This document shows, piece after piece, positions 1 to 64,000 of a DNA stretch of 64,000 bases. Both the position numbers and the translations under genes were made by a program. Source of the DNA: Verrucomicrobiota bacterium (GTDB lineage Bacteria > Verrucomicrobiota > Verrucomicrobiia > Limisphaerales > SXTU01); NCBI GenBank assembly GCA_039796295.1, contig JBDKJY010000011.1, forward strand, positions 93,157 through 157,156, in the 5' to 3' direction. Positions within the stretch are counted from its first letter, which is position 1. Every line of letters begins with the position of its first letter. The notes below the pieces were generated by a model. The model worked only from the letters and a program-made list of their open reading frames with translations, was not told the origin of the DNA and did no database searches.

Positions 1-1
1 C

Positions 2-589
2 CATGTCATCGGCCTCGACCAGTCCGCCGAGATGATTGAGCGCGCCCAGCGCAAGCGCAGCACGCTCAACGGCCACACCGACTACGTGCGCTTCCAAGTC
101 GGCGACGCCTGCCGCACCGACCTGGCCACCAACTTCGACCTCGTCACCTGCATGTTCGCCGTCCTCAGCTACCAGACCACGGATGCGGACGCGCTTGCGC
201 TCTTCAAAAACGCCCGCCGCCATCTGGACTCCGGCGGCCTCTTCATCTGCGATTACTGGCACGGCCCCGGCGTCCTCACGCAACGCCCGATCACGCGCAC
301 GAAGACCGCCGAGTTCGCTGGCGACGTCATCTCCCGCACCTCCACCCCCACGCTCGACGAGACCAAGCACACGGTCAGCCTCGACATCGTCACCAGCCAC
401 GCCCACGACGGATTGCGCTTCGACGAGTCCCGCGAGCAACACCGCGTCCGCTACTTCTTCGCCTCAGAAATCACCCGCCTCCTCACCGCCGCTGGCCTGC
501 GTCCGCTGCACTTCTGCGCTTTCCCCAACCTCGATCAACCACCCACTGCTAACGACTGGAACGCCGCCGTCATCGCCCGCGCCAACTAA
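2..589 (+). CDS. Class I SAM-dependent methyltransferase (5' end cut by window edge)
   Basis: Frame is open from base 2 (..VIGLDQSAEMIERAQ..) and continues as ORF-track 32..589. Rossmann MTase-like blocks are present (VIGLD.S..M, FDLVTCMFAVLSY, LDSGGLFI). TAA at 587-589. Confidence 0.7.
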   Translation, partial: HVIGLDQSAEMIERAQRKRSTLNGHTDYVRFQVGDACRTDLATNFDLVTCMFAVLSYQTTDADALALFKNARRHLDSGGLFICDYWHGPGVLTQRPITRTKTAEFAGDVISRTSTPTLDETKHTVSLDIVTSHAHDGLRFDESREQHRVRYFFASEITRLLTAAGLRPLHFCAFPNLDQPPTANDWNAAVIARAN

Positions 590-599
590 GTCCCCTTCT

Positions 600-1544
600 A
601 TGACTCAAAGCCAAACTCACTCCTCGTTTCCCGTCACCCGCCAGGAATTTGCCTGCCTCGCTCAGGGCATCACGATCACCGGCCAGATGTTGCAGGCACA
701 CATCGCCGCCGGCACCGAGGTCGGCGAGCAGAACGCGCGGGTGCGACAAGATTCGCTGCACAATCCGGCAGAGCAGCGTCTGCTTTACCTGCAATACCAG
801 GCCCTCGCCCGGCAGGGGGTGCCGCTGCCATCGTTTGCGGAGGCTGGCTTCCGCGTTTACTCGCAGTCCGATGAGGACGGGTTACTGCTGCTCCTCTTCT
901 CACAGATTGGCTTCACCAATCGCCGTTGTGTGGAAATGGCGTTTGGCACGCCATACGGCGCGAACGTGACCAACCTCATTCTGAACTGGGGCTTCATGGG
1001 CTTGATGGTCGAGTGCAAGGCGGTTGAGGAGTCTCAGCGGTTCTTCGCCACGCATCGCGACACCTGGGTGTATCCGCCGCCGGTGGTGAAATCGTGGATC
1101 ACTCCGGAGAATGTGAACTTCCTCTGCCAGTCGCACGGCTACACCGGCTCGCTCGATTTTTTCTCGCTGGACATGGACAGCACTGACTACTGGGTTTGGG
1201 AGCGGCTCGATGCCATCCAGCCGCGGGTGGTGGTGGTGGAGTTCAACCCAGCGCTCGGGGCCGAGCGCAGCTTGACCATCCCCAACATCGCTGGCAGCCG
1301 CGAGCGGCACACGGCCTACTACGGTGCCTCGCTTACGGCACTGGTGAAGCTGGGCCGACGCAAGGGCTACCGCTACGTCGGTGCCAACCGCTACGGCTAC
1401 AACGCTTTCTTCGTTCGCGAGGATTCGGCTCCGGCCACCCTGCCGGCCGCATCCCTGGAGGATGCCTTCCAGCACCACCGCGCCCAGGAGTTGGTCGCGA
1501 AACAAGGTCCGGAGCTGGCCGCTTTCGAGTGGGTTGAAGTCTGA
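600..1544 (+). CDS. Hypothetical protein, glycan-cluster associated (possible FkbM-like fold)
   Basis: ATG at 600 follows a 10-nt gap after the upstream stop. The 36..599 part of ORF-track 36..1544 is an out-of-frame shadow of the methyltransferase. FRVYSQSDEDGLLLLLF resembles an N-terminal block I associate with FkbM-type proteins. No firm family call. Confidence 0.5.
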   Translation: MTQSQTHSSFPVTRQEFACLAQGITITGQMLQAHIAAGTEVGEQNARVRQDSLHNPAEQRLLYLQYQALARQGVPLPSFAEAGFRVYSQSDEDGLLLLLFSQIGFTNRRCVEMAFGTPYGANVTNLILNWGFMGLMVECKAVEESQRFFATHRDTWVYPPPVVKSWITPENVNFLCQSHGYTGSLDFFSLDMDSTDYWVWERLDAIQPRVVVVEFNPALGAERSLTIPNIAGSRERHTAYYGASLTALVKLGRRKGYRYVGANRYGYNAFFVREDSAPATLPAASLEDAFQHHRAQELVAKQGPELAAFEWVEV

Positions 1545-1557
1545 TCACACCGCCTTT

Positions 1558-4500
1558 ATGAAAATACACATTGTCTGCTACGAAGATGTCCACGGCTGGA
1601 TCCTCGGCAAGTTCGCCTTGAAGCTCCAGGAGCACCTCCGCCCGCTCGGCATCGCCGCCACCATTTCCAAGCAGCCCGACCCGCAAGCGGACATCAACCA
1701 CCACATCATTTACTACGACTACGATGGCCGGAAGACCACCACCGAGACCGTCATGGTCACGCACATTGACACCGACTGGAAACGCGAGCGTCTCCGCCAG
1801 CAGCTCGTCAACGCCGCGATGGGCATCTGCTGCTCGGCCGAAAGCGTGGACGCCCTCGCCGCCGCCGGTCTGCCGCGCGAAAAGCTCTGCTTCGTCAACC
1901 CCGGCCACGACGGCGAGATGCGCGCCCGCCGCACCGTCATCGGCATCACGAGCAAAGTTCAGCCCAGTGGCTGCAAACGCGAAGGCATCCTCCTCGACCT
2001 CGCTCAACGCCTCTCCCCCGATGAATTCCAGTTCCGCATCATGGGCACGGGCTGGGACGAGCACGTGAAGAACTTGCGCCTCGCCGGCTTCACCGTGGAC
2101 CACTGGAAAGCCTTCGACCGCCCGGAGTATCTCAAGCTGATGCCGAGCCTTGACTACTACCTCTACCTCGGCCTCGACGAAGGCTCGATGGGCTACATGG
2201 ACGCGCTCGCCGCTGGCGTGCAAACCATCGTCACCACGCAAGGTTTTCACCTCGACGCGCCCGGCGGCATCACGCACGGCTGGAGCGAACCCGCCGAGCT
2301 GTTCCGCATCTTCGAGAGCATCGCCCGCGAGAAACGCCTGCGTCAGCAAGCCGTCGCCAACTGGACTTGGCCCGAATACGCCAAGCGCCACTTGGCCCTC
2401 TGGCACTACCTGCTCGCCCGGCAGTCCGGCCAGTTGTTGAGCGCGTCCCTCCGCGCGCCGCTGGCCAAGATGGCCGTGCTCGTGGACAAAGGTGCCTTCG
2501 CCGAAGTGAAGTTGACCGAGGAAAGCAAGCCGGCGAAGCCATCCGATGACTCGCCGCAACGGCGTGAACTTCCCCCTGAAGTCATCCGCTCACTTCGCGC
2601 CCAGCACTCGCACTTGATGGCCGCCAATCCGGCCGCCGCTGCGACTTTCCGCAAGCAGTTCGCCAAGCAACCGCTCGACGCGGTCGTCGCGGACTTCGAC
2701 GGCGACCTAAAGTTCCGTTGCAGCCTGCACCACCACATCGGCAGCCAGATTTTCTGGCATGGCGGCTACTCGCAGGCACAGCTTCGCCTCCTGAGCCGGC
2801 TGCTCACGAGGCCGGACATGGTTTATCTCGACGCCGGCGCGAATGTTGGCGAGCAGACGGTCTTCGCCGCCAAGCGTCTTCCGCGCGGCCAGGTTTTTGC
2901 CTTCGAGCCGACCACGGAAGTTTTCCAGGTCCTCTCCGAAAACGTCCGGGCGAACGGCTTCACGCACGTCCGCGCCGAGAAGCTCGGTCTCGGCGAGCAG
3001 TCCGGCGAGCTGCCCATTTATTCGTCGCATGCCGAGGTTGCCAGCGATGGGACGGTGAACGAGGGCGTTCCGACGCTGTTCAGCTCCACCGACCGCGGCA
3101 CGGTCATCGAGCGGGTGAGGATTGTGCGCCTGGATGACTTCCTTGCGCCGCTCAACCTTCCGCGTCTGGACGTGATGAAGGTGGATGTCGAGGGCGCCGA
3201 GATGATTGTGCTCAAGGGCGCGGTGGAGACCATCAAGCGCCATCGGCCCGTGTTCATCGTCGAAGTCCACGAGGGCACCAGCCAGAGCGCCGGCCACTCC
3301 GTGCGCGAGCTGCTCCAGTTCATTCAGCGCCTGGGCTATCGCATCGAGGGCCTGCAACCTGACGGCGGAACGCGCCCCTTCACGGACAATCAACTGGCTG
3401 AGATTCGGGATGTGGTGTGCTTTCCGCTGCCGGTCGCGGCTGCGGCACTGGAGACGGATCAAACTCCCGCCATCGAAGCCGAAATCACCGCCGCGCTCGC
3501 CGTCGACCCGAACGACCGCGAAGCGCTCACCGCGCTGCTCTCCCTGCGGCTCGACCAATCACGCTGGGCCGAAGCCGCGAAGGCCGCGTTCCAACTGCTC
3601 CAGCAAACGCCGAACGAAGCGCCCATTCTCCAAGCTCTCGCCCACTGCCTTGACCAAACCGGCGAGCACGAAACCGCCGCCGCCGTGCGCGGGCGCATTG
3701 GAGCGCGGACGCCCACGTCCGCAGCACCTCCGAGTGATGAGTCGGCCAGCCACAACCCAACGCGGCCTGCGTCCCTCCCTCTCCCAGCGGGAGAGGGCCG
3801 GGGTGAGGGAGAACGCGTCCCTTCTTGCACCGTCGCCGCTCCGTCCACCGCAACGACTGCGGACGTAGGCGTCCGCGCTCCACGAGTCCTCCTCCTCGCC
3901 GATGTGCCCAACTGGATTTTCCACCGCCACTGCCAAGAGCTCACCGCCCGTCTCGGCGACGAGTTCACCTTCACCACGAAGTTCGCTGGCGAGCCGTTTA
4001 ACGAAGCCGACTACGACCTCATCTACCCGCTTGAGTTCAACCTCGTGAACCCCGCGTGCATCACCGACCCGCGCAAATACCTCACCGGCATCCGCTCCCA
4101 CTGCACCTGGCAGCGCCTCGGCTTTGAGCAAAGCATCGCCACGCTCAAGACCAACTTCGCCCACGTCCACGCCGTCTCCACGCGGTTGCAACGCATCTTC
4201 GCCCCGCACGTCCCGAGCCTCACGCTCCTCAGCCACGGCGTGGACACGAACTTCTTCACGCCCCGCGCCACGGCCACTTCACCCGCTGGCAAACTTCGCC
4301 TCGGCTGGGCCGGCAACCGCCTCTCGCCGAACAAAGGTTTCGCCGAACTCATCGCGCCGCTCGGCCAGCTTCCCGGCGTCGAACTCGTCTTCTGCGGCTA
4401 CGCCGACCGCAACCTAAACCGCGAACAGATGCGCGAGTTCTACGCCTCCGTGGACGCCGTGGTCTGCGCCTCCGACTTCGAGGGCAACAATAACTCGCTC

Positions 4501-7500
4501 CTCGAAGCCGCCGCGATGGCCCGCGCCCTCGTCACCACCGACACCGGCACGGTGCCCGAGTATCTCACCCACGGCGCGAGCGCTCTTATCGTCGAGCGCA
4601 CGCTGCCTGCTCTCACCGCCGCCGTGCTCACGTTGCGCGACCAACCGGAGCTGCGCGCAAAACTTGGCACCGCCGCTCGCGCCTCAGTCGTGGAGAAATT
4701 CTCTTGGGCGAAACTCGCCGAAGCCCACCGCGCATGGTTCCGCACCGCCCTTGCCAGCGCTGCGCCCGGCCAGCCTGACTACAACGAGATCGAGCAGCTC
4801 GCGCGGCAGGCCTTGGTCGAAAACCCGGATGGCGTGGAAGCCCTTTCGCTGCTGGCCCAAGCGCTCTTGCACCATCGCAACTTCAACGAAGCGGCGCGCG
4901 TATGCCTCCGCTTGCTCGAACTCCAACCAACCCACATCAACGCCCTCGCGATGCTGGCCAAGTGCCTATTCCAGGCCAACGAGCTCGCCGCCGCCCGCTC
5001 CACGCTGGAGCAAATCCTCGAACTCGAACCGAACAACGCAATGGCCCGGGAGAACCTCCAAGCCCTCGCGCAGCTCCAAGCCAATGGAGCGCGGACGCCC
5101 ACGTCCGCAGCCCCTGCCGACACAACGAAACCTGCTGCGGACGTAGGCGCCCGCGCTTCGCTCCCGCCGCACCTCCAGCCCGAACTCGACGCCGTCAGCG
5201 CCGCCTACGCAGCCGGCGACCTCCCTGCCGCACACGCCATCCTCCACCGAGCCTTCAAGGCGAATCCCGACTGCGACGCCCTCCGTGAGCTGGCCGCCGA
5301 GTCCACCGGCCTTGTCCGCGCTGCCTGCCCCGTGCCCGACTTCGGCGACGCCGTGAAGCCCGCGCGCTTGAACATCGCGCTGATGACCTTCAACGCGCTG
5401 GCTTACACCAAGCTCTGCCTCGCCAGCCTCCGGCAGCACAGCACCGAGGCTTACAACGTCTTCATCGTGGACAACGGCTCCACGGACGGCACGCGCGAGT
5501 GGCTCGCCGAGCAAACGGATGAAAACCTCTTCGTCGAGTTCAGCCCCGCGAACCTCGGCGTGCCCGGTGGCCGCAACCGCCTGCTCCAGCTCATCCAGCC
5601 GCACCTGCGCACCTCGGACTTCGTCATCTTCATGGACAACGACATCGAGGTGATGCCCGGTTGGGTGGAGCATTTCTCGAACTTCTTCGTCGCCAACCCG
5701 CACGTCGGAATCGCCACGGCAGTCGGCCACTACTTCAACGTGCGCGGCGACCTGCGTGAACTCGGCGCGGTGCCCGTCGGTGCGCCCACGCCAGTGGATG
5801 TGGCGTGCGGCGGTTTCGTGTGCTGGGTCCGCGCGGCTACGGCGGCGGCCGTGGGCGAGTATGATGAAAAGCTCGGCCTGTTCTGGCACGAAGATGACGA
5901 CTACACCGTCCGTGCGCTCGCGTCCGGCTGGGAAGTTTTCATCGTCCCCGGTGCTCCCGTGCTCCATCACGAGCACAAGTCCGGCGAAGCCAAACCCGGC
6001 ATCAAGGTCGGCGGCTCCCCGGCGAACCAGCGCTACCTCGCGAACAAGTGGCGCGCCCTCGGCCTGCTGGACGCGAACGGCAAACCGAAGCGGCCCAAGT
6101 CCCAAGTAGGTCAGCGCGTCTCGCCTGACCTTCAAACTAAAGTTCCCCCTCAAGCGGAGTCAGGAAGTCAGACGGACAGGCAGGATGCGCTGTCCTACTT
6201 CAAGGCGAAGCGCCCTCGCGTCACCCTCCCCATCCGCTGGGCCGCGCCGTTCTTCAATCCCACCGGTTACGCCAGCGAGGCCATCAACTTCGTCCTCCCG
6301 CTCTCGCACCAGCTCAACCTCGGCCTCTTCCACGACACCAACATCACCTCCGAGCAATTCACCGCCGAGCTGCCCGCTGCGGACCGCGACCGTTTGCTAG
6401 CTCTCCGCGACAAGTTCTTCCTCATGCGCGGCGGCGTGCTCGTCTCGCACAATCCGGCCTTCGCCTTCAAGCGCACGCCCGACGCGCTCTATCACGTCGG
6501 CCGCTCCATGTATGAGACCGACCGCATCCCCGCCGACTGGGTGACGTGCTGCAACGGCATGGACGAAGTCTGGGTGCCGAGCCAGTTCAACGTGGAGACG
6601 TTCGCCAACAGCGGCGTGCTGCGCGAGAAGCTCGTGGTCATCCCCGGCGCGGTGGATGAAAACCTCTTCGACCCCGCCAAGCACACGCCGCTGCCGCTGC
6701 CCAACGCGGCGAAGTTCAACTTTGTTTCCGTCTTCGAGTGGTCCGGGCGCAAGGCCTGGGACGTGTTGCTTGCCGCGTATCTGCGCGAGTTCTCCGCTGC
6801 CGATGACGTGTGCCTGCACCTCCGCACTTACCTCTTCGGCCACCCCGACGCCGACCCGCGCGACACGTTGGAACCGCTCATCCGCGACTTCGCGGCGAGC
6901 CTCGGGCTGGGCAACAAGGCGCTCCCGCGCATCCAGTTGCTCACTGAGCAAATCGCGACCGCCGACCTCCCGCGTCTCTACCTCGCGGCGGATTGCATCG
7001 TCGTGCCGAGTCGCGGTGAAGGCTGGGGTCGTCCGATGCATGAGGCGATGGCGATGGGCCGCCCGGTCATCGCGACCGGCTGGAGCGCGAACACGGAGTT
7101 CATGAACGCGGACAACTCCTACTTACTCGACTACGAGCTGGTGGAGGTGACCGGCGTGGAGCCGTATCTGAAACACTACCTCGGCCACCGCTGGGCGCAG
7201 CCCTCCGAGAAGCACCTCCGCGAGCTAATGCGCCGCGTGAAGGAGAACCCTTCCGAAGCCGCCGCGAAAGGCGCAAAGGCCCGCGCACACGTGACGAAAC
7301 ACTTCTCCCGCGCCGCCGTGGAGGAGAAGGTCATGCAGCGGCTGGAAGCCATTGAGCGGAAGTTCACCAAGGCGAGCTGTGAGCCGGTGTCGGCGAAAGT
7401 GCGTGTCCTTGAGCACGCGGCTGCTCTCCCTCAGCCAAGCGCGTCCTCCATCGCACTGGCCTGGTCCGGCTCCTTCCTCGACTTCGGTAGCCTCTCGCAC

Positions 7501-10500
7501 GTCAACCGCGAGCTGACGAGCGCCTTGGAAAAGCTCCCCGGCGTCCGGCTCACGCGCCTTGGCCAAAGCACGCTGAACGCTCCCAACGCGCTCGCCGGCC
7601 TCGCGCGCACGCTCAAGTCCACTGCGCCCACCGGCACCCAGGTCACCGTCCGGCATGCGTGGCCGCCGGATTGGCAACGGCCCGCGACTGGCAAGCTTGT
7701 CGTGATGCAACCGTGGGAGTTCGGCGCTTTGCCGCTCGATTGGGCGAAGCAAGCCGGCAGCGTGGACGAGTTCTGGGCTTACTCGAACTACGTCCGTCGC
7801 CTCTACCTTGCGGCCGGCGTCGCGCCCGAGAAGGTGAAAGTCATCCCGCTGGGCATTGACCCGGCGACGTTCCGACCTGACGCCAAGCCACTGCCGCTCG
7901 CGACGCGCAAGGCGTTCAAGTTCCTCTTCGTCGGCGGCACCATCTACCGCAAAGGCCCGGACGTGCTGCTGCGCGCTTACCTCGACACCTTCACCGCTGC
8001 CGACGACGTGTGTCTCGTCATCAAAGACTTCGGTGGCAACAGCGTTTACCAAGGCCAGACGCTCGGCACGCAAATCAAGGCCGCCCAAGCCCAGCCGAAC
8101 GCGCCGGAGATCCTCCACCTCACCGACGACCTGCCGCCCGAGTCGCTCCCGAGCCTCTACACCGCGTGCGATTGCCTCGTGCATCCGTATCGCGGCGAGG
8201 GCTTCGGCCTGCCTGTGCTCGAAGCAATGGCCTGCGCGCTCCCGGTTATCTGCACCGGCGGCGGCTCCACGGATGATTTCGCGACCGATGAGTTCGCGTA
8301 TCGCCTGCCCGCCGTGCGGAAGCCGATCGGCAACCGGGTCGGCAACATCGAGTTGGTCAGCGGCGGCTGGCTGTTTGAACCCGATGCGTCCGCGCTCGCT
8401 GCTCGTCTCCGGCACGTTCTTGGCAACCGCGACGAAGCCCGCGCCAAGGGCCGCGCGGCGAGCGAGTTCGCCCGCACGCAGTTCACCTGGCAACGCAGCG
8501 CGGAGGCGGTGGCCGCTTGTCTCACCGTGGAGGCCGTCCCAGCGGCAGCGGTGCCGGCCAAGCCGGAGCCGAGCCACGATCGGTCAGCGTTGCTGGTTCC
8601 CCTCGCCCCGCTCGGCCCGTCCGGTGACAGCGCGAGTGCGATGCAGAAGCCGAAGCTGAACTTCAAGCTCCCCACGGTCGCGCTCCTCGGCGACTTGTGC
8701 GCGGCGCGGGCCGCCTTGCAACGGAAGCAGTTCGTCCCGGCCTGGAGCGCCGTGCTGGACAGCTTGAAGGCGCGCCCTTTCAACCCGGACGCGTGGCTGC
8801 TGCTCGCCGAGATTGCCCGCGAAGCCGGTGACCTCCCGATGGCCACGCGGTGCGCCGAGCGCTGCCGCACGCTCGCCCCGCAGTGGCGCAGCGCGAAGAA
8901 GTTCCAGAAGACGCTGCCGACGCACGGACGCGACCCGAAGATTGCCTGGCCCGCGTTGCCCGCCGCGAGCGCCGCACCGCGCCTGTCGGTCTTCATCATC
9001 GCGAAGAACGAGGAGCGGTTCCTCGGCCAGTGCCTCGCTTCGATCAAAGGCTTGGCCGACCAACTCGTCGTCCTGGACACCGGCTCGACCGACCGCACCG
9101 TCGCTATCGCCCAGGAGCACGGCGCGGAAGTTCACCACGCTGTGTGGGAAGATGATTTCAGTGCCGCCCGGAATGCCGCGCTCGCGCACTGCACGGGCGA
9201 TTGGGTGATGTTCCTCGATGCCGATGAGGAGCTGCCGCCCGCCGAGCACGCGAAGCTGCGCGCCGACCTGCAAGCGCCCGGCGTGCTGGCCTTGCGCGTG
9301 CGGTTGCAGAACGCCGGGCTGGAGGACGACGGCTGCTGCCACGTTCCGCGCGTCTGGCGGAACGCGCCCGGCCTGTTCTTCTACGGGCGCGTCCACGAGC
9401 AGGTGTTCCCGAGCGTCCTCGTGAAGTGCGAAGCCTGGCATCTGGAAACGCGCCTCGGCACGACGACCTTGCGCCACCACGGCTACGATCCCGAGGTGGT
9501 GAAGGACCGGAACAAGATCGCGCGCAACCTCGCCTTGCTCCGCCGCGCCGTGCAGGAGCTGCCGGGCGAACTGAACTTGACCATGAACCTCGGTCTCGAG
9601 CTGGTGCGCTCCGGGCAGTTGCAGGAAGGGTTGGAACACTACCGGTTGGCCTTCAGTCAGCTCGCGGAACTGCCGAAGAAAGACATTGTGCCCGAGCTGC
9701 GCGAGTCACTCCTCACTCAATTCGTCTGCCACCTGCACACGGCGAAGCAAGTCGCCGAGCTGTTGCGCGTGCTGGAGTCGCGGACGGCGCGCGAGGGCGG
9801 GCTGACTGCCTCGATGCACTTCATGGCGGCGCTCGCCTGCCTCGAACTCAAGCGCTTCACCGACGGCGCGGAGCACGCCTGCCTCTGCCTCGCCAAGCGC
9901 CACCAACCCGTCCTCTCCCCCATCAACCGCGATATCCTGAAGGCCGGCCCGCACCATGTGCTGGCGCTGTGTCAGTGGGGCGCGCAGCAGCACGAGGAGG
10001 TGGAGCAAGCCTTCTTGAAAGCACTGGCCGAAGACGCTGGAGCGCGGGCGGCGCGTTTGGATTTCGCGCGTTGGTTGGCCGAACGCGGGCGCAAGGTGGA
10101 CGCGCTGCACTTGCTGCACAAGCTGGTGCCCGGCAGTGAGACCGAGCCGCGCGTGTGGCAGCTCGGCGCACAGATTGCGTTGAGTGAACCGGAGTTCATC
10201 GAGTTCGCCGGGGATTGGACCAGCGAGGCGGTGAGTCATCACCCGGAGAACACGGGGCTCGTGTCCTTGCGGGCCGAGGCGTTGTTGCTCGCGGGCGATG
10301 CGGAAGGAGCCATCGCGGTGATGGCACCGCTCCAGGCGGATTCGCCCACGCTCCACGCCGCGCGGCTGCTGGCCACGCTCGCCAGCGACGGCGGGTTGCC
10401 CGCCGGAGTCGCCCGGAACGAAGGGGCGGTGAGCGGTGAATTCCTGCGGTGGTATCGGCGGTTGGTGGAGTTCCGCACGAACAGCTTGCTCCTGAAGGTC

Positions 10501-10596
10501 AATGCGCGGCTGGCGGAGCTGGATAGCTTGCTGCCCACGGCGGCGCGGATATTGACCGCAGCGGTGGAGGAAGCCACGGCGGCGGAAACTCATTGA
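1558..10596 (+). CDS. Giant multidomain glycosyltransferase/methyltransferase/TPR protein (3,012 codons)
   Basis: Uninterrupted frame (ORF-track 1381..10596). First ATG at 1558 (MKIHIVCYEDVHGW), 13 nt after the upstream stop. Approximate in-frame modules:
- GT-B-like 1558-2450
- FkbM MTase 2700-3370 (YLDAGANVGE, VFAFEP, MKVDVEGAE)
- TPR 3470-3700
- GT4 3885-4745 (FEGNNNSLLEAAAMARALVTTD)
- TPR 4780-5085
- GT2 5365-6070 (FIVDNGSTDGT, DNDIEV)
- GT4 6210-7365 (PSRGEGWGRPMHEAMAMGRPVIAT)
- GT4 7445-8525 (PYRGEGFGLPVLEAMACALPVICT)
- TPR 8650-8910
- GT2 8975-9560 (SVFIIAKNEE, VLDTGSTDRT, LDADEE)
- TPR-like tail to 10593. Confidence 0.75.
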   Translation: MKIHIVCYEDVHGWILGKFALKLQEHLRPLGIAATISKQPDPQADINHHIIYYDYDGRKTTTETVMVTHIDTDWKRERLRQQLVNAAMGICCSAESVDALAAAGLPREKLCFVNPGHDGEMRARRTVIGITSKVQPSGCKREGILLDLAQRLSPDEFQFRIMGTGWDEHVKNLRLAGFTVDHWKAFDRPEYLKLMPSLDYYLYLGLDEGSMGYMDALAAGVQTIVTTQGFHLDAPGGITHGWSEPAELFRIFESIAREKRLRQQAVANWTWPEYAKRHLALWHYLLARQSGQLLSASLRAPLAKMAVLVDKGAFAEVKLTEESKPAKPSDDSPQRRELPPEVIRSLRAQHSHLMAANPAAAATFRKQFAKQPLDAVVADFDGDLKFRCSLHHHIGSQIFWHGGYSQAQLRLLSRLLTRPDMVYLDAGANVGEQTVFAAKRLPRGQVFAFEPTTEVFQVLSENVRANGFTHVRAEKLGLGEQSGELPIYSSHAEVASDGTVNEGVPTLFSSTDRGTVIERVRIVRLDDFLAPLNLPRLDVMKVDVEGAEMIVLKGAVETIKRHRPVFIVEVHEGTSQSAGHSVRELLQFIQRLGYRIEGLQPDGGTRPFTDNQLAEIRDVVCFPLPVAAAALETDQTPAIEAEITAALAVDPNDREALTALLSLRLDQSRWAEAAKAAFQLLQQTPNEAPILQALAHCLDQTGEHETAAAVRGRIGARTPTSAAPPSDESASHNPTRPASLPLPAGEGRGEGERVPSCTVAAPSTATTADVGVRAPRVLLLADVPNWIFHRHCQELTARLGDEFTFTTKFAGEPFNEADYDLIYPLEFNLVNPACITDPRKYLTGIRSHCTWQRLGFEQSIATLKTNFAHVHAVSTRLQRIFAPHVPSLTLLSHGVDTNFFTPRATATSPAGKLRLGWAGNRLSPNKGFAELIAPLGQLPGVELVFCGYADRNLNREQMREFYASVDAVVCASDFEGNNNSLLEAAAMARALVTTDTGTVPEYLTHGASALIVERTLPALTAAVLTLRDQPELRAKLGTAARASVVEKFSWAKLAEAHRAWFRTALASAAPGQPDYNEIEQLARQALVENPDGVEALSLLAQALLHHRNFNEAARVCLRLLELQPTHINALAMLAKCLFQANELAAARSTLEQILELEPNNAMARENLQALAQLQANGARTPTSAAPADTTKPAADVGARASLPPHLQPELDAVSAAYAAGDLPAAHAILHRAFKANPDCDALRELAAESTGLVRAACPVPDFGDAVKPARLNIALMTFNALAYTKLCLASLRQHSTEAYNVFIVDNGSTDGTREWLAEQTDENLFVEFSPANLGVPGGRNRLLQLIQPHLRTSDFVIFMDNDIEVMPGWVEHFSNFFVANPHVGIATAVGHYFNVRGDLRELGAVPVGAPTPVDVACGGFVCWVRAATAAAVGEYDEKLGLFWHEDDDYTVRALASGWEVFIVPGAPVLHHEHKSGEAKPGIKVGGSPANQRYLANKWRALGLLDANGKPKRPKSQVGQRVSPDLQTKVPPQAESGSQTDRQDALSYFKAKRPRVTLPIRWAAPFFNPTGYASEAINFVLPLSHQLNLGLFHDTNITSEQFTAELPAADRDRLLALRDKFFLMRGGVLVSHNPAFAFKRTPDALYHVGRSMYETDRIPADWVTCCNGMDEVWVPSQFNVETFANSGVLREKLVVIPGAVDENLFDPAKHTPLPLPNAAKFNFVSVFEWSGRKAWDVLLAAYLREFSAADDVCLHLRTYLFGHPDADPRDTLEPLIRDFAASLGLGNKALPRIQLLTEQIATADLPRLYLAADCIVVPSRGEGWGRPMHEAMAMGRPVIATGWSANTEFMNADNSYLLDYELVEVTGVEPYLKHYLGHRWAQPSEKHLRELMRRVKENPSEAAAKGAKARAHVTKHFSRAAVEEKVMQRLEAIERKFTKASCEPVSAKVRVLEHAAALPQPSASSIALAWSGSFLDFGSLSHVNRELTSALEKLPGVRLTRLGQSTLNAPNALAGLARTLKSTAPTGTQVTVRHAWPPDWQRPATGKLVVMQPWEFGALPLDWAKQAGSVDEFWAYSNYVRRLYLAAGVAPEKVKVIPLGIDPATFRPDAKPLPLATRKAFKFLFVGGTIYRKGPDVLLRAYLDTFTAADDVCLVIKDFGGNSVYQGQTLGTQIKAAQAQPNAPEILHLTDDLPPESLPSLYTACDCLVHPYRGEGFGLPVLEAMACALPVICTGGGSTDDFATDEFAYRLPAVRKPIGNRVGNIELVSGGWLFEPDASALAARLRHVLGNRDEARAKGRAASEFARTQFTWQRSAEAVAACLTVEAVPAAAVPAKPEPSHDRSALLVPLAPLGPSGDSASAMQKPKLNFKLPTVALLGDLCAARAALQRKQFVPAWSAVLDSLKARPFNPDAWLLLAEIAREAGDLPMATRCAERCRTLAPQWRSAKKFQKTLPTHGRDPKIAWPALPAASAAPRLSVFIIAKNEERFLGQCLASIKGLADQLVVLDTGSTDRTVAIAQEHGAEVHHAVWEDDFSAARNAALAHCTGDWVMFLDADEELPPAEHAKLRADLQAPGVLALRVRLQNAGLEDDGCCHVPRVWRNAPGLFFYGRVHEQVFPSVLVKCEAWHLETRLGTTTLRHHGYDPEVVKDRNKIARNLALLRRAVQELPGELNLTMNLGLELVRSGQLQEGLEHYRLAFSQLAELPKKDIVPELRESLLTQFVCHLHTAKQVAELLRVLESRTAREGGLTASMHFMAALACLELKRFTDGAEHACLCLAKRHQPVLSPINRDILKAGPHHVLALCQWGAQQHEEVEQAFLKALAEDAGARAARLDFARWLAERGRKVDALHLLHKLVPGSETEPRVWQLGAQIALSEPEFIEFAGDWTSEAVSHHPENTGLVSLRAEALLLAGDAEGAIAVMAPLQADSPTLHAARLLATLASDGGLPAGVARNEGAVSGEFLRWYRRLVEFRTNSLLLKVNARLAELDSLLPTAARILTAAVEEATAAETH
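3700..3881. repeat. MITE-like palindromic element with 25-bp terminal inverted repeats, in frame inside the giant ORF
   Basis: GGAGCGCGGACGCCCACGTCCGCAG (3700-3724) versus reverse complement of 3857-3881, 24/25 match. Interior carries a 9-bp-stem hairpin CCCTCTCCC-AGC-GGGAGAGGG (3777-3797). A 20-nt core (3789-3808) is identical, in inverted orientation, to 42609-42628. Confidence 0.8.
5086..5159. repeat. Short copy of the same TIR hairpin element, in frame inside the giant ORF
   Basis: Left arm 5086-5110 is identical to 3700-3724. Right arm 5135-5159 pairs 22/25. 24-nt loop. Encodes GARTPTSAAP...ADVGARA, mirroring the peptide at the first copy. Confidence 0.8.
6104..6200. repeat. Candidate third palindrome-bounded element in a giant-ORF linker
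   Basis: AAGTAGGTCAGCGC (6104-6117) versus reverse complement of GCGCTGTCCTACTT (6187-6200), 13/14. Inner stems AGGTCAG/CTGACCT and GGACAG/CTGTCC. Locally AT-richer. Sits between the GT2 and GT4 modules. Confidence 0.45.
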
Positions 10597-10612
10597 GGCA
10601 ACTCAACTCCCC

Positions 10613-13177
10613 ATGAACGGCCCTACAAAGGAGCAAAACCGGCGCGTGCTGGTGGTGGACGATGATCCGCTGGTCCACGTCATCATGCGGCGCGTGCTCA
10701 CGCAGCCGCCGCCCGTCTCCAAGAAGGCCGAGGATAACTTCCCGCCGTTTGTCGTCACCGACGCGATGTGTGGCGAGGAGGCGGAGCAGCTCACGCGGAA
10801 GGCGGAGGATGCGGGCCTGCCCTTCGCCTTGGCCTTCGTGGACATGTATATGCCGGGGATGGACGGCCAGCAGACCTTGAGCCGGCTCTGGCACATCTCG
10901 CCGGAGCTGCAGGCGGTGGTGTGCACGGGCGCGGCGGACCAGGCGCTGACGCAACTGCTCGCGCGGTTCGGCAACACGGACCAGCTCATCATTCTCAAAA
11001 AGCCGTTCGAGATCCTCGAAGTGCTCCAGCTCGCCAATGCGATGACCTCGAAGTGGCGGAACTTTGTCGCGCTGCAAGGGCACCTGGCGGGGTTGGAGAA
11101 CTGCGTCTTCGAGCGCACGGAGGACGCGCGGCGGGCGCTCGAAAAGGTGAAGTGGGAACTGGAGGAGCGGCGCAAATCCGAGACGCAGTTGCGGCGCAGT
11201 GAGGAGTTGCTCCGGCTCATCACGGACAACGCCGCCGACCTCATTGCCGTGGTGGATGCGCACGGCCAGCGCCTCTACAACAGCCCTTCCTATCGCACTG
11301 TCCTCGGCTACTCGCAGGCGGATCTCAACAGCTCAGACTCGCTCGCCCAGGTGCATCCTGAGGACCGCGAGCGCGTGACGGCGGCGGCCCGCGAGGCCAT
11401 CGAGTCGGGCGGCTCCAACCGGGTGGAGTATCGGATGCGGCATAAGGACGGGACGTGGCGCATCCTGGAGTCCACCGGCTCGGCCATCCGCAACGAACGC
11501 AGCGAGGTGGAAAAGCTCGTGCTCGTGGCGCGCGATGTCACGGAGCGCAAGCAGGTCGAAGCCATCGCGCGGGAGAACGAGGAGCGGCTCGGCTCGCTCA
11601 TCGCGAACATTCCCGGTGCGGTCTATCGCTGCACGCCGTTGCCGGAGCGGCGGATGGAGTTCGTGAGCGAGTTGATTTGGGAGCTGTCCGGTTTTCCCAG
11701 CACGGACTTTCTGGAGGATCGCACCCAGACGTTTGCTTCCATCACGCACCCGGAGGACTTGCCGCAGGTGCTGGCGGCGCTTCAGGAAGGGGTGAGCCGC
11801 CGCCAGCCTTACGTGGCTGATTACCGCGTGGTGCGCTTCGACGGCACGTTGCGTTGGGTGCATGAGAAAGGGCAGGCGGTCTTCGACCCGGCGGGCAACG
11901 TGCGCTGGCTGGACGGCGTCATCTTCGACATCACTGAGCGCAAGCAGCAGGAGGAGGAGATGCGCCGGATGCACACGGAGACGGAGAAGCTCTTCGCCTC
12001 CATTTCTGCCGTGTTGATCGGCGTGGATGTGGCGGGGCGCGTCGCGCGGTGGAACGCGGCGGCGGAGCAGACCTTCAGCTTCACAGCGGAGGAAGTGCTG
12101 GGGCGGCCGTTTCACGCGCTGCCGCTCGGGTGGGATTGGGAGAAGCTGTTGACCGTCGTGAGCGAGGCGGTGCACACGGACCGGCATCTGGAGCTGGATA
12201 ACTTCCAGTGCCAGCCCGCCACGGGGCGGCACATTTCCCTGAACTTGAGCGTCACGCCGAGCAAGCCGGACCTGGAGAACCGGCTGAAATACATCCTCCT
12301 CGCCGTGGACACGACGCAGCGGCGCGAGTTGGAGACGCAGCTCCGGCAGGCGCAGAAGCTGGAGTCCATCGGCCAGCTTGCCGCCGGCATCGCGCACGAA
12401 ATCAACACGCCGACGCAATACATCGGCGACAACTTGCGCTTCCTCCAAGACGCCTTCCGCGACCTCGGGAAGCTGCTGAACGCGCACGGGGCGTTGCTCG
12501 CTGCCACGAAGAGCGGCGGGGTGACGGCGGAGGTGATCGCGGACGCCGAGGCGGCGGCGGAGACGGCGGACGTGGAGGATTTGCAGGGCGAAATTCCACG
12601 GGCGATTGGCGAATCCCTGTCCGGTGTGGAGCGCGTCGCGACGATTGTGCGGGCGATGAAGGACTTCTCGCATCCCGGCTCGGAGGACAAGACGCCGGTG
12701 GATTTGAACCGTGCCATCGAGAGCACCATCACCGTGGCGCGCAATGAGTGGAAGTATCTGGCCGACTTGGAGACGGACTTTGACACAACTTTGCCGCCGG
12801 TGCCGTGTCTGCCCGGAGAGTTTAACCAGGCGGTGCTCAACCTCATCGTCAACGCCGCGCACGCCATTGCGGCCAAGGTCGGGGACGGCGCGGGCGGCAA
12901 GGGCGTCATCACCGTGCGGACGCGCAAGGACGGCGACTGGGCAGACGTGCGCATCCGCGACTCCGGCACGGGCATTCCGGAGGCGGCGCGGGCGCGCATC
13001 TTCGAGCCATTCTTCACGACGAAGGAAGTGGGCAAGGGCACGGGGCAGGGCTTGGCCATCGCGCGGTCGGTGGTGGTGGACAAGCATGGCGGGACCATCA
13101 CGTTTGAGACCGAGACCGGGCAGGGCACCACGTTCATCGTGCGGCTGCCGCTGACGGTGGGGAAGGGGAACAACTAG
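10613..13177 (+). CDS. Cytoplasmic sensor histidine kinase with N-terminal receiver (REC, coiled coil, 3x PAS, HisKA, HATPase_c)
   Basis: REC: [26 protein letters not shown]. Three PAS blocks, each ending ..D(V/I)TERKQ. H-box [13 protein letters not shown] boxes [25 protein letters not shown]. Confidence 0.85.
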
Positions 13178-13184
13178 GACTCGC

Positions 13185-14399
13185 ATGAAGAAACGGGTGC
13201 TGTTCGTGGATGACGAGACGATGGTGCTGCAAGGCTTGCAGCGCATGTTGCGCCCGATGCGCAACGACTGGGACATGGAGTTTGTCGAGTCGGGGACCGT
13301 GGCGCTGGAGCGGATGGCGGCGGCGCCGGCGGACGTGGTGGTTTCGGATATGCGCATGCCGGGGATGAACGGCGCGCAGCTCCTCTCCGAGGTGATGCGG
13401 CGTTTTCCGAAGACAGTGCGTATCATTCTGTCCGGCCACGCGGACCATGACCTGGTGCTCAAGGCGGTTGGCTCGACGCACCAGTATTTGCACAAGCCCT
13501 GTGAGCCCGAGATCCTCAAGGCGACGGTGCAGCGCGCGGTGGCGTTGGGCGACTCGCTGGACAACGAGCAGGTGAAAGCGCTCGTGTCGCAGATGAGCCG
13601 GCTGCCGAGCTTGCCGACGGTTTACCTGCGGGTGGTGGAGGAGCTGCAATCCGCTGATGCCTCGCTGGCGCGGGTGGGCGAGGTCATTGCGCAGGACGTG
13701 GGCATGAGTGCGCAGGTATTGAAGCTGGTGAACTCGGCATTCTTCGGGTTGCGGCGGCGAGTGGCGAACGCGTCCGACGCCGTGAACTACCTCGGCCTCG
13801 ACACCATCAAGGCGCTGGTGCTCTCGCTGCACACGTTCTCCCAATACGAATGCGCGGACCTGGGTGGCATCTCGATGGTCGCGCTGCGGAACCACAGTTT
13901 GCTGACCGCCGCGTGCGCCCGGCACATTGCGCGGATGGAGGGTGCGGAGGCGAAGATCCTGGATGAGGCGTTCATCGGCGGGTTGCTCCACGACGCGGGG
14001 AAGCTGGTGCTCGCCGCGAACTTCAGCGGGCCTTACGCGCGCGCGATGAAGCTCACCCGGGATGGGGGCCTGACCTTCACGGCGGCGGAGCGCGGCGTCT
14101 TTGGCTGCACGCACGCGGACGTGGGCGGTTACTTGTTGGGCTTGTGGGGCTTGCCGGTGCCGGTGGTCGAGTGCGTCTCGTATCACCATCACCCGAGCCG
14201 CACGCTGGAGAATGCGTTCAGCCCGCTCACGGCGGTCCATGCGGCGAACGTGCTGGCTTACGAGTTGGACAAGGAGGCGGTCGCAGGCAAACGCGCGGGG
14301 TTCGATCACGACTATCTGCTGCGCGTGGGCAAGGCCGGTCGGGTCGCGGCCTGGCAGGAGGATTGCCGCCTGAACGTGCAGCCGGGAGGTGGCGTGTGA
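13185..14399 (+). CDS. Response regulator, REC + HDOD domain
   Basis: VLFVDDE..VVVSDMRMPGMNG..YLHKPC, then HDOD-like LPSLPTVYLRVVEEL...LKLVNSAFFGL...GGLLHDAGKLVL. Confidence 0.8.
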   Translation: MKKRVLFVDDETMVLQGLQRMLRPMRNDWDMEFVESGTVALERMAAAPADVVVSDMRMPGMNGAQLLSEVMRRFPKTVRIILSGHADHDLVLKAVGSTHQYLHKPCEPEILKATVQRAVALGDSLDNEQVKALVSQMSRLPSLPTVYLRVVEELQSADASLARVGEVIAQDVGMSAQVLKLVNSAFFGLRRRVANASDAVNYLGLDTIKALVLSLHTFSQYECADLGGISMVALRNHSLLTAACARHIARMEGAEAKILDEAFIGGLLHDAGKLVLAANFSGPYARAMKLTRDGGLTFTAAERGVFGCTHADVGGYLLGLWGLPVPVVECVSYHHHPSRTLENAFSPLTAVHAANVLAYELDKEAVAGKRAGFDHDYLLRVGKAGRVAAWQEDCRLNVQPGGGV

Positions 14400-15529
14400 C
14401 GGAGAAGATTCTCTGCGTGGACGACGAGGCCAATGTGCTCGCCGGCTTCCAGCGGAACTTGCGCCGGCGTTTTCAACTGGAGACTGCTCAGGGCGGTGAA
14501 GCGGCGCTGGCGATGCTGGAGCAGAGCGGGCCGTTCGCCGTGGTCGTGTCCGACATGCGGATGCCCAATGTGTCCGGCTTGCAACTGCTGCGGCAGGTGA
14601 AGGCGCGCTGGCCGGAGACTGTGCGCCTGATGCTCACCGGCAACGCCGATCAGCAAACCGCGATGGACGCGGTGAACGAGGGCAGCATCTTCCGCTTCCT
14701 CACCAAGCCGTGTCCCCCGGAGACGCTCGGGGCCGCGCTCACCGCTGCGCTGGAGCAACACCGGCTCATCACCGCCGAGCGCGAGTTGCTGGAGAACACG
14801 CTCAACGGCAGCGTGCGCGCGCTCACGGAAATCCTTTCCCTACTCGCTCCGGAGACGTTTGGGCGCGGTCAGGTGGTGCGCGAACAGATGCGCGCCGTGG
14901 CGGTGACGCTGGGGTTGCCCAATGTCTGGGAGCTGGAGATGGCGGCGATGCTGCACGGCTTGGGCCAGGTCATGCTGCCGACGGAGGTGGCCGGTCGCGC
15001 GCGGCGCGGCGCGGCGCTCTCAGCGGCGGAGGAGACGATGGTGCGGAGCGTGCCGGAGGCGGGTAGCAACTTGCTGGCGCACATTCCACGGCTGCAACAG
15101 GTCGCGCGCATGGTGCTGTTTCAGAACAAGCACTTTGACGGCACCGGCTATCCCATGGACACGCCCGGCGGCGAGGAGATTCCCCCCGGCGCGCGGTTGC
15201 TCAAGGTGCTGCTGGACCTGGGGCAGCTTGAGGTGCGCGGCAGCTCGCGGCGCGAGGCGCTGGCGCAGATGCGCGAGCGGGCCGGGCATTACGACCCGCA
15301 GCTGTTGGATGCCGTCGCCGTCGTGGTCGGCGCGGGCGGGCAGAAGCCCACGACGGGCATTGCCTTCAAGGACTTGAAGCCCGGGCATGTGCTGGTCTCG
15401 GATGTCCTCACCTCGCAGAACTTGCTCATCATCGCCGCTGGCAATCGCGTCTCGCCCAGCCTGCTGGAACGACTGCGCAACTTCGCCGCGTTGTCCGGCG
15501 TGAAGGAACCCATCTATGTCGAAGCCTGA
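14396..15529 (+). CDS. Response regulator, REC + degenerate HD-GYP domain
   Basis: GTG at 14396 overlaps the upstream TGA (GTGTGA). REC: ILCVDDE..VVVSDMRMPNVSG..FLTKPC. Output domain keeps FDGTGYP and EEIPPGARL but has LHGLGQ in place of LHDIGK. Other His/Asp ligands are not visible. Confidence 0.75.
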   Translation: MTEKILCVDDEANVLAGFQRNLRRRFQLETAQGGEAALAMLEQSGPFAVVVSDMRMPNVSGLQLLRQVKARWPETVRLMLTGNADQQTAMDAVNEGSIFRFLTKPCPPETLGAALTAALEQHRLITAERELLENTLNGSVRALTEILSLLAPETFGRGQVVREQMRAVAVTLGLPNVWELEMAAMLHGLGQVMLPTEVAGRARRGAALSAAEETMVRSVPEAGSNLLAHIPRLQQVARMVLFQNKHFDGTGYPMDTPGGEEIPPGARLLKVLLDLGQLEVRGSSRREALAQMRERAGHYDPQLLDAVAVVVGAGGQKPTTGIAFKDLKPGHVLVSDVLTSQNLLIIAAGNRVSPSLLERLRNFAALSGVKEPIYVEA

Positions 15530-16457
15530 GAAGCCGAGTCACCGCGCCCTTTTGCATTATCTGGAACTCGCCGATCCCGCCAAGCGCTGGCCGCGCGATC
15601 GCATGTTGGAAGTATTCGAAGCGGGCGACAGCTTCCCCTCCTTCTCCGCCGCCGTGCTGAAGCTGACGCGACTGGCGAAAGACGAAGCGGTGGGCATGGA
15701 TGAACTGGCCGACCTCATCAGCAAAGAGCCAGGCCTCGCCACCAACTGCATCCGTGCGGCCTCGACCTCGCGGTTTGGCCGGGGCGTGGTCCGCAGCGTG
15801 CGGGGCGCGGCCTTGCGGCTGGGCACGCAGGAGATCTCGCGCGTGGCCTGCTCACTCGGCGTGATGGACCGCTTCAACCACCTCCGGGTGACGGTGGACT
15901 GGCAGCGGTTCTGGCTGCACAGCCTGCTGGTGGCGCGGATCTCGGACCAGATCGCCGCCGCGTTCCGGCAGTCCACAGGGATGGAGTATCTGGCGGGCCT
16001 ACTGCACGACGCGGGCAAGCTGCTCATCGAGCATTACCTGTCCCGCGAATATGAAACCGTGCTGGAGCGGGCTTGGAGTCACAAACGAGGGCACTTCATC
16101 GCCGAGCGCGAAGTGCTGGCCATTGACCACGCGCAGATTGGCGCAGCGCTCTGCCACTGTCTCCAGGTCCATCCTCAAGTGCGCGCCGCCGTGTGGTTTC
16201 ACCACGACCCGACGAACCCGCGCCTGCTCCAGATGGCGGGCGGCGATAAGGGTTTCCTCGCGGCGGTCGTGGGCTTCGCGGACGTGCTCGCGCATAAGGC
16301 GAGTGAAACCCTCGGCCACGAGCGCAGGACGGACACGCCCTACGACGAGCTGCCGGAGTGGCGACAGTTGATCGAGTTCGATCCGATCCACGGTCTGGAA
16401 CTCGACACGGAGAACGACCTGGCGGCGGCGGAAGCGGACTTGAAGGCGTTCACCTAA
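15516..16457 (+). CDS. Stand-alone HDOD domain protein
   Basis: ATG 15516 overlaps the upstream gene by 14 nt. FPSFSAAVLKLTRLAKDE...LISKEPGLATNCIRAAST...GLLHDAGKLLIEHY. Confidence 0.75.
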   Translation: MSKPEKPSHRALLHYLELADPAKRWPRDRMLEVFEAGDSFPSFSAAVLKLTRLAKDEAVGMDELADLISKEPGLATNCIRAASTSRFGRGVVRSVRGAALRLGTQEISRVACSLGVMDRFNHLRVTVDWQRFWLHSLLVARISDQIAAAFRQSTGMEYLAGLLHDAGKLLIEHYLSREYETVLERAWSHKRGHFIAEREVLAIDHAQIGAALCHCLQVHPQVRAAVWFHHDPTNPRLLQMAGGDKGFLAAVVGFADVLAHKASETLGHERRTDTPYDELPEWRQLIEFDPIHGLELDTENDLAAAEADLKAFT

Positions 16458-16497
16458 GCGGGCACGCCTTCACTCAACAGGCTGACAGCTCTCCCCC

Positions 16498-16790
16498 TCA
16501 CGGCACCACCATTTGCCCCACCTCACTCGCCGCGCTCTCCCTCGCGTGGTTCACCGCCGTGATGAACACCTTCACCGCCGCCCCACTCGGCAAGCCCTCC
16601 AGCGTGAAGTCACTATCCACCGGCGAGCCCACCGCCACCGGCACCGCGTCCACGCCCACGACCGTCACTGCCGTGGTCAGCGTCACCTACGCCGCCTTGG
16701 CCGTGGCGAAGTTGTGGACGGGCGATTGGTTAAAGAAGTCCGCGGGCGGCGTCAGCGGCTTTGATGTAAATGTTTCGGAAATGCCGCTGC
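16498..16790 (-). pseudogene. Possible decayed fibronectin-III-like fragment with in-frame TAG
   Basis: Minus-strand reading ..PLTPPADFFNQSPVHNFATAKAA*VTLTTAVTVVGVD..FTLEGLPSGAAVKVFITAVNHARESAASEV. The tail resembles an FN3 C-terminal strand pattern. Stop at 16687-16689 splits it. No convincing start. Confidence 0.25.
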
Positions 16791-16829
16791 GGTAGGGGCG
16801 CAGGTGGTCTTGGCACGGCCGATCCGGGG

Positions 16830-18794
16830 CTAACTTCGGAGCAGTGCTTGGTGAACGGCCTTGAGTAGTTCGTCGGCGGTGTAGGGCTTGTAGAGGGGCT
16901 GGGTGATGCCGAGCTGGTGCAGGGCTTCGATGCGTTGGTCGGTGCTCAGGCCGGTCGAGGCGAGGATCTGGAGGCTCGGGGACATTTTGCGCAGCACGCG
17001 CACCAGGGCCAGTCCGTCCATCACCGGCATGTCCACGTCGGTGAGGACCAGTTTGATTTCGGCAATCCGGGTGGAAAACAGCGCGAGAGCTTGGGCACCT
17101 TCGCCCGCGACGATCACGCGATAGCCGTGGCGCTCCAGCATCTTGCGGGTCGCCGTGCGCACGCTCTCTTCGTCGTCCACGACCAGGATGGCCTCGCCGG
17201 CACCATGGGGTGACGGGGCCGGGGCGGTCAGCGCGTCCGCCGGGCGGGCGTCGGGCAGCGCGGGCAGGTAGATGCTGAAGGCGGTGCCGCGGCCCGGTTC
17301 GGTGTCGAGTTCGATGAAGCCACCGTGCGACTTCACGATGCCGACGACGGTGGAGAGGCCCAGCCCGGTGCCTTTGCCGACTTCTTTGGTGGTGAAGAAG
17401 GGGTCGAAAATCTTGTCGCGAATCTCGCGCGGGATGCCGGTGCCGGTGTCCTGCACGCGGAGGAGGATGTGGGGGAGCGGCTTGGCCTTGATGTTCATCG
17501 CGGCGTATTGCTCGTCGAGCACGAGGTTTTGCGCGGAGAAACAGAGCTCCCCGCCGTTGGGCATCGCGTCGCGCGCGTTCACCGCCAAGTTGAGGAGCAC
17601 TTGATGTATTTGGGTCGGGTCGCCTAGGACGGACCACAAGTCATCGGGCACGATCGTCCGCAAGCGAATGCTGCGTGGGAACGTTTCCCGGGCGATCTTG
17701 AGCGTGTCTTGAATGAGGTAACGCACCGTGACGGGGATGCGCTCACCTTCGACACCGCGGCCAAAGGTGAGGAGTTGCCGGATGATGCTCGCGCCGCGCT
17801 GGGCGCTGTTCTCGATGGTGGCGACGATCTCGTTGACCTCGCCCTCGGTGAGTTTGCACCGCAGCAGCGGCACGGAAATGATGATGGGGGCGAGGATGTT
17901 GTTGAGGTCGTGGGCCAAGCCGCTGGCCAGGGTGCCCACGCCCTCCATGCGCTGGGCGCGGAGGAACTGGGCTTCGAGGCGTTTGCGCTCGGTGAGGTCG
18001 GTGTTGATGATGAGGGCGGCCTTGGGCAGGCCGTGGGCATCGCGCACGAGCGTCCAACGGCTCATGACGGTGATGTCCGTGCCGGTGCGGGATTTCTGCC
18101 GGAGTTCCCCGCTCCACTCGCTGCGCGTCTGGAGACTCAGTTCGATCTCCATGAGCTTGTCCGCGTCGTCGTGCGTGAGGTTGGCGGTGGGTTGGCCCTT
18201 GGCTTCGCTAGCGGTCCAGCCGTAGAGGCGTTCCGCGCCACGGTTCCAGAACGCGGTGCGGCCGTTGGGCGCGCGCACCATGATGGCGTCGCCGGCGAGG
18301 TTCAGCAGTTCGGCCTGCTCGCGAATGGATTCCTCGGCCAGCTTCTGTTCGGTGACATCCCAGAACACGCCTTCCACGCCGACCACGCGGCCGTAGGGGT
18401 CGAAGAGCGGCACCTTGACGGTTTGGATGAAGCGCCGGGAGCCGTCCGACCGGCAGTAATCCTCGGTGGCTTCGAGCTTCTGGCCGGAGCGCATGACCTG
18501 CTGGTCGCCGACCTGATAGGCCTGAGCCAAGGCGGCGGGGAAGAGGTCGAAGTCCGTCTTGCCGAGGAGTTCCTCCACATCGCGCCCTAGGTTTTCGCAC
18601 AATAGTTGGTTGGCGTAGGTGAAACGGCCCTGCGGATCCTTGCGGAAGACGAAGTGCGGCAGGTTGTCCACCATCGCATGGTAGAACGCTTCGGCGGAGC
18701 GGGAATGGCCGTTGGGCGGCGGTGGCCCGGCGGTCGCCACGGGGGCACTGCCGTCCGACAGGCGGGGGAGAAAGGTTGTGGGTTCGTGGCTCAT
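16830..18794 (-). CDS. Hybrid histidine kinase (2x PAS, HisKA, HATPase_c, C-terminal REC)
   Basis: H-box ASGLAHDLNNILAPI. DTGTGIP, GKGTGLGLS. C-terminal REC ILVVDDEESV..LTDVDMPVMDG. No TM segment. Confidence 0.85.
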   Translation of the reverse strand: MSHEPTTFLPRLSDGSAPVATAGPPPPNGHSRSAEAFYHAMVDNLPHFVFRKDPQGRFTYANQLLCENLGRDVEELLGKTDFDLFPAALAQAYQVGDQQVMRSGQKLEATEDYCRSDGSRRFIQTVKVPLFDPYGRVVGVEGVFWDVTEQKLAEESIREQAELLNLAGDAIMVRAPNGRTAFWNRGAERLYGWTASEAKGQPTANLTHDDADKLMEIELSLQTRSEWSGELRQKSRTGTDITVMSRWTLVRDAHGLPKAALIINTDLTERKRLEAQFLRAQRMEGVGTLASGLAHDLNNILAPIIISVPLLRCKLTEGEVNEIVATIENSAQRGASIIRQLLTFGRGVEGERIPVTVRYLIQDTLKIARETFPRSIRLRTIVPDDLWSVLGDPTQIHQVLLNLAVNARDAMPNGGELCFSAQNLVLDEQYAAMNIKAKPLPHILLRVQDTGTGIPREIRDKIFDPFFTTKEVGKGTGLGLSTVVGIVKSHGGFIELDTEPGRGTAFSIYLPALPDARPADALTAPAPSPHGAGEAILVVDDEESVRTATRKMLERHGYRVIVAGEGAQALALFSTRIAEIKLVLTDVDMPVMDGLALVRVLRKMSPSLQILASTGLSTDQRIEALHQLGITQPLYKPYTADELLKAVHQALLRS

Positions 18795-18954
18795 TTCGGC
18801 GGCAACGCTGAAGGAACATCGGCAGAAGTGCGGCCGGGCTTGAGTGATGCTTGTGCCGGAGCTGAGCAGGCGAAGCCCGGAAGAAATTGGGACTTAAGTG
18901 TGCGCCCTCGCGCGCCGATAGACTGCCAGCGGGTTGGATGCCCGCACGAACGCG

Positions 18955-19344
18955 ATGGCAAAAATTTTAATCGTGGATGACGAGGAGGAGTTCCGGTTCC
19001 TGCTCCAGCGGATGCTCGGCATCTTCGGGCACGAGGTCATGGAAGTGATGGACGGGGACGCCGCCATCGCCTGTCTCCGCACCTTTCCGGCGCAGGTGGT
19101 GATTGTGGATCTGTTCATGCCGGGGAAAGAGGGCATCGAAACCATCATCGAGCTGCGGCGGCGGCATCCGGACCTCAAGGTCATCGCCATCTCCGGCGGG
19201 GTGCCGAACTCGGGCACTACCTTCCTCACTTTGGCGCAAAAGCTGGGGGCCCACCGGACCTTGAACAAACCCTTCTCCGCCGACGAACTGCTGGCCGTGT
19301 TGAGCCATCTCGTCGAGCCGGCCCCGCCCTTGGCCCCGCCGTGA
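18955..19344 (+). CDS. Single-domain CheY-like response regulator
   Basis: ATG 18955 (MAKILIVDDEEE); ORF-track start 18934 is TTG. VIVDLFMPGKEG..LNKPF. Divergent from the hybrid HK. Confidence 0.8.
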   Translation: MAKILIVDDEEEFRFLLQRMLGIFGHEVMEVMDGDAAIACLRTFPAQVVIVDLFMPGKEGIETIIELRRRHPDLKVIAISGGVPNSGTTFLTLAQKLGAHRTLNKPFSADELLAVLSHLVEPAPPLAPP

Positions 19345-19374
19345 CCCGCAGAATGGGGCTGGGTGCGGGAAAGG

Positions 19375-19842
19375 CTAACGGTCCGTGTCCGGCCGCCGTT
19401 CACTTTCGGAGCCAGATAAAGTGAGCTGCGGCGGCGCACTCGTGGCCAGCGGGTTGGCTTGGAAGGCCGCGCGTTCCAATAGGCCGAGCCAGTCGGTGAT
19501 GAGAACTTGAACGAACGCTAGGTCGAGCTGTGCGTGCCGTGCGGGGTAGGGCTGGAAGTTGGCCCGCGCCAGTTTGAACAGCGCGGCGGCGGGGCGCAGG
19601 CGCGGATATTTCGGGCAGTCCTTCTGCAGGTGAACGAACGCACCGGCGAGTTGGATGAGCCCTTTGTAAAAGTTGCCGTTCGGCCCGCGGCGGTCGGCGA
19701 GCCAGAGTTCCTCCAACACGTCGTGGGCTTCGTAGAACTGGCCGCGATTGAAGCACGCGAAGTAGCCGAGGTAGTGCGCCGGGAGGTCGCGGCCCTGTAG
19801 GTCGGCGATGAGATCGGCGATCTTGGGGGACTTGTGGCTCAC
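19375..19842 (-). CDS. DUF309 domain protein
   Basis: GYFACFNRGQFYEAHDVLEELW matches the DUF309 signature as I recall it. GTG start. Confidence 0.6.
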   Translation of the reverse strand: MSHKSPKIADLIADLQGRDLPAHYLGYFACFNRGQFYEAHDVLEELWLADRRGPNGNFYKGLIQLAGAFVHLQKDCPKYPRLRPAAALFKLARANFQPYPARHAQLDLAFVQVLITDWLGLLERAAFQANPLATSAPPQLTLSGSESERRPDTDR

Positions 19843-19920
19843 GACGGAGGTAGCCGCCGAGGTCAGGAGGCGGAGTCGCGATGTCCAGCCGTCCGCCTCC
19901 TCACCCTGGCGGTTATGGGT

Positions 19921-20217
19921 TCAGCTTTCTAGCACGCCAATTTCCACCGGCTCGACCTTGATGCCGAGGCTCTCCAGCCAGTGGATGGCGTTCTTGATTT
20001 CCGAGCGTGCGCCGTCGAGTTCGAGGCAGACGATGCCGATGTCCTTGCCCACGCTGACCTGCCGCAGGTTGAAGACCACCTTGAACTTTTGGCCCAACTC
20101 CCAAATCACCGGGCGCGTGATGAGCGGGGCCGGGTAGGTGAGCCACAGCCGCGACATGGACTGGCGCGGGTCGGGCGGGAGCTTGGGCTCGGCTTTGGCC
20201 TTTTTCGTGGCAGGCAT
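19921..20217 (-). CDS. Stand-alone NIL (MetN C-terminal-like) domain protein
   Basis: 98 aa. RLWLTYPAPLITRPVIWELGQKFKVVFNLRQVSV..GIVCLELDG resembles the NIL ferredoxin-like fold pattern. Begins 16 nt downstream of the carrier-protein stop. Confidence 0.6.
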   Translation of the reverse strand: MPATKKAKAEPKLPPDPRQSMSRLWLTYPAPLITRPVIWELGQKFKVVFNLRQVSVGKDIGIVCLELDGARSEIKNAIHWLESLGIKVEPVEIGVLES

Positions 20218-20233
20218 ACGGCGCTACTTAAGT

Positions 20234-20509
20234 TTAGCCCCCCGCGATCGCCGGGATGATGCTGATTTCGTCGCCGTCCTTGAGGGGCGTGGCTTGGTTC
20301 TCGAGGAAGCGGATGTCCTCCTCGTTCACATATACGTTCACGAAGCGGCGGACTTCGCCCTTGTCGTCGAGCAGGCGGTCCTTGATGCCGGGAAACTTGC
20401 CCTGCAACTCGGCGATGGCCGCGCCGACGCTGGCGGCGGTGACGGTGACGACTTCCTCGCCGCCGGTGAGCTGGCGGAGCGGGGTGGGGATGCGGACTTT
20501 GGTGGGCAT
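20234..20509 (-). CDS. ThiS/MoaD-family sulfur-carrier protein ending in Gly-Gly (MetO-like)
   Basis: 91 aa from ATG 20509 (MPTKVRIPTPLRQLTGG...). C-terminus ..ISIIPAIAGG followed directly by TAA. The TTG at 20548 would extend into the repeat hairpin. Confidence 0.75.
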   Translation of the reverse strand: MPTKVRIPTPLRQLTGGEEVVTVTAASVGAAIAELQGKFPGIKDRLLDDKGEVRRFVNVYVNEEDIRFLENQATPLKDGDEISIIPAIAGG

Positions 20510-20525
20510 AGGTTGGATGTTGTTT

Positions 20526-20613
20526 AACGCAAAGACGCAAAGGCGCAAAGCCGTAAAGAAGGCCAGAGAAGCAAATCACTCTCTGCGTCTCTGCGCCTTT
20601 GCGTCTCTGCGTT
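20526..20613. repeat. Long hairpin with arms built from tandem 8-mers (CGCAAAGN)
   Basis: Arms 20526-20550 (AACGCAAAGACGCAAAGGCGCAAAG) and 20589-20613 pair 23/25. 38-nt loop. Lies in the 112-nt gap between the ThrC-like gene and the carrier gene. Confidence 0.85.
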
Positions 20614-20621
20614 GAAAAGAA

Positions 20622-21884
20622 TCATGCGGCTACCGGAGCCTTCTCCTCGTCCTTCAGCATCGCCTCGAACTCACGCAGGCTGGGCCGAATCTCGCGGGTT
20701 TGGCCCACATGGCCGGTCATCGCTTCGAGCGTCTTGAGGCCGTTGCCGGTGATGCAGAGGACGGCGGAGTCGGTCGCGGGAATCTTGCCAGAGGCGATGA
20801 GCTTCTTCGCCACGCCCACGGTCACGCCGCCAGCGGTTTCGGCGAAGATGCCTTCGCACTCGGCCAGCAGGCGGATGCCCTCGCGCACCTCGTCGTCGGT
20901 TACATCGTCGGCGTGGCCGCCGGTTTCTTTCATCACCTTGAGCGCGTAGAAGCCGTCGGCGGGCGTGCCGATGGCGAGGCTCTTGGCAATGGTGTTGGGC
21001 TTCACGGGCTTGAAGAAGTCCATGCCCGCCTTTTCGGCGGAGCTGATGGGGTTGCAGCCGGTGGCTTGCGCGCCGTGGATGTGCCACGCGCTGTCGGAGA
21101 TGAGGCCGAGCTTGGCGAACTCTTGGTAGCTTTTGTGAATCTTCGTGAGCAACGAGCCGCTGGCCATCGGCACCACGGTGTGCTGCGGCGTGCGCCAGCC
21201 AAGCTGCTCGCAAATCTCGAAGCCCATGCTCTTGCTGCCCTCGGCGTAGTAGGGGCGCATGTTCACGTTTACAAAGGCCCAGCCGAACTTGCCGGCAATC
21301 TCCGCGCACAGGCGGTTCACCTCGTCGTAGTGGCCCTTGATGCTGATGACGTTCGCGCCATAGACGAGCGAGTTGACGACCTTGCCGAGTTCGAGGTCGG
21401 ACGGGATGAAGACGTAGGACTTGAGGCCGGCGGCGGCGGCGTTCGCGGCGACGGAGTTGGCGAGGTTGCCGGTGGAGGCGCAGGCGACGGTCTTGAAGCC
21501 GAGCTCCTGCGAACGGCTGAGGGCCACGCTCACGACTCGGTCCTTGAAGGAAAGGGTCGGGTAGTTTACTGCGTCGTTCTTAATCCACAGCTCGCGGATA
21601 CCGAGGCACTTCGCCAGCCGGTCCGCCTTCACGAGCGGTGTGTAGCCGACCTGGCAACCGACGGTCGGCTCGCCCGCGATGGGCAGCAGCTCGCGGTAGC
21701 GCCACATGGTGCGGGGGCGCGACTCAATGGCGGCGCGGGTGAGGGATTGCTGGATGCGTTCGTAATCGTAAGCGACTTCGAGGGGGCCGAAATCAAACTC
21801 GCAGACGTGGGTGGCGCCCAGGGGGTATTCGCGACCGCACTCGCGGCACTTGAGTGCCTTCATGAAACCTTTGTGCTTGTCCAT
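20622..21884 (-). CDS. Threonine-synthase-family PLP enzyme (ThrC-like; candidate MetM-type homocysteine synthase)
   Basis: 420 aa. N-terminal zinc-ribbon-like CRECGREY..HVCE. PLP-lysine region NYPTLSFKDR. Family blocks ACASTGNLANS and CITGNGLK. Confidence 0.8.
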   Translation of the reverse strand: MDKHKGFMKALKCRECGREYPLGATHVCEFDFGPLEVAYDYERIQQSLTRAAIESRPRTMWRYRELLPIAGEPTVGCQVGYTPLVKADRLAKCLGIRELWIKNDAVNYPTLSFKDRVVSVALSRSQELGFKTVACASTGNLANSVAANAAAAGLKSYVFIPSDLELGKVVNSLVYGANVISIKGHYDEVNRLCAEIAGKFGWAFVNVNMRPYYAEGSKSMGFEICEQLGWRTPQHTVVPMASGSLLTKIHKSYQEFAKLGLISDSAWHIHGAQATGCNPISSAEKAGMDFFKPVKPNTIAKSLAIGTPADGFYALKVMKETGGHADDVTDDEVREGIRLLAECEGIFAETAGGVTVGVAKKLIASGKIPATDSAVLCITGNGLKTLEAMTGHVGQTREIRPSLREFEAMLKDEEKAPVAA

Positions 21885-21911
21885 AATTGCTTTCCCGCGT
21901 CCCGTTTTGGG

Positions 21912-21949
21912 GCAAACAAAAGCCCCGTCTCATCTGGATGAGAAGGGGC
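21912..21949 (-). terminator. Intrinsic terminator forming the riboswitch expression platform
   Basis: Minus-strand RNA GCCCCUUCUCAUC-CA-GAUGAGACGGGGC followed by UUUUGUUUG. Its 5' arm CUUCUCAUC is also complementary to the aptamer P1 3' strand GAUGAGAAG, giving the alternative antiterminator pairing. Confidence 0.75.
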
Positions 21950-21965
21950 CGGACAGGCTGACGCA

Positions 21966-22088
21966 CTTCTCATCTTTCCCCCGGCCTCGCGGTCGGAGCT
22001 GGAATTAGCACCTGGTCACTGCGGGACGCGCCGCAATCGGTTGCCGTGACGTCATCGGGCCAGTCCCTCAGTCACTCTGGATGAGTGT
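21966..22088 (-). promoter_or_regulatory. SAM-I (S-box) riboswitch aptamer
   Basis: Minus strand reads CUCAUCCAGAG..GAGGGACUGGCCCGAUGA..CGGCAACC..GGUGCUAAUUCCAGC..AGAUGAG. This matches the conserved S-box core segment by segment. Confidence 0.85.
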
Positions 22089-22262
22089 TCGCCTCGCGAC
22101 GAACGGGCGTGAAATTGGCAGGCCAGTGGGAGCGGTGTCAACGGGTTTTCCGGGCGAGCGAAAAGGGAAGCAGTGATTAGTAACTAGCGTTTAGTGCCGC
22201 TGTTCGGTTGGTAATCGTCCGTCCTCGAACTCACCACGAATTGCAGATCGCTCCCCACTCCC

Positions 22263-23726
22263 TCATGCCACCAGTTTCAGCGACTTCACCGCTTCGACGG
22301 CCATCTCCAGCGCGCCGTCGGGGTTCAGGCCGAGCCAGAGCATCCCGGCGATGCACACGCCGAGAGCGAACTTGGTCGGGAGCGAGACGGGAATGGGCGT
22401 GAGGTCGGTCGTGCCCTTGCTCCAGTAAATCGCCCGCACCACGTTGAAATAGTAATAGAGCGAGATGAGGACGCCCACGACGGCGACGGCGAACAGCCAG
22501 TAGTAAGCGTGCCAGCGGACGCCTTCGGCGATGACGGCTTTGAGCAGGAGAAACTTGCCGAAGAAGCCCGCGAGCGGCGGGATGCCGGCGAGGGAGACCA
22601 TCGCCAGCGTTAGCGAGGTGGCGAGGAGGGGCGAGCGTTGCGCGAGGCCGGCGAGCGCGGAGATGTCTTCCGCACCGGCCTTTTCCACAACGACGGCGAT
22701 GACGGTGAACGCGGCGAGCACGGTGAAGAGGTAGCCGGCGAGGTAGTAGAGAATCGCCGACGAGCCGGCGCGGTTCATCACGGCGAAGCCGAGCAGCAGG
22801 TAGCCCGCACTGGCGATGCTGCTGTAGCCGAGCAGGCGCTTGAGGTTGCGCTGCGGGATGGCGCAGAGGCTGCCGTAGAGAATCGTCGCGGCGGCCATCG
22901 CCATGAGAAGCTTCTCCAAGTGGAACGCGAGGTCGGGAATCGCCGTGCCGAGCAGGCGCATCAGGAGCACGACGCCAGCGGCCTTCGAGCCCACGGCGAG
23001 GAAAGCGGTCGTGGGGGTGGGCGAGCCTTGATACACGTCGGGGGCCCAGATTTGGAACGGCACGGCGGCCATCTTGAAGCCAAGGCCCACGAGCACGAGC
23101 AAGATGCCGGTGAAGAGCAGCTTGCTCGAAGCCCCGGTGGTGTTGCCCGCCACGCGTTCGGCCAGCTCGTTGAAGTTCATCGTGCCGCTCGCGCCGAAGA
23201 TGAGCGCGATGCCATAGACAAGGAAGCCGGACGAGAGCGCGCCGAGGATGAGATATTTCACGCCGGCTTCGAGCGATTCCACCCGGCGGCGGAGGAAGCT
23301 AACGAGGACGTAGAACGTGACGGTTATCAGCTCCAGCGAAACGAAGAGCAGTATGAAGTCGTTGGCCGACGCGGCGAACATCATGCCGGCCAGCGCAAAG
23401 AGGGTGAGCGCGAAAAACTCGGACTGCCCCGACTCGAAGCGGTCGCTGAACTCGGTGGCCATGATGAGCACCAGCAGCGCGGCGAGGAGGAAGAAGCGCT
23501 TGAACCACAGCGCAAGGCCGTCGAGGACGTAGGCGTTGCCGAAGGCGTAGAGCGTCTCGGTGCCGTCGAAGGCGAAGAAGCTGTAGAGGAGCACGACCGC
23601 CACGCCTAGCACCGCTCCGTAGCCGAGCGTGCGCCGGTCCTTCGCGGGCGTGAACCAGTCCTGCACGAGCACGACCAAGCCGAGGAGTCCCACGGCGAGT
23701 TCGAGGACAATGAGAGAGGCGTTCAT
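22263..23726 (-). CDS. nuoN: NADH-quinone oxidoreductase subunit N
   Basis: 487-aa polytopic antiporter-like protein. Last gene of the nuo series. Confidence 0.85.
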   Translation of the reverse strand: MNASLIVLELAVGLLGLVVLVQDWFTPAKDRRTLGYGAVLGVAVVLLYSFFAFDGTETLYAFGNAYVLDGLALWFKRFFLLAALLVLIMATEFSDRFESGQSEFFALTLFALAGMMFAASANDFILLFVSLELITVTFYVLVSFLRRRVESLEAGVKYLILGALSSGFLVYGIALIFGASGTMNFNELAERVAGNTTGASSKLLFTGILLVLVGLGFKMAAVPFQIWAPDVYQGSPTPTTAFLAVGSKAAGVVLLMRLLGTAIPDLAFHLEKLLMAMAAATILYGSLCAIPQRNLKRLLGYSSIASAGYLLLGFAVMNRAGSSAILYYLAGYLFTVLAAFTVIAVVVEKAGAEDISALAGLAQRSPLLATSLTLAMVSLAGIPPLAGFFGKFLLLKAVIAEGVRWHAYYWLFAVAVVGVLISLYYYFNVVRAIYWSKGTTDLTPIPVSLPTKFALGVCIAGMLWLGLNPDGALEMAVEAVKSLKLVA

Positions 23727-23739
23727 TCAGCGGTCAAAG

Positions 23740-25314
23740 TTATCGCGGCTGCACGGCGCGCTGCTTGGCTTCGTCGGCGGCTTTCTTCACGTCGCCGGGG
23801 CGCGCGGCCTTGTCGGCGGTCTTCGTGTTGGCCATCGTGAGGATGGCGGCGACACTGGGTTGAATCTTGTCGGTCAGCAGGCGCGGCCAGACGCCGAGCA
23901 ACAGCAGCGCGGCGAGCAGGAGGACGAAGGGCACCTTGGCCCAAGCGCTGGCGTCCTTGAGCGCGGCCCACTCGGACTTCTCCGGGCCATGCAGGATGTT
24001 GCGCACCGCGCGGAGCATATAGACGGCACCGATGATGAGCGCGCCCCAAGTGGCGAGCGTTGTCACGAGCGGGAAGGCGCGCCACGAGCCGAAGAGCACC
24101 ATTGCCTCGCCCACGAAGTTCGCGAAGCCCGGCAAGCCGCAGCCGGCGAGCATTGCCATCACGAGCGCCGCGCCGAGGAAGGGGATTTGCCGCAGCAAAC
24201 CGCCGAGCTTCTCCATCTCCAGCGTGCCGGTCTTCTCGCGGAGTGCGCCGCTCAGGCCGAAGGTCAGTGCGGCGAGGAAGCCGTGCGCGACCATCACCAC
24301 AACCGCGCCGGTCACGCCGACGATGCTCAGGCTGGCGATGCCGAGGAAGATGAAGCCCATGTGCGCGACGCTGGAGTTGCCGATGAGCAGGTTCAAATCC
24401 TTCTGCCGCATCGCGACGAGGCCGCAGTAAACGATGTTGCCGAGACAGAGGAAGGCGAGGATTTCGAGCCAGGCCGTTGCGCCGTCGGGCATGAGCGGGA
24501 TGCCGACGCGCAGCAGGCCGTAGAGACCGAACTTCTTCAGCACACCGGCGTGGAGCATCGCGGTGGCGGTCGGCGCGGCCCCGTAGCCGAGCGGCGCCCA
24601 GGTGTGGAACGGCCAGAGCGAGACGAGGATGCCGAAGCCGAACAGCAACAACGGGAAGATGAGTGACTGCGCGGCGAGCGGGAGCGGGCGGGCCTTCACG
24701 GCCTTGGTCAGCTCGACGATGTCGAAGGTGTTCGCGCCGGACTGGATGTAGAGCGCGATGAGGCCGGCCAGCGCGATGAGCGCGCCGAGGCTGAGGTAGA
24801 TGGTGATTTTGAAGGTGGCGTAGTTGCGGTTCTCGCCGTGGCCCCAGACGCCAATCATGATGAAGGTCGGCACCAGCGCCAGTTCGTGGAAGAAGTAGAA
24901 GAAGAAGAGGTTCAGCGACGCGAACGCGCCGAGGATGCCGCCGGTCATGACCAGCAACAGGGTGTAATACTCCTTCTCCAGCCGCGTGATTTCGCGCGAC
25001 ACGCACGCAGCGGCGAACGCCACGATGGCCCCCATGACGATGAGGCCGAGGTTAATGCCGTCCACGCCGAGGTGCCAGCCGATGTCGAGCTTCAGGGCGG
25101 AGACGTTCACCCACGCGTGCTTCTCGACGAACTTGAAGCCGTTCTCGACCGGGGCGGCGTTGTATTTGGCGAACAGCGCGAGCGCGAGCAGCATCGAGGC
25201 GAGCGTCGCGCCGAGCGTGACGAGGCGGATGACGAACTTGTAGTTGCGCGGGATGCACAGGACCACAAGCGCGGCCACCAGCGGCAGGAGGAAGATGGAG
25301 GAAAGCAGCGACAT
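23740..25314 (-). CDS. nuoM: NADH-quinone oxidoreductase subunit M
   Basis: 524-aa antiporter-like subunit in the position after nuoL. Confidence 0.85.
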   Translation of the reverse strand: MSLLSSIFLLPLVAALVVLCIPRNYKFVIRLVTLGATLASMLLALALFAKYNAAPVENGFKFVEKHAWVNVSALKLDIGWHLGVDGINLGLIVMGAIVAFAAACVSREITRLEKEYYTLLLVMTGGILGAFASLNLFFFYFFHELALVPTFIMIGVWGHGENRNYATFKITIYLSLGALIALAGLIALYIQSGANTFDIVELTKAVKARPLPLAAQSLIFPLLLFGFGILVSLWPFHTWAPLGYGAAPTATAMLHAGVLKKFGLYGLLRVGIPLMPDGATAWLEILAFLCLGNIVYCGLVAMRQKDLNLLIGNSSVAHMGFIFLGIASLSIVGVTGAVVVMVAHGFLAALTFGLSGALREKTGTLEMEKLGGLLRQIPFLGAALVMAMLAGCGLPGFANFVGEAMVLFGSWRAFPLVTTLATWGALIIGAVYMLRAVRNILHGPEKSEWAALKDASAWAKVPFVLLLAALLLLGVWPRLLTDKIQPSVAAILTMANTKTADKAARPGDVKKAADEAKQRAVQPR

Positions 25315-25317
25315 GGC

Positions 25318-27312
25318 TTAGTGAGCGGGCGATTGAAGGAGTAGCTGCCACGCCAGCACGAGCACCACGCCGGCGGCGAAGAGGAAGGCGTAGGTTTGCA
25401 GGCTGCCGGTCTGCACGAGGCGCAGGGCGCGGCCAAACAGCTCGGTGGTGCCGTGTGTGCCACGCACGAGGAGGCCGGCGATAATCCAGCGGTCGAACCA
25501 GTCGGCGACCTTCGCGAGCGTCTCCTGCGTGACGGAGATGAACCACTCGTAAAGCTCGTCGAAGTAGAAGCGGTCGCGGGCCATCTTCGCGAGCACGCCG
25601 AGCTTGTCGGGCAGCGGGTCACGCCCGGCGTTGGTGTAGAGCGCGCGGGCAAGCTTGTAGCCGGCCACCACTGCCAGCAGGCCGAAGCCGGCGGCGAGGA
25701 TGTTGTGGTTGAACGGGGCGAAGAGGTTGTTCAGGAAGCCTTCGTTGTGCGGCGCGTGCTCGCTGGGCAGCGCCTTCGCAAGGTAGGCGTCAATACCCAC
25801 GGCTCCGGCCAGCAGCGTCGGCACGGCGAGCACGACGAGCGGCCAAGTCATCACGCCGGGCGATTCGTGCGCGTGGCTGGCTTCCTCGCTGCGGGCGTTG
25901 CCGCAGAAGGCGACCAGCACGAGGCGGCTCATGTAGAAGGTCGTCAGGCCCGCGACGAACACGCCGAGGACGAAGAGTGGAATGTTCCGGTGCGCCGGGT
26001 CCAGCGCGGCGGCGAGGATGGCGTCCTTGCTGAAGAAGCCGGCGAACGGCCACACGCCGCAGAGTGCGAGCGTGCCCCAGCGGAACGTCCACCAGGTGCG
26101 CGGCATCGCGTCGCGCAGGCCGCCCATCTTCCAGATGTTCTGCTCGTGGTGGCAGGCCAGAATCACCGAGCCAGCCCCGAGGAAGAGCAGCGCCTTGAAG
26201 GCCGCGTGCGTGGTGAGGTGGAACATTGCGGACTGCGGCGAGTGAAGTCCGACGGCCATCACCATGTAGCCGAGCTGCGAGAGCGTGGAGTAGGCGAGGA
26301 TGCGCTTGATGTCGTTTTGCTGGAGCGCCATGAGCGCGGCGAGCAGCGCGGTGAAGCCGCCAATCCACGCGATGAACTCCAGCGCGTGCGAGCCGGGAAT
26401 ATCGAGCAGGAAGAAGATGCGGCAAAGCATGAACACGCCAGCGGCGACCATCGTGGCGGCGTGAATCAGCGCGCTGACCGGCGTGGGGCCTTCCATTGCG
26501 TCCGGCAGCCAGACGTGCAGCGGGAACTGCGCGGACTTGCCCATCGCGCCCATGAAGAGCAGCAGGCCGACGAGCGTGACGAGGACGTTTGGGTGAACCA
26601 GCCACCAGTTCGTGGACTGGAAGATTTTCCCCAGCGGTTCAGCGAGCACGGAGAACCCGGCGGCTTTGTCGGCGAGCCGGCCGCCCAATTCAACAGCACT
26701 GGCCAGTTCGGTGAAGTTCACCGAGCCGAGCGCGGCCCACGTGAGAATGATGCCGAGGATGAAGCCGAAGTCGCCGACGCGGTTGGTGAGGAAGGCCTTC
26801 TTCGCGGCGTCCGCGGCGGAGTTCTTCTCGAACCAGAAGCCGATGAGCAGGTAGCTGCTCACGCCGACCAGCTCCCAAAACACGAACATCATGAAGAGGT
26901 TGTTCGCGAGCACGATGCCGAGCATCGAGAAGGTGAAGAGGCTCAGGCTGGCGAAGTAGCGGCTGTAGCTGCGGTCGCCGTGCAGGTAGCCGCGCGAGTA
27001 GATGTGAATCATCAGCCCGACGCCGGTGACGACGAGGAGCATGAGCTTTGAGAGTGGGTCGAGCAGCAGGCCGAAGGAGACTTTCAAGTCGCCAACGGAG
27101 AGCCAGTTGAAGTTCGTTTCAATGGCTTTGTCGCCAGCGAAGAAGAAGAGGCCGAGGCTCAGGATGAAGCCGAGGGCAATCGCGCCGATGGAGCGGTTTG
27201 CGGTGCGCTCCGGGTCGCGACAGGGGCAAGCCAGTGCGACCACCGCCGCCGCGAGCGGCAGGAGCAGAATCGTCAGCGCGGCGTAGCCGGCGGGGCTGAG
27301 AGTGGGTTCCAT
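25318..27312 (-). CDS. nuoL: NADH-quinone oxidoreductase subunit L
   Basis: 664-aa antiporter-like subunit with a long C-terminal extension. Confidence 0.85.
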   Translation of the reverse strand: MEPTLSPAGYAALTILLLPLAAAVVALACPCRDPERTANRSIGAIALGFILSLGLFFFAGDKAIETNFNWLSVGDLKVSFGLLLDPLSKLMLLVVTGVGLMIHIYSRGYLHGDRSYSRYFASLSLFTFSMLGIVLANNLFMMFVFWELVGVSSYLLIGFWFEKNSAADAAKKAFLTNRVGDFGFILGIILTWAALGSVNFTELASAVELGGRLADKAAGFSVLAEPLGKIFQSTNWWLVHPNVLVTLVGLLLFMGAMGKSAQFPLHVWLPDAMEGPTPVSALIHAATMVAAGVFMLCRIFFLLDIPGSHALEFIAWIGGFTALLAALMALQQNDIKRILAYSTLSQLGYMVMAVGLHSPQSAMFHLTTHAAFKALLFLGAGSVILACHHEQNIWKMGGLRDAMPRTWWTFRWGTLALCGVWPFAGFFSKDAILAAALDPAHRNIPLFVLGVFVAGLTTFYMSRLVLVAFCGNARSEEASHAHESPGVMTWPLVVLAVPTLLAGAVGIDAYLAKALPSEHAPHNEGFLNNLFAPFNHNILAAGFGLLAVVAGYKLARALYTNAGRDPLPDKLGVLAKMARDRFYFDELYEWFISVTQETLAKVADWFDRWIIAGLLVRGTHGTTELFGRALRLVQTGSLQTYAFLFAAGVVLVLAWQLLLQSPAH

Positions 27313-27313
27313 G

Positions 27314-27619
27314 TCAGAGTTTCAGCGAGGTCAGGTCTTCCACGTGCGCGGACTGGCGCTTGCGGTAGAGCGCGACGATGAGCGCCAGGCCGACGGCAAC
27401 CTCCGCCGCCGCGACGGTGATGATGAAGAAGACCATCATCTGGCCGGTGAGGTTTTCGTTGAACCGCGAGAAGGCGACGAGCGCGAGGTTGGCGGCGTTG
27501 AGCATCAGCTCCAGCGACATGTAGATGACGAGGACGTTGCGCCGCAGGATGACGCCCAGCAGCCCGAGGCAGAAGAGCATCGCGCTGACGGTGAGGTAGT
27601 GTTCGAGGCCGACGTTCAT
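27314..27619 (-). CDS. nuoK: NADH-quinone oxidoreductase subunit K
   Basis: 101 aa, three TM helices. Motifs LMLNAANL and [10 protein letters not shown]. Confidence 0.85.
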
Positions 27620-28128
27620 TTCAGCTCCTTCTTGCTCAGGAGAATCACGCCCACCATCGCCACGAGCAGGAGGACGGAGACGATTTCAAAGGGGAGGAGA
27701 AACTGGCCCTTGGTGAACAGTTCGAGGCCGAGCGCCTTGGTGTCGCCGATGACGCGCGGGTTGGCGGATTGGTTGAGGTCGCCGCCCCAGATGGTCTTGG
27801 TGAGGAGGAAGCCCAGGCCCATCACCGCGCCTGTGCCGGTGACGATGCCGAAGAGGTTTATCTTCCGGCGCTGCTCTTCTTTGAGGTCGAGCAGCATGAT
27901 TACGAAGAGGAAGAGCACCATCACCGCGCCCGCATAAACGAGGATTTGCACCGCCGCGAGGAAGAAGGCGTTGAGCAGCACGAAGAGGCCGGCCATCGCG
28001 CAGATGGTCAGCACTAGGAACATCGCGCTCGTGACCGGATTGCGGCTGAACGGATTGGCCACCACTAGCGCGCCGAAGAGGAGCGTCAGGAAGGCGAAGA
28101 GGTAGAAAAGAATGTCAGGCAAAACCAT
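27616..28128 (-). CDS. nuoJ: NADH-quinone oxidoreductase subunit J
   Basis: 170-aa hydrophobic protein. Stop overlaps the nuoK start. Confidence 0.8.
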
Positions 28129-28132
28129 GCGC

Positions 28133-28702
28133 TTAATTCACTGGAACGTTCTTAAACAGAAACACTTTATCCACACCCTTCCATTTGATTTTGAACCGAA
28201 TGTCAACAGGTCCGGTCGGTATGCTCTCACCTTCGCTGTAGCATTCCGCGCAAATACCAGCTCGACCCTCTGGCGCACTCATCTGCCTCAGTTCATTGTG
28301 ATGTGGAAGATCTTCGAAGCCCATAGTTCCACCGCTTGTCCCCGAACCATCGAGGATTGATTTTCCGTCCACCAAAATATCCAGCTGATCCTGAGTTGAC
28401 ATGGAAACCTGTCCGAATGCGCCCTCTCTTGGGACTTCAAGCCAGAATGTAACCTTGAAAAAAGGTAGAGCAGATAACCTCTTGTGGTCCTCTGCCATCA
28501 CCCGATTGCGCCACGGGTCGTGTGGATCCGTGTAAATCGTGTGCCGTTCTAAACGAAGCAACACGACGCGCACTTCGCCCTGAGTTTGCTCTGGATTGAA
28601 TGCTGGGATGCTCTTTTGCTTTGCTGCCTGCGCAATCACAATTCCGGCGATGACAGCGACTGCAGCCATCAAGACGACGGTTGGTTTGAAGCGGATTTTC
28701 AT
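28133..28702 (-). CDS. Orphan single-pass membrane protein inserted between nuoI and nuoJ
   Basis: 189 aa. N-terminal hydrophobic anchor KPTVVLMAAVAVIAGIVIAQA. Visibly AT-richer than its flanks. 9-nt gap to the nuoI stop and 4-nt gap to the nuoJ start. No recognisable family. Confidence 0.7.
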   Translation of the reverse strand: MKIRFKPTVVLMAAVAVIAGIVIAQAAKQKSIPAFNPEQTQGEVRVVLLRLERHTIYTDPHDPWRNRVMAEDHKRLSALPFFKVTFWLEVPREGAFGQVSMSTQDQLDILVDGKSILDGSGTSGGTMGFEDLPHHNELRQMSAPEGRAGICAECYSEGESIPTGPVDIRFKIKWKGVDKVFLFKNVPVN

Positions 28703-28711
28703 GGTTGCGGG

Positions 28712-29269
28712 TTAAACCTTCACCGGGAAAGTTTCCTGCTCCTTCGCCTCGTTCTGCTTGTGCTTCCACTTCTGGATGCCGGGGTGCGTGCCGCCAAGGG
28801 CGAGGAGTTTCTCCTTGTCGTAAATCATCTCGCCGCGCGCGAGGCCGGTGAGCGAGAAGTCGCTCTTCAGGAAGATGGCTTCTTCCGGGCAGACTTCCTG
28901 GCACAGGCCGCAGAAGATGCAGCGGAGCATGTTGATTTCGAACTCCTCCGGCATCTTCTCCGCGTTGGTGCGGTCGGCGGGCTTGCCGTTCGGGCCGGGC
29001 GGCGTGATGCGGATGGCCTTGGGCGGACAGACGAATTCGCAGAGCTGGCAGGAGACGCACTTGGTCGCGCCGTCCTGGTCGCGCACGAGATACGGCGCGC
29101 CACGGTAGCCCGGCAGCACACGCGTCGGCTCCTCGGGATACTGCTGCGTGACGGGCGTCTTGGTGGTGAGGGTGTTGAGGAAATGGCGCGTGGTCACCTT
29201 CAGCCCGCCAATGATGGCCGGCAGATAGAGCCGCTCAAACCAAGTCAGTGCGTTGCGTTTGACAATCAT
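28712..29269 (-). CDS. nuoI: NADH-quinone oxidoreductase subunit I (2x 4Fe-4S)
   Basis: CVSCQLCEFVCP and CIFCGLCQEVCP ferredoxin motifs. Confidence 0.9.
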   Translation of the reverse strand: MIVKRNALTWFERLYLPAIIGGLKVTTRHFLNTLTTKTPVTQQYPEEPTRVLPGYRGAPYLVRDQDGATKCVSCQLCEFVCPPKAIRITPPGPNGKPADRTNAEKMPEEFEINMLRCIFCGLCQEVCPEEAIFLKSDFSLTGLARGEMIYDKEKLLALGGTHPGIQKWKHKQNEAKEQETFPVKV

Positions 29270-29282
29270 GGTCGCGCGTCGG

Positions 29283-30425
29283 TCAACGGTTCGTCAGGGC
29301 CAGCACGGCGGCGGTTAAGATGATGTTTGCCAGCGCCAGCGGAATCATCCGCCGCCAGCCGAGGTCCATCAACTGGTCGTAGCGGAAGCGTGGGAGCATC
29401 CAGCGAATCCACATGAAGATGAACATGAACGTAAGCATCTTCCCCATGAAGATGCCGATGTGCAGCAGGCCCTTGAACCACTCGCCCGCCTCGGGCGCGA
29501 CGTCGAGGCCGAGGATCGGCAGCGTCCACCCACCGAAGAACAGCGTCGTCATCATCGCCGCGCCAGCGAACATGTTCGCGTATTCGCCGATGAAGAACAT
29601 GCCGAACTTCATCGAGCTGTATTCCGTGTGATAGCCGCTGACGAGTTCGGACTCGGACTCCGCCATGTCGAAGGGCAGGCGGTTCGTTTCCGCGAGGGCT
29701 GAGATGAAGAAAATCACGAAGGACACCACGCCGCACGGGACGAGCAACCATTGTTGCAAGCCAAAGCCGCCACCAACGACCGGGAAGACGTTCCAGCCGT
29801 TCTGCGCCTGGTGTTCGATGATTTTGCCGAGGTTCAGGTCGCCGACGACGAGGAACACCGGGATGACGCTCATGCCCATTGCGATTTCGTAGGAAATCAT
29901 CTGCGCGCTGGCGCGGATGCCGCCGAGGAAGGGGAACTTCGAGTTCGCCGCATAGCCCGCCAGCACGATGCCATACACGCCGAGCGACACGATGCCGAAC
30001 GTGTAGAGGATGCCGACGTTCAGGTCCGCGATGACCATCTTCTGCGCGCCGAGCGTGGAGCCGAACGGAATCACCGCGATGACGAGGAACGCCGGCACGA
30101 GCGAGATGGCGGGCGCGAGCCAGAAGTAAATCTTCCGCACGTGCGCCGGGGTGAAGTCTTCCTTGATGAAGCTCTTCACGCCGTCCACGAGCGGATGCCA
30201 GAAGCCGAGCTTGGTGAGGAACGGCCCGAGCACCGGAATGCTGCCGATGAACGGGAGGTTCACGCGGTTCGGCCCGACGCGGTCCTGGATGAGTGCGGAG
30301 ACCTTGCGCTCCGCCAGCACCGCGTAGGCGACGAGCGTCAGCAGCGGCCCCAGCACGCACGCGATCTTCAGCAGCGTGAAGAACACGAACTGCGTTTGCG
30401 GACTTAATGAATCAAGCCAGGCCAT
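29283..30425 (-). CDS. nuoH: NADH-quinone oxidoreductase subunit H
   Basis: 380-aa polytopic protein. AESESELVSGYHTEYSSMKFGMFFIGEY. Confidence 0.9.
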   Translation of the reverse strand: MAWLDSLSPQTQFVFFTLLKIACVLGPLLTLVAYAVLAERKVSALIQDRVGPNRVNLPFIGSIPVLGPFLTKLGFWHPLVDGVKSFIKEDFTPAHVRKIYFWLAPAISLVPAFLVIAVIPFGSTLGAQKMVIADLNVGILYTFGIVSLGVYGIVLAGYAANSKFPFLGGIRASAQMISYEIAMGMSVIPVFLVVGDLNLGKIIEHQAQNGWNVFPVVGGGFGLQQWLLVPCGVVSFVIFFISALAETNRLPFDMAESESELVSGYHTEYSSMKFGMFFIGEYANMFAGAAMMTTLFFGGWTLPILGLDVAPEAGEWFKGLLHIGIFMGKMLTFMFIFMWIRWMLPRFRYDQLMDLGWRRMIPLALANIILTAAVLALTNR

Positions 30426-30432
30426 GGAAAAA

Positions 30433-32181
30433 CTAGATTTGCACCGTCACACCCGTGTCGCCGAGCTTCGCCCACTCCAGCCCCGCGAAGCCGGGGACTT
30501 CGCGCGCCATCTGGTTGAACAGCCCTTCGATGGTCGAGAAGCCGTTCTGGCCGGTGACGTTGTGGACCAGCTCGTGCAGGAATTCCCACTCGGGCCGGGC
30601 GTAGCCGGGGGCCTCGACGGCCTTCATGAACTTTTGCACGCGGCCCTTCACGCTCACAAACGTGCCGCGCTTCTCGACGTGCGCGCAGCCGGGCAGAACG
30701 AAGTGCGCGGCGGCGGTCGTCGCGTTCGGGAGGATGTCGCTGACGATGAGCGTGTCGAGCTTCGCGAGCAGGTCCGCGCCGATGCCGTGCTTGGTCACGT
30801 CCTCGCCGAAGACGATGAGCGTGCGGATGCTGCCGTTGCGGATGCCGTCGGCAATCTTCGCGAGGTTCGCGCCGAGCTGCGGGCCGGCGATGCCGGTGAG
30901 CCGCGCGCCGTTGGAGTTCGGGTTCTTGTCCGCGTTGACGAGGAGTTTGTCGCCCTCGCCGGTGCGGGCGACGGAGTCGGTCAGCGCGTTGAACTTCTTC
31001 GCTAGCTTGGCCAGGAGCCAGAGTTCTTCCGTCGTCTGCCGTGCGCTGGCGATGACGGCCACGCTGCCGTTCGGAGCAGAGCCGAGTTTGGCGGAAATGG
31101 CTTTGAGAGCAGTCGGCCAGGCGACTTCCAACATCCCGCGTTCCGCAATCCGCATTCCACATTTCTGGAGCCGGTCCGCGCGGCCAATCCACTTGTAGTT
31201 TAAGCGGCCCGAATCGCACATCCACGTCGAGTTCACCGCGTCGTTCTGGCGCGGCTCATAGCGATAGACCTGCTCCTCGCGCGACCCGACGACAATGTTG
31301 CAGCCGGTGCCACAGCTCGTGCAGATGGACTTCGTCTCCTTCATGAACCACACGCGCATCTGGAAGCGGAAGTCCTTCGACGTGAGCGCGCCCACCGGAC
31401 AGATGTCCACGGTGTTGAGCGTGTAGTTGTTGTCGAACTTTCCCTCGGCCCACGCGGCAATGGTGTTGTAGCTGCCGCGATTGACGATGCCGAGCGCGTC
31501 GTCGCCGGCGATGTCCTTCGTGAAGCGGATGCAGCGGGTGCAGAGCACGCAGCGCTCGTCATCGAGCACGATGCGCGGCCCGAGGTCCACGGCCTTGGGC
31601 TTGTGAACCTTCGCCTCGACGAAGCGGCTCTGCGCCTGGCCGTGCTCGACGGAGTATTCCTGCAACTTGCATTCGCCGGCTTGGTCGCAGATGGGGCAGT
31701 CGAGCGGGTGGTTGATGAGCAGCGATTCCAGCACCGCTTCGCGCATCTGCTTGGTCGCGGGCGAATTCGGGTAAATCTCCATGCCCGGCGAAATGGGCGT
31801 GGCGCACGCGATGGCTCCGCGCGGCGTGGTCGGCTCGTAGGGCAGCACGGACTTCGCAATCTTCGGGGTGCCGTCCTCGTTCAGCACCGGCTTGCGGTCC
31901 GGTCCCATCTGCGGCGTGCCGAACTCGACGAGGCACATGCGGCAGTTACCGGCGATGGGGAGCTTCGGGTGGTAGCAGTAATGCGGCACCTCGTGCGCTG
32001 CGAGCTGGCAGGCCTGGAGCATCGTGGTCGGCTGCGGCTTGCCCTGCCAGTCGGGCATCATCTTCGGCACCTCGATTTCGCGCCCGTCCACCTTAATTTT
32101 GATTTTGTCGGAGGGCGGCGGCGGAGCCGGCGCTGCGGCGGGCGCGGCGGGCTTGGCTTCAGTTGTCGCGGGGGCGGACAT
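30433..32181 (-). CDS. nuoG: NADH-quinone oxidoreductase subunit G (short form)
   Basis: Cys clusters CYHPKLPIAGNCRMCLVE, HPLDCPICDQAGECKLQ, CVLCTRCIRF. Confidence 0.85.
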   Translation of the reverse strand: MSAPATTEAKPAAPAAAPAPPPPSDKIKIKVDGREIEVPKMMPDWQGKPQPTTMLQACQLAAHEVPHYCYHPKLPIAGNCRMCLVEFGTPQMGPDRKPVLNEDGTPKIAKSVLPYEPTTPRGAIACATPISPGMEIYPNSPATKQMREAVLESLLINHPLDCPICDQAGECKLQEYSVEHGQAQSRFVEAKVHKPKAVDLGPRIVLDDERCVLCTRCIRFTKDIAGDDALGIVNRGSYNTIAAWAEGKFDNNYTLNTVDICPVGALTSKDFRFQMRVWFMKETKSICTSCGTGCNIVVGSREEQVYRYEPRQNDAVNSTWMCDSGRLNYKWIGRADRLQKCGMRIAERGMLEVAWPTALKAISAKLGSAPNGSVAVIASARQTTEELWLLAKLAKKFNALTDSVARTGEGDKLLVNADKNPNSNGARLTGIAGPQLGANLAKIADGIRNGSIRTLIVFGEDVTKHGIGADLLAKLDTLIVSDILPNATTAAAHFVLPGCAHVEKRGTFVSVKGRVQKFMKAVEAPGYARPEWEFLHELVHNVTGQNGFSTIEGLFNQMAREVPGFAGLEWAKLGDTGVTVQI

Positions 32182-32186
32182 GGAAA

Positions 32187-33581
32187 TCAGTGTTTGGCGG
32201 CGGCGGCGTTTCTCGCTTCATCTGCCGCGCCCTTTGCCTCGAAATCGTCTTTGAACTTCTTCACGTAGCTCAAGACCGGCCAGGCGCAGGCCTCGCCGAA
32301 GGCGCAGATGGTGCGGCCCTGGATGTTCTGCGCGATGTGCAGCAGGTAGTCAGCGTCAGCCTTGCGGCCGTGGCCGTGGGTGAGGCGGTGGAGGGCTTTG
32401 CTCATCCAGAGCGAGCCTTCGCGGCAGGGCGTGCATTGTCCGCAACTCTCGTGGGCGTAGAACTCGGCGAGGTTCGCGAGCGCCGCGACGATGTCGCGCG
32501 TGTCGTCGAGCACGATGATGGCGCCGGACCCGGACATGGTGCCGGCGGCCATGAGGGAATCGAAGTCGTAGGGCAGGTGGAGGAGCGGCACGTCCACTTT
32601 GGTCATCTGACCGTCCGCGCCCTTACGGTTGAGTTTGAAGGTCTCGCCGGCTTTGAGGATTTTCGAGGACGAGCCGCCGGGGATGATGGCCTTGAGCTTG
32701 CGGCCGTCGCGCAGACCGCCGCCGAACGCGGGGTCGTTGATGAGTTCGCCGATGGTGACTTTGCCGACCTCGATTTCAAAGTAACCGGGGCGCTTCACGT
32801 CGCCGCTGAGGCTGACGATGCGGGTGCCGGTGTTGTTGGGCGTGCCGAGCTTCGCGTATTCGCCGGGACCCATGTTCACGATGTGCTTCACGTGGCATAG
32901 GGTCTCCACGTTGTTTACGATGGTCGGGCACATGTAGAGGCCCAGCACGGCGGGGAAGTAGGGCGGCTTGATGCGCGGGTAGGCGCGCTTGCCTTCGAGC
33001 GACTCGATGAGTCCGGTCTCCTCGCCGCAGATGTAGGCACCCGCGCCGCGATGGACGTAAATCTCCAGGTCGTAGCCTGAGCCAAGGATGTTCTTGCCGA
33101 GGAAGTTCTTCGCGCGCGCCTCATCGAGGGCCTTGTTCAGTAGCTTCGCGCCCTGCGGCATCTCGCCGCGGATGTAGAGGTAGGCGAGCTTCACGTCGTT
33201 CGCCCAGCAGGAGAGAATCATCCCCTCGATGAGCTGGTGCGGGTCTTTGTGGATGATTTGGCGGTCCTTGAACGTGCCCGGCTCGGACTCGTCGGCGTTG
33301 CAGATAAGGTAGATGGGCTTGCCACTCCGGCGGTCCACAAGCGACCACTTGATGCCCGCACTGAAGCCCGCGCCGCCGCGACCACGCAGCCCGGAGGCCT
33401 TCACGTCCTCGCGCACCTGCTCTTGCGGGGACATTTTCTTGCCGTCAGGCAAGTCCTTTGGCGCGAGGGCGAGCACCTTCTTGAGCGCGTCGTAGCCGCC
33501 GTGGCGGAGGTAGCACTCGAGGTCCGGCGTGTAACCGGGCTGGTCGGCGTGCTTGAGAATTAGGCGGTGTTCCTGGGGCAT
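32187..33581 (-). CDS. nuoF: NADH-quinone oxidoreductase subunit F
   Basis: GLRGRGGAGF, CNADESEPGTFKDR, ESCGQCTPCREG. Confidence 0.9.
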   Translation of the reverse strand: MPQEHRLILKHADQPGYTPDLECYLRHGGYDALKKVLALAPKDLPDGKKMSPQEQVREDVKASGLRGRGGAGFSAGIKWSLVDRRSGKPIYLICNADESEPGTFKDRQIIHKDPHQLIEGMILSCWANDVKLAYLYIRGEMPQGAKLLNKALDEARAKNFLGKNILGSGYDLEIYVHRGAGAYICGEETGLIESLEGKRAYPRIKPPYFPAVLGLYMCPTIVNNVETLCHVKHIVNMGPGEYAKLGTPNNTGTRIVSLSGDVKRPGYFEIEVGKVTIGELINDPAFGGGLRDGRKLKAIIPGGSSSKILKAGETFKLNRKGADGQMTKVDVPLLHLPYDFDSLMAAGTMSGSGAIIVLDDTRDIVAALANLAEFYAHESCGQCTPCREGSLWMSKALHRLTHGHGRKADADYLLHIAQNIQGRTICAFGEACAWPVLSYVKKFKDDFEAKGAADEARNAAAAKH

Positions 33582-33587
33582 GGCGGC

Positions 33588-33615
33588 TTGACTCTCAGTT
33601 TGAATTCCCTACCGT
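33588..33615 (+). promoter_or_regulatory. Candidate sigma70-type promoter for the tRNA-Gln gene
   Basis: TTGACT (33588-33593), N16, TACCGT (33610-33615), about 17 nt upstream of the tRNA 5' end. The -10 is weak (T1, A2, T6 only). It overlaps the nuoF translation-start region on the other strand. Confidence 0.25.
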
Positions 33616-33631
33616 CACGCCCGCTACGGCC

Positions 33632-33705
33632 TGCCCGATGGTGTAATGGTAGCACAACAGTCTCTGAATCTGTTTGTCATGGTTCAAATCCATGTCGGGC
33701 AACCA
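33632..33705 (+). tRNA. tRNA-Gln (anticodon CUG), CCA encoded
   Basis: Cloverleaf read by hand:
- acceptor TGCCCGA/TCGGGCA
- D arm GTGT-AATGGTA-GCAC
- anticodon arm ACAGT-CTCTGAA-TCTGT (one U-U at 31:39)
- variable TTGT
- T arm CATGG-TTCAAAT-CCATG
- discriminator A, CCA; U1:A72 as typical for tRNA-Gln. Confidence 0.85.
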
Positions 33706-33710
33706 AGGCT

Positions 33711-34202
33711 TCATTTCGACTTCCCCTTCGCAAGGATTTCGTCCGCCTGCGCGGGCGTCACCTTCGGTAGCAAGTCCTCGTTCAGCAGCACCACCGGCGC
33801 GTTGCCGCAGTCGGCGAGGCACTCGACGAACTCGACGGTGAACTTCCCGTCCGGCGTGGTCTGGGGCGCGTGCTTGTGGGCGTCGAGGCCGAGCTTCGAG
33901 CAGAAGTGGGTGCGCAGTTCGCCGCTGCCGGCCAGCGCGCAGCTCAAGGTGCGGCAGACCTTGATGTGCGTCTTGCCCAGCGGCTCCTGCCGGAACATCG
34001 GGTAGAACGTGACCAGCTCGTAAACGTTGATGGGCTGGAGGCCGAGCTTCCGCGCGGTCCACTCCACGGCGTCGCGCGAGATGTAGCCGAAGTGCTCCTG
34101 CAACGCGTGCAGGAACATGAGCGACGCGCTCCGCTTCTGCGGGTAGCGCGTGACCAGCTCGTCGAGCTGGGCTTCCAAGTTGGCGGGGACGGCGAAAGTC
34201 AT
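33711..34202 (-). CDS. nuoE: NADH-quinone oxidoreductase subunit E
   Basis: 2Fe-2S Cys pattern VCRTLSCALAG ... VECLADCGNAP. Confidence 0.9.
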   Translation of the reverse strand: MTFAVPANLEAQLDELVTRYPQKRSASLMFLHALQEHFGYISRDAVEWTARKLGLQPINVYELVTFYPMFRQEPLGKTHIKVCRTLSCALAGSGELRTHFCSKLGLDAHKHAPQTTPDGKFTVEFVECLADCGNAPVVLLNEDLLPKVTPAQADEILAKGKSK

Positions 34203-35518
34203 CGGTCACATTCTCCCATCACAAAATCAATCGAGCCGAGGATGCTCACCGCATCGCTCATCATGTGGCCAGGCAACACGTGCGGCAGGATGCTCAGGTT
34301 GCAGAAGGATGGCGCGCGAATCTTCAGCCGATACGGCGTGCCGCCGCCGCGCGAGTTGATGTAGAAGCCCAGCTCCCCCTTCGGGTTTTCGGCACCGAAA
34401 TAGATTTCGCCGGGCGGTGCGTTCACGCCCTGCGTCACCAGCATGAACTGATGAATCAGCTCCTCCATGCTCGTAAGCACCTTGTCCTTCGCGGGCAAAA
34501 CGATTTTGCCGTCGGGGACGTTGATGGGTTCCTTCGCGTCGTTGTCGTCGCCGCCGGGCAACTTGGCGAGGCACTGGCGGATGAGGCGCACGCTCTGGCG
34601 CATCTCTTCCATGCGGACGAGGTAGCGGTCGTAACTGTCGCCGACAGAGCCAACGGGCACCTCGAAATCCAGCTCGCCATAGACGAGATACGGATGCGCC
34701 TTGCGCACGTCGTAATCCACGCCGCTGCCGCGCAGGTTCGGACCGGTGAGGCCGTAATCAATCGCGTCCGCGCGCGAGATGATGCCGACGTTCCGCGTGC
34801 GGTCCACGAAGATGCGGTTGCGCGTGAGGAGCGTCTCGGACTCGGCGAAGTTCACTTCCACTTCGTCACAGAACTTGCGGAGCGACTCCGCCCAGCCCGG
34901 TGGCAAGTCCCGCGAAAGTCCGCCGATGCGCGTGTAGCTCGTCGTGAACCGCGCGCCGGTCAGCCTTTCGATGAGTGAGTAAATCTTCTCGCGCTCCGTG
35001 AACGTGTGCAGGAAGACCGTGAGCGCGCCGATATCCATCGCGAACGCGCCGAGGCCGAGCAAGTGCGCCGAGATGCGCGCCATCTCGCAGCAGATGACGC
35101 GGATGTATTGGCAGCGCGGGGGGAGCTGCTTCTCGATGCCGAGGAGCTTTTCGACCGCCAGTGCGTAGGCGACGTTGTTCGCCAGCGGCGCGAGGTAATC
35201 CAGCCGGTCCGTGTAAGGGATGAACTGGGTGTAGGTCATGTTCTCGGCGATTTTCTCGTCGCCCCGATGCAGATAACCCACGTCTGGCGTGGCCTTCGTG
35301 ATGATTTCGCCGTCCAGCTCCAGGATGATGCGCAAAACGCCGTGCGTGGAGGGATGCGACGGCCCCATGTTGAGAATCATCTTCTCGCCTTGCAGCTCGC
35401 CGTCGTCGCCGTCGGTGGACGGAACGGACGCGGGCACGACCTCCGGCATGAGCGACTTGGCTCCTGCCGCCACGCGGGAGGCGGGGTCGCGGAATTCGAT
35501 GGTTTGGGCGGTGGCCAT
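34199..35518 (-). CDS. nuoD: NADH-quinone oxidoreductase subunit D
   Basis: NMGPSHPSTHGVLR. C-terminal DFVMGECDR. Confidence 0.9.
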   Translation of the reverse strand: MATAQTIEFRDPASRVAAGAKSLMPEVVPASVPSTDGDDGELQGEKMILNMGPSHPSTHGVLRIILELDGEIITKATPDVGYLHRGDEKIAENMTYTQFIPYTDRLDYLAPLANNVAYALAVEKLLGIEKQLPPRCQYIRVICCEMARISAHLLGLGAFAMDIGALTVFLHTFTEREKIYSLIERLTGARFTTSYTRIGGLSRDLPPGWAESLRKFCDEVEVNFAESETLLTRNRIFVDRTRNVGIISRADAIDYGLTGPNLRGSGVDYDVRKAHPYLVYGELDFEVPVGSVGDSYDRYLVRMEEMRQSVRLIRQCLAKLPGGDDNDAKEPINVPDGKIVLPAKDKVLTSMEELIHQFMLVTQGVNAPPGEIYFGAENPKGELGFYINSRGGGTPYRLKIRAPSFCNLSILPHVLPGHMMSDAVSILGSIDFVMGECDR

Positions 35519-35522
35519 GAAA

Positions 35523-36101
35523 TCAGTTCTCCGGCACGCGCACGCGTGGCTCGCGAGCGATACTGTCCTTGCCGCCGGCGACCGTGACGAACGGCCCTCC
35601 TTCCAGCGGCGCGGACTTGGTGAACGCCACGTCCGGCAAGTCCGTCGGCTTGCCCGCGAGCGGGAAATCCTTCCGCAGTGGAAAATACGGATAGCCGTCC
35701 CACATCAGGATGCGGCGCAGGTCGGGATGGCCACGGAAACGGACGCCCATCATGTCGTAAATCTCCCGCTCGTGCCAATCAGCTCCACGCCAGACACCGG
35801 TGACCGTGGGTAGCTCGGACTTCTCCTCGCTGACCTCGGTTTTGATGCGCAGGTGGCAGCCGTGGCCGGTGCCGTAAAGCTCGTAAACCAACGTCCAGCG
35901 CGGGTCTTCGCCGTAGTTATCAATGCTCGTGAGGTCCAGCAGCATGTCGTAGCTCAGAGACTTCTTCGCAAACTCGCAGACCTCCGCGATGCGCTCGGCG
36001 TTGGCCAGCTTCAGCGTGACTTCACCGCGAAACTCGGCGGGCGCGGACAGCACGTCGCCGAACTTGGCTTGCAACTGGTTGGCGAGTTCGGCGGAGGCCA
36101 C
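35523..36101 (-). CDS. nuoC: NADH-quinone oxidoreductase subunit C
   Basis: GADWHEREIYDMMGVRFRGHPD. GTG start at 36101. Confidence 0.85.
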   Translation of the reverse strand: MASAELANQLQAKFGDVLSAPAEFRGEVTLKLANAERIAEVCEFAKKSLSYDMLLDLTSIDNYGEDPRWTLVYELYGTGHGCHLRIKTEVSEEKSELPTVTGVWRGADWHEREIYDMMGVRFRGHPDLRRILMWDGYPYFPLRKDFPLAGKPTDLPDVAFTKSAPLEGGPFVTVAGGKDSIAREPRVRVPEN

Positions 36102-36134
36102 GGGGAAGTTGAGAGTTTGAAGTTGAGAGGCGGT

Positions 36135-36629
36135 TCAGGCGGCGAGCACCGGCTCCTTCTGAATCTTATTTTGCAGCTTGATGAGCGCGTCGAGGAGCGC
36201 CTCGGGCCGCGGCGGGCAACCGGCCACATACACGTCCACCGGGATGATCTGGTCCACGCCCTGGAGCACCGCGTAGCTGCGATACATGCCGCCGGTCGAG
36301 GCGCACGCGCCCATCGCGATGACCCATTTCGGCTCGGGCATCTGGTCGTAAATACGGCGGACGGCCAGCGCCATTTTGTAAGTCACTGTGCCCGCGACGA
36401 TCATCACGTCCGACTGCCGGGGCGAGAAGCGCATAACCTCCGAACCGAACCGCGAGATGTCGAACTTGCTCGCCCCCGCCGCCATCAGCTCGATGGCGCA
36501 GCAGGCCAGCCCCATCGGCATCGGCCACAGCGACTGCTTGCGGCACCAGTTTATCGCCGCATCCACGCGTGTGACCACGACATCACCTTCAATCTTCGAG
36601 TTGTAGCCTAGTTCAGTGCTGGTCGGCAT
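36135..36629 (-). CDS. nuoB: NADH-quinone oxidoreductase subunit B
   Basis: ATG 36629 (MPTSTELGY). [24 protein letters not shown]. Confidence 0.85.
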
Positions 36630-36698
36630 GGTGGAAGCGTGCGGAAATTGTCCGCCCACGCGGCAAGTAAAGCACCGCAAAAGAGAGCGGCAAGCGTT

Positions 36699-36716
36699 TT
36701 GTGATTTATTTCACAA
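36699..36716. promoter_or_regulatory. CRP/FNR-family operator-like palindrome upstream of the nuo operon
   Basis: TTGTGA-TTTATT-TCACAA, a perfect TGTGA-N6-TCACA inverted repeat centred about 78 nt upstream of the nuoB ATG, in an AT-rich patch. Confidence 0.5.
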
Positions 36717-36910
36717 GCGCAGCAAGCAGAGCACCGCTTCTTGATGGTGCCCCGGGTCTGCGACCCGGCTGCGCACTGAACCGGCCCGGGGCGTGCGAGC
36801 TGGCTGGCGCTCCTCGACCGGACCGGGGAGCCAAGCCCCCCAACGGGCACCCGCCGCATCGAGACCGGGCGATCACTGAGCTTCAACCCCCGCCCGAACC
36901 TCCCGCAGCG

Positions 36911-39550
36911 CTATTCGAGGCTCGGAAGCTTCGCCGTCGCCTTGCCGGCGGAGATTTGCCCCTTCGAGTCCGAGAGCACGTCCAGCTCGTGGATGCTCCA
37001 GAAGGTGCTCGGGGTCTTGCCGGTCTGCGTGATGCGGATGAACTGCGTCTTCGTGGTCGGGAACTTGATTTCAGTCACCCCGGCCTTGCCCTCGCCGGTC
37101 GCGACGGGCTTGCTCCACTCGATGGCGTCGGCGGACAGCTCGACCTTGTAGCCGCGCGGGTAGTCACCGGCGGAAACGCTGTTGTCGAGGCGCAGGCCGG
37201 TGATGGGGGTCGCGGCGGGGAGCTCGATTTGCACCCACATGCCGGCCTCCTGCGGTTTGCGCGTGTCGTAGCGCGTGTCGGCCTTGCCGTCCACGGCGTT
37301 GGCGAGGGCGATGGGGTTGTGGCTGGCGGTGAGCTTCCAAGCTGCGCGGTTGGCGAGCGGCGCGTTCGGCAACGCGGCGGTGAGTTCCTCGACGGTCCAA
37401 GGCTGCGTGCGAATCTTCGACTCGGCGCGGAGGGCGGCGACTTCCTTCACGCTCACCATGCCAGCTTTGTTGCCGAAACTGTTGCGCACGTAGCTGGCGA
37501 CGCTGGCAATCCACTCGTCGTTGTTGCTCTCCATGGGAACCATGAGCGCCTCGTAGGTTTTGCCGTTGATGGGACCGGCGAGGCCCTTGAGCAGGACGTG
37601 GATGATGGCCTCGCGCTGGCCGGCGACGCGCGGTGAGCCGGAGAGCGGCGGGGCGAGCGTGGTGCCGGGCTTCGCGCCCTCGAGCGTCATGCCGCGACCG
37701 TCGAAGCCGTGGCAGGCGAAGCACAGCTCTTGGTAGATGGCCTCGCCCTTGGTGAGCAGATTCTTGTCGGCGCCGGAGAATTCCTTTGGCCAAGAGGTCG
37801 GCGGCGCGAGCAAGCCCTTGCCCAGCGTCTTGATGACCGCAGGGGCGTTCGTGTTGAGGACGGCGGAGGTGAAGGTCTGGCGCGCGTTCGGGATGTTCAG
37901 CGCGCGCGCGGTGAGCAGGGCCTGCCAGGCGAGGTCGCCATCGGCGCTCTTGCCGAGCGTGGCGAAGTCCGCTTCCCAGGTTTTGTCGCCGGCTTTGTAA
38001 AGCGTCTCGGCGGTGCGCAACGCGGCGACGCGGACCTGCGGGTGCGTGTCCTTCAACTTCTCGCGAGCGAGCGTGGCATCCACTGCGCCAAGGCCATCGA
38101 GCGTCCAGAGCGCGTGCATGCGGGCGAGTGGGTTCGTGTGGGAGCGGGCCATGCTTTGCAGCGCGGGCACGACCGACTTGTCGGCGCGGACGATGAGCGT
38201 GCGTTGCGCGGTGTCGCGCCACCAACCGTTCGGATGCGCGAGGTGCGCGACGAGGTCGGCGGATTTCTCGGCGTCCATCTTGGGCTGCGGGCCGGGCTTG
38301 AAGTTGTCGTGGACCAAGCGCCAGATGCGGCCGCGGGCGATGTTCTTATCGAGGCCGTATTGCTGGATGACCTTGCGGAGATAGCTGCCTTCGCGGGTCC
38401 AGTTGCCCTCCTGAATAATGCCGCGATACATATCCACGAGATACAGCGTGCCGTCGGGGGCGGTGTTCATGTTCACCACGCGGAAGTTCGGGTCGGTGCT
38501 GCGGATGAACTCACCCTTCACGGACTCGTAGGGGTTGCTGAGGAGCGTGACGCCGTCTTTCACCTCGATCTTCGTGCGACGGATAAGCCGGCCCACGGGC
38601 TCGGAGAAGAAGAGGTCGCCGCGCATGTCAGCCGGCAGGCGGTCGCCGCGGAAGACTTCCGCGCCGCAGGTGGCGGTGAAGTGATTGAGCGTCTTCTCGA
38701 CCGGGCGGAAGCGGTTCGGACCTCCCTGCACGTCGGGAATCGGCACGTCGGGCCAGACGATGGCGTAGTCGTTGACGAACTGGTCCTTGGTGTTCAGGGC
38801 GGCGTAGTAGATGTGCGTCTGGAAGTTCAGCGGGCCGCGCTCGCCGCCGGCGTTTACATACCAAGGCTTGCCCCAGTCGTCCTGCGTGAGGCCCCACTGG
38901 CCGCCGTTGCCGGGAGTGGACTCCTTCAACGGTTCTTTGTCGTAGCCCTGCCAGCGGAGGCGCCACGAGTTGTAGGTCATGTAAAGCCAGTTGTCCGTGG
39001 CCCAGATGAGGCCGGACTGCTGGTGCTCCATGTTGCCGCCGCGCGGGCCGCCGGCATACCAGAGCTTCTTCTCGTCGGCCACGCCGTCGCCGTCCTTGTC
39101 GCGCCACAGATAGATGTCCTGCGTGTCGGTCTCGTTGATGAGCAGCTCGCCGGGGCCGAGCGGGAGAATCATGCGGGGGAGCAGGAGCTTGTCGGCGAAG
39201 ACGGTGTGCTTGTCGAACTTGCCATCGCCCTTGCTGGACCAGTGGAGCGAGACGCGGCTCTTGTTCACGATCTCGCCGCTGCCGTTGATGTCCTGCATGT
39301 AGGTGCGCATCTCGGCGACGAACATGCGGCCATTACCATCGAAGACGGCGACGACGGGTTCTTTGATGTCCGGCTCGGCGAGGACCAGCTCGAGCTTGTA
39401 GCCGGGCGGGAGCTGGAACTTCTTCAGTTGGTCGGCGGGCGAGAGCGCGGGCACATCGGGCTGCTTGGGGAATTCCTCGGGCTTGGCCTGCGCGAGGGTA
39501 GCGACGGCACCGGCGAGGAGGAACAGGGAGGACAGGCGGAGTCGGTTCAT
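36911..39550 (-). CDS. PVC-type heme-binding protein (membrane-bound-dehydrogenase-like domain, HEAT repeats, cytochrome c CxxCH, C-terminal discoidin/F5-8 type C)
   Basis: ATG 39550 with signal peptide MNRLRLSSLFLLAGAVATLAQA. FQLPPGYKLELVLAEPDI, CFACHG. C-terminal NAVDGKADTRYDT...FWSIHELDV. Confidence 0.8.
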   Translation of the reverse strand: MNRLRLSSLFLLAGAVATLAQAKPEEFPKQPDVPALSPADQLKKFQLPPGYKLELVLAEPDIKEPVVAVFDGNGRMFVAEMRTYMQDINGSGEIVNKSRVSLHWSSKGDGKFDKHTVFADKLLLPRMILPLGPGELLINETDTQDIYLWRDKDGDGVADEKKLWYAGGPRGGNMEHQQSGLIWATDNWLYMTYNSWRLRWQGYDKEPLKESTPGNGGQWGLTQDDWGKPWYVNAGGERGPLNFQTHIYYAALNTKDQFVNDYAIVWPDVPIPDVQGGPNRFRPVEKTLNHFTATCGAEVFRGDRLPADMRGDLFFSEPVGRLIRRTKIEVKDGVTLLSNPYESVKGEFIRSTDPNFRVVNMNTAPDGTLYLVDMYRGIIQEGNWTREGSYLRKVIQQYGLDKNIARGRIWRLVHDNFKPGPQPKMDAEKSADLVAHLAHPNGWWRDTAQRTLIVRADKSVVPALQSMARSHTNPLARMHALWTLDGLGAVDATLAREKLKDTHPQVRVAALRTAETLYKAGDKTWEADFATLGKSADGDLAWQALLTARALNIPNARQTFTSAVLNTNAPAVIKTLGKGLLAPPTSWPKEFSGADKNLLTKGEAIYQELCFACHGFDGRGMTLEGAKPGTTLAPPLSGSPRVAGQREAIIHVLLKGLAGPINGKTYEALMVPMESNNDEWIASVASYVRNSFGNKAGMVSVKEVAALRAESKIRTQPWTVEELTAALPNAPLANRAAWKLTASHNPIALANAVDGKADTRYDTRKPQEAGMWVQIELPAATPITGLRLDNSVSAGDYPRGYKVELSADAIEWSKPVATGEGKAGVTEIKFPTTKTQFIRITQTGKTPSTFWSIHELDVLSDSKGQISAGKATAKLPSLE

Positions 39551-39610
39551 AAATTCAGGCAAGCGTTGACGTGACGGGGGAAGCGGTATTCGGAGGCGAG
39601 CCTGCGCGCA

Positions 39611-39787
39611 TCAGTCTTGCAGCTTTCGCAGAATGCTGCGGGCGAGGAACTCCTTGATTTCGCGGTGGCGCGGCACGGGCTGACAGACTTTTGTCGTGGG
39701 GTTTTGATACCAGTCGTGTTTCCCGCCGTGCCGGATGAACACGGCGCCCTGTTCCTCAATCTTGCGGATGAGATCGAGCCGCTTCAT
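39611..39787 (-). CDS. hicA: HicA-family mRNA-interferase toxin (58 aa, absent from the ORF track)
   Basis: Hand translation: MKRLDLIRKIEEQGAVFIRHGGKHDWYQNPTTKVCQPVPRHREIKEFLARSILRKLQD. Its ATG overlaps the hicB TGA (ATGA). Confidence 0.75.
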   Translation of the reverse strand: MKRLDLIRKIEEQGAVFIRHGGKHDWYQNPTTKVCQPVPRHREIKEFLARSILRKLQD

Positions 39788-39993
39788 GCCACGGCCAGCT
39801 CTGCCCGTCGCCGCGCTTGGGGAATCTTACCGCCGGTCACGTCCTCGTAAATGTCCCGCAGATGAGCCTCCAAGTCGGCCAGCGATTCGCCCTGGGTCAC
39901 GTAGTCGGGTAGCTCCTCCAGATAGCCGAGCCACATTTCGCCGTCCTGCCAGTAGACGTATCCGGTTTGCTTCATGGCGTTAGTTAAGCCCAT
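39784..39993 (-). CDS. hicB: HicB-like (UPF0150) antitoxin, short form
   Basis: YVYWQDGEMWLGYLEELPDYVTQGESLADLEAHLRDIYE fits the HicB N-terminal fold pattern. Alternative ATG at 39975. No obvious C-terminal DNA-binding domain. Confidence 0.65.
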   Translation of the reverse strand: MGLTNAMKQTGYVYWQDGEMWLGYLEELPDYVTQGESLADLEAHLRDIYEDVTGGKIPQARRRAELAVA

Positions 39994-40028
39994 CGCTGCG
40001 CCGCCAGCAAGACGGGCGAAGCGGCTCG

Positions 40029-40889
40029 TTAAAACTTCACCTGCCCCAAAAACTTCAGCGTCTGCGGCACCTGCTCCACCACGGTCGGGGACTCGTCCTC
40101 GATGAAGTAGTATTTCACGCCGCTTTCCTTCGCGGCCTTGAGGATGGCGGGCCAGTTCATCTGGCCGGTGCCCAGCGGCACGTCGTTGGCCACGTCGGTC
40201 TTGCCGGTGAGTTCGCCGGTGGCCACGCCTTTCTTGAGGTCTTTGAGGTGCATCAACTCCCAGCGGCCCGGATATTTCTTAAGCCACTGCACCGGGTCCT
40301 GGCCGGGGAAAACCACCCAAAGCACGTCCATCTCGAAGCTCACGTGCTTCGGGTTGGTCTCCTTCATCAGCAAGTCCATGAGCGTGCCGTCGCCATGCGG
40401 GTGAAACTCGAAGCCGTGCGCGTGGTAGAAGACCTTGATGCCCAGCTTCGCGCCCAGTTCGCCCGCCTTGTTGAAGACGGCGATGGCGTCGCGCGCGGCG
40501 ACTTCGCTGAATGGGGCCTTGTGCGTAATCCACGCGCAACCCGCGTATTGCAGGCCGATGGCTTGGGCCTCAGCGAGGACTTTCTCCGGTTCGCTCTTCC
40601 AGCGGTCGTAGGGGAAATGGCCGCTGATCGGCTTCAAGCCGTGCTCGGCCAGGAGCGCCTTGAACTTCTCCGGCGGCAAATTGTAAGTGCCGGCGGTCTC
40701 GACCAGCGTGAGCCCGAAGTCCTTGGTCTGGGCGAGGGCCTTGGGCGGGTTCTGCGTGGCGATGCCGCGCAAGCTGTAGAGCTGGAGACCCACGGGGCCT
40801 TTGAAGCTCGCGCCCGTGCCGGTGTCCGCGGCGGTGGCGGTGAGGCTGAGGAGCGCGACGAGGGCGAGGGCACGAAGGACGTATTGCAT
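40029..40889 (-). CDS. Secreted sugar-phosphate isomerase/epimerase (xylose-isomerase-like TIM barrel)
   Basis: ATG 40889 with signal peptide MQYVLRALALVALLSLTATA. FYHAHGFEFHP, LKDLKKG, VKYYFIEDE. Confidence 0.7.
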   Translation of the reverse strand: MQYVLRALALVALLSLTATAADTGTGASFKGPVGLQLYSLRGIATQNPPKALAQTKDFGLTLVETAGTYNLPPEKFKALLAEHGLKPISGHFPYDRWKSEPEKVLAEAQAIGLQYAGCAWITHKAPFSEVAARDAIAVFNKAGELGAKLGIKVFYHAHGFEFHPHGDGTLMDLLMKETNPKHVSFEMDVLWVVFPGQDPVQWLKKYPGRWELMHLKDLKKGVATGELTGKTDVANDVPLGTGQMNWPAILKAAKESGVKYYFIEDESPTVVEQVPQTLKFLGQVKF

Positions 40890-41010
40890 GCGCCTCGTAT
40901 AGCGGGCGGCGCGGCGGAGGGGAAGGCGGTTTCTATCCGCAACCTCCCGAGGTCTCACGCGAAGGGCGCGAAGGGCGCAACGCCGAATTGATTTCCGGGC
41001 GGGCTAAGGA

Positions 41011-41106
<96 letters not shown>

Positions 41107-41191
41107 CCCTTAACTGCGGTTTCCAAGTTCACACCGAACGCCGCCGACAGCATCGGTATCACCCAGGGCGCTGACCTCCGGAACGACCGAA

Positions 41192-41401
41192 CCGTGCTCG
41201 GGACCGGCGCGACCGCTCCCGGGTCTGGTGCCGCCGGACCTTTGCCTGACGCCGCCGGACCTGTGTCTGGCCCGGCTAGACCCGGGTCTGACGCCGTCAG
41301 ACCTGAGTCTGACGCGGCCAGACAAGAGTCTGGCGCGGCCAGACCCGGGTCCAGCCCGGCCAGACAAGAGTCTGGCGGCTCCAAACCTGGGGTCGCCACC
41401 G
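41192..41401. repeat. Tandem array of about 9-10 units of 21 bp, each a short palindrome (CCAGAC-N4-GTCTGG-like)
   Basis: Units start at 41234, 41255, 41276, 41297, 41318, 41339, 41360 and 41381, with degenerate units from 41192. Examples: CCAGACAAGAGTCTGGCGCGG and TCAGACCTGAGTCTGACGCGG. Long ORFs run through the array in several frames on both strands. Confidence 0.85.
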
Positions 41402-41477
41402 GAAAAACCCTTGCCCTACCATTAGCAGTGTGTTACCCACCCTCCTGCATCTATTTGCAGTGTAGTGGTTCCGTTTT

Positions 41478-41963
41478 ATGCGTTGCACCAAGTGCGGTTG
41501 TCTCGACGATAAAGTCATTGATTCCCGGGGTTCACGGGAAGGCTCCACCATCCGCCGCCGCCGCGAGTGCCTCAAGTGCGCCCACCGCTTCACCACCTAC
41601 GAGGAGATCGAGCACGCTGGCCTCATGGTCGTGAAGCGCGATGACCGCCGCGAGGAGTTCAACAAGGAGAAATTGCTCGCCAGCCTCAAAGCCGCCTGTG
41701 CCAAACGTCCCGTCCCCGCCGCCGAGATGGAGGCGTTGGCCGAACACATTACCGACCGCGTCACCGACGAGTTCGACGCCGAAGTGCCCAGCAAGGTGCT
41801 CGGCGAGCTGGTCATGGCCCGCCTGCGCGAGCTCGACAAGGTCGCCTACGTTCGTTACGCGAGCATCTACCGGCGCTTCGAGGAGGCGGAGGACTTCCTC
41901 GATGCGCTCAAACGACTGGAGGCCAAAAGTGATACAGCTACATTCCCACTGCCTGGTATTTGA
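41478..41963 (+). CDS. nrdR: Transcriptional repressor NrdR
   Basis: MRCTKCGCLDDKVIDSR...RRRECLKCAHRFTTYE zinc ribbon plus ATP-cone. Confidence 0.9.
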   Translation: MRCTKCGCLDDKVIDSRGSREGSTIRRRRECLKCAHRFTTYEEIEHAGLMVVKRDDRREEFNKEKLLASLKAACAKRPVPAAEMEALAEHITDRVTDEFDAEVPSKVLGELVMARLRELDKVAYVRYASIYRRFEEAEDFLDALKRLEAKSDTATFPLPGI

Positions 41964-42492
41964 GACCGCCAACGGCGAGCACATCCCCTGTGCCGTCGAG
42001 GACGTGAGCGTCGAGATCATCGGCGCGGCCGTGGACCAGCTCGACCACGAGGTGGTGAAGCAAGCCGCCGCCGCCGTCCTGCACTACTTCAAGGTCGAGC
42101 GGAAACAAACCATCGTCACCATCGCGGAGTTCACCGCCGCGCTCGAGGAAGTCCTGCGCGGCCTCGGCCTCGCCATGACCGAGGCGGACCCCAAGCCCGC
42201 CCCCGAGCTGACCGGCACCGTAGCCGAGACCAGTCTGGACCTGCTCGCGGAGGAAACCGGCGATGGCGGGGAACTGCTCTTCTTCCCGCGCCTGCGGGAG
42301 GAGATGCGCCAGCAACTCAGCCAATCCCCGCGCCTCCTACGCTGTATCGGCCTGCACGACTGCGTGAAGCGCCTCGTCGGCGCGCGCCGCTGGTGCGACC
42401 GCTGCCGCGCGATGAGCGACCAGATCGTGGCCTACCTCCGCCAGTGCCTGGACGAGAACCACCGCGCCGATTGCTCGCTGGTGGTGAGTTAG
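41929..42492 (+). CDS. Hypothetical protein overlapping the nrdR 3' end
   Basis: Open frame with GTG 41929 (alternative ATG 41902). Acidic middle and Cys-rich tail (CIGLHDC..WCDRC). No family recognised. Confidence 0.45.
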   Translation: MIQLHSHCLVFETANGEHIPCAVEDVSVEIIGAAVDQLDHEVVKQAAAAVLHYFKVERKQTIVTIAEFTAALEEVLRGLGLAMTEADPKPAPELTGTVAETSLDLLAEETGDGGELLFFPRLREEMRQQLSQSPRLLRCIGLHDCVKRLVGARRWCDRCRAMSDQIVAYLRQCLDENHRADCSLVVS

Positions 42493-42512
42493 GCGCGATG
42501 CGGGTGGGCGGG

Positions 42513-42721
42513 TGCTGGATGCTGGATGAGTCAGTCGCAGTATGTCACCGCTTCTAATACCAATTCCCAAAGCCAATCGGTGCCGTGCCGTCCTTTGGGC
42601 GCTTTCCACCTCACCCCGGCCCTCTCCCCCAGCGGAGAGGGACAAAGTCAGCCAGCGCTCGAAGTCACGACCGCGTTCAGCAGCTCGAACGCGGATCTCG
42701 TCGCTCATCCAGCATCCAGCA
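42513..42721. mobile_element. MITE-like intergenic element with 18-bp perfect terminal inverted repeats
   Basis: TGCTGGATGCTGGATGAG (42513-42530) versus 42704-42721. The arms are themselves (GCTGGAT)2. Internal hairpin CCCTCTCC-N6-GGAGAGGG (42620-42641). A 20-nt core 42609-42628 is shared with 3789-3808. Confidence 0.7.
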
Positions 42722-42787
42722 TCGCGGCGCGGCCTGCGGGAAGTGGGTTGCGCGTGAGCGCTTCGCCCCCATGATTCGCCGAGTTGC

Positions 42788-43483
42788 ATGATTCACAAAT
42801 TACCAGGTTGGGTTTGGTTCGGCGCGGCGGTCCTCTCGTTCATCGCGGGCATCGTCAACGCCGTGGGGTTTCTGGGCTTTCAACACCAAGGCATCACGCA
42901 TTTGACCGGGACCACCAGCCTCGCTGGCATCGCGGTGGCCCAGCACGACTTTGGCGGAGCCGTGCACTTGCTGGCGATTGCCGTGGCGTTCGTGCTGGGA
43001 GCCACGGTCAGCGGCTTCGTCATCCAAGGCAGCACGCTAAAGCTGGGTCGCCGTTACGGAGTGGCACTGGTGATTGAATCCAGCCTGCTCGTGGCGGCGG
43101 TGCCCTTGCTCCAGCACGGCAATGTGCTCGGGGATTATCTGGCCTCCAGTGCCTGCGGTCTGCAAAACGCGATGGCCAGCACCTACAGCGGGGCCGTGCT
43201 CCGCACCACGCACGTCTCCGGGGTGTTCACGGATCTGGGTATCTTCTTCGGCCATCTGCTGCGCGGAATGGACGAGGACTGGCGGCGGTTTCGCCTGTGG
43301 GTGGTGCTGCTCAGTTCTTTCCTGTTCGGGGGCATTGTCGGGGCGGCAATTTTTTCCAAGTGCAGCTACGCCACTCTCTATCTCCCGGCTGCCCTCACGG
43401 GCTTGGTGGGGCTGGCCTACAGCGTCTATCGCCACCACGAACTTAGCCGAGCCGAGCCGCCGCCAATGGCAACCGATCTATGA
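42788..43483 (+). CDS. DUF1275/YoaK-family membrane protein
   Basis: FIAGIVNAVGFLGF...THLTGT...ACGLQNAMAS...THVSGVFTDLG. Confidence 0.7.
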   Translation: MIHKLPGWVWFGAAVLSFIAGIVNAVGFLGFQHQGITHLTGTTSLAGIAVAQHDFGGAVHLLAIAVAFVLGATVSGFVIQGSTLKLGRRYGVALVIESSLLVAAVPLLQHGNVLGDYLASSACGLQNAMASTYSGAVLRTTHVSGVFTDLGIFFGHLLRGMDEDWRRFRLWVVLLSSFLFGGIVGAAIFSKCSYATLYLPAALTGLVGLAYSVYRHHELSRAEPPPMATDL

Positions 43484-43824
43484 GCAAAACCCTGTTTGAA
43501 CGCATCGCCGCGAAGGAGATTCCGGCGAACCTAGTTTACGAAGACGAGCACGTCATCGCCTTCCGCGACCTCCACCCGCAAGCGCCCACGCACATCCTCA
43601 TCGTGCCGCGCAAACCCATCCCCCGCATCGCCGAGGCCACGCCCGAGGACCACGCCGTGCTCGGCCACCTGTTACTGAAGGCGGCGGAAGTCGCCAAACA
43701 GGCCGGCCTCGCAGCGAACGGCTACCGCCTCGTCGTCAACAACGGTCGCGACGGCGGCGAGTCTGTCCCGCACCTCCACTGCCACATCCTCGGTGGCCGC
43801 GCGCTGGGCTGGCCGCCCGGTTGA
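43480..43824 (+). CDS. HIT-family (histidine triad) nucleotide hydrolase
   Basis: FERIAAKEIPA..YEDEHVIAFRD..PQAPTHILIVPRK..VPHLHCHILGG. ATGA overlap with the upstream gene. Confidence 0.85.
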   Translation: MSKTLFERIAAKEIPANLVYEDEHVIAFRDLHPQAPTHILIVPRKPIPRIAEATPEDHAVLGHLLLKAAEVAKQAGLAANGYRLVVNNGRDGGESVPHLHCHILGGRALGWPPG

Positions 43825-43849
43825 GCGCGTGGCTGGCGAAGGAGCACGG

Positions 43850-43871
43850 GGGCCGACCAGCAGGTCGGCCC
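43850..43871 (+). terminator. GC-rich hairpin downstream of the HIT gene (no U-tract)
   Basis: GGGCCGACC-AGCA-GGTCGGCCC, 9-bp perfect stem, 26 nt after the stop. The lack of a T-run makes terminator function uncertain. Confidence 0.3.
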
Positions 43872-43959
43872 TACCAGGTTCATCGGCAGTCGGGAATCGC
43901 ACCCCCCGCTCCCCAGATTCCATTTGTCCGCGCGCACCGCTGTCAGCACTATCGCAACC

Positions 43960-45717
43960 ATGTTCAGCCGTTTGTTTCGACGCCCGTTACTCCGCGCTCT
44001 GCCGTTCGCCCTTTCATTGGCGGCGGTGGTCGCGCTCCCCGCCGCCGAGCCCGCCGACTTCATCCTGCGCAACGCCAAGGTCGCCACGGTGGACGCGCAG
44101 TTCAGTCTTGCCCAAGCCATCGCCGTGCGCGGCGACAAAATCCTCGCCGTCGGCAGCAACGCGGACATCGCCAAGCTCGCCGGGCCGAACACGCGCGTCG
44201 TGGACGCGAAGGGCCGCCTCGTCATACCCGGCCTCATGGATTCCCACACGCATCCGAGCGGCGCGAGCATGTATGAGTTCGACCACGCGATGCCGGAGAT
44301 GGAGTCCATCGCCGACGTGCTGGCTTACATCAAGTCCCGTGCTGTCATCGCGCCGGAGGGCCAGTGGATCACGACGTCGCAAATCTTCATCACCCGGCTG
44401 AAGGAGCAGCGTTACCCCACGCGCGCCGAGTTGGACTCCGTCGCGCCGAAGCACCCGGTCGCCTTCCAGACCGGCCCGGACGCTTCGGTTAACTCGCTCG
44501 CGCTCCAGCTCAACAAGATTGACCGCCACTTCCAGATTCCCGCTGGCGTGCCGGGCAAGGTCGAGAAGGACGCGAACGGCGAACCCACCGGCATCCTGCG
44601 CACTTCGGGCAACTACTTCAAAACCGGCAACACCGGCGCGCGTAGTGCGACCGAGGCCCAGCGCACCGAGCGTCTGGTCGCGCTCTTCAAGGACTACAAC
44701 TCCGTCGGCATCACGACCATCTGTGACCGGAACGCGGGCCTCGGAGCCATCGAGAGCTACGCGAAGCTGCGCGACGCGGGCGCGCTCACCGTGCGCGTGA
44801 GCGCGTCGCAAGGCGTCGGTTCACTCGGCGAGTTGGCGAAGATTCAGGAGAGCATCCGCGCCGTGGCGAAGCACAAGTTACACACGGAAAACGACGACTG
44901 GGTGCGCATCGTCGGCATCAAGATGTTCCTCGACGGCGGGATGCTCACCGGCAGCGCCTACATGCGGGAGCCGTGGGGCTTGAGCGAGATTTACTCCATC
45001 ACCGACCCGCAGTATCGCGGCGTGCTGTTCATTCCCAAGGACCGTCTCAAGCCGATGGTCCGCACCGCCGTGGAGAGCGGTCTGCAATTCACCGCGCACT
45101 CCGTCGGCGACGGCGCGGTGCACACGCTGCTGGAAGTCTATGACGAATTGGCGAAGGAGGGTTTGCCCATTCGCCAGACCCGCGCGTGCGTGACGCACAG
45201 CAACTTCATGAGCAAGGAAGCCGTCGAGACGGCCGCGCGCCTCGGCGTGGTGCTCGACATCCAACCCGCGTGGCTCTACCTCGACACGCGCACGCTCACG
45301 AAGCAGTTCGGCTACGACCGGCTGCGCTACTTCCAGCCGCTCAAGAGCATTTTCGCGGCGGGCGGCATCGTGGGCGGCGGCTCGGACCACATGCAGAAAA
45401 TCGGCTCGTTCCGCAGCGTGAATCCCTACAACCCGTTCCTCGGCATGGCGACCGCCATCACGCGCCGCGCGAAGTGGCACGAAGGTCAGTTGCATCCCGA
45501 GGAGGCTCTGAGCCGCGAGCAGGCCCTGCGTTTCTACACCATCAACAACGCGCAACTCCTCTTCAAAGAAACCCGCACCGGCTCGCTCGAACCCGGCAAG
45601 CTCGCCGACCTCGCGCTCCTCGACACCGACCTGCTCATCTGTGCGGAGGACAAGATCGCGCAGACCAAGGCGCTGCTCACGATGGTGGGCGGGAAAGTGG
45701 TTTGGGAAGTCAAGTAG
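43960..45717 (+). CDS. Secreted amidohydrolase-family metallohydrolase
   Basis: ATG 43960 with signal peptide. GLMDSHTHP metal-binding motif. FTAHSVGD, GGSDH. Confidence 0.75.
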   Translation: MFSRLFRRPLLRALPFALSLAAVVALPAAEPADFILRNAKVATVDAQFSLAQAIAVRGDKILAVGSNADIAKLAGPNTRVVDAKGRLVIPGLMDSHTHPSGASMYEFDHAMPEMESIADVLAYIKSRAVIAPEGQWITTSQIFITRLKEQRYPTRAELDSVAPKHPVAFQTGPDASVNSLALQLNKIDRHFQIPAGVPGKVEKDANGEPTGILRTSGNYFKTGNTGARSATEAQRTERLVALFKDYNSVGITTICDRNAGLGAIESYAKLRDAGALTVRVSASQGVGSLGELAKIQESIRAVAKHKLHTENDDWVRIVGIKMFLDGGMLTGSAYMREPWGLSEIYSITDPQYRGVLFIPKDRLKPMVRTAVESGLQFTAHSVGDGAVHTLLEVYDELAKEGLPIRQTRACVTHSNFMSKEAVETAARLGVVLDIQPAWLYLDTRTLTKQFGYDRLRYFQPLKSIFAAGGIVGGGSDHMQKIGSFRSVNPYNPFLGMATAITRRAKWHEGQLHPEEALSREQALRFYTINNAQLLFKETRTGSLEPGKLADLALLDTDLLICAEDKIAQTKALLTMVGGKVVWEVK

Positions 45718-45789
45718 GCCAGCGCGCCCGCCTGCCGTTCAGCACATGGCGGACTTGGCTTTTCTCCACCACTTGACCAGCCTCCGCGC

Positions 45790-46938
45790 ATGAGCTGGTG
45801 CTACCGTTCACTCATCCGCCCCGCGCTGTTCACACAGGACTCGGAGACGATTCACAACCGCACGCTTGCCGCGCTGGGCTTTGCCGCGCGGCAGCCGTTG
45901 CTCTGCGATGCGCTTGCGGCGCTCTACGACGCACCCGCGCTGCCCGTGGAGCTGTTCGGCCTGCGCTTCCCGAACCCCGTGGGCCTCGCGGCGGGCATGG
46001 ACAAGCAGGCCATCGCCGTCCCGGTTTGGCGCTCGCTGGGCTTCGGCTTCAGCGAGCTGGGCGGCGTGACCTGGCACGCGCAGCCGGGCAATCCGCAGCC
46101 GCGCATGTTCCGCGCCGTGGCTGACGAAGCGCTCGTCAACCGCATGGGCTTCAACAACAGCGGCGCGCGCGCGCTGGCCGAACGCCTCGCCGCCTGGCGC
46201 ACGCAAGGCCGTTGGCCGGACCACCCCGTTGGCATCAACCTCGGCAAATCCAAAGTCACGCCGCTGAACGAGGCCGCCGCGGACTACGCCGATTCCCTCC
46301 GCGTCCTCTGGCCGCACGCCGACTTCTTCGTCGTGAACGTCAGCTCCCCGAACACGCCCAACCTCCGCCAGCTCCAGGACAAAGCCGCACTCGACGAAAT
46401 CCTCGCCGCCCTCCAGCAGGTGAACAACGCACAGGCACGCAAGCCCGTCCCAACTCAAAACTCAAAACTCAAAACTCAAAACCTTCCCAAACCGCTCTTG
46501 GTGAAGGTTGCCCCCGACCTCACCTTCGAGGCGCTCGACGAAATCCTCGCCCTCGTCGGCCCGCGTCAGCTCGCCGGCTTGGTCGCGACAAACACCACCA
46601 TCGCGCGACCCGCGACGACTGACGCGCGGCTGAAGCAGACTTACGCCGAGACCGGCGGTCTCAGCGGGCGGCCGCTCCGCGCGCGCAGCACCGAAGTCAT
46701 TCGCCATCTCTTCCGCCAGAGCAAAGGCGCGGTGCCCCTCATCGGCGTAGGCGGCATCGCCAGCGCGGCGGACGCGTGGGAGAAGATCACGGCGGGCGCG
46801 GCCCTCGTGCAGGTCTATTCCGGCCTCGTCTATGAAGGCCCAGGCCTGACAAGCGAGATTGTGCAAGGCCTGCGCTGGCGGCTGGAAGTCGAGGGGCTGA
46901 AGGAACTCAAGCAAGCCGTCGGGCTGCGGGCGGGGTGA
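45790..46938 (+). CDS. pyrD: Dihydroorotate dehydrogenase (quinone), class 2
   Basis: GLAAGMDK, NRMGFNNSG, GINLGKSK, VVNVSSPNTPNLR, GVGGI. Confidence 0.9.
   Translation: MSWCYRSLIRPALFTQDSETIHNRTLAALGFAARQPLLCDALAALYDAPALPVELFGLRFPNPVGLAAGMDKQAIAVPVWRSLGFGFSELGGVTWHAQPGNPQPRMFRAVADEALVNRMGFNNSGARALAERLAAWRTQGRWPDHPVGINLGKSKVTPLNEAAADYADSLRVLWPHADFFVVNVSSPNTPNLRQLQDKAALDEILAALQQVNNAQARKPVPTQNSKLKTQNLPKPLLVKVAPDLTFEALDEILALVGPRQLAGLVATNTTIARPATTDARLKQTYAETGGLSGRPLRARSTEVIRHLFRQSKGAVPLIGVGGIASAADAWEKITAGAALVQVYSGLVYEGPGLTSEIVQGLRWRLEVEGLKELKQAVGLRAG
46454..46481. repeat. (CTCAAAA)x4 perfect heptanucleotide tandem repeat inside pyrD
   Basis: Read directly at 46454-46481. Translated in frame as ..NSKLKTQN.. 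in a surface-loop position. Confidence 0.95.
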
Positions 46939-47155
46939 GCTGACGGCGTTCGAAGCGCGAGCAGGCCCTTGGCGATTTCCTGGGTGACAGTGCCGTGGCC
47001 TCAACTTTGGGAATCCCCACCTTCGCAGCCGGCTTCCGCCCGGTTTCAGGCCGGTTGAGGTGCGAATGAACAATTCGCCGACGATCCTCCGCGCGCAATC
47101 CATCTGCCGGGCTTGTCGGCTGGAAGTTGGCCGCGTAAAACCTGCCGCACCAACC

Positions 47156-47761
47156 ATGAACTGGCCCTCGTCACTTCCCCGCGTGGTTGCCGTCGGTCTG
47201 TTCGTCGCCCTGCTCACCGGCGCGCTCGCGCAGACCGCCCGGACAGTCCTGAAGCCTCATCCCGCCGCCGTGCCGAACACCCACGCGCCCAGCGAGGTGG
47301 ACCGCCCCGAGCTGGTGCCCTTCATCGTCGCGGACCCCGCGAAACTACCCGGCATCGTCGTGGACGAGACAGCGGCGACGCTCGTGGGCCAGTGGCAATA
47401 CTCCACGCACACGCCGCCCTACGTCGGCCTCGGTTACCTGCACGACCAGAACGCCGGGAAGGGCGCGAAGTCCGTGACCTTCACGCCGGACCTGCCGCGC
47501 GCGGGCCACTACGAAGTCCGCCTCGCCCACTGCTACAACGTCCGCCGCGCGACCAACACCCCCGTCACCATCCACCACGCCGACGGCAAGACGAAACTCC
47601 GCCTCAACCAGCAGGCGGAGCCGGCGCACGGACGACTCTTCCGCACGCTGGGAACCTTCCGCTTCGCCGCCGGCACGAACGGCTGGGTCCGCCTCTCGAA
47701 CGAAGGCACCGAGGGCAAATATGTCATCGCAGACGCGGTGCAGTTCCTCCCAGTGCCGTAG
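47156..47761 (+). CDS. Secreted hypothetical protein (golvesin-C-terminal-like beta-sandwich suspected)
   Basis: ATG 47156 with signal peptide MNWPSSLPRVVAVGLFVALLTGALA. Tail ..GKYVIADAVQFLPV resembles a motif I associate with that domain. Confidence 0.6.
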   Translation: MNWPSSLPRVVAVGLFVALLTGALAQTARTVLKPHPAAVPNTHAPSEVDRPELVPFIVADPAKLPGIVVDETAATLVGQWQYSTHTPPYVGLGYLHDQNAGKGAKSVTFTPDLPRAGHYEVRLAHCYNVRRATNTPVTIHHADGKTKLRLNQQAEPAHGRLFRTLGTFRFAAGTNGWVRLSNEGTEGKYVIADAVQFLPVP

Positions 47762-47902
47762 CGTCAGTCGTCCTCGCCTGACGGAGACAGCGCCGTTGCG
47801 CACGGAACCACTGGAACTTCCCAGCCCACTCCGGGCGGTGGCCCGCCCGCCACGCGCGCTTTCTGAATGGCCTTTTTACCCGGCCAGTCGAAAACTCCGC
47901 TT

Positions 47903-50900
47903 ATGACTCTTAGACCTTTGACTGGCGCCAGCTTTGCCGTCGCGCTCTGGCTCGCCGCGTTCGAGCCCGCCGCCGCCGCGACCCGCAAGATTGATTTCAA
48001 CCGGGACATCCGCCCCATCCTCTCAGACAACTGCTACGCCTGCCACGGGCCGGACGAGAAGGCCCGCAAGGGGAAGCTCCGGCTCGACGTCGCCGAGAGC
48101 GCGCTCGCCAAGCACGCGGTGGTGCCGAGGGACTTGAAGAAGTCCGAGCTGTGGTCGCGCGTTACGACGAAGGACAAGGACGAGGTGATGCCGCCGGCGG
48201 AGTCGAACAAGAAGCCACTGAAGCCAGAGCAAATCGCGTTGCTGAAGCAGTGGATCGAGGAGGGCGCGAACTACCAGGGGCACTGGTCGTTCGTCGCGCC
48301 GGTGAAGGCGACGGCTCCTGCAATCGGCAATCGGGAATCGGCAATCGCCAATCCCATCGACCGCTTCATCGCCGCCAAGCTCGCCGAGCGCAAACTCACC
48401 CCCAACCCCGAAGCCCCGCGCGAGGTCCTCATCCGCCGCGTGACCTTCGACCTCACCGGCCTGCCGCCCACCGTCACCGAGGTGGACGCCTTCCTCGCGG
48501 ACACTTCGCCCAGCGCCTACGAGAAGGTCGTGGACCGCCTGCTGAAGTCCCCGCACTACGGCGAGCACATGGGCCGCCACTGGCTTGACGCCGCGCGCTA
48601 CGGCGACACGCATGGGATGCACCTCGACAACGAGCGCTCCATGTGGCCTTACCGCGACTGGGTCGTGCGCGCCTTCAACCGCAACCTGCCCTTCGACCAG
48701 TTCACCATCGAGCAGCTCGCGGGCGACCTTCTGCCCAGCCCGACGCAGGACCAGCTCATCGCCACGGGCTTCAATCGCTGCAACGTCACCACCGGCGAGG
48801 GCGGCAGCATCAATGAGGAATGGATTTTCCGCTATGCCGTGGACCGCACCGAGACCGCCGCATCCGTGTGGATGGGCCTGACCGCCGGCTGCGCGGTCTG
48901 CCACGACCACAAATACGACCCCATCACTGCGAAGGATTTTTACTCGATGTATGCCTTCTTCCACAGCAACGCCGACCCGGCGATGGACGGCAATCAGCTC
49001 CTCACCGCACCCACGCTCAAGCTCACCACGCCGGAGCAACAGAAGAAGCTCGACGGCTTCAACGCCCAAGTCGCCGAGGTGGACAAGCGCATCAAGGCCG
49101 AGCTGGCCAAGGTGGTTTACACCGACCCCTCCACGCTCAACCCGCCGCCGCCGCTCAAGAAGTTCGACACGACGTGGGTGGACGACGAGTTCCCGTCCGG
49201 CGCGAAGGTGGAGGCTAGCGGAGCATCGACTTCGGCGACGTGGGTCACAGAAAAGGACGGCAAGGTCCTCGCTGGCAAGCGCTCTCTCAAGCGCAGCGAC
49301 AAGGCCGTTGGGCAGGACTTTTTCTCGGACCTCAAGACGCCGCTGACCATCCCGCCGAACGGGAAGGTCTTCCTCAACGTCTTCCTCGACCCGCAGGACC
49401 CGCCGAAGTCCGTGATGCTACAGTTCAACACCGGCGAGTGGTCGCATCGCGCCGTGTGGGGTGACATCTACGCCATCGACTTCGGCAAGAAAGACACCAA
49501 CGAGCGCAAGCGCCTCGGCGACCTGCCGAAGCTCGGCGAGTGGGTGAAGCTGGAGTTCGCCGCGTCGCAGCTTGGCTTCAAAGCCGGCGACAAAATCAAG
49601 GGCCTCGCCTTCACGCTCTTCGGCGGCACGGTGACGTGGGACAAGGTCGGTGTGACGGGCGAAAGCAACCCCTCAAAAGACCCGACCGAGTCGCTCGCCG
49701 TCTGGCTCAAGGAAAACCAAGGCAAGGCGCTCGCCAACGTGCCCGACGAGGTGAAGCGGCTCTTCCGCTCCGTGAAGCCCGAGGACCGCAAGCCCGCCGA
49801 AACCAAGAGCCTCCAGGACTACTATTTCGAGTTCGTCTGCAACACGACGCGCCCCGCCTTCGACAAGGTCCACGCGGAGAAAGACCCCATTGCCAAGGCC
49901 CGCGACGACTTCGACAAAGGCATCCCGTCCACCTTCATCTGGAAGGACCTCGAGAAGCCGCGCGACAGCTTCGTCATGGTGCGCGGCCAATACAACAAGC
50001 CCGGCCAGCAGGTCTGGCCGAACGTCCCCGCCGTGCTCCCGCCGCTGCCAAAGACCGAGACGACCAACCGCCTCGACTTCGCCAAGTGGCTCGTCAGCCC
50101 GCAGCATCCGCTGACATCACGCGTGGCGGTGAACCGCTTCTGGCAGCAGTTCTTTGGCACCGGCCTCGTGAAGACTTCCTCGGACTTCGGTGCGCAGGGC
50201 GAGGCGCCGTCGCACCCCGAGCTGCTCGACTGGCTCGCCGTGACGTTCCGCGAGCAGGGCTGGGACATGAAGCAGTTCGTGAAGCTGCTCGTGACCTCCG
50301 CGACCTACCGGCAGGACTCGAAGGCCACGCCGCAGAAGATTGCCGCCGACCCCGAGAATCGTTTCTACTCGCGCGGCCCGCGCTTCCGCCTCGATGCCGA
50401 GCAGGTCCGCGACAACGCGCTCGCCGTCAGCGGCCTGCTCGTGCCCACCCTCGGCGGCAAGGGCGTGCGCACCTACCAGCCCGACAACATCTGGGAGCCG
50501 GTGGCCTACTCCGGCAGCAACACCAAGACCTACAAGCGCGACGACGGCGACGCGCTCTGGCGGCGCAGCCTCTACACCTTCATCAAGCGCACCGCGCCCG
50601 CGCCGAGCATGACGACCTTCGACGCGCCGAGCCGCGAGCAATCCTGCGCGCGCCGCGAGCGCAGCAACACGCCGCTCCAGGCACTCGTGCTGATGAACGA
50701 CGTGCAGCACTTCGAGGCCGCGCGCGCGTTCGCGCAGCGGATGTTGAAGGAGGGTGGCAGCCACGTCGAAGCCCGCCTCGCCTACGGCTTCCGCCTCGCC
50801 ACCGCGCGCCCGCCCACGAAGGCCGAGACCGCCGTCCTCTCCGACACGCTCTTCACGCAATGGGCCAAGTATCAAGGCCGCACCGACGCCGCGAAGAAAG

Positions 50901-51016
50901 CCATCACCTTCGGCGAGTCGAAGCCCGACGCGTCCCTCGACCCCAGCGAACTCGCCGCCTACACGATGGTGGCGAACTTGATTCTGAACTTGGATGAAGT
51001 GGTGACGAAGAACTGA
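47903..51016 (+). CDS. PSCyt1/DUF1549/DUF1553 (PSD1) family protein
   Basis: ATG 47903 with signal peptide. FNRDIRPILSDNCYACHG (planctomycete cytochrome c). HWSF, NPIDRFI. CAVCHDHKYDP, NRFWQQFFG, RERSNTPLQAL. Confidence 0.85.
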   Translation: MTLRPLTGASFAVALWLAAFEPAAAATRKIDFNRDIRPILSDNCYACHGPDEKARKGKLRLDVAESALAKHAVVPRDLKKSELWSRVTTKDKDEVMPPAESNKKPLKPEQIALLKQWIEEGANYQGHWSFVAPVKATAPAIGNRESAIANPIDRFIAAKLAERKLTPNPEAPREVLIRRVTFDLTGLPPTVTEVDAFLADTSPSAYEKVVDRLLKSPHYGEHMGRHWLDAARYGDTHGMHLDNERSMWPYRDWVVRAFNRNLPFDQFTIEQLAGDLLPSPTQDQLIATGFNRCNVTTGEGGSINEEWIFRYAVDRTETAASVWMGLTAGCAVCHDHKYDPITAKDFYSMYAFFHSNADPAMDGNQLLTAPTLKLTTPEQQKKLDGFNAQVAEVDKRIKAELAKVVYTDPSTLNPPPPLKKFDTTWVDDEFPSGAKVEASGASTSATWVTEKDGKVLAGKRSLKRSDKAVGQDFFSDLKTPLTIPPNGKVFLNVFLDPQDPPKSVMLQFNTGEWSHRAVWGDIYAIDFGKKDTNERKRLGDLPKLGEWVKLEFAASQLGFKAGDKIKGLAFTLFGGTVTWDKVGVTGESNPSKDPTESLAVWLKENQGKALANVPDEVKRLFRSVKPEDRKPAETKSLQDYYFEFVCNTTRPAFDKVHAEKDPIAKARDDFDKGIPSTFIWKDLEKPRDSFVMVRGQYNKPGQQVWPNVPAVLPPLPKTETTNRLDFAKWLVSPQHPLTSRVAVNRFWQQFFGTGLVKTSSDFGAQGEAPSHPELLDWLAVTFREQGWDMKQFVKLLVTSATYRQDSKATPQKIAADPENRFYSRGPRFRLDAEQVRDNALAVSGLLVPTLGGKGVRTYQPDNIWEPVAYSGSNTKTYKRDDGDALWRRSLYTFIKRTAPAPSMTTFDAPSREQSCARRERSNTPLQALVLMNDVQHFEAARAFAQRMLKEGGSHVEARLAYGFRLATARPPTKAETAVLSDTLFTQWAKYQGRTDAAKKAITFGESKPDASLDPSELAAYTMVANLILNLDEVVTKN
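48321..48355. repeat. (CAATCGG)-type heptamer array, 5 units (2 perfect), inside the DUF1553 gene
   Basis: CAATCGG CAATCGG GAATCGG CAATCGC CAATCCC, translated as AIGNRESAIANP. Confidence 0.9.
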
Positions 51017-51020
51017 CCCT

Positions 51021-51515
51021 GTGACCGCGCAACAAACAACGCAGCCAGCGACAACGGACCCAAAGTGGCTCCTTGTCTCTATGCGTTTAGTCGCTGCGGT
51101 GGGGCTACTGGGGCTGCCACTCTTGGTGGCTTGGAGTGCTGTTGGGGAGCACCGCATTGCTCCGGTGGCCTTCGATTCGTGGGCGCTGATTTTTGCGCAG
51201 AGCGTCGCCATCGGCCTTGCCACCTTGCTCCTGCCACTGTGGTTCGCGCGCCGGTTCAGTTTCCTCAATCACCTCCCTCTGTTCCTGTTCCTGACCGTCT
51301 GTCTCATAACACAAGGTCGGTTGGGTTCTTCTCTGACGGAGCGCTCTGTTCCCAATTTGAGGACCGGCTACGACAGAGACTACCGTCTGGCCGTCGTGCG
51401 CCAAGCTGAGGCGATTCCGAGGACGGGCTTTGTTGTGGCTGTAATGACAGCCTATCTTGGTCTACGAATCCTCCAGCGCCGCAAAACGTCCGCTCCCCAA
51501 TCCCAAGCCGCTTGA
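51021..51515 (+). CDS. Small polytopic membrane protein, paralog 1
   Basis: GTG 51021, 4 nt after the DUF1553 stop. N-terminus QQTTQPATTDPKW, then hydrophobic helices. Confidence 0.55.
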   Translation: MTAQQTTQPATTDPKWLLVSMRLVAAVGLLGLPLLVAWSAVGEHRIAPVAFDSWALIFAQSVAIGLATLLLPLWFARRFSFLNHLPLFLFLTVCLITQGRLGSSLTERSVPNLRTGYDRDYRLAVVRQAEAIPRTGFVVAVMTAYLGLRILQRRKTSAPQSQAA

Positions 51516-51519
51516 CGCA

Positions 51520-52035
51520 GTGAACACCCAGCCGACAACTGAACCGCCGTGCAGAGTGCTTCGGTTCGACAGCCCTTGGCTGGTATGGCCGCTGTTCGCG
51601 GCGGTCATGGCGTTCTTCGGCTCCTTGATGTTCGTTGATTACCAGGTCTTCGCAGTCAGCACGGGTTTCATCCTGCTCGCCGCCGGGACCGGTGCCGGAC
51701 TTGCGCTACTGGTGTGGCTTTTAGGTGCGAGACAGCGACACAGACCGAACGCTGGTCAGTTGCGCTTCGGCCTGCTTGGGGTTTTGGTTTTCGTATCGGT
51801 GATTCTGCTCCAACGCATCGTTCCATTGGTGGATTCAGCAGTCTTCTATTCCGACGTTCTTGGCCGAATCAGCCAAGCAGAGCGTCGTGCCATGGATTCC
51901 CAAGCCAGCTCGATTGCTGGTTGCACCTATGTGCTTTGCTCCTGGGTCGCACTTTTGATTTACCACCGGAGCGAGAAGAGAGCCGAGCACACCTCGGCTG
52001 CTTCAGCCGAAACGGCAACCACCGAAACACTATGA
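51520..52035 (+). CDS. Small polytopic membrane protein, paralog 2
   Basis: GTG 51520, 4 nt after the paralog 1 stop. N-terminus [12 protein letters not shown] resembles paralog 1. Its stop overlaps the DUF1501 ATG (ATGA). Confidence 0.55.
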
Positions 52036-53504
52036 ACCCCCTCCACGACTACCTCCTCCACCAGACCCGCCGCCAGTTCTTCCGCGCCGCCGGCTTGAGC
52101 GCTGGCTCGCTCGCGATGGCCACGATGATGCGCGACGCCGCCGGTGCGCCGACCAAGTCCAGCGGCCCCCGTGTCCATCCCGCAGTCCCCGGCCTGCCGC
52201 ACTTCGCGCCGAAGGCGAAGCGGCTGATTTACCTGCACTTGAACGGTGGGCCGTCGCAGATAGACACGTTGGATTACAAGCCGCAGCTCGAGGCGCACTT
52301 CGACAAGGATTTGCCCGAGTCCGTCCGCAAGGGCCAGCGCATCACCACGATGACCAGCGGTCAGGCGCGGCTGCCGGTCGCGCCCTCGATGTTCAAGTTC
52401 GCCCAGCACGGCAAGGCGGGGACGTGGTTCAGCGAGTTGCTGCCGCACACCGCCAAGATGGCCGACGACATGACCGTCATCCGCAGCATCCACACCGAGG
52501 CCATCAACCACGACCCGGCCTGCACGTTCGTCATGACCGGCAGCGAGGTCGCCGGCCGCGCGAGCCTCGGCTCGTGGTTGAGCTACGGCCTGGGCAGCGA
52601 GAACAATGATTTGCCCAGCTTCGTCGTCCTCACGCCGAGTTGGTCCAGCGGCGCGGCGGCGCAGGCGCTCTTCACGCGCATGTGGCAGAGCGCGTTCCTG
52701 CCGACGCGGCACAACGGCGTCGCGCTCCGCAGCGGCGCGGACCCGGTGCTCTACATCCAGAACCCGCCCGGCGTCGCCGCCGACAACCGCCGCTCCATGC
52801 TCGACGGCCTCGGCAAGCTCAACGCGATGAACCACGCGCGCTTCGGCGACCCCGAGACGGTCACGCGCATCGCGCAGTATGAGATGGCCTTCCGCATGCA
52901 GACCAGCGTGCCGGAGTTGGTGGACTTGAAGAGCGAGCCCAAGCACATCATCGAGCGCTACGGCCCGGACGTGACCAAGCCCGGCACCTTCGCCCACAGC
53001 GCTTTGCTCGCGCGCCGCCTCGCCGAGCGTGACGTGCGCGTGGTGCAGATTCTCCATCGCGGCTGGGACCAGCACGGCAACCTGCCCAAGGACATCAAGG
53101 CCCAGTGCAACGACGTGGACCAGCCGACTTACGCCTTGCTCACCGACCTCAAGGAGCGCGGTCTGCTGAAGGACACGCTCGTCGTCTGTGGCGGCGAGTT
53201 CGGGCGCACGGTCTATTCGCAGGGCACGCTCAAGAAGGACCAGTATGGCCGCGACCATCACCCGCGGAACTTCTGCATGTGGATGGCCGGCGGCGGCGTG
53301 AAGGGCGGCGCGGTCTACGGCGAGACCGACGACTTCAGCTACAACGTGGTGAAAGACCCCGTCCACCTGAACGACCTCAACGCCACGCTCCTGCACCTGA
53401 TGGGCGTGGACCACCTGAAGCTCACCTTCAAGCACCTCGGCGTGGACATGCGCCTCAGCGGCCTGGAGCGCGAGGCGGAGATTGTGAAGGGTGTGTTGGC
53501 GTGA
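52032..53504 (+). CDS. DUF1501 (sulfatase-like) protein with twin-arginine signal
   Basis: ATG 52032. [45 protein letters not shown]. Confidence 0.85.
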
Positions 53505-53562
53505 AGGCTGTTCAGCCGACCGCCAGCTTGCCAAAGCAGCGACGCTGGCAAACCTTGGCTGC

Positions 53563-54756
53563 ATGAAGAAAGTATTCTGGCTGCTGGCGGTCGTGGTGCT
53601 CTGCCTGACCTTGGTAGTGGCACACGCGGCGCAACCGGCCGCCGCCGCGAAACCCGCGCCCAAACCCACGCCGGGCATGGACGTCGCGCACAGCATCACC
53701 ACCATCACAGGCGTCGCCATCTCGCCGCTGCTGGGCGCGAGCGCTTACGGCGCGTTCAAGTGGTTCAAGACCGACGCCAGCCAGCGCGACAAGTTGCCGT
53801 GGTTCGCCCAAGTCTGGTTCTGGCTCCCGGCCCTCGCGCTCGTCTGCGTGGTCGCGCTCAAGGACGCCAGCGGCGTCGTGGTGCCCACTGCGCTCAAGAA
53901 GCCGCTCGATGTCGCCGAGGCGTTGGAGAACAAGGTCAGCGGCCTCGTCGCCGCTGGCGCCTTCGTGCCCATCATCGCCAGCGTGTTCGGCTCCGATGTG
54001 GTGAAGGAGGCGGTCGCCGGCAATCAGATGTTCGCTTCGCTCGGTCTTTCCGGCGTCCTCAACGTGCTCATGGTTCCCTTCGCCATCATCGCCTTCGCCG
54101 TGGTCTGGCTCGCCGCCCACGCCATCAACATGCTCATCCTTATCAGCCCCTTCGCCACGGTGGACGCAGGGCTGAAGGCGTTCCGCACCTTCCTGCTCTC
54201 CACCGTCGCGGTCACCGGGTTCGCGAGTCCGATGGTCGGCTTGGTCTGGTCGGTCATCATTATTATCGCGAGCTACTTCCTCGCGGGCTGGTCGTTCCGG
54301 ATTGCGGTCTGTGGCACGCAATTCATCTGGGACCACCTCACGTTTGGGCGCACGCGCTTCCAGCCGGATGCGAAGGGCAACGCCATGTTCCTCGCGCGGG
54401 AGATGGAGAAAGTTCCCATCCGCACCTACGGCACGCTCGCCCGCACGGACGCCGGTGAACTGGTCTTCACCTACCGCCCCTGGCTCGTCCTCGCGCCGCG
54501 CACTCTCACGCTGCCGAAGGCGACCTACGCCGTGGGTAAGGGCATTCTCCACAGCCAAATCGTCACGGTGAACGGGGAGGAACACACCGCCACCTTCACG
54601 CTCCCACCGCGCTACAGCACACACGAGGAAGCGCTCTCGCAAGTCTATGGCTGGGGCGCGACCACGGACGTGGGCATTGTCGCCGGGCTGAAGGCCATCG
54701 GGCGGTTCATCAGCGAACTTTGCGGCTTCGGGGCGAAGCCGGCGGTGGCGGGGTAA
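53563..54756 (+). CDS. Multi-pass membrane protein of unknown function with soluble C-terminal domain
   Basis: ATG 53563 with signal-like MKKVFWLLAVVVLCLTLVVAHA. Several hydrophobic spans, then a ~130-aa soluble tail. Confidence 0.6.
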   Translation: MKKVFWLLAVVVLCLTLVVAHAAQPAAAAKPAPKPTPGMDVAHSITTITGVAISPLLGASAYGAFKWFKTDASQRDKLPWFAQVWFWLPALALVCVVALKDASGVVVPTALKKPLDVAEALENKVSGLVAAGAFVPIIASVFGSDVVKEAVAGNQMFASLGLSGVLNVLMVPFAIIAFAVVWLAAHAINMLILISPFATVDAGLKAFRTFLLSTVAVTGFASPMVGLVWSVIIIIASYFLAGWSFRIAVCGTQFIWDHLTFGRTRFQPDAKGNAMFLAREMEKVPIRTYGTLARTDAGELVFTYRPWLVLAPRTLTLPKATYAVGKGILHSQIVTVNGEEHTATFTLPPRYSTHEEALSQVYGWGATTDVGIVAGLKAIGRFISELCGFGAKPAVAG

Positions 54757-54768
54757 CTCCTTTTCTTC

Positions 54769-56277
54769 ATGCGCTTCTCTTCGCTTCGACTCTCACTGCT
54801 GCTCGCCTCGCTCGCCCTCGCCCTCACTGGCTGCCAGCGCAGCGAGAAGGAGGAACTGCTCTTTAAGTCCGATGAGCGCTATCTGCCGATGGTCGGCAAG
54901 CCCACCCCACCCCTGAAGTTCAAGGCCCTCGACGGCCGCGAGGTGGACTTGGAGAAGCTGCGTGGCAAGGTCGTCCTCCTCGACTTCTGGGCGACCTGGT
55001 GTCCGCCGTGCATCGAGGAAATCCCCCGCGTCCGCGCCGCCTACGAGCGCTTCAACAAGGAGGGTTTCGAAATTGTCGGCGTCAGCTTCGATGCCGACCG
55101 GCAGCGGCTGGAGGACGTGGTGAAACGCGAGAACATCCAGTGGCCGCAATACTTCGACGGCGGTGGGAAGGACTCCGCGCCGGGCAAGGATTTCGGCATC
55201 CGCCACTGGCCGAGCATGTGGTTGTTGGACCGCAACGGCGTCATCCGCTACATCAGCGCTGGCGCGGGCTTGGAGCGGAAAATTGCCGAACTGCTCAAGA
55301 CCAGCGCCAACCCCGTCACCGCCGCGCGCGGCGTCTTCGAAAACAAAGCCGCGCTCGACCGCAGCGGAGACGAACCCGCGAAGCCAGCCGTCGCGACGCA
55401 CCCGCCCGGCGGCCCCATCTCGCCGCCCGGGGCACCGCAGGACGCGGTCTACTTGCAGTGGCTGGGCAAGCCCTTCCCCGCGCTCAAGTTCACCGCCATT
55501 GATGGCCGGCAGGTGGACACCGACAAGCTGCGTGGACGTGTGCTGCTGATTGATTTCTGGGCGACGTGGTGCCCGCCGTGCATGGCGGAGATTCCGAACG
55601 TGAAGGCGGCCTACGAGCGTTACCATCGGCTCGGCTTCGACATCATTGGGGTCAGTGCGGACGAGTCGAAGGCGGACTTGGAACGCGTCGTGAAGGCGCA
55701 GGGTATGGCGTGGCCGCAGCACTTCGAAGGGCGCAGCGGTGAGGTGCCGAACCTGCGCCGCTACGGCGTGCAGCACTTCCCGACGATGTGGCTCGTGGAC
55801 CAGCAGGGCATCATCCGCGACGTGACCGGAGGGGTGGCGCTCCACGAGAAAGTGGCGCGCCTGCTCGGCGAAAGCGGGGCCACGCCGCTGGCCGCTGCAG
55901 AAGCGACCAAGGCGAACCCGCCCGCCGGTGCGGAACTGCTCCCGCGCACGAACGCGCCCGCCAGCGCAAAGCCCGCCGCCGCAACTACCGTCGCGCCCAC
56001 CGCCAATGTCCCGGCCCCAACGGCTTCTGCTGCGCGTGGCCCCGAGAGCAAGCTCGGCGACCATCCCATCAGCGTGAAGAACATCACCATCACCTCGAAG
56101 CGCAACACGGCCTTGCTGCAAATTGGGCCGACGACTTACACCGTTTCGCCCGGCACGGAACTCGTCTTCCCGTCCGGCGGCGTGCAGCGGAAGGCCAGTT
56201 GCACCGCCGTGGAGCGCAGCGCCGTGGTGCTGGCCATTGAGGGGCAAGCGGAGCCGCTGCGGTTGCTGCTGCCGTAG
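54769..56277 (+). CDS. Lipoprotein with two tandem TlpA/ResA-like thioredoxin domains
   Basis: Lipobox LALTGC. Duplicated blocks VVLLDFWATWCPPCIEEIP and VLLIDFWATWCPPCMAEIP. Confidence 0.8.
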   Translation: MRFSSLRLSLLLASLALALTGCQRSEKEELLFKSDERYLPMVGKPTPPLKFKALDGREVDLEKLRGKVVLLDFWATWCPPCIEEIPRVRAAYERFNKEGFEIVGVSFDADRQRLEDVVKRENIQWPQYFDGGGKDSAPGKDFGIRHWPSMWLLDRNGVIRYISAGAGLERKIAELLKTSANPVTAARGVFENKAALDRSGDEPAKPAVATHPPGGPISPPGAPQDAVYLQWLGKPFPALKFTAIDGRQVDTDKLRGRVLLIDFWATWCPPCMAEIPNVKAAYERYHRLGFDIIGVSADESKADLERVVKAQGMAWPQHFEGRSGEVPNLRRYGVQHFPTMWLVDQQGIIRDVTGGVALHEKVARLLGESGATPLAAAEATKANPPAGAELLPRTNAPASAKPAAATTVAPTANVPAPTASAARGPESKLGDHPISVKNITITSKRNTALLQIGPTTYTVSPGTELVFPSGGVQRKASCTAVERSAVVLAIEGQAEPLRLLLP

Positions 56278-56289
56278 CTGCGCGCCGGG

Positions 56290-59370
<3,081 letters not shown>

Positions 59371-59533
59371 AGGGCGGGGAGTATTGGTGAAGCGCGGAAG
59401 GGTGGGCAATGGCGGAGTTGGTGCGGAGAAACGCCGTGGGGCGGGGAAAAATCAGTTGAGACGGACCCCGGCGCGTGGCTACCTTCGTGCCGAATCACGA
59501 GCGGTTGCAGTGGCCCGCCCGGATTCGGCAATC

Positions 59534-59905
59534 ATGCAGACGCGCATGTCAACGCACCCGAATGGAGTTCAACGAGCCGCACGGGCCTATACGCTCATGG
59601 AGATCATGATCGTCGCCGCAGCCGTCGGCATCATGGTCCTGATTACGATGCCGAGTTTTCTCAAGGAACGCGCCACCACCCACCAACGGGCTTGCCGGAA
59701 GCAATTGCGCCACCTCTCGGCGATCAAGCAGCAGTGGGGCAACGAGCACAAGCGGCCGGCCGCCGCCACGCCGACGCCAGCACAGCTCCAGATTTATTTC
59801 GACAAGCACCGGATGCCCGTCTGTCCCAGTCGGGGCACCTACACCCTGCGCCAGTTGAATCTGGAGCCGACCTGCACCCGCGCCGCGCTGGGTCACACGT
59901 TCTGA
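59534..59905 (+). CDS. Prepilin-type N-terminal cleavage/methylation-like protein (pseudopilin-like)
   Basis: ATG 59534. RAYTLMEIMIVAAAVGIMVLI resembles the (G)FTLIEL.VV hydrophobic pilin N-terminus, with Ala instead of Gly at the cleavage position. Confidence 0.6.
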   Translation: MQTRMSTHPNGVQRAARAYTLMEIMIVAAAVGIMVLITMPSFLKERATTHQRACRKQLRHLSAIKQQWGNEHKRPAAATPTPAQLQIYFDKHRMPVCPSRGTYTLRQLNLEPTCTRAALGHTF

Positions 59906-59992
59906 ACCCGCGCCCCACTGCGCCCGGCGCTGCCCGCTCCCGGTGAATTTCTCCGTTTCCACTTCCCGTCCACTCTGCTCGAATTGAAACCT

Positions 59993-60904
59993 ATGAATCG
60001 CCTTCTCGCCTCCGCTTGCGTCCTTGCGACGCTGGTCACCACCGTCTCCGCCGCCGCCCCCAAGCCGCTGCGCGCCCTCATCATTGCGGGCGGCTGCTGT
60101 CACGACTACGCGTTGCAGCCGATGATCCTCAAGGAAGGCCTCGAAGCCCGCGCCCACATCGAAGTGGATTACGTCGTCGCCGTGGACGCGGCCCAGAAGC
60201 CTGACCGTTCCACCAAGGCGAAGTTCGAGAAGTATGAAAAGCCCGATTGGGCCAAGGGCTACGACGTCATCATCCACGACGAATGCAGCGCGGATGTGAA
60301 GGACTTGCCCTACGTGAACAACATCCTCGCCGCGCACAAGGCCGGCGTCGCCGCCGTGAACCTCCACTGCGCCATGCACAGCTACCGCGTCGGCCAGTTC
60401 CGCGACCCCGTCCAGCCTGGCTCGCCCGACGCGCTGTGGTTCGACCTCCTCGGCCTCCAGTCCACCGGTCACGGCCCGCAGGTGCCCATCCAAGTGACCA
60501 TCATTAACAAGGACAACGCCATCACCAAGTCGCTCGCCGACTGGACCACGATCAACGAGGAGCTTTACAACAACGTCAAAATCTTCCCCACGGCCATCCC
60601 GCTGATGAAAGGCAAGCAGGTCATCAAGCAAAAGGACGGCACCGAGAAGGAAGTCGAGTCCGTCGTCACCTGGGGGAACCTCTACGGCAAGACGCGCGTG
60701 TTCAGCAGCACCCTAGGCCACAACAACGCCACCGTCGGCGACCCCCGCTACCTCGACATGGTCACGCGCGGCCTGCTCTGGAGCTGCGACAAGCTGAACG
60801 ACACCTACCTCAAGCCCACGCCCAAAGACCCCGTCCCGCCCACCGCGAAGCCCTTCATCGAGAAGGCTGCTGCGGACGCCAAGAAGTCGGCTGAGAAGAA
60901 GTAA
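59993..60904 (+). CDS. ThuA-domain (trehalose-utilisation-like) secreted protein
   Basis: ATG 59993 with signal peptide. ALIIAGGCCHDY, VNLHCAMHSY, FSSTLGHN. Confidence 0.7.
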   Translation: MNRLLASACVLATLVTTVSAAAPKPLRALIIAGGCCHDYALQPMILKEGLEARAHIEVDYVVAVDAAQKPDRSTKAKFEKYEKPDWAKGYDVIIHDECSADVKDLPYVNNILAAHKAGVAAVNLHCAMHSYRVGQFRDPVQPGSPDALWFDLLGLQSTGHGPQVPIQVTIINKDNAITKSLADWTTINEELYNNVKIFPTAIPLMKGKQVIKQKDGTEKEVESVVTWGNLYGKTRVFSSTLGHNNATVGDPRYLDMVTRGLLWSCDKLNDTYLKPTPKDPVPPTAKPFIEKAAADAKKSAEKK

Positions 60905-61138
60905 TCCGGGCCGTCTGACGCCAGCCAACGACCGCCCAGTAGCGCGGCGCGCAGAGCGGGCTGGAGCGGCAGGTTCATGGTGCGGTGAGCCGTGCTTGCC
61001 AACCGCCTTGTGAATCCGCCCGGTCCAGCAGCAAGCAGACGGAAATGCGGCTTGAGCAGGCGGTTCGTCTGGGCTTAGGGTGGGTTTATCAGTCCTCAGG
61101 CTTGCTGTGATTCAACGGTTTGTCGGCTGCTACTGCTT

Positions 61139-63106
61139 ATGAAACCAAGAAACTTCTTCCCGGGATTCTTCACCTTCGCCGTCTTCGCTGGTTTGCTCGC
61201 CGGGGCCACAGTGCAGGCGGCAGATGTGCGGCAGTATGTTCTGCTCAAGGGCCAGAGCTTCACGCAGACCAGCGCCACGACGACCAGCCCGAGCGGGGTG
61301 GACTACTTTCAGTTCCAGTGCTTCGTGGAGCCGCAGACCAACGGCGCGGTGACGAACATGACACTCACCAAACCCGGCCCGGTGCTGGTGCCAGTGCCTC
61401 CGAACGACGGGAAATTTGCCCTGGAACAGTCGTTCAGCTCTCAAGCCGCCCTCGACGCCGCCTTCCCCAACGGCACTTACACGCTAACACTCCAGACCAT
61501 CAATGACGGCACGCGCAACCCCACGTTGTCACTGACGGGGGACGCCTACCTGGCCACGCCGCACATCAGCAACTTCGCTGAAGCTCAGGCCGTGGTCCCG
61601 CCCAATGACTTCACGCTCACCTGGGATGCCTTGGGCGGCACGGTGAGCGACTACGTCTCGCTGGAGCTGCGCGATGACGCGGACCACACGGTCGTCAGTT
61701 CCCCGGGCTTTGGACAGCCGGGCGCGCTCAATGGCACGTCCACCTCCTTCTTCATCAAGGGCCGCACGCTCCGGCCCGGCAAGGTGTATCAAGGCGAACT
61801 GTTCATCGCACATTCCCTCCAAGCGCCCGACCAAGCCAGCTACCCCGGAGCCACCGGCATCGCGGCCTACACCAAAAGCCTGAAGTTCACGGTGACCACC
61901 ACCGGCACGCCCACGGGACCGGCACTCGGGCAGTTTGACCTCGTCTTCAACTTCAACCAAGGCACCTTCGACGGCACCAACGGCACCATCCCGTTCCCGC
62001 AGCCCTTGGCTTACTACTTCGCCCTCTACAACATCCAGAACGACACGGGCTACCCGACCTCCGTCGTGTTCACCGGGCCGGGCGGCTCGGGACTGACCAA
62101 TGTGCCCAGCCAAGTCAACGGGTCGAGCTTCGGCGACTCGGCTTTTTACTCTTCGCCGCAGGTGAACTTCTCGCCTGCCAACCTGTCCCCGGGAGCCATC
62201 TTCTCGCCCACGCCACCGTCCGGCGGCATCTACACGGTGAACTACAAGGGCAACGCCCAGCAGTTCAACCTGCTCGACCCGCGTTCAGCGGACCAACAGA
62301 TCCTCGTGGTCCCGACCGTCGTGCTGTCCCCGACCGACACCGTCCAGGAAATCCGCTGGACCTACAAAACCACCAACGGCACGCCCGTCGCCCCGCCGGC
62401 GTTCATGGAGCGCATTGAGATTCGTGTGAACGGGGCCAATGGCGGGCGGCTCTACGACGTCGGCCAGAACGACGACCAGCGCATCCTCCCCGCCACCACC
62501 AACCACACCGTGATCGGCTCCGTGGCGTGGACGAATGTGAGTTCCATCCAGATGGTGTTCCGCGACACCCCGGGCAACCAATACGTGAGCTACTGGAATC
62601 GCGCCCCCCAGCCCTTGGAGATCACCACGGCCAATCTGCCCAACGCCCTGCAAGGCTCGCCCTACAACTTCCTCCTCAGCAGCGCGGGCGGCACGCAGCC
62701 GGTCAACTGGAGCCTGACGTCGGGCTTCCTGCCCAGCGGCCTGAACCTGATGCCCGGCACCGGCGAGATCAGCGGCACTCCCGGTGAGAACGGCACTTTC
62801 TCCGTCACCTTCCGGGCGATGGACAGCGCCACCGCCGTCACCAACCGCACGCTGTCCTTGACGGTGCAAGCCGGGAGCTTTCCCGCTCCCACCTTCACCA
62901 ACGCCTTCGTGTCCCCGAGTCGGCAGCTCCAAGCCCAGATCATTACCGTCAGCAACCAAACCTACTCGCTCGAAAGCTCCACCGACCTTGTCCACTGGGT
63001 GCTGCGGCATACTTTCACCGCCACCAGCAACCTAAGCGGAGTGGTTGATCCCGATTCGGTGACGCAATCCCCCCGGCAGTTTTACCGCCTGCGCATCGGG
63101 CGCTGA
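61139..63106 (+). CDS. Secreted beta-rich protein with Ig-like domain and PVC-type C-terminal sandwich
   Basis: Signal peptide. LPNALQGSPYNFLLSSAGGTQPVNWSLTSGFLPSGLNLMPGTGEISGTP (putative Ig pattern). Tail SSTDLVHW...RQFYRLRI. Confidence 0.7.
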   Translation: MKPRNFFPGFFTFAVFAGLLAGATVQAADVRQYVLLKGQSFTQTSATTTSPSGVDYFQFQCFVEPQTNGAVTNMTLTKPGPVLVPVPPNDGKFALEQSFSSQAALDAAFPNGTYTLTLQTINDGTRNPTLSLTGDAYLATPHISNFAEAQAVVPPNDFTLTWDALGGTVSDYVSLELRDDADHTVVSSPGFGQPGALNGTSTSFFIKGRTLRPGKVYQGELFIAHSLQAPDQASYPGATGIAAYTKSLKFTVTTTGTPTGPALGQFDLVFNFNQGTFDGTNGTIPFPQPLAYYFALYNIQNDTGYPTSVVFTGPGGSGLTNVPSQVNGSSFGDSAFYSSPQVNFSPANLSPGAIFSPTPPSGGIYTVNYKGNAQQFNLLDPRSADQQILVVPTVVLSPTDTVQEIRWTYKTTNGTPVAPPAFMERIEIRVNGANGGRLYDVGQNDDQRILPATTNHTVIGSVAWTNVSSIQMVFRDTPGNQYVSYWNRAPQPLEITTANLPNALQGSPYNFLLSSAGGTQPVNWSLTSGFLPSGLNLMPGTGEISGTPGENGTFSVTFRAMDSATAVTNRTLSLTVQAGSFPAPTFTNAFVSPSRQLQAQIITVSNQTYSLESSTDLVHWVLRHTFTATSNLSGVVDPDSVTQSPRQFYRLRIGR

Positions 63107-63250
63107 AAGGTAGCGCGGCCCGACCATCCCTCCGTTCACCATCTGTTTCCCCACCCACCGGTGCGGCCATGAGCGGTGGCGCGAGGGGGTAGCTGGGTTT
63201 CCCGCACAATGCCCGCTTGCTCCGTTTTCCGCGCCGGTTAGGCTGCGTCC

Positions 63251-64000
63251 GTGACTTTCCTTCGACCCCGGTTTCAGCGCGCCTGCGCAAGCCTCGGCTC
63301 CACGCTGTCGCTCGCGACGCTTGCCATCTGCCTGCCCCTCGCTGCCGCTGAGAATGCCCAACCCAAACCCGCCGTGTCCACGAACCCGCCTGCCGCCCAC
63401 GCCCACACTAACCGCCTCGCACAGGAGAAGTCGCCTTACCTGCGCCAGCACATGCACAACCCCGTGGACTGGTATCCGTGGGGCGAAGCGGCGTTCAAGA
63501 AAGCGCGCGACGAGGGCAAGCCCATCCTCCTCTCCATCGGTTACTCCACCTGCCACTGGTGTCACGTCATGGAGCGCGAGTCGTTCGAGGACGAGAAGGT
63601 CGGTGCGTTCATGAGCAAGCACTTCGTCGCCATCAAGCTGGACCGCGAGGAACGTCCAGACGTGGACAAGATTTACATGACCGCCGTCCAGGCGATGGGC
63701 CAGGGCGGCGGCTGGCCGCTGAATGTCTTTCTGACGCCGGACCTGAAGCCCTTCTACGGCGGCACCTACTTCCCACCGGAGCCGAAGTTTGGGCGGCCCA
63801 GCTTCCTCCAGTTGCTCGGGCGCATCTCGGAGTTGTGGGTCGAGAAGCGCAAAGACCTCACGGAGAGCGCCGGGCAAATCGCCGAGCAGCTCAAGAGCCT
63901 CGGCGAACATGAACCGAACAAGGACGCCGTCCTCGCGCCCGTCGTCCTGACCAACGCGCTCAAGCGCATGACGGCGGAATACGACCCACGCCACGGCGGC
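63251..64000 (+). CDS. Thioredoxin-domain protein, DUF255/YyaL family (3' end beyond window)
   Basis: Not in the ORF track because the frame is still open at the window end. GTG 63251 with signal-like N-terminus. [36 protein letters not shown]. Confidence 0.75.

Follow-up and report, generated by a model that had tools for sequence, protein, structure and literature searches.

Flagellin glycosylation is widespread, and to our knowledge the systems that carry it out use separate small enzymes; the fgt genes of Pseudomonas form a flagellin glycosylation island of separate enzymes. Fusions of two or three glycosyltransferase (GT)/methyltransferase activities are found in WbdA/WbdD (E. coli O9a) and WsaE (Geobacillus S-layer glycan), soluble proteins that make a defined, terminally methylated glycan. 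The flagellin beta-O-GlcNAc transferase and MogR anti-repressor GmaR of Listeria monocytogenes (PDB 22ao, 7X9R) is a 637 aa protein of GT-TPR architecture, in which a single transferase adds one GlcNAc to flagellin and a C-terminal domain binds MogR (PMC9638930). FlmG of Caulobacter crescentus (596 aa) is a soluble cytoplasmic protein in which an N-terminal, flagellin-binding TPR domain is joined to a single transferase, a GT-B catalytic domain that transfers pseudaminic acid before export (PMC7591256). The peptide S-glycosyltransferases of the SunS/ThuS type (PDB 7msn, 7msp, 7msk), encoded in bacteriocin clusters, are single transferases with a GT2 domain and a helical region that modify Cys of small bacteriocin precursors. 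Methylated multi-sugar glycans are also known on flagellins: that of C. difficile type B ends in an amino-dideoxyhexose and its genes lie beside fliC (PMC5207245), and flagellin glycosylation islands of Geobacillus contain FkbM methyltransferases (PMC5109656). The literature outside subscription journals gave no description, in Verrucomicrobiota, of flagellin glycosyltransferases that are giant or multi-domain.

The stretch of DNA analysed here (the window; 64,000 nt) belongs to a metagenome-assembled genome of a member of the Verrucomicrobiota and contains an uninterrupted forward frame at 1381-10596. Within it lies a giant ORF (1558..10596, + strand) of 3,012 codons plus stop with a predicted product of approximately 330 kDa. 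The ATG at 1558, located 13 nt past the stop of the upstream gene, is the start common to all relatives, each of which begins MKVHIVCYEDV, and the length of the giant is therefore given as 3,012 codons. A metagenomic source, and repeat elements in the linkers that could confuse assembly, might suggest that missed frameshifts or stops have joined ordinary genes or that the gene is a decaying pseudogene. However, NCBI and JGI both hold the identical protein, two independent Logan contigs agree with the window at 100% identity (1-3803 and 1-3655), and more than 20 independent assemblies (NCBI, ENA, JGI and Logan samples) encode relatives of 1,900-4,000 aa whose frame is unbroken across the same junctions. 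With catalytic motifs conserved in every module as well, an artefactual or decaying gene is extremely improbable. The fusion of modules in one frame is real, and the single uninterrupted ORF of the initial annotation, for which a check of assembly support had been advised, is confirmed as one genuine protein with six glycosyltransferases, a methyltransferase and four TPR blocks.

Domain searches against Pfam and NCBIfam, in which Pfam domains were counted only above curated cut-offs, recovered several GT folds at boundaries within a few tens of bases of those first proposed. All modules are on the + strand. The protein begins with module N1, a predicted compact GT-B glycosyltransferase identified by AlphaFold/Foldseek (aa 1-315, 1558..2502), followed by an FkbM-type SAM methyltransferase (aa 425-596, 2830..3345; PF05050 E 6e-26, 92 bits against a cut-off of 22.7; TIGR01444 E 1e-30, 106.9 bits against a cut-off of 37.7) and TPR block a (aa ~641-720, 3478..3717; weak Pfam TPR_19/17/14 matches, E 7e-5 to 2e-3). 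An in-frame linker at 3703..3878, which is flanked by two inverted copies of a 22-nt palindromic repeat, encloses a further palindrome and translates as GARTPTSAAP...ADVGVRAP, leads into the GT-B module GT4a (aa 776-1065, 3883..4752), for which Glyco_trans_1_4, Glycos_transf_1 and Glyco_trans_1_2 match with E 5e-13 to 5e-10 over aa ~927-1055. TPR block b (aa 1074-1175, 4777..5082; TPR_19 E 5e-15, with TPR_14, TPR_17, TPR_2 and ANAPC3) is joined to the GT-A module GT2a (aa 1275-1473, 5380..5976; Glycos_transf_2 E 2.5e-18) at a junction where the 22-nt repeat recurs as another in-frame inverted pair (5089..5156). Two full GT-B modules follow, GT4b (aa 1551-1936, 6208..7365; Glyco_trans_1_4 E 4e-13 and Glycos_transf_1, at aa ~1661-1918) and GT4c (aa 1963-2323, 7444..8526; Glycos_transf_1 E 8e-19, Glyco_transf_4 and GT4-conflict, at aa 2029-2317). 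The protein ends in a conserved TPR-GT2-TPR unit made up of TPR block c (aa ~2365-2450, 8650..8907; weak Pfam TPR match at aa ~2395-2445), the GmaR/SunS-type GT-A module GT2b (aa 2471-2680, 8968..9597; Glycos_transf_2 E 5.6e-23 over aa 2477-2575) and the helical/TPR block d (aa 2681-3012, 9598..10593; TPR_19 E 8e-10, with a strong TPR match at aa 2680-2900). An earlier count of six glycosyltransferases, an FkbM domain and four TPR blocks is thus reproduced by Pfam for three GT4 modules, two GT2 modules, FkbM and the TPRs, and for N1 by fold only.

The DxD, EX7E and FkbM LDxGANxG motifs are kept in every module across relatives. EX7E is conserved in GT4a and GT4b and invariant in GT4c, and together with Pfam matches above cut-off this assigns all three to GT4; GT2a and GT2b combine a DxD motif with Glycos_transf_2 matches above cut-off and belong to GT2. 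Among relatives the DNGSTDGT and DND motifs of GT2a are conserved, and DTGSTD and DADE of GT2b are invariant, as is DEGxMGxxDA of N1. N1 itself had no match in Pfam or in a PDB sequence search. Its AlphaFold model, of moderate confidence (mean pLDDT 73.6), matched solely the GT-B/GT4 enzymes MshA, SenB, HepE and PimA in Foldseek (E down to 5e-9), with low TM-scores of about 0.35. Because the resemblance comes from AlphaFold/Foldseek and neither sequence search gave a match, N1 is supported as a sixth, putative glycosyltransferase at the fold level only. It is the most conserved module, with 80-92% identity even where the other modules of relatives are approximately 50% identical, and in most other phyla it is a standalone gene of ~350 aa, before which a DegT aminotransferase gene is almost always found.

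The C-terminal unit is, by sequence comparison, homologous to Listeria GmaR in both GT and TPR domains. As a single sequence, GT2b has the GmaR GT domain (22ao_A) as its best PDB match (E 1.7e-24), and a family profile covers the whole 200-aa domain with E 2.6e-44; SunS is the next PDB match of the profile (E 6.6e-26), and NCBIfam TIGR04195 matches the region with E 8e-18, far below its family cut-off. Profile positions 286-506 align with residues 26-240 of the 7X9R chain (GmaR 141-637), corresponding to the GmaR TPR domain, with E 1.1e-13, a match for which the single giant sequence gives E 0.008 only. Profile positions 35-101, corresponding to TPR block c, match TPR proteins, and OGT and SPINDLY are among the TPR matches of the profile. 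No match was found beyond the TPR domain of 7X9R, where the MogR-binding anti-repressor domain lies, so the giant is a homologue of GmaR in its enzyme part only; this anti-repressor domain is a Listeria-specific addition. The GT2-then-TPR arrangement of GmaR thus corresponds to aa 2471-~2900 of the giant. Both share the DxD motif, cytoplasmic location and association with flagellar genes, and flagellins are short in both lineages (~270-290 aa), whereas the giant has an additional N-terminal TPR block in this unit, five more transferases and a methyltransferase. The GT2 domain and helical region of SunS/ThuS, which also act on a polypeptide, match aa 2471-2700, while FlmG, with its different catalytic fold and N-terminal TPR domain, is comparable in modular architecture. 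The TPR-GT2-TPR unit also occurs as a standalone gene of ~650 aa after fliW-csrA, and TPR block c is conserved across that family. On the strength of this homology GT2b is proposed to be a flagellin-directed transferase.

The window begins 1.5 kb upstream of the giant and has no flagellar gene within it. One contig (L001) shares 3.8 kb with the window at 100% identity and extends it upstream by 4.6 kb, ending inside a methyltransferase/glycosyltransferase (MT24/GT) gene; this extension carries the same sugar genes and MT24/GT gene as relatives. In the related loci L003/L009, L005, L007, L060 and L062 the order is fliW-csrA-flagellin, MT24/GT, (sugar genes), giant; in L007 the flagellin gene is represented by its end alone, and L005 and L007 terminate within the giant. 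The signalling genes found at 10613-16457 of the window recur after the giant in L003 and L062, and L060 has these without the last one. A second arrangement was seen in L004 and L010, where the giant sits between fliD and fliS. Giants that share the C-terminal unit only (P0021, P0022, P0023) follow fliW-csrA with or without flagellin, as do standalone family members of 677 aa and 1,027 aa and the metagenome loci L069 and L070. Altogether, 15/15 assessable loci of relatives with the C-terminal module are in a flagellar context, a count of close-family loci; for the host genome of the window this context is taken from synteny and L001. Locus genes were taken from supplied gene calls, greedy ORF calling having given spurious antisense ORFs in high-GC loci. 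A metagenome scan with the TPR-GT2-TPR profile found the close family in only 5 of 80 loci, the remainder being mostly distant, GT2-only matches, and so provided two extra assessable loci rather than a large census; among such distant relatives outside the close family, 34 loci were 10 kb or longer, and flagellar genes were detected in just 8 of them.

Since the window is cut just upstream, we infer flagellin as the target from homology and from the gene context of relatives. The cognate flagellins have 267 aa, and Ser+Thr make up 29-36% of their residues 131-200. A cytoplasmic protein glycosyltransferase of other or broader specificity, acting on FlgL, FlgK, FliD, pilins or, in the manner of OGT, many proteins, is conceivable given that TPR-GT enzymes can have many substrates and that OGT and SPINDLY are among the TPR matches. 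Two loci (L064, L065) have no directly adjacent flagellin gene and only FlgL, FliW and CsrA, and in L065 a pilin-like N_methyl gene is close to the giant. However, the nearest characterised homologue acts on flagellin, which is the usual glycosylated flagellar protein, and the glycosylation genes have a flagellin gene directly upstream in seven loci (L003/L009, L005, L007, L060, L062, L063 and that of P0081, in which the flagellin gene call is a 95-aa fragment only). A target other than, or broader than, flagellin thus appears improbable.

Two genes upstream of the giant had been suggested to belong with it, a proposal that the evidence supports, and both prove to resemble methyltransferases. 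Of the first (2..589, + strand) the window has the 3' part; it encodes a class I SAM methyltransferase (Pfam Methyltransf_25/11/12) that is complete in L001 (4384-5148) with 254 aa and is closest, among solved structures, to the aminosugar N-methyltransferases TylM1, DesVI and CalS10 (E ~1e-16). In nearly all relatives this gene is found ahead of either the giant or the N1 gene. The second (600..1544, + strand) encodes a 314-aa protein of a widespread unnamed family that gave nothing significant in Pfam or PDB sequence searches and has 742 homologues, every one annotated as 'hypothetical'. Its AlphaFold model (pLDDT 88.1) has as top Foldseek matches only enzymes of the SAM-dependent methyltransferase fold, nearly all of them methyltransferases (E ~1e-4), and 8 of 23 family members weakly match FkbM PF05050. 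This protein is probably a divergent FkbM-like methyltransferase, which would give a fold-level function to a methyltransferase-like family of more than 700 members; its gene is confined to the sub-lineage of L001 and L002 and is missing from L060 and L062. Among the sugar genes, a 3-C-methyltransferase matches TylC3 (E 6e-99) and a DegT protein has perosamine synthetase as nearest match (E 4e-89). A cupin protein has only weak PDB matches, to oxalate decarboxylase, and its assignment as a sugar isomerase is a guess. These loci resemble flagellin glycosylation islands in lying beside flagellin and in combining glycosyltransferases, DegT/FdtB-type aminosugar synthesis and methyltransferases including FkbM; the islands consist of separate genes or small fusions, whereas here six glycosyltransferases and a methyltransferase are in one polypeptide with conserved ends and an exchangeable middle.

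No transmembrane segment was detected in the giant, the highest 19-aa Kyte-Doolittle window (1.64) lying inside a GT4 core strand-helix, and no exporter was present among the scanned ORFs of the window (annotation was incomplete for the region 16-36 kb and for part of the ORFs between 52 and 64 kb), both in agreement with the initial annotation. Two ABC_membrane/ABC_tran genes lie ~4 kb from the giant in L004, past thiG and sufE. The giant could in principle synthesise a lipid-linked or secreted polysaccharide of the O-antigen/EPS-like, ABC-transporter-dependent type, with an incidental flagellar neighbourhood. Multi-domain GT plus methyltransferase terminators are known in O-antigen systems (WbdA/WbdD), there is sub-threshold likeness to EPS and PEP-CTERM GT4 families in NCBIfam, and the cassette of N1, DegT and methyltransferase is present in non-flagellated Bacteroidota and other phyla. 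The neighbours of a giant from Fibrobacteria that lacks the GmaR-like unit are genes for UDP-glucose dehydrogenase and epimerase, and no flagellar gene lies within 10 kb of it. Against this, no typical Pfam match to Wzx, Wzy, Wzm/Wzt or a polyprenyl-phosphate priming transferase was found in the loci with Pfam-annotated gene calls, every NCBIfam EPS match is far below cut-off, the gene keeps its place within the fliW-csrA-flagellin operon in two distinct arrangements, and the C-terminal unit is homologous in GT and TPR domains to a protein glycosyltransferase. Polysaccharide synthesis is accordingly considered an unlikely function. WbdA/WbdD and WsaE differ from the giant in that they are much smaller, act on lipid-linked acceptors exported by ABC transporters and have neither a GmaR-like protein-targeting unit nor a flagellar context. 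The GmaR homology, the fliW-csrA-flagellin operon and the lack of transmembrane segment and exporter favour the earlier suggestion of a cytoplasmic, possibly protein-directed, multi-step glycosylation/methylation machine over a classical EPS locus.

The giant is thus likely to be a soluble cytoplasmic flagellin O-glycan synthase that builds a multi-sugar methylated glycan before export. For the acceptor, the chain-starting module, the sugars and the order of steps we infer the following route. TPRs of the C-terminal GmaR-like unit would recognise flagellin and the unit would place the first sugar on a Ser or Thr residue in the short central region, which is rich in Ser/Thr; the chain would then be extended by N1, GT4a, GT2a, GT4b and GT4c and methylated by the FkbM domain and by the methyltransferases encoded as separate genes. 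The sugar that N1 adds is most likely an N-methylated, perhaps 3-C-methylated, 4-amino-6-deoxyhexose, which would be made by the adjacent C-methyltransferase, cupin, DegT and N-methyltransferase genes. Fusion and the intervening TPR blocks may keep all active sites on one scaffold beside the bound substrate. The occurrence of N1 and its DegT/methyltransferase partners outside flagellar settings, as in the Bacteroidota and Fibrobacteria above, counts against this assignment and implies that most modules have no inherent specificity for flagellin. Alternatively, the initiating transferase could be the separate MT24/Glyco_trans_1_2 protein encoded beside flagellin. This protein fusion had been likened to an assembly line, and the resemblance is one of modular architecture only; an assembly line in the NRPS/PKS sense, with colinear modules and a tethered intermediate, was rejected, as Pfam and NCBIfam scans contained no carrier or thiolation-type domain.

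If the giant is indeed a flagellin O-glycan synthase, a whole multi-step glycan pathway would be joined to a flagellin-recognition unit in one soluble protein of ~330 kDa, a likely function would be given to a very large 'TPR/GT2' protein family of environmental Verrucomicrobiota, and the giant would be a possible scaffold for glyco-engineering of defined glycans onto a protein. The modules had been described as activities normally encoded by separate genes, which is true in part: in this lineage fused forms are common and split forms also occur (L066), both kinds having been found when related genomes were compared as initially advised. Sizes within the lineage range from 650 aa to 4,000 aa and include split, short and reshuffled versions, which offer a comparative series for substrate targeting and step order in protein O-glycosylation. 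The two ends are conserved among relatives, which differ from one another in their internal methyltransferase/GT cassettes. In relatives the FkbM slot is occupied by another methyltransferase (Methyltransf_23/12, DUF268) or is empty, and GT2a is missing or replaced in P0011-P0016.

Palindromic repeats stand in frame at linkers of the giant; P0001-P0006 have the second pair (5089..5156), which P0007-P0010 lack. A genome-wide REP element was rejected as their identity, since 4/4 copies in the 64 kb fall inside the giant gene. A more speculative reading, which we regard as rather doubtful, is that of a combinatorial 'glycan megasynthase' family, with an N1 head, a GmaR-like tail and swappable middle cassettes whose junctions are marked or mediated by the repeats. 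Tentatively, the locus-restricted repeats, which would occur in nearby intergenic DNA as well, might on that reading be read in frame as disordered linkers, and the protein might, at a similarly modest likelihood, be an evolvable one-polypeptide diversifier of the flagellar glycan in which TPRs hold flagellin while six active sites act successively. Were this so, the flagellar surface glycan would be diversified, for example against phages, predators or grazers. Internal duplication as the source of all modules was rejected, and two module pairs only are paralogous, GT4b and GT4c with 35% identity and TPR blocks a and b with 32% identity.

The ORF listing of the window contains a single open frame at 1381–10596 (+ strand). 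Within it an ATG at 1558, 13 nt past the stop of the upstream gene, begins the sequence MKVHIVCYEDV, which is the N-terminus of all relatives, and this common start gives a giant protein of 3,012 codons (1558–10596). Pfam scanning of the protein, both at full length and as ten overlapping segments, placed an FkbM methyltransferase at residues 425–596, three GT4-type domains (GT4a–c) at about 927–1055, 1661–1918 and 2029–2317, two GT2 domains (GT2a and GT2b) at 1275–1473 and 2477–2575, strong TPR repeats at 1074–1175 and 2680–2900 (TPRb and TPRd) and weak TPR repeats at about 641–720 and 2395–2445 (TPRa and TPRc), in close agreement with the positions assigned to these domains in the initial annotation. 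The DxD, EX7E and FkbM LDxGANxG signature motifs are kept in every module of the giant across the relatives. Rossmann-fold core elements aside, no 19-residue window of the protein was hydrophobic enough for a membrane helix. The fusion of these modules is real. Both NCBI (MAG, Verrucomicrobiota bacterium, RL514_1627) and JGI list an identical protein, the first 3.8 and 3.7 kb of the window recur with 100% identity in two Logan contigs from independent assemblies, and in more than 20 relatives of 1,900–4,000 residues, drawn from various archives, the frame is unbroken over the same junctions.

The C-terminal part of the protein (TPRc-GT2b-TPRd, the tail) points to an acceptor. GT2b alone gave as its best match the GT domain of Listeria GmaR (E 1.7e-24), followed by SunS-type peptide S-glycosyltransferases. 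The tail also occurs as a standalone protein of ~650 aa that is very common in Verrucomicrobiota (at least 619 matches, identity 45–52%, about 94% of length covered). A profile of this standalone family matched the GmaR GT domain at full length (E 2.6e-44) and, in the region past the GT domain, PDB 7X9R (E 1.1e-13), which comprises GmaR residues 141–637 with the TPR, linker and anti-repressor domains. GmaR is a flagellin GlcNAc transferase whose TPR domain has been proposed to recognise flagellin (PMC9638930); its anti-repressor domain has no match in the tail. The same TPR-plus-GT logic is found in FlmG of Caulobacter (PMC7591256). Flagellins encoded beside giant or tail genes are short (267–274 aa), with Ser+Thr making up 24–36% of residues 131–200 (29–36% in the closest relatives).

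The genomic setting of the tail-carrying relatives is flagellar. In the closest long-contig relatives (L003/L009, L060 and L062) the locus order is flgK-flgL-(HDOD, cheD)-fliW-csrA-flagellin, then a gene encoding Methyltransf_24 and Glyco_trans_1_2 domains (MT24/GT), sugar genes in some cases, and the giant gene; the shorter contigs L005 and L007 hold part of this order only. In a second arrangement the giant gene lies between fliD and fliS (L004, L010). A flagellar setting was found for all 15 of the 15 tail-carrying loci with enough flank, two metagenome loci included. A 677-aa member of the standalone tail family lies directly behind fliW-csrA and a flagellin-fragment gene, and a 1,027-aa member is in the same operon with two methyltransferase and GT genes intervening. 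The giant protein is most likely a soluble flagellin O-glycan synthase. The main rival reading, a lipid-linked polysaccharide synthase, is disfavoured since the Pfam matches for the loci examined with gene calls included no exporter or priming-transferase family, and since the place of the giant gene inside the flagellin operon is conserved. The MT24/GT protein (~615–660 aa) is itself conserved (L003 8044–9972, L004 5668–7515, L001 3–1130), its gene lying directly behind flagellin or fliD at these loci and occurring also in the Fibrobacteria locus L061 and one Bacteroidota locus; this protein is an alternative candidate for the initiating enzyme. The records for L006, L007 and L009 are titled 'uncultured Klebsiella sp.' or 'uncultured Akkermansia sp.', but these contigs are clearly Limisphaerales/Pedosphaera-like Verrucomicrobiota, with 90–92% identity in the N-terminal module and the same synteny, and the taxon labels of these public MAG records are probably wrong.

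That N-terminal module (N1, the first 315 residues) had no match in Pfam or, by sequence, in the PDB. Modelled in AlphaFold on the basis of eight homologues (mean pLDDT 73.6), it matched only GT-B glycosyltransferases in Foldseek (MshA, SenB, HepE, PimA, BshA and WaaG), with E-values down to 5e-9 and low TM-scores of about 0.35, which may be caused by a different opening angle between the two lobes. The GT-B assignment made in the initial annotation is therefore supported for this sixth transferase by predicted fold and not by sequence. N1 is 80–92% identical even in relatives whose other modules are at about 50%. It also exists as a standalone gene of ~350 aa in many phyla (L011–L058; match at ~10001 in most), its hosts including Geobacteraceae, Bdellovibrionales, Nitrospiraceae, Spirochaetales, Bacteroidota (non-flagellated ones among them) and others, with 45–58% identity across phyla. 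A DegT aminotransferase gene is almost always found upstream, at about 0.8–1.9 kb, and in loci with gene calls the gap is filled by a gene for a ~255-aa methyltransferase. On the basis of this distribution and gene order, N1 looks like a transferase for the DegT-made aminosugar and not a flagellin-specific part. The DegT/methyltransferase/N1 set looks like a conserved, widely transferred cassette to make and attach an aminosugar, with a transferase of no named family.

The window is cut on the 5' side of the giant gene, and Logan contig L001 adds 4.56 kb upstream. It carries, in order, the end of the MT24/GT protein, a small ORF, a sugar 3-C-methyltransferase (nearest TylC3, E 6e-99), a cupin protein, a DegT aminotransferase (nearest perosamine synthetase, E 4e-89), a 254-aa methyltransferase whose end is window 2–589 (nearest the aminosugar N-methyltransferases TylM1, DesVI and CalS10), and a 314-aa protein followed by the giant. 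The 314-aa protein (window 600–1544, +), previously called hypothetical, belongs to an unnamed family of more than 700 members in many phyla which has no Pfam model; weak FkbM matches were obtained for 8 of 23 sampled members. Its model (pLDDT 88) has a predicted class I SAM methyltransferase fold, and the top structural matches were all SAM-dependent methyltransferase-fold enzymes, nearly all methyltransferases.

The sequence evidence shows the domains, motifs, homology, context and cassette variation; for the acceptor, initiating module, sugars and order of steps we infer the following. The GmaR-like tail would bind flagellin and add the first sugar, the five other transferases would extend the chain, N1 would probably add an N-methylated, perhaps C-methylated, 4-amino-6-deoxyhexose, and FkbM together with the separately encoded methyltransferases would decorate the chain, with the TPR blocks holding substrate close to the catalytic centres. 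In C. difficile, genes adjoining fliC make methylated flagellin glycans of several sugars that end in an amino-dideoxyhexose (PMC5207245), and Geobacillus flagellin glycosylation islands contain FkbM methyltransferases (PMC5109656). There is precedent for flagellin glycosylation, for GmaR-type enzymes and for multi-domain glycosyltransferases; what is new is the extent of the fusion, with a flagellin-targeting unit bearing six transferases plus a methyltransferase, its head-middle-tail layout with swappable cassettes, and the large environmental family behind it. No earlier description was found in the searchable literature, whose coverage is incomplete.

Module-by-module comparison of relatives showed that the head (N1) and the tail are conserved and the middle variable. 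The slot for a methyltransferase is taken by FkbM, by a Methyltransf_23/12 type or by DUF268, or is empty, and GT2a is present in some relatives and absent in others. Three giants, P0022 (3,991 aa; L063 10001–21976; many GT2 and TPR blocks), P0021 (3,481 aa; L064 10001–20446; pyruvyl-transferase domain PF04230) and P0023 (2,673 aa), share only the tail with the 3,012-aa protein, plus GT4c in one; all are directly behind fliW-csrA, with or without flagellin, and the first two, at flagellar loci, are larger than it. L063 also encodes a protein of 933 aa that combines FkbM and Methyltransf_24 domains and has a faint match to sulfotransferase. A natural split version lies behind fliW-csrA at L066 (3044–13084), where three genes in place of one giant encode proteins of 886 aa (TPR and methyltransferases), 1,408 aa (several GT2/GT4) and 1,027 aa (GT4-TPR-GT2-TPR). 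A Fibrobacteria giant (P0018, 3,420 aa; MAG locus L061 10001–20263) has the N1 head and middle GT4 modules without the tail, and no flagellar genes were present within 10 kb; its middle modules may serve a non-flagellar glycan. P0018 adjoins UDP-glucose dehydrogenase and epimerase genes.

A 22-nt palindromic repeat, GCGCGGACGCC(C/T)ACGTCCGCAG, forms two inverted pairs inside the giant ORF, both in frame, one exactly at the TPRa/GT4a linker (3703–3724 and 3857–3878; span 3703–3878) and one exactly at the TPRb/GT2a linker (5089–5110 and 5135–5156; span 5089–5156). They are translated as inter-module linkers (GARTPTSAAP...ADVGVRAP), and the first pair encloses a second palindrome, CCCTCTCCC-AGCG-GGAGAGGG, at about 3778–3798. 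The giant gene contains all 4 copies in the 64 kb; chance alone would give 0.18. In relatives the repeat is located at the N1 junction, the TPRb/GT2a junction and in intergenic DNA behind the MT24/GT gene. Positions outside the window are L001 1191–1212, L062 4787–4808, 6055–6076 and 10961–13401, and L008 2343–4069. It is present in the clade of relatives P0001–P0006 and absent from more distant ones, where the linkers differ. Three readings of the repeat are possible: a small mobile element that is tolerated, intergenic DNA left over from gene fusion, or a cassette-exchange site.

On the 3' side, a signalling block (10613–16457, +) begins 17 nt past the stop of the giant gene and encodes a hybrid PAS histidine kinase (receiver-PAS), an RR-HDOD protein, an RR-HD protein (HD_5) and an HDOD protein. 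These genes also follow the giant in L003 (19061–24909) and L062 (18901–24749), as do the first three, without the last, in L060 (18106–22639). Possibly the block is transcribed together with the flagellin glycosylation genes, as a regulatory unit for motility or cyclic nucleotides. No glycan-related genes were found downstream of the giant among the scanned window genes; beyond the signalling genes lie respiratory genes and genes typical of the PVC group. The ORF at 22263–23726 (−) encodes an NADH:quinone oxidoreductase/Mrp-antiporter membrane subunit (Proton_antipo_M), and the ORFs running in the same direction as far as 36101 resemble the remainder of a putative nuo-type operon. The region 36911–53504 contains PVC-group genes (PSCyt1/PSCyt2/PSD1, DUF1501, and DUF7133 with cytochrome c and F5/8 domain), which are in keeping with a Verrucomicrobiota origin and have nothing to do with the giant.

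Follow-up and report, generated by a model that had tools for sequence, protein, structure and literature searches.

In-frame REP pairs in the interdomain linkers of a giant verrucomicrobial glycosyltransferase gene

How does a long palindromic repeat come to lie inside an open reading frame and be read through between two protein domains? The question is raised by a 182-bp segment (positions 3700-3881) of a 64-kb window, the whole stretch of verrucomicrobial DNA analysed here. In the original prediction, made from the sequence alone, the segment was a repeat element with terminal inverted repeats (TIRs) and a second repeat nested inside, translated as a linker. The host gene is a giant multi-glycosyltransferase ORF on the forward strand (1558-10596, with the frame given as 1381/1558-10596), which encodes 3,012 aa from the ATG at 1558. 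Its Pfam modules follow the order glycosyltransferase (GT)-like, FkbM methyltransferase, TPR-like, GT1-like, TPR, GT2, GT1, GT1, TPR, GT2 and TPR. Composition is 65% GC, GC1/GC2/GC3 of the ORF are 0.68/0.47/0.84, and Pfam domains on either side of the elements share one reading frame. The N-terminus MKIHIVCYEDV is the same in all orthologues. Furthermore, the ORF is uninterrupted in nine syntenic orthologues with 65-87% identity, and indels in the linkers are multiples of three. Judged by this conservation, the ORF, kept open in all nine, is a genuine coding sequence.

The segment is delimited by two arms, located at 3699-3724 on the forward strand (TGGAGCGCGGACGCCCACGTCCGCAG) and at 3857-3882 on the reverse strand. 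As predicted, positions 3700-3724 (+) and 3857-3881 (-) form 25-bp inverted repeats with 24/25 matches; these extend to 26 nt at 96% complementarity, and none of 100 dinucleotide-preserving shuffles produced any match. A feature absent from the original prediction is that each 25-nt arm forms a hairpin by itself (GCGGACG-ccca-CGTCCGC at 3705-3722; GCGGACG-tagg-CGTCCGC at 3859-3876). The RNA fold predicted for 3690-3892 had a free energy of -111.4 kcal/mol (z -5.5 versus shuffles). All 182 bp lie in frame and without a stop within the single ORF, the left arm being translated as GARTPTSA and the right arm as ADVGVRAP. The right arm ends in the codon CCA, for the proline that opens the conserved PR(V/I)LL sequence at the beginning of the following GT module. 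The proposed location between a TPR block and a GT module also held: the 5' flank is a helical block with sub-threshold TPR matches (TPR_17, 23.7 bits; cut-off 24.4), and the 3' flank is a GT-B module whose first residues are RVLLLADVPNW. In the AlphaFold model of this linker (linker 1), helices have pLDDT values above 90 up to residue 85, and the GT fold starts at residue 146. The 53 residues 87-139, which coincide with the element, have pLDDT values below 50 and no secondary structure. By this prediction, the element contributes 61 disordered residues, with a confidently folded domain on either side.

The spacer of this pair (doublet 1; 3725-3856, forward strand) comprises 132 nt, compared with 22-25 nt in most other copies. 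Within it, a unit from a second family of hairpin repeats, independent of the first, is accompanied by non-repeat stretches of 31 nt and 39 nt, which makes doublet 1 a composite. The limits of the ~62-nt unit (3756-3817, forward strand; CCCAACGCGG..GTCCCTCCCTCTCCCAGCGGGAGAGGGCCGGGGTGAGGGAGAACGCG, translated ..ASLPLPAGEGRGEGE..) were set by alignment of more than 30 copies. It contains the predicted interior hairpin at 3777-3797, in which CCCTCTCCC (3777-3785) and GGGAGAGGG (3789-3797) pair over 9 bp around a 3-nt loop. It also contains a 20-nt core (3789-3808) that matches 42609-42628 exactly in reverse complement, as originally described; no shuffle yielded two or more matches, and the core, like the arm, belongs to a widespread repeat family. 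Its counterpart lies on the minus strand of an element at 42513-42721 whose ends form a perfect 18-nt inverted repeat (TGCTGGATGCTGGATGAG) and which is intergenic according to ORF and GC3 mapping. Of the idea that one element was inserted into another, the presence of the second-family unit inside the spacer stands. The nested origin is plausible, but two other histories fit equally well, independent insertions side by side and disappearance of the right arm from relatives, and the unit explains only about 62 nt of the long spacer.

Two further pairs were found in the same gene. The short copy reported to have the same arms but not the interior of doublet 1 is a canonical pair (doublet 2; 5086-5159, forward strand) with arms at 5086-5110 (0 mismatches) and 5135-5159 (3 mismatches) and a 24-nt spacer (5111-5134). 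With base 5160 added it amounts to 75 nt, exactly 25 codons (GARTPTSAAPADTTKPAADVGARAS), and the RNA fold predicted for 5076-5169 reached -50.6 kcal/mol (z -6.5 versus shuffles). A third doublet (6104-6200, forward strand), which the original prediction had missed, is located in the linker following the first GT2 module. It is composed of GTAGGTCAGCGCGTCTCGCCTGACC at 6106-6130 (+) and GTAGGACAGCGCATCCTGCCTGTCC at 6174-6198 (-), and is translated VGQRVSPDL...RQDALSYF. Among the loci examined, this type recurred only at the orthologous positions of two loci (L107 and L111). In total, three interdomain linkers of the giant gene are built from REP-type pairs. The window contains four arms of the main family, all of them within the giant ORF and none intergenic. 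A scan of the window at Rfam gathering thresholds detected a SAM riboswitch and tRNA only, with no match at the elements.

The arm proved to be a widespread repeat. Loci with its exact pattern, GGAGCGCGGACG-N4-CGTCCGCAG, number at least 106 in about 43 assemblies, mostly of Verrucomicrobiota and Acidobacteriota, with at least 25 loci in JACRKB01 and at least 17 in CALQJI02. The usual setting is intergenic, often just after stop codons; many copies among the matches listed lie immediately 3' of one. The matches listed included 121 exact arms (loop CCCA in 65) and, when up to three mismatches were allowed, 64 doublets and 73 singlets. Doublet spacers among these matches are mostly 22-25 nt long, 24 nt being the commonest length, and spacers of different copies are unrelated in sequence, length alone being kept. 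A literature search for the arm sequence gave no match. In form, the arm is a conserved 25-nt unit with a 7-bp stem (GCGGACG/CGTCCGC) and a 4-nt loop, within the 20-40 nt of the short stem-loop palindromes known as REPs, and its inverted pairs with short spacers are predicted to fold into long hairpins. The GTAG/CGTC end used by Di Nocera et al. (2013) to recognize REPs is absent from the main family, in which a GTRG tetranucleotide (GTGG/GTAG) is found in the loop or across the stem-loop junction and not at the element end; both arms of the third doublet begin with GTAG (6106, 6174). The arms, originally taken for TIRs, are better described as REP units than as the ends of a MITE, and both the 182-bp segment and the 74-bp copy at 5086-5159 are pairs of such units in inverted orientation, a REPIN/BIME-like architecture. 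No target-site duplication was found at doublet 1 (flanks gcatt and acgag) or doublet 2 (flanks ccaat and gctcc), these flanks not being direct repeats, as is expected for HUH-type elements.

Sister variants of this REP were found next to genes for a REP-associated tyrosine transposase (RAYT) at other loci. One such gene, at 4771-5388 of L013, matched NCBIfam NF047646 with 83.5 bits (cut-off 80) and also PF01797. This gene and its relatives P0034 and P0037 are bordered by inverted copies of GGGAGCGCGGACG-N4-CGTCCGC. These sister variants have the loop TCCY and a GGGAGC 5' end, and were seen on three independent contigs (L013, L116 and L117/L118). When the RAYT homologues P0033-P0152 were scanned for arm-derived C-terminal tails, only close relatives of the L013 protein had them, all of the TCCY-loop variant. 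No RAYT gene was found adjoining the exact TTGGAGC..CCCA-loop variant or in the 64-kb window, and a search for the YIxxNP motif in the window and about 0.7 Mb of loci had the L013 gene as its sole match. Metagenome scans for the CCCA-loop arm combined with YIxxNPxxAG downstream or YLPH upstream gave 0 matches each; these patterns are narrow and the result is weak evidence. A 201-aa ORF on the minus strand of the window (900-1505) was considered as a RAYT candidate and rejected as the shadow of an ordinary gene (601-1544, plus strand).

Copies of the REP are also read in frame, mostly as GARTPTSAA...ADVGVRAP, within unrelated multidomain proteins. Like those of the giant gene, they lie inside bona fide ORFs of more than 120 aa without a stop, in eight unrelated Pfam-annotated proteins. 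Examples are located between the Pfam domains of PSCyt1/PSCyt2/PSD1 proteins and, in an AMP-binding protein, directly after its PP-binding domain; in two further proteins the REP lies inside a domain span (a REC domain loop and FdhD).

The elements vary among orthologues: P0007 and P0009 lack the element, and P0006 and P0008 have different REP families at the same linker position, so that three families occupy one position across orthologues. In the closest orthologues, P0002-P0005, linker 1 has the left arm and the inner unit while the right arm is missing (39-nt in-frame indel), and the left arm is degraded in P0002 and P0004, as are arms of locus L093. Doublet 2 is orthologous in P0002-P0006. 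The third doublet is common to P0002 and P0003, and other repeat-derived sequence is present at its site in P0004, P0005, P0006 and P0008. Between the first two GT modules lies a variable cassette (FkbM, class I methyltransferase, DUF268 or none) with REP arms at its borders. In P0005, a linker-A flank plus arm is joined to the downstream sequence of linker 1, and an arm-to-arm deletion of a module was observed in one orthologue. No empty site that would define insertion boundaries or a target-site duplication was found among the orthologues, the element-free P0007 and P0009 being too divergent in their linkers. Orthologue spacers were not mutual reverse complements, as a spacer inversion between the arms would produce.

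Several other explanations were weighed against these data. The segment might be a classical MITE, that is, a derivative of a DDE transposon with true terminal inverted repeats into which a second MITE had transposed. Its nearly perfect inverted ends of 25-26 nt and the unit of another repeat family in its interior would suit such an origin. Both hallmarks of MITEs fail, however: target-site duplications are absent, and instead of an interior related to a parent insertion sequence only spacer length is conserved, no DDE-transposase insertion sequence with the same 25-nt ends being present in about 0.7 Mb of loci. As each arm is moreover a self-contained hairpin that also occurs singly, and RAYT genes are flanked by sister variants, we regard this origin as very improbable. 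Selection on the peptide GARTPTSAA...ADVGVRAP itself, for instance as a glycosylation or protease site with the palindrome being incidental, might account for its recurrence in several linkers and several proteins. This is contradicted by the same 25 nt in non-coding DNA on both strands; other frames read LERGRPRPQ and SAD..VRS, third codon positions within the arms are conserved too, and the two "motifs" are mutual reverse complements. The chance of a selected peptide is practically negligible.

The doublets might also be relics of intergenic spacers, in which case once-separate genes with REPINs in the gaps would have been fused by loss of stop codons. The family's normal site just 3' of stop codons would fit, as would the right arm, which adjoins PRVLLLAD, the first β-strand of the following GT module and the expected beginning of a separate gene; arms open in all six frames would be easily read through once a stop was lost. 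Yet all homologues found, down to about 50% identity, are giant fusions already, and main-family arms occur only in the window protein and P0002-P0006, a clade of at least 77% identity, being absent from the likewise giant P0007 and P0009-P0032. More distant orthologues have short linkers without elements at the same positions, and sister lineages carry different families there, which leaves fusion across such gaps very improbable. From the restriction of the arms to this clade and the other REP families at the same linker, insertion probably took place after domain fusion. A further possibility is that the hairpins were domesticated and are kept for their nucleic-acid structure, be it for translational pausing and co-translational folding, for mRNA stability or processing, or as joints for module recombination. 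In doublet 2, mean pairwise divergence among six orthologues was 0.044 in the arms and 0.22 at synonymous sites, about five times slower than flanking third codon positions, whereas the spacer evolves like third codon positions; variable columns numbered 6/50 in the arms versus 102/200 at synonymous sites (Fisher p = 3e-7). A purely dead passenger should decay, and divergence this slow calls for one of two causes, gene conversion by other copies or selection acting on the hairpin. The highly stable predicted stems, the use of one linker by three REP families, the arm-bordered cassette and the P0005 junction could likewise be read as signs of a joint maintained at the nucleotide level, with arms evolving like non-synonymous sites, a drifting spacer and hairpins separating translation or folding of modules. 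Against this, these linkers contain no such element in P0007 and P0009, arms have decayed or been lost in relatives, shared occupancy is expected if the linker is the only permissive site, and gene conversion among many genomic copies can conserve arms. We consider domestication doubtful. If it were true, identical arms allowing modules to be deleted, swapped or added would constitute a REPIN-mediated bacterial analogue of exon shuffling.

The reading we prefer, with a probability of roughly 0.78, is that the linkers of the giant gene carry translated REP/REPIN pairs as in-frame commensal passengers, which were inserted after the fusion and serve as neutral linker material. The core of the original prediction, a repeat-family element tolerated in frame in an interdomain linker, finds support in the wide distribution of the family, in presence and absence among orthologues and in the predicted disorder. 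Weighing against the preferred reading are the purely intragenic position of the four arms in the window, the negative RAYT scans for the exact variant, the failure to find a sufficiently similar empty site among the orthologues and the slow divergence of the doublet 2 arms. RAYT transposases of the HUH/Y1 type probably spread or maintain the REPs by way of the hairpin in single-stranded DNA. The distribution among orthologues suggests that copies landed in the only permissive sites of an already fused gene, the interdomain linkers. There they can survive: the arm contains no stop codon in any of six frames, and the retained copies amount to whole codons (25 for doublet 2). Translation would yield a Gly/Ala/Thr/Pro/Ser-rich peptide, predicted to be disordered, that merely lengthens the linker. 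The net effect would be that of commensal passengers whose main contribution to the protein is neutral linker material, and, as a side effect, modules may be lost or swapped at the short identical sequences that they supply.

Under this passenger interpretation, non-coding selfish or commensal repeats can turn into protein sequence harmlessly inside interdomain linkers, and a stop-free, GC-rich hairpin family can make up the larger part of a giant enzyme's linkers. In proteins of Verrucomicrobiota, peptides like GARTPTSAA..ADVGVRAP, SLPLPAGEGRGEGE and VGQRVSPDL..RQDALSYF would be filler of repeat origin and not motifs, and homology searches or the placing of domain boundaries can be misled by them. 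The series of orthologues is a natural experiment on REPIN turnover, including presence and absence, family replacement, arm conservation versus spacer drift and module deletion, and it also lends itself to asking whether modules are shuffled with the help of REPs.

In E. coli, BIMEs consist of an inverted REP pair with a short spacer that forms one long hairpin. REPINs are likewise two inverted REPs with a short spacer in one long hairpin, singlets being remnants (Bertels & Rainey 2011, PLoS Genet, PMC3116915). The RAYT gene is single-copy and bordered by its own REPs, with long persistence and mostly vertical inheritance; described REPINs lie outside genes, and in young populations conservation extends over the full unit, spacer included (PMC3116915). 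The elements described here resemble REPINs and BIMEs in their inverted REP pairs with short spacers, in the occurrence of singlets and in a RAYT flanked by sister-variant REPs. They differ from REPINs in that spacer sequence is free and only its length (~24 nt) is kept, in that copies lie inside ORFs, and in that targeted scans and the 64-kb window revealed no cognate RAYT of the exact variant. Bacterial MITEs (Correia, Nezha-type) are small non-autonomous repeats that can supply coding sequence. They have TIRs with target-site duplications and originate from DDE insertion sequences, and neither feature was seen in the elements here; a review covers such MITEs (PMC10969869).

Palindromic repeats of Rickettsia such as RPE-1 (Ogata et al. 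2000, Science) reportedly reside in frame within protein-coding genes and are translated. They are tolerated by insertion into surface or linker regions; the RPE-1 unit measures about 100-150 bp, and the hosts are AT-rich obligate intracellular Alphaproteobacteria. To our knowledge, no dedicated transposase of RPE-1 has been described. The elements studied here are instead GC-rich 25-nt REP hairpins in inverted pairs, probably belong to a RAYT-associated family and occur in free-living Verrucomicrobiota. RPEs are taken here as an analogue only, homology being unlikely from composition (65% GC) and host.

The closest precedent is the work of Di Nocera, De Gregorio & Rocco (2013, BMC Genomics, PMC3733652), where the Rickettsia elements are mentioned as well. 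REP monomers and head-to-head dimers were found there in real ORFs, dimers encoding 20-30 aa, with the top count in Opitutus terrae, and the inserts were suggested to lie in flexible linkers or loops of modular proteins (PMC3733652). Both cases involve short, normally extragenic hairpin repeats within ORFs of a verrucomicrobium. The peptides of O. terrae are GTGVPPV, VGPALAAG and VAGVGDP, GARTP and ADVGV being absent from the tables of PMC3733652, and in the main family described here GTRG is found in the loop instead of at the end of the element. As the basic phenomenon has been published before, the present gene is a clear new example of what is known from Opitutus and Rickettsia and does not represent an element of a new kind. 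Its value is that of a well-resolved example and a lead, with several additions: orthologue presence and absence, the competition of three families for one linker, a copy of composite make-up, the contrast in rate between arms and spacer, and an arm-to-arm deletion.

The giant multi-glycosyltransferase gene (1558-10596, plus strand; 3,012 aa) contains the elements described in the original prediction. The 25-bp inverted repeats bounding 3700-3881 were present (doublet 1; arms 3700-3724 and 3857-3881, 24/25 complementary or 25/26 with a one-base extension), as was the second, shorter arm pair at 5086-5159 (doublet 2; inverted arms 5086-5110 and 5135-5159). The interior of doublet 1 holds a 9-bp hairpin (3777-3797) and a 20-nt core (3789-3808) shared in opposite orientation with 42609-42628; in dinucleotide-preserving shuffles, arm pairs and the core repeat occurred 0 times. 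Both segments are read through within one ORF without a stop, as had been claimed, and translation of an arm gives 0 stops in six frames. It had been overlooked that a single 25-nt arm is a small hairpin by itself (GCGGACG-N4-CGTCCGC). What had been taken for terminal inverted repeats is therefore one palindromic unit present twice, in opposite orientations, i.e. a doublet of repetitive extragenic palindromes (REPs). A third doublet (element 6104-6200, arms 6106-6130 and 6174-6198) belongs to a GTAG-tagged REP type and occupies the linker that follows the first GT2 module. It pairs GTAGGTCAGCGCGTCTCGCCTGACC with inverted GTAGGACAGCGCATCCTGCCTGTCC and reads VGQRVSPDL..RQDALSYF; the orthologous proteins P0002 and P0003 share it, and P0004-P0006 and P0008 have other repeat-derived sequence instead.

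An exact pattern scan with the query GGAGCGCGGACG-N4-CGTCCGCAG in one genome per GTDB species detected the arm at no fewer than 106 loci in at least about 43 assemblies, which establishes it as a repeat family rather than a sequence unique to this locus. Among the matches listed, most loci belong to Verrucomicrobiota (Limisphaerales, Pedosphaera, Opitutaceae, Prosthecobacter, unnamed MAGs) and Acidobacteriota, a few stand under other phylum labels, and some assemblies carry at least 17-25 loci each. The usual layout in these matches is an arm, 22-25 nt of unrelated spacer and an inverted arm (64 doublets, 73 singlets; modal spacer 24 nt), and many of the arm copies have a stop codon within a few bases of their start. 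This is the anatomy of REPs and of their inverted pairs, BIMEs and REPINs. Contigs of CALQJI02 (L004, L007, L011 and others), labelled 'Klebsiella pneumoniae', contain at least 17 loci with the Verrucomicrobiota-type REP along with PSCyt/PSD1-type genes; this species name is almost certainly an error.

A motif search across the collected arm loci and the window found, among the matches listed, one Y1 transposase (positions 4771-5388 of L013, an arm-bearing locus of another genome). It matched NCBIfam NF047646 ("REP-associated tyrosine transposase", RAYT) with 83.5 bits (curated cut-off 80) and also PF01797. Inverted GGGAGCGCGGACG-N4-CGTCCGC-type hairpins lie on both flanks of this gene and likewise flank two of its closest relatives on independent contigs. 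The arm family, at least its TCCY-loop variant, is therefore RAYT-associated. As to the exact variant of the window (TTGGAGC 5' end, CCCA/CCTA loop), neither the window nor two targeted metagenome scans yielded a RAYT; we infer its RAYT association from these sister variants.

The coding context was examined in the giant ORF and its homologues. Pfam modules follow each other in a single frame (FkbM methyltransferase, GT1-like, TPR, GT2, GT1, GT1, GT2), and an ORF of 2,600-3,000 aa is kept in eight orthologues with 65-87% identity and conserved synteny (methyltransferase gene upstream, response-regulator/PAS kinase gene downstream). An AlphaFold model of 3448-4770, with the orthologue alignment as input, began with five confidently predicted helices that extend to residue 85 (pLDDT >90; TPR matches sub-threshold), followed by a stretch from residue 87 to 139 with pLDDT <50 and no secondary structure; from residue 146 on, the model again becomes confident and shows a Rossmann-type GT fold. 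The low-pLDDT stretch corresponds to nt 3706-3864, i.e. to the doublet 1 element, which agrees with its proposed position between a TPR block and a GT module. The giant ORF is genuine, and the elements form linkers whose encoded peptide is predicted to be disordered.

The window has an extra gene of about 314 aa (601-1544, plus strand; MTQSQTHSSF...FEWVEV) that separates the giant gene from the 254-aa methyltransferase gene; in the orthologous loci L107-L112 no more than about 10 nt are found there, so the gene was apparently inserted in one lineage. In L115 (1-2972), the giant gene encoding P0009 is immediately preceded by genes for CsrA, flagellin and a methyltransferase/GT, neighbours which hint that the locus glycosylates flagellin or another surface structure. 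The best nucleotide matches of other genes in the window, at about 70%, were to Verrucomicrobiales and Limisphaerales MAG contigs; like the repeat families, they point to a host in Verrucomicrobiota, probably close to Limisphaerales/Pedosphaerales. Ordinary features of the window are a SAM riboswitch (RF00162, 71 bits; 21967-22087, minus strand) and a tRNA-Gln(CTG) gene (33632-33705, plus strand).

Comparison of the orthologous giant ORFs, a check proposed with the original prediction, revealed presence, absence and replacement of the elements. The window protein and P0002-P0006 share doublet 2 as an orthologous element, with exactly 25 codons every time; at its position P0007 has a short linker with no element, and P0008 and P0009 have other hairpin-repeat families (AGDLQSP...DGDCKSP and SRLQAAE...PAEAGTP). 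In linker 1, which harbours doublet 1, the right arm is missing from P0002-P0005 (39-nt in-frame difference), while their left arm and the second-family unit described below are present; P0006 has a different REP doublet (GGGGACACTCTTGTCCCC / GCGGACAAGAGTGTCCGC), P0008 a third kind of repeat, and P0007 and P0009 no element. An additional canonical doublet follows the first GT-like module in P0002, P0003, P0004 and P0006, a linker in which the window has none. The arms are confined to a clade at ≥77% identity and absent from P0007 and P0009-P0032, all of which are equally fused; the elements therefore arrived after the fusion. This disfavours a model in which modules were fused across REP-bearing spacers, and the sequence comparison favours insertion into existing linkers. 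The view that repeat insertion is tolerated in linkers is thus supported by lineage-specific elements in predicted disordered linkers of a real gene.

The core inside doublet 1 belongs to a second, independent family. Its copies in the collected loci have a common unit, about 62 nt long (CCCAAYGCRG..GTCYCTCCCTCTCCCAGCGGGAGAGGGCCGGGGTGAGGGAGAAC; 3756-3817 in the window), often paired in inverted orientation with 110-130 nt between. Doublet 1 is hence a composite of two families. The second-family unit accounts for only about 62 of the 132 nt between the arms. Its insertion into an already existing doublet is plausible; an origin of the arms as independent singlets, or loss of the right arm in the relatives, would fit equally well. 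The core copy at 42609-42628 is part of an intergenic element (42513-42721, about 209 bp) with a perfect 18-nt inverted repeat at its ends (TGCTGGATGCTGGATGAG); an additional 16-nt inverted match pairs 42411-42426 with 42694-42709. Two copies of the inverted second-family pair, about 150 nt each, occupy two different linkers of P0008 (L109 6355-6505 and 7765-7915) and encode ..LPHPSPLPLGEGAATNA....SLPLPAGEGRGEG... Long palindromes of different repeat families (e.g. ..CACAGAGGCACAGAG.. and ..GCAAAGACGCAAAGGCGCAAAG..) were seen at 41005-41112 and 41251-41386 (both in the intergenic gap 41004-41465), at 20516-20623 (across the gap 20576-20621, overlapping the ORFs on either side) and at 19851-19915 (within the predicted ORF 19375-19920, minus strand).

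Divergence of doublet 2 was compared across six orthologues. Mean pairwise divergence was 0.044 in the arms (6/50 columns variable), 0.358 in the spacer (16/24), 0.22 at flanking third codon positions (102/200) and 0.077 at flanking first and second positions (71/400). The arms are far less divergent than third positions (Fisher p = 3e-7), from which the spacer is indistinguishable (p = 0.19). The nucleotide sequence of the doublet 2 arms is thus being preserved; possible causes are selection acting on the hairpin and gene conversion with other copies as donors. Such maintenance is not universal, as the linker 1 left arm of P0002 and P0004 and the copy at locus L093 have decayed. Between their first two GT domains the orthologues carry different modules (FkbM, class I MT, DUF268 or none), with REP arms located at the borders. 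In P0005, the junction is identical to the linker-A flank and left arm of P0004, followed by linker-1 downstream sequence (L108 3958-4100 versus L112 3958-4031 and 4288-4400). This one junction suggests that recombination between two same-orientation left arms deleted the TPR module; it also holds an extra segment of about 47 nt with a small palindrome (GCCGGTTTCCAAACCGGC). Arm conservation and module variation exceed what is meant by tolerated junk.

Among the matches listed, 20 elements at unrelated loci fall inside long ORFs whose GC3 is of coding type on either side of the element. Fourteen of these, with a GC1>GC2<GC3 pattern on the sense strand, were extracted, and ten were run through Pfam, eight of which proved to be recognisable proteins. 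In six, the element is located between domains or just past the last recognised one (PSCyt1-PSCyt2; PSCyt2-PSD1; Laminin_G_3-PSCyt2 or -PSD1; directly after a PP-binding domain). In the other two, a REP doublet lies in frame within the span of one domain: between the second helix and third strand of the receiver domain (REC) of a hybrid histidine kinase (L090 371-452), and within an FdhD-family protein (L065 2924-2998). Across the 14 cases the frame read is mostly GARTPTSAA...ADVGVRAP, more rarely the Arg-rich one (ERGRPRPQ), and never a Trp/Cys frame of the right arm, which is only suggestive of selection against harsher peptides.

The observation is confirmed and its interpretation supported after two corrections: the repeats are REP doublets, not terminal inverted repeats, and the nesting is unproven. 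Copies would be placed into linkers by RAYT-type single-strand transposition, or by maintenance, and would be translated; survivors would be only those adding whole codons and a harmless peptide. The value of the locus lies in an unusually complete orthologue series, the rate contrast between arms and spacer, and a possible role in module loss or exchange.

Intragenic REPs have been published before: monomers and dimers occur within ORFs, dimers encode 20-30 aa, the largest number was found in the verrucomicrobium Opitutus terrae, and the inserts were proposed to sit in flexible linkers or loops (Di Nocera et al. 2013, PMC3733652). The phenomenon is therefore known and the novelty modest. The arm family described here differs in sequence from those families. 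The Rickettsia RPEs are the classical analogue of such translated repeats, and REPIN-RAYT systems (PMC3116915) provide their mechanistic frame.

Follow-up and report, generated by a model that had tools for sequence, protein, structure and literature searches.

Degenerate HD-GYP regulators are known from few cases only. HnoD of Shewanella oneidensis carries out no hydrolysis and inhibits another c-di-GMP enzyme (bioRxiv 10.1101/2021.11.05.467447). NosR of Burkholderia pseudomallei has HG-GTP motifs and is phosphorylated by an adjoining kinase (PMC12570481), and DvhD of Desulfovibrio vulgaris, a metal-free protein with a dyad of the SQ type, is proven to bind c-di-GMP with high affinity as a receptor, its stalk helices shifting when the ligand binds (PMC13090378).

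HDOD is among the commonest output domains of bacterial signalling and is without an agreed function. The REC-HDOD protein DVU0330 keeps the HD residues and shows weak activity on bis-pNPP and none on c-di-GMP, and GsmR is cited in the same paper as having neither the conserved His nor enzyme activity (PMC4114195). In the HDOD structure 3HC1, two Fe are held by five His and one Asp (PMC12075610).

Genes of the locus

The window analysed here is a stretch of 64,000 nucleotides from a Verrucomicrobiota bacterium, and contains the following features (coordinates, strand, product, basis).

1381..10596, + strand, giant fusion protein with glycosyltransferase modules, FkbM methyltransferase and TPR blocks (Pfam)
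10613..13177, + strand, g1, soluble sensor histidine kinase, 854 aa (Pfam and NCBIfam)
13185..14399, + strand, g2, response regulator REC-HDOD, 404 aa (Pfam, AF2, structure match)
14396..15529, + strand, g3, response regulator REC + degenerate HD-GYP, 377 aa (Pfam, alignments, AF2, Foldseek)
15516..16457, + strand, g4, stand-alone HDOD protein, 313 aa (Pfam, PDB sequence match)
16830..18794, - strand, convergent hybrid histidine kinase PAS-PAS-HisKA-HATPase-REC, 654 aa (Pfam)

The ORFs and Pfam bear out the four genes g1–g4, with the order, + strand and domain architectures of the original prediction, and independent gene calls give the identical four on two metagenome contigs. Their GC3 (0.79-0.89) and GC2 (0.42-0.50) fit a genome of 65% G+C, as expected of real genes. 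Two junctions are as first described, namely a 7-nt spacer between the g1 stop TAG (13175-13177) and the g2 ATG (13185), and a 14-nt overlap between g3 (stop 15527-15529) and g4 (ATG 15516). The supposed GTGTGA overlap of g2 and g3 is the local hexamer; the genes share the 4-nt GTGA, formed by the g3 GTG (14396-14398) and the g2 TGA (14397-14399). An alternative, longer in-frame start of g3 at 14144 is unsupported, since every orthologue begins with MTEK or MNEK. Terminator-like sites were not found on the + strand within the cluster, and g1–g4 form an operon-like unit.

Membrane segments are absent from the four proteins (maximum Kyte-Doolittle mean 1.74 in 19-residue windows, with one window above 1.6, in g1), in agreement with the cytoplasmic topology proposed. 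Pfam and NCBIfam recognise no other output domain in them, hidden or otherwise, and the reported lack of DNA-binding, GGDEF and EAL outputs stands.

Kinase and receivers

As predicted, the kinase g1 opens with a receiver (aa 12-138; Pfam REC 38 bits, cut-off 30.2), which retains the D, T and K residues and has its acceptor Asp within FVDMYMP (nt 10835-10855). Three PAS stretches (aa ~194-570; TIGR00229, with PAS_3 in Pfam), a DHp H-box AHEINTP (nt 12392-12412) and HATPase_c (aa 737-848) with intact N, G1 and G2 boxes complete the protein. The phosphorylation residues are intact in all three receivers of the locus. The g1 receiver has just 31-37% identity to those of g2 and g3, and the latter two, at 44% identity, are paralogues.

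Chemotaxis systems offer established cases of branched pathways in which a receiver serves as a sink, and the close paralogy of the g2 and g3 receivers would fit an arrangement in which one regulator chiefly drains phosphate and so sets the kinetics of its partner, and a single output domain matters. However, purifying selection on the two output domains is clear across phyla, and many positions outside the receiver are invariant. This argues against a pure sink, which would not need output domains, and makes such an arrangement highly improbable.

Degenerate HD-GYP regulator

The regulator g3 consists of REC (aa 5-115; D9/D10, D53, T81, K104), whose Asp, Thr and Lys show little or no variation among 73 relatives, an HD_5 domain (PF13487; aa 142-303; 129.7 bits vs cut-off 27.2) and a conserved, beta-rich C-terminal tail (aa ~315-377). 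When its motifs are read by alignment to 5Z7C, 4R8Z, 4MCW and 9RBZ, HG (H187-G188; nt 14951-14968) replaces HD, QNKHFDGTGYP (nt 15122-15154) replaces HHExxDGxGYP with HHE becoming Q243-N244-K245, and the first-His position of the metal ligands is R157. On this alignment g3 is a degenerate HD-GYP protein without any HD-GYP metal ligand; no intact catalytic residues came to light that would have refuted the earlier reading. Asp occurs at the HD position in 0/73 and 0/120 g3-family sequences, none of which has an HD dyad, and the commonest dyad is SQ. Outside the lost ligands the domain is strongly conserved, and the GYP motif is present (DGTGYP, aa 248-253; family form DGxG(F/Y/other)P). Compared with the RpfG family, g3 has the receiver residues, the HD-GYP fold and the GYP motif but not the catalytic metal ligands. 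With 50% identity clustering, no fewer than 873 clusters match the output part on its own at E<=1e-30.

The AF2 model of g3 (pLDDT 91.9) matches 9RBZ (DvhD) and 4R8Z in Foldseek with target TM of 0.72-0.75. DvhD, crystallised with c-di-GMP (9RBZ), is the closest solved HD-GYP in both sequence and fold, it shares the commonest dyad of the g3 family (PMC13090378), and its Pro567, in the bridging site, lines up with P195 of g3, a near-invariant residue. By this analogy, g3 could be a metal-free receptor of c-di-GMP (or cGAMP), in which nucleotide binding would be gated by phosphorylation and would alter dimerisation, and the cyclic-dinucleotide sensing suggested by the original prediction is possible to that extent. 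Of the canonical-site contacts compared (Y523, L577, K582, Y621, M646, R650, Y652, E668), just 2-3/8 are kept, in an alignment of low identity (22-24%): L577 corresponds to L208 and Y621 to Y252, and R286 aligns with the mutated R653. At Y523, K582, M646, R650, Y652 and E668, g3 has residues other than those of DvhD, and its family is variable at these positions. Moreover, the c-di-GMP set of the genome is sparse, with 2 GGDEF, 1 EAL, 2 HD_5 and 0 PilZ found, vs 7 HDOD. A DvhD-type receptor is therefore quite unlikely here.

HDOD proteins

The HDOD domain of g2 (aa 140-337; PF08668, 185.1 bits vs cut-off 22.9, with the HD model also above its cut-off) follows a REC domain (aa 5-115, Asp55) and has the ligand set H237, H269-D270 (LLHDAGK, nt 13983-14003), H310 and H334-H335. 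That of g4 (aa 41-232; HDOD 121 bits, cut-off 22.9; HD 30.5 bits) has H135, H164-D165, H205 and H229-H230. The di-iron HDOD protein 3HC1 is the top structural match of the g2 domain (AF2 model pLDDT 90.2) and the top PDB sequence match of g4 (E=4e-18), with all ligands aligned. Both domains carry a complete 3HC1-type two-metal ligand set, and are predicted to fall into a metal-binding subgroup. As all six iron ligands are kept, they cannot be called non-catalytic, and the original description of the module as having only non-catalytic outputs has to be given up. Among 54 members of the g2 family, the six residues are kept in ~75-90%; the ligands are lost in ~20% of members, so the cassette does not strictly depend on the pocket.

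A module that only modulates partners, its three output domains each serving as a non-catalytic adaptor or as a sensor of cyclic dinucleotides, would agree with the clear degeneracy of g3, with the HDOD protein SadB, a proteolysis adaptor that does not need its pocket (PMC12075610), and with the absence of enzyme activity from the REC-HDOD protein GsmR, as cited in PMC4114195. SadB and GsmR, however, are without the His ligands, whereas g2, g4 and most of the g2 family keep all six, and DVU0330, a REC-HDOD protein with the same residues as g2, has weak Mn-dependent phosphodiesterase activity (PMC4114195). A wholly non-catalytic module is thus unlikely. With a complete two-metal site in the HDOD partner, questions of metal content and hydrolysis precede that of an adaptor role.

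Distribution of the cassette

The order g1-g2-g3 is present in 8/20 same-genus genomes and in ~5/21 other families of the same order. Among 66 loci of full-length g3 homologues, REC-HDOD lies directly upstream in 42, and a kinase core directly upstream too in 31 of these pairs (31/66). Kinases that accompany this cassette in other phyla are 45-70% identical to g1 over the kinase core. Carriers belong to at least 8 phyla, including Verrucomicrobiota, Planctomycetota, Acidobacteriota, Desulfobacterota, Alpha- and Gammaproteobacteria, Gemmatimonadota, Myxococcota and Chloroflexota. The genes g1-g2-g3 are thus the local copy of a widespread, self-contained cassette of kinase, REC-HDOD and REC-degenerate-HD-GYP, of which the literature searched holds no description. 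The synteny expected for a four-gene unit extends to these three genes; g4 is found in the closest same-genus genomes only, is broken in the relative G002, and is a lineage-specific accessory, a genus-level add-on to the cassette.

Neighbours of the cassette in other phyla are heterogeneous, with no consistent partner gene, the commonest being extra receivers (12/81). Several of the bacteria with the cassette can be cultivated (Sedimenticola selenatireducens, Paramagnetospirillum caucaseum, Stieleria marina, Thalassospira, Pararhodospirillum oryzae), and therefore the function of both domains is bench-testable.

The REC-HDOD and g3-homologue genes mostly overlap by 1-14 nt across phyla. These overlaps are what a further suggestion leans on, in which REC-HDOD and REC-degenerate-HD-GYP would be an obligate enzyme-pseudoenzyme pair, the dead HD-GYP switching a di-iron HDOD site on or off. 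We regard it as very doubtful. If true, the HDOD site would hydrolyse or sense a small molecule, which would be the first defined biochemical role of HDOD, and the pair would be a new two-component output.

Genomic neighbourhood

The cassette here sits behind a flagellin and flagellin-glycosylation island. Within 17 kb upstream are genes for FlgK, a FlgL-like protein, flagellin, Hpt, CheX (a CheX fusion) and two more HDOD proteins, and genes of sugar-modification enzymes are also just upstream on the contig. The giant glycosyltransferase gene ends 16 nt ahead of the g1 start and is possibly co-transcribed with g1–g4; the adjacency is kept in same-genus relatives.

This position suggests where a phenotype may lie, and because of the neighbouring genes the output in this lineage is probably connected with the glycosylation of flagellin or with flagellar motility. 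A further-reaching proposal gives the module a purely flagellar role in the lineage: it would control flagellin glycosylation by the giant glycosyltransferase, or flagellar gene expression or function, and would work with the island's Hpt and CheX proteins and its other HDOD proteins. It draws on the gene order just described and on the influence of the HDOD proteins GsmR and SadB on flagellar genes and motility. Nevertheless, adjacency alone does not prove a functional link, two same-genus genomes (G016, G011) have the cassette without an adjoining glycosyltransferase, and no flagellar family recurs among cassette neighbours in other phyla, so that the motility link is local at best. Dedication to the flagellum is conceivable but doubtful.

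The convergent hybrid kinase stays adjacent to the module within the genus (79-91% identity, four relatives). It is a candidate phosphodonor to the g1 receiver via the Hpt protein at G000:C11:80.7-81.6 kb; as the genome has 11 Hpt domains, this relay would be one option among many.

Proposed mechanism

On balance we find the following scheme, taken as a whole, the probable one. The pathway would be branched, the cytoplasmic PAS kinase g1, gated by its own N-terminal receiver, phosphorylating g2 as well as g3. In its phosphorylated form g3 would not hydrolyse a substrate but may bind and regulate another protein, as HnoD and NosR suggest; candidate partners are the one REC-PAS-GGDEF-EAL protein of the genome (G000:C4:64.8-66.9 kb), its one catalytic-looking REC-HD-GYP protein, g2 and g4. 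The putative metal pocket of g2, and of g4 as an add-on, might serve phosphoester hydrolysis or the sensing of metal, redox state or a small ligand.

Comparison with known systems

HnoD (SO_2541), like g3, combines REC with an HD-GYP domain whose HD and HHE motifs are degenerate, and is one among several receivers fed by one kinase; the likeness carries no claim of orthology. HnoD belongs to an H-NOX/HnoK network, whereas neither H-NOX nor an HnoK-type kinase, and hence no feed from an H-NOX-associated kinase, is found at this locus, the H-NOX genes being on another contig (C1). The partner regulator is REC-EAL in the HnoD system and REC-HDOD here; the candidate REC-EAL-type target for an HnoD-like inhibition through direct contact would be the single REC-PAS-GGDEF-EAL protein.

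NosR resembles g3 in joining REC to a degenerate HD-GYP with HG replacing HD, and is the best named NCBIfam model for g3 (NF053512). Membership of the NosR family was rejected, with 250.6 bits falling under the 400-bit cut-off and no NosP (FIST) at the locus. NosR has GTP whereas g3 keeps GYP, and the nosRPK operon encodes NosP, a FIST sensor, and the kinase NosK, without an HDOD gene; g1–g4 have no FIST, the sole FIST match of the genome being on contig C22. DvhD (PDB 9RBZ, 9RC0) shares the degenerate HD-GYP fold but is a membrane dCache-PAS receptor, whereas g3 is a response regulator.

For the HDOD proteins, DVU0330 (D. vulgaris), GsmR (X. campestris) and MmoQ (M. capsulatus; chains of PDB 3LJX and 3P3Q match by sequence) have the REC-HDOD architecture of g2, which does not imply orthology. 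The stand-alone HDOD protein 3HC1 of Geobacter sulfurreducens, which g4 matches best in sequence and the HDOD domain of g2 in fold, has no receiver and is a structural-genomics entry without known function or substrate. For none of DVU0330, GsmR and MmoQ is a degenerate HD-GYP partner described; the cassette pairs HDOD with a degenerate HD-GYP beneath one kinase in many phyla.

Gene content of the cluster

The four forward-strand open reading frames (ORFs) of the original prediction are present in the order proposed, and carry the domains claimed for them in Pfam and NCBIfam.

Genes of the cluster, with Pfam and NCBIfam domains
g1, 10613-13177, + strand: 854 aa; REC, three PAS, HATPase_c
g2, 13185-14399, + strand: 404 aa; REC, HDOD
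g3, 14396-15529, + strand: 377 aa; REC, HD_5 (the HD-GYP model)
g4, 15516-16457, + strand: 313 aa; HDOD alone

The same four genes were called independently on two metagenome contigs, and their codon-position G+C matches that of real genes of the window's genome. A 7-nt spacer separates g1 from g2, g2 and g3 share a 4-nt overlap (GTGA), and g3 and g4 overlap by 14 nt. The first and last of these junctions are as originally described, and the GTGTGA given for the second is a local hexamer rather than the overlap itself. No terminator-like site was found on the + strand within the cluster. A longer g3 start at 14144 was rejected because orthologues begin at the GTG at 14396. Downstream, metagenome gene callers placed a 77-codon ORF without family match (16562-16795) between g4 and a hybrid kinase gene convergent with it.

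Judged by its motifs, g1 is a competent soluble kinase, with the H-box AHEINTP and the N, G1 and G2 boxes. It starts, as claimed, with a receiver, and this receiver has all phosphorylation residues; the acidic pair, acceptor Asp, Thr/Ser and Lys are kept in the receivers of g1, g2 and g3 alike. The g2 and g3 receivers are paralogous (44% identical) and distinct from that of g1. A membrane-like segment is absent from all four proteins, in line with the predicted lack of transmembrane segments. The claim that the cluster has no further output also held, since Pfam searches at E<=10 of the tails of g2, g3 and g4 and of the kinase DHp insert for hidden effector domains gave no meaningful match. 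HD_5 fused to HDOD was found in none of the best 120 g2 relatives.

An inactivated HD-GYP domain in g3

In alignments of g3 with the catalytic HD-GYP proteins V-cGAP3 (5Z7C), PA4781 (4R8Z) and PmGH (4MCW), the first His is replaced by R, the HD dyad reads HG and HHE is replaced by QNK, with DGTGYP kept. The dyad Asp occurs in 0 of 73 g3 relatives from genomes. Among them SQ is the pair most often seen, HG being confined to the window's genus, and Asp, Thr and Lys of the receiver are virtually invariant. When the output part was searched on its own (receiver excluded) against 1.84 billion cluster representatives, it matched 873 clusters at a threshold of E<=1e-30 and a total of 3,820 at E<=1e-10. 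None of the best 119 full-length representatives has the HD dyad; they share the signature Q-x-K-x-x-D-G-x-G-hydrophobic-P. With R, HG and QNK in place of the ligands, and the dyad missing from both sets of relatives, the catalytic residues of g3 are not intact, as the prediction of a degenerate HD-GYP implied. From its residues g3 is predicted to be a dead enzyme, and the loss of catalytic residues, read across these alignments, is ancient and family-wide.

The AF2 model of g3 is confident (pLDDT 91.9), and its best fold matches, receiver domains aside, are PA4781 and DvhD (9RBZ), a degenerate HD-GYP receptor of c-di-GMP (PMC13090378). A similar role as c-di-GMP receptor is possible for g3, though less likely than the one given next: when DvhD contact residues are mapped onto it by low-identity pairwise alignment, the bridging-site Pro is conserved, as is one clamp Leu, but just two or three canonical-site contacts are retained, at positions that vary in the g3 family. 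More probably, g3 works via protein contacts, as reported for HnoD (bioRxiv 10.1101/2021.11.05.467447) and proposed for NosR (PMC12570481). Taken together, the family-wide motif loss, the conserved signature and the confident fold place g3 in the RpfG class, as a member inactivated long ago but still under selection.

The only other HD-GYP protein of the genome is a receiver protein on contig C4 (G000:C4:93.1-94.8 kb, locus L110) with intact HD, HHE and GYP motifs. The C-terminal tail of g3, which may resemble DUF3391, had no match in a Pfam search. A beta-rich tail of the same type is present on this catalytic-looking paralogue, and the tail is therefore assigned to the regulator subfamily of g3.

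Two variant forms were also observed. A homologue in a related genome, G027 (L024 9975-11123; 38% identity), has no adjoining g1 or g2, and its receiver lacks the acidic pair and acceptor Asp (LLLDLQGG, VVVCNCDS); it is regarded as a form of the degenerate regulator with a pseudo-receiver. Among the cluster representatives, the g3 output part matches P0151 (1004 aa) in 5 separate places, P0195 (966 aa) in 3 and P0126 (583 aa) in 2, and these proteins appear to contain several degenerate HD-GYP-like modules in tandem.

A predicted metal site in the HDOD domains

The closest solved relative of g4 is the Geobacter sulfurreducens HDOD protein 3HC1 (E=4e-18), in which two iron ions are held by five His and one Asp (PMC12075610). 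In the alignment to it g4 keeps H135, H164-D165, H205 and H229-H230. The six 3HC1-type ligand residues are also found in g2, the AF2 model of which (pLDDT 90.2) has 3HC1 as its best match. Each ligand is retained in 74-91% of 54 g2-family members, and at least one of the six is lost in about 30% of them, mostly including the HD dyad. The integrity of this site in g2 and retention of DGxGxP in g3 had no clear association (counts 22/16/7/9). All other HDOD genes inspected in the window's genome keep the HD and HH motifs.

Characterized HDOD proteins differ in activity. DVU0330, a REC-HDOD protein with the HD residues, has weak Mn-dependent hydrolysis of bis-pNPP and none of c-di-GMP, and GsmR, without the His, has no hydrolysis (PMC4114195). 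SadB, an adaptor, is missing most of the 3HC1 iron-binding residues (PMC12075610). The original description of the g2 and g4 HDOD domains as non-catalytic is not supported, given the complete six-ligand site in both and the weak activity of DVU0330. With these ligands complete, the cluster outputs predicted from residues are a single dead HD-GYP and a pair of HDOD domains, each with its two-metal site complete.

A three-gene cassette and an accessory gene

Full-length g3 homologues (35-56% identity) were surveyed in a species-representative genome collection, and were found in Verrucomicrobiota, Planctomycetota, Acidobacteriota, Desulfobacterota, Alpha- and Gammaproteobacteria, Gemmatimonadota, Myxococcota and Chloroflexota. 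With genes of related loci called by a simple ORF heuristic, a REC-HDOD gene lies directly upstream on the same strand in 42 of 66 loci, usually with an overlap of 1-14 nt; in 31 of these 42 it is directly preceded by a kinase with a core 45-70% identical to that of g1. Neighbours in other phyla are heterogeneous and none is conserved; additional receiver proteins are the sole recurrent ones, with neither flagellar genes nor any other effector family seen repeatedly beside the cassette there.

Within the order, 41 genomes were compared (20 of the window's genus and 21 of other families). A clear g3 orthologue with adjoining g2 and g1 was found in 8 of the 20, and the same arrangement in about 5 of the 21, and g4 is restricted to the closest genomes of the genus. 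In one of these, G002, the g4 orthologue is broken (L013 3248-3996): residues 1-88 are encoded in another frame than residues 149-313, owing to a frameshift and a deletion of about 60 residues, and the locus represents either a decaying gene or an assembly error of the metagenome-assembled genome. The upstream giant glycosyltransferase and the downstream convergent hybrid kinase are conserved within the genus only. The proposed synteny of a four-gene block thus stands for g1-g2-g3 and fails for g4. Since the former are syntenic across phyla and the latter is genus-limited, the unit is a three-gene cassette.

Origin of g4 by recent duplication of the g2 HDOD was rejected because the two are only 24% identical. 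Another genome, G016, has a different stand-alone HDOD (L018 5434-6132; 25% identical to g4) upstream of g1 and not behind g3, which suggests that the cassette has gained accessory HDOD genes more than once, in different places.

Genomic context and proposed mechanism

The window comes from a Verrucomicrobiota metagenome-assembled genome, and relatives of g2 bear the source names Limisphaerales and Verrucomicrobiota. The g1 start lies 16 nt past the end of a giant fusion gene. The 17 kb directly before the window (G000:C11:76000-93000, locus L108) contain flagellar and signalling genes.

Features upstream of the cluster
1381-10596 (window): giant fusion of 3,071 codons; several GT1/GT4 and GT2 glycosyltransferase modules, FkbM methyltransferase, TPR blocks
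L108 2270-3700: FlgK
L108 3717-4652: FlgL-like protein
L108 4710-5651: Hpt-domain protein, 313 aa
L108 6342-7193: stand-alone HDOD
L108 7488-8372: HDOD fragment joined to CheX phosphatase domain
L108 8474-9322, - strand: second stand-alone HDOD
L108 10861-11664: flagellin

Beyond the L108 flagellin come genes for sugar modification: a glycosyltransferase-methyltransferase fusion, a C-methyltransferase and a DegT aminotransferase. The flagellin and these sugar genes are consistent with the giant fusion being a candidate enzyme of flagellin glycosylation. The whole genome has 7 HDOD genes, 2 GGDEF, 1 EAL, 2 HD_5 and 11 Hpt domains, and PilZ had no match in it. A REC-PAS-GGDEF-EAL protein (G000:C4:64.8-66.9 kb, L109) carries the EAL domain and is encoded on the same contig as the catalytic-looking L110 HD-GYP, which has an HDOD gene 4 kb away. 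Genes for H-NOX and FIST (NosP-type) are on contigs other than that of the cassette.

The regulators of the cassette combine two paralogous receivers with a dead HD-GYP output and a metal-site-bearing HDOD output. The g1 kinase would phosphorylate both g2 and g3; in g2 and g4 the HDOD pocket may bind metal and either hydrolyse or sense something. The g1 receiver would be supplied by another kinase, for which the adjacent hybrid kinase, acting via an Hpt protein, is a possible candidate; the case for this route is weak because the genome has 11 candidate Hpt domains.

Comparison with known systems

Every part of the cluster has a known analogue: HnoD, NosR and DvhD for g3, and DVU0330, GsmR, MmoQ, SadB and 3HC1 for g2 and g4. 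Against NosR, g3 scores 250.6 bits, below the curated threshold of 400, and the sensor partners that define the HnoD and NosR systems are missing alongside it. No description of the paired kinase/REC-HDOD/REC-degenerate-HD-GYP cassette was found in the literature searched. The window's copy is set apart by three features: the receiver on its kinase, the extra HDOD gene, and its place behind a putative flagellin-glycosylation island.

Follow-up and report, generated by a model that had tools for sequence, protein, structure and literature searches.

A SAM-I riboswitch in a 64,000-nucleotide stretch of DNA (hereafter, the window) leads what is, on sequence, likely an operon that SAM represses and that encodes the MetM/MetO thiocarboxylate route to homocysteine, with a NIL-domain protein as an accessory. 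The precedent named in the original prediction is real: MetM and MetO, together with Mec and MoeZ, convert O-phosphohomoserine to homocysteine in Streptomyces albulus, where a SAM riboswitch lies upstream of metM (Hasebe et al. 2024, Appl Environ Microbiol 90:e01247-24, as cited in bioRxiv 10.1101/2024.10.14.618325 and PMC12172450). The window shares with that system the order of a SAM riboswitch, a threonine synthase (ThrC)-family PLP enzyme and then a ThiS-family carrier ending in Gly-Gly, as well as a MoeZ-type rhodanese E1 elsewhere in the genome and a separate true ThrC. It differs in its Verrucomicrobium host, in a carrier that ends in GG-stop without Mec trimming, in a REP-like element in the metM–metO spacer and in an extra conserved NIL gene after the carrier.

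Table 1. Features of the operon and its surroundings in the window.
Feature	Position	Strand	Basis
SAM-I (S-box) riboswitch aptamer	21967-22087	minus	RF00162, full model 1-108
Antiterminator pairing: GAUGAGAAG (21966-21974) with CUUCUCAUC (21937-21945)	21937-21974	minus	read from sequence
Intrinsic terminator: hairpin (21922-21950) and U-tract UUUUGUUUG (21913-21921)	21913-21950	minus	leader folding
metM-like gene, ThrC-family PLP enzyme, 420 aa	20622-21884	minus	PALP and TIGR00260 profiles
REP-like palindromic element inserted in the metM–metO spacer	20526-20613	minus	inverted arms, folding
metO-like gene, ThiS/MoaD-family sulfur carrier, 91 aa, C-terminus AIAGG-stop	20234-20509	minus	ThiS profile
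NIL-domain protein of 98 aa with an ACT-like NIL core behind a Lys-rich N-terminal tail	19921-20217	minus	PF09383
GC-rich hairpin lacking a U-tract, downstream of the NIL gene	19854-19912	minus	RNAfold, -41.9 kcal/mol
DUF309 gene, 155 aa	19375-19842	minus	PF03745, 69 bits

A SAM-I riboswitch is predicted to switch off the operon

An S-box aptamer with terminator and antiterminator had been proposed ahead of the enzyme gene. The Rfam search of the window bore this out, as the RF00162 covariance model matched the full four-helix aptamer with 71.2 bits, above the gathering score of 44.4 (E 1.2e-14). The leader between the aptamer and metM is 83 nt long and contains no methionine-rich leader peptide. 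The minimum-free-energy fold of the leader consists of P1 and the terminator hairpin, followed by UUUUGUUUG. A simple terminator scan did not detect the riboswitch hairpin because its stem is bulged, and the hairpin was found by folding. GAUGAGAAG is the 3′ strand of P1 and CUUCUCAUC is the 5′ arm of the terminator; the two are perfectly complementary over 9 nt, and their pairing competes with P1 as well as with the terminator. As judged from these pairings, the expression platform is predicted to be an OFF switch that sets the P1 3′ strand against the terminator. At high SAM levels, the aptamer would be bound and P1 locked, the terminator would form, and transcription would end ahead of metM. 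At low SAM levels, the P1 3′ strand would pair with the terminator 5′ arm and the operon would be read through.

The riboswitch-led enzyme falls in a MetM-like clade

The gene behind the riboswitch encodes a threonine synthase-family protein, as had been claimed. Its product scored 223 bits with PALP and 273 bits with TIGR00260 (thrC; cutoff 167), carries the PLP lysine K114 within an SFKDR motif, and has a zinc-ribbon-like CxxC...HxC segment at the N-terminus. The enzyme is called threonine synthase throughout public databases. This name and the TIGR00260 score would suit an ordinary threonine synthase placed behind a SAM riboswitch and followed by unrelated small genes; however, the host genome contains a separate class II ThrC on contig C9 (TIGR00260, 233 bits), which showed no meaningful similarity to the window enzyme by BLASTP, so the window gene is not the sole thrC. 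Moreover, GapMind notes that MetM is frequently misannotated as threonine synthase.

The proposed comparison with true ThrCs was made by maximum likelihood. In the resulting tree, the enzyme of the window and a riboswitch-linked homologue from Nonomuraea (53% identical) formed a 100/100 clade, apart from the ThrCs of hom-thrC-thrB operons and from other long paralogues. MetM orthology was judged against this homologue in place of S. albulus MetM; the Nonomuraea gerenzanensis locus has the published layout, with SAM-I followed by a ThrC-like gene and then a 91-aa GG carrier.

Matches to the enzyme in a phylum sample of 301 genomes were bimodal, with orthologues of at least 62% identity in 12 genomes versus about 35% for other ThrCs. 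We fetched 11 orthologue loci for neighborhood comparison. The carrier adjoins the enzyme in all 11, and the pair is also kept in other phyla, which further argues against an ordinary threonine synthase with unrelated neighbors. SAM-I lies upstream of the metM orthologue in 8 of the 11, and it was also found in Nonomuraea and at L127, a locus with a ThiS-NIL fusion. Taken with the distinct clade, these data leave the ordinary threonine synthase reading hardly credible.

The carrier is distinct from the molybdopterin and thiamine carriers of the genome

The ThiS/MoaD-like protein that had been described, 91 aa and ending in GG-stop, is present; it scored 66.8 bits with ThiS and 61.4 bits with NF041918 and is 53% identical to the Nonomuraea carrier. 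The host genome encodes its own MoaD adjoining MoaE as well as a 70-aa ThiS, both elsewhere. Therefore, the window carrier is neither the molybdopterin nor the thiamine carrier, the context in which the original prediction might have failed.

The metM–metO spacer is 112 nt long, compared with 22–66 nt in most relatives, and holds the REP-like element. This element has 22-nt inverted arms and a fold energy of -55 kcal/mol; similar arm pairs occur a dozen or more times elsewhere in the genome, and the element is outside the pathway.

The host genome inventory points to MetM/MetO as the homocysteine route

The host genome is a 95%-complete draft; hence, genes not found may be unassembled. The window had been said to lack an E1, and all four ThiF-family matches in the genome indeed lie on other contigs. 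A genome check for this enzyme identified a MoeZ-type E1 on contig C3, a 382-aa protein with ThiF and rhodanese domains, which scored 502 bits with NF005902 (MoeZ) and 546 bits with NF005646, both under the strict equivalog cutoffs. MetH was present (1462 bits). The search for metX, metY and metB was extended to MetA, MetX, the MetY/B/C family and DUF39, none of which was matched in the 95%-complete genome, which leaves MetM/MetO as the only homocysteine route found.

Neither ThrB nor the ThrB-alt homoserine kinase was found in the 95%-complete genome. The sole homoserine-kinase candidate is an apgM/HomK-like protein on contig C13 whose profile scores are those of a phosphoglycerate mutase, and a GHMP-kinase match on contig C16 was rejected as ThrB since it is IspE. 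O-phosphohomoserine must be made somehow, because the genome has a ThrC. No clear gene for a Mec-type JAMM protease was detected in the genome, where all Prok-JAB matches were sub-threshold; since a GG-stop end is already encoded by the carrier gene, Mec-type trimming is not needed.

The tree, the GG carrier, this inventory and the Nonomuraea layout all support the MetM/MetO-type operon that had been proposed, and from sequence we regard the MetM/MetO assignment of the enzyme and carrier pair as very likely. We infer the chemistry of the operon by homology to the published MetM/MetO pathway. The MoeZ-type E1 would adenylate the MetO-like carrier and turn it into a thiocarboxylate, the MetM-like PLP enzyme would convert O-phosphohomoserine and MetO-COSH to homocysteine, and MetH would methylate homocysteine to methionine.

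S-box riboswitches control methionine and SAM genes, not threonine synthesis, and the CysO/CysM/Mec/MoeZ system of Mycobacterium tuberculosis is an example of protein-thiocarboxylate amino-acid synthesis. We also weighed whether the pair makes another sulfur compound, either cysteine through a CysM/CysO-like reaction on O-phosphoserine or a thio-metabolite. The best profile scores of the carrier were to generic models (SAMP1 and archaeal MoaD), and L127 has a second PALP gene of CysK/CysM size, both of which would fit such a product. However, the kind of riboswitch speaks for methionine, and the enzyme is a member not of the CysM but of the ThrC family, which acts on O-phosphohomoserine. It also groups with the actinomycete homologue of the published MetM layout, and MetH is present with no other homocysteine route found in the genome. 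A product other than homocysteine is thus highly improbable.

Homocysteine formation by MetM/MetO would also resemble the HcyS/HcyD/HcyF/MetY thiocarboxylate route of Wolinella succinogenes (Krishnamoorthy and Begley 2011, as cited in PMC5764234). In both the HcyS/MetY and CysO/CysM systems, as expected here, a ThiS-like carrier is activated by an E1 and its thiocarboxylate is the sulfide donor to a PLP enzyme; a JAMM protease acts in those systems if the carrier is extended at its C-terminus. Unlike MetY and CysM, the window PLP enzyme is of the ThrC family, and the MetY/B/C family was not found in the genome.

The MetM reading would fill an apparent methionine auxotrophy in Limisphaerales/Pedosphaera-like Verrucomicrobiota, a widespread freshwater and soil group, which would otherwise appear because no MetA, MetX, MetY or DUF39 was found. 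Re-annotation of the enzyme as MetM bears on metabolic models and on cross-feeding predictions.

A NIL protein is linked to the carrier across genomes

The 98-aa NIL-domain protein that had been noted after the carrier was confirmed by PF09383 (39.2 bits; cutoff 24). Its gene starts 16 nt past the metO stop, and it is the sole NIL domain of the genome. All nine NIL matches in the 301-genome phylum sample lie beside MetM/MetO, and NIL adjoins MetO in 8 of the 11 relatives. We then scanned contigs with a NIL alignment and considered the best 80 species loci, all of them in Verrucomicrobiota, of at least 558 relatives. NIL adjoins MetO in 71 of these 80 loci, the order MetM-MetO-NIL is found in 67, and MetO-NIL is the tightest gene pair among them.

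Other phyla were reached through a representative-protein search and a fusion query. Fusions of ThiS to NIL make up at least 611 protein clusters in several phyla; at the three loci inspected, the fusion gene directly follows a MetM-like gene, and two of these loci also have JAB genes next to the fusion. The AIAGG motif is internal in the fusions and is followed by a Lys/Arg-rich linker; thus, cleavage would be needed to expose the Gly-Gly end. The window NIL protein has a Lys-rich N-terminal tail of the same kind as these linkers. JAB-NIL fusions and tandem NIL-NIL proteins also occur. In two 0.9-Mb reduced genomes, MetM-MetO is kept and neither the riboswitch nor NIL was seen, and tblastn of NIL against plasmid records, including the 11.85-Mb Nonomuraea record, gave no match. 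The linkage of NIL with the carrier and the carrier/JAB fusions point to an uncharacterized step, of regulation or of handling, in the transfer of sulfur from protein thiocarboxylates.

The NIL protein may sense methionine or homocysteine

The NIL profile matches the C2 domain of MetN (E 3e-7). An AF2 model of the NIL protein, of moderate confidence (pLDDT 72.6), has an ACT-like beta-alpha-beta-beta-alpha-beta fold, with 3TUZ, 3DHX and further ACT domains as structural matches. Residue N50 is invariant in NIL and aligns with N295 of MetN; that MetN residue forms a hydrogen bond with L-Met across the C2 dimer, and its mutation abolishes L-Met binding. NIL thus resembles C2 of E. coli MetN (MetNI; PDB 3DHW, 3DHX, 3TUZ, 6CVL) in Pfam family, ACT-like fold and the invariant Asn, and the tandem NIL-NIL proteins fit a dimer function as in MetN C2. 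Unlike MetN C2, however, it stands alone (80–100 aa) or in fusion with ThiS or JAB and is not carried on an ABC ATPase, and in their C-terminal part the NIL proteins share a conserved VEPVE motif that is missing from MetN.

The suggested link of NIL to an archaeal homocysteine pathway is documented: in methanogens and Desulfovibrio, the DUF39 route to homocysteine includes a NIL-ferredoxin protein (MA1822/DvMF_0262; PMC5764234). In both cases, NIL is attached to non-canonical homocysteine synthesis. In contrast to MA1822/DvMF_0262, the window NIL protein has no ferredoxin domain and no conserved Cys; in addition, the genome search gave no DUF39 gene, and the substrate expected here is O-phosphohomoserine, not the aspartate semialdehyde of the DUF39 route. 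Some small NIL proteins are labeled 'L-aspartate semialdehyde sulfurtransferase ferredoxin' by JGI.

NIL proteins have no invariant Cys, and a role of NIL as a persulfide or sulfur relay was rejected because its single Cys, C64, is not conserved. We infer that NIL assists the carrier step as a conserved accessory, neither catalytic nor sulfur-carrying. Beyond this, we tentatively suggest, as its most likely role, an ACT-like sensor that binds methionine or homocysteine; a NIL dimer, like MetN C2, would throttle carrier use at the protein level.

Both a sensor and a structural or pro-domain function of NIL would be compatible with the domain fusions. NIL could be an adaptor that presents MetO to E1 or MetM, or the free-standing form of a C-terminal pro-domain that a JAB protease removes from the carrier in other lineages. 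The ThiS-NIL fusions in which cleavage would have to free an internal AIAGG, the JAB genes and JAB-NIL fusions, the linker-like tail of the window protein and the tight MetO-NIL pairing would all agree with such a partner. However, the Asn that binds methionine in MetN C2 is invariant in NIL, and NIL occurs elsewhere on proteins of methionine uptake and homocysteine synthesis, which fits ligand sensing; furthermore, actinomycete and reduced-genome systems have no NIL, so NIL cannot be an obligatory adaptor. We consider a structural partner rather unlikely.

The sensor reading may be put more specifically, and with equal caution: NIL is possibly an undescribed third component of MetM/MetO, a dimeric methionine/homocysteine sensor that binds MetO or its maturation or activation enzymes. 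If so, NIL would give fast protein-level feedback on sulfur delivery in addition to the slower control by the SAM riboswitch, and it would be a general 'methionine-status' module common to MetN import, the DUF39 route and the thiocarboxylate route; the MetO-NIL fusions of many phyla would need to be cut by a JAB protease. The original prediction had accurately called NIL an extra partner of unknown role. In a literature search, in which Hasebe et al. 2024 was known through citing papers, we found no description of a NIL partner of MetM/MetO, and NIL is the only part of the operon that goes beyond published knowledge.

The operon possibly ends before DUF309

The GC-rich hairpin downstream of the NIL gene is a possible operon end. 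The DUF309 gene starts 78 nt past the NIL stop, at the spacing that had been given for it. Among the best 80 loci, DUF309 lies directly downstream of NIL in 18 close-clade loci only (NIL at least 80% identical), and it is absent from the loci of all 11 more distant relatives. DUF309 was therefore rejected as part of the operon, and it is probably a lineage-local neighbor outside the system. At a 19th locus, L048, a distant DUF309 match lies on the opposite strand.

A SAM-I riboswitch precedes a probable MetM/MetO-type operon

The original prediction described a SAM-I riboswitch followed by a ThrC-like gene, a Gly-Gly carrier, a NIL protein and DUF309, and model matches and coordinates bore this out in every detail. 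The Rfam SAM-I model run on the window gave a full-length match above the gathering score. The 3' strand of P1 (GAUGAGAAG, 21966-21974) is the perfect complement of the terminator 5' arm (CUUCUCAUC, 21937-21945), and this 9-nt complementarity agrees with the proposed terminator/antiterminator logic; no methionine-rich leader ORF was found in the 83-nt leader. From the sequence, competition between P1 and the terminator appears to be the standard S-box OFF switch, in which SAM would lock P1, the terminator would form and transcription would halt.

Features of the window locus
Feature	Position	Strand	Description
SAM-I riboswitch aptamer	21967-22087	minus	RF00162, full-length model, 71.2 bits (gathering score 44.4)
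Terminator hairpin	21922-21950	minus	bulged, GC-rich; leader folding; directly 3' of aptamer
Tract UUUUGUUUG	21913-21921	minus	after terminator hairpin
ThrC-family enzyme gene	20622-21884	minus	420 aa; PALP 223 bits, TIGR00260 273 bits
Strong palindrome in metM-metO spacer	20526-20613	minus	22-nt arms AACGCAGAGACGCAAAGGCGCA / TGCGCCTTTGCGTCTTTGCGTT; -55 kcal/mol
ThiS-family carrier gene	20234-20509	minus	91 aa; C-terminus AIAGG-stop
NIL protein gene	19921-20217	minus	98 aa; PF09383 39 bits; start 16 nt past carrier stop
GC-rich hairpin between NIL and DUF309	19854-19912	minus	-41.9 kcal/mol; without U-tract
DUF309 protein gene	19375-19842	minus	155 aa; start 78 nt past NIL stop

The Streptomyces precedent named in that prediction is real: Hasebe et al. 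(2024) reportedly described MetM of Streptomyces albulus as a ThrC homologue and MetO-thiocarboxylate-dependent homocysteine synthase, along with its carrier (MetO), a protease (Mec) and an E1 enzyme (MoeZ). MetM is frequently misannotated as threonine synthase (GapMind 2026). A SAM riboswitch lies upstream of S. albulus metM (PMC12172450), and the window operon likewise has a SAM riboswitch upstream of a ThrC homologue, then a carrier. Using tblastn on plasmid-labelled records, we found a homologue 53% identical to the window enzyme in an 11.85-Mb record of Nonomuraea gerenzanensis, where a SAM-I riboswitch (68.7 bits) is followed by the ThrC-like gene and a 91-aa carrier ending AVAGG-stop (53% identity to the window carrier), with no NIL after the carrier. 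In a maximum-likelihood tree (n = 29 proteins), the window enzyme grouped with 14 Verrucomicrobial orthologues and the Nonomuraea protein in one clade with 100/100 support and a long stem, set apart from the hom-thrC-thrB operon ThrCs of Brevibacillus, Priestia and Listeria, in line with the predicted MetM type, and also from two further groups of long 'threonine synthase' paralogues. The window operon is a new member of the pathway published in 2024; its riboswitch logic and MetM/MetO chemistry derive from homology and context, and the assignment is very probable.

The enzyme has the PLP lysine K114 and an N-terminal zinc-ribbon-like segment (CxxC...HxC). This motif (residues 13-31; 21800-21850, minus strand) reads CxxC...HVCxxD in the window protein, whereas the Nonomuraea protein and some of the Verrucomicrobial orthologues carry a fourth Cys (CxxC...CxxC); the window's clade may have an altered metal site. 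New from this locus is a REP-like insertion: the 112-nt metM-metO spacer holds a palindrome whose arm pairs have similar counterparts, 100-300 nt apart, at at least 12 other places in the genome (C5, C7, C10, C27, C28, C46 and other contigs). The palindrome resembles a dispersed element of REP or MITE type that has inserted within the operon, and could affect expression of metM relative to metO and NIL. The hairpin after NIL may serve as a terminator that lacks a U-tract, or may affect RNA stability.

MetM/MetO is the sole probable homocysteine route found in the genome

We searched the source genome, a 95% complete draft, for the enzymes named in the original prediction. Contig C9 encodes another ThrC, a long class II enzyme (233 bits) that BLASTP does not meaningfully align with the window enzyme, and a 382-aa ThiF+rhodanese E1 was present on contig C3 (502 bits to the MoeZ model, 546 bits to a MoeB model). 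MetH was also found (1462 bits). No member of the MetY/MetB/MetC family was found in the draft (the same model matches in 14 of 14 control genomes), MetX gave only one sub-threshold match (19.7 bits), and neither MetA nor DUF39 was found. Therefore, MetM/MetO is the sole homocysteine route found in this draft, a further new point from this locus and consistent with the MetM/MetO-type reading.

A thiamine or molybdopterin origin of the carrier, or one in any other pathway, was rejected: MoaD adjoins MoaE on contig C64 and a 70-aa ThiS lies on contig C48, each separate from the window carrier. The draft yielded no clear Mec/JAB, which fits with a carrier already ending in GG; a GG-stop carrier with no Mec gene found alongside is likewise new here. 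A third ThiS-family gene, CysO/MetO-like (105 aa; contig C17, L013:1384-2817), sits immediately upstream of the gene for a 370-aa BNR/Asp-box repeat protein; such a partner is unusual for a sulfur carrier or a ubiquitin-like protein.

ThrC and the MetM-like enzyme both use O-phosphohomoserine, and neither a ThrB nor a ThrB-alt homoserine kinase turned up in the draft. A GHMP match was rejected as ThrB, being IspE, and the only HomK-like protein (contig C13:157830-158969; L110:1453-2679) scored above cutoff as cofactor-independent phosphoglycerate mutase (524 bits).

NIL is a conserved partner of the carrier

In an even sample of the phylum (301 genomes), enzyme matches were bimodal: 12 genomes, the source genome included, had orthologues at 62-100% identity, and other matches were at ~35%. 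The carrier adjoined the enzyme in all 11 orthologue loci fetched, NIL directly followed the carrier in 8 and the riboswitch lay upstream in 8; one genome had the riboswitch without NIL, and one had NIL without a detected riboswitch. All nine NIL matches in the sample were at MetM-like loci. Two reduced 0.9-Mb Verrucomicrobial genomes (L023/G114 and L024/G090) kept the MetM-MetO pair (67% identity), with neither riboswitch nor NIL found at these loci, which fits both being regulatory extras. In a scan of 185,579 species genomes, the best 80 NIL loci were all from Verrucomicrobiota; of these, 67 had MetM-MetO-NIL, 4 had MetO-NIL only and 9 had NIL alone; two of the nine (L072, L108) are at a contig start, and therefore their upstream region is missing. 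Several public MAG records with the Verrucomicrobial locus (L030, L033, L038, L043 and others) are titled Akkermansia muciniphila, Klebsiella pneumoniae, Proteobacteria or Bifidobacteriaceae, which look like mislabelled taxonomy at source.

In the aligned NIL proteins, a Lys-rich N-terminal tail of variable sequence precedes a core of 80 aa. Residues invariant across the alignment include R23, W25, L26, P36, N50, R52, W80-L81-E82 and a V-E-P-x-E motif; no Cys is conserved in the alignment, and C64 of the window protein is replaced elsewhere by A, S or G. The lack of a conserved Cys, the fact that actinomycetes manage without NIL and its loss with the riboswitch in reduced genomes all count against NIL being catalytic or carrying sulfur. 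The profile matches the C2 domain of E. coli MetN (E 3e-7), with N50 aligned to N295, which hydrogen-bonds L-methionine across the C2 dimer and whose N295A mutation removes detectable methionine binding (PMC6233128). The AF2 model (pLDDT 72.6) has a beta-alpha-beta-beta-alpha-beta fold resembling MetN C2 structures and further ACT-type ligand sensors, among them IlvN and the ACT domains found in aspartate kinase and in prephenate dehydratase. The domain also occurs on the DUF39 homocysteine system (PMC5764234), and the link of NIL to MetN and an archaeal homocysteine pathway drawn in the original prediction held.

When a NIL profile was searched against 1.84 billion representative proteins, 989 relatives were recovered. 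The best 150 included ThiS-NIL fusions (AIAGG internal, then a Lys/Arg-rich linker), fusions of NIL to a Prok-JAB (Mec-like) protease (P0315, P0336) and tandem NIL-NIL proteins (P0257, P0255). P0287, a PALP fragment with a ThiS tail and NIL, is an apparent chimeric gene call. One ThiS-NIL fusion as query gave at least 611 clusters, with named sources in Sumerlaeota, Thermodesulfobacteriota/'Deltaproteobacteria', Limnocylindrales, Omnitrophica and Acidulodesulfobacterium. The fusion gene directly followed a MetM-like gene in all three contigs inspected; the first additionally encodes ThiF, TusA, JAB and another PALP protein and has a SAM-I riboswitch, another has TusA and JAB, and the last has no accessory genes beside the fusion.

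On the basis of its linkage, in some cases by fusion, to the carrier and the carrier's protease, of the conserved Asn that binds methionine in MetN, and of the presence of the domain in both methionine import (MetN) and the DUF39 system, we tentatively suggest that NIL could sense methionine or homocysteine and act at the carrier step. The main rival, in which NIL serves as a structural adaptor or as a pro-domain released from the carrier, seems somewhat less likely. The literature open to search makes no mention of a NIL partner of MetM/MetO.

DUF309 is a neighbour

DUF309 lay directly 3' of NIL only in the 18 closest of the best 80 NIL loci; in a 19th (L048), the match is distant and on the opposite strand. 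As DUF309 is absent from 11 more distant loci, we rejected it as part of the system and treated it as a neighbour. One close relative (L033, L037; CALQJI020000003.1, about 55.1-63.3 kb) has a second NIL-DUF309 pair ~8 kb from its full MetM-MetO-NIL-DUF309 locus. This pair lies on the opposite strand and lacks both MetM and MetO; it could reflect a segmental duplication, hint at a NIL-DUF309 link within the clade or be a MAG assembly artefact.
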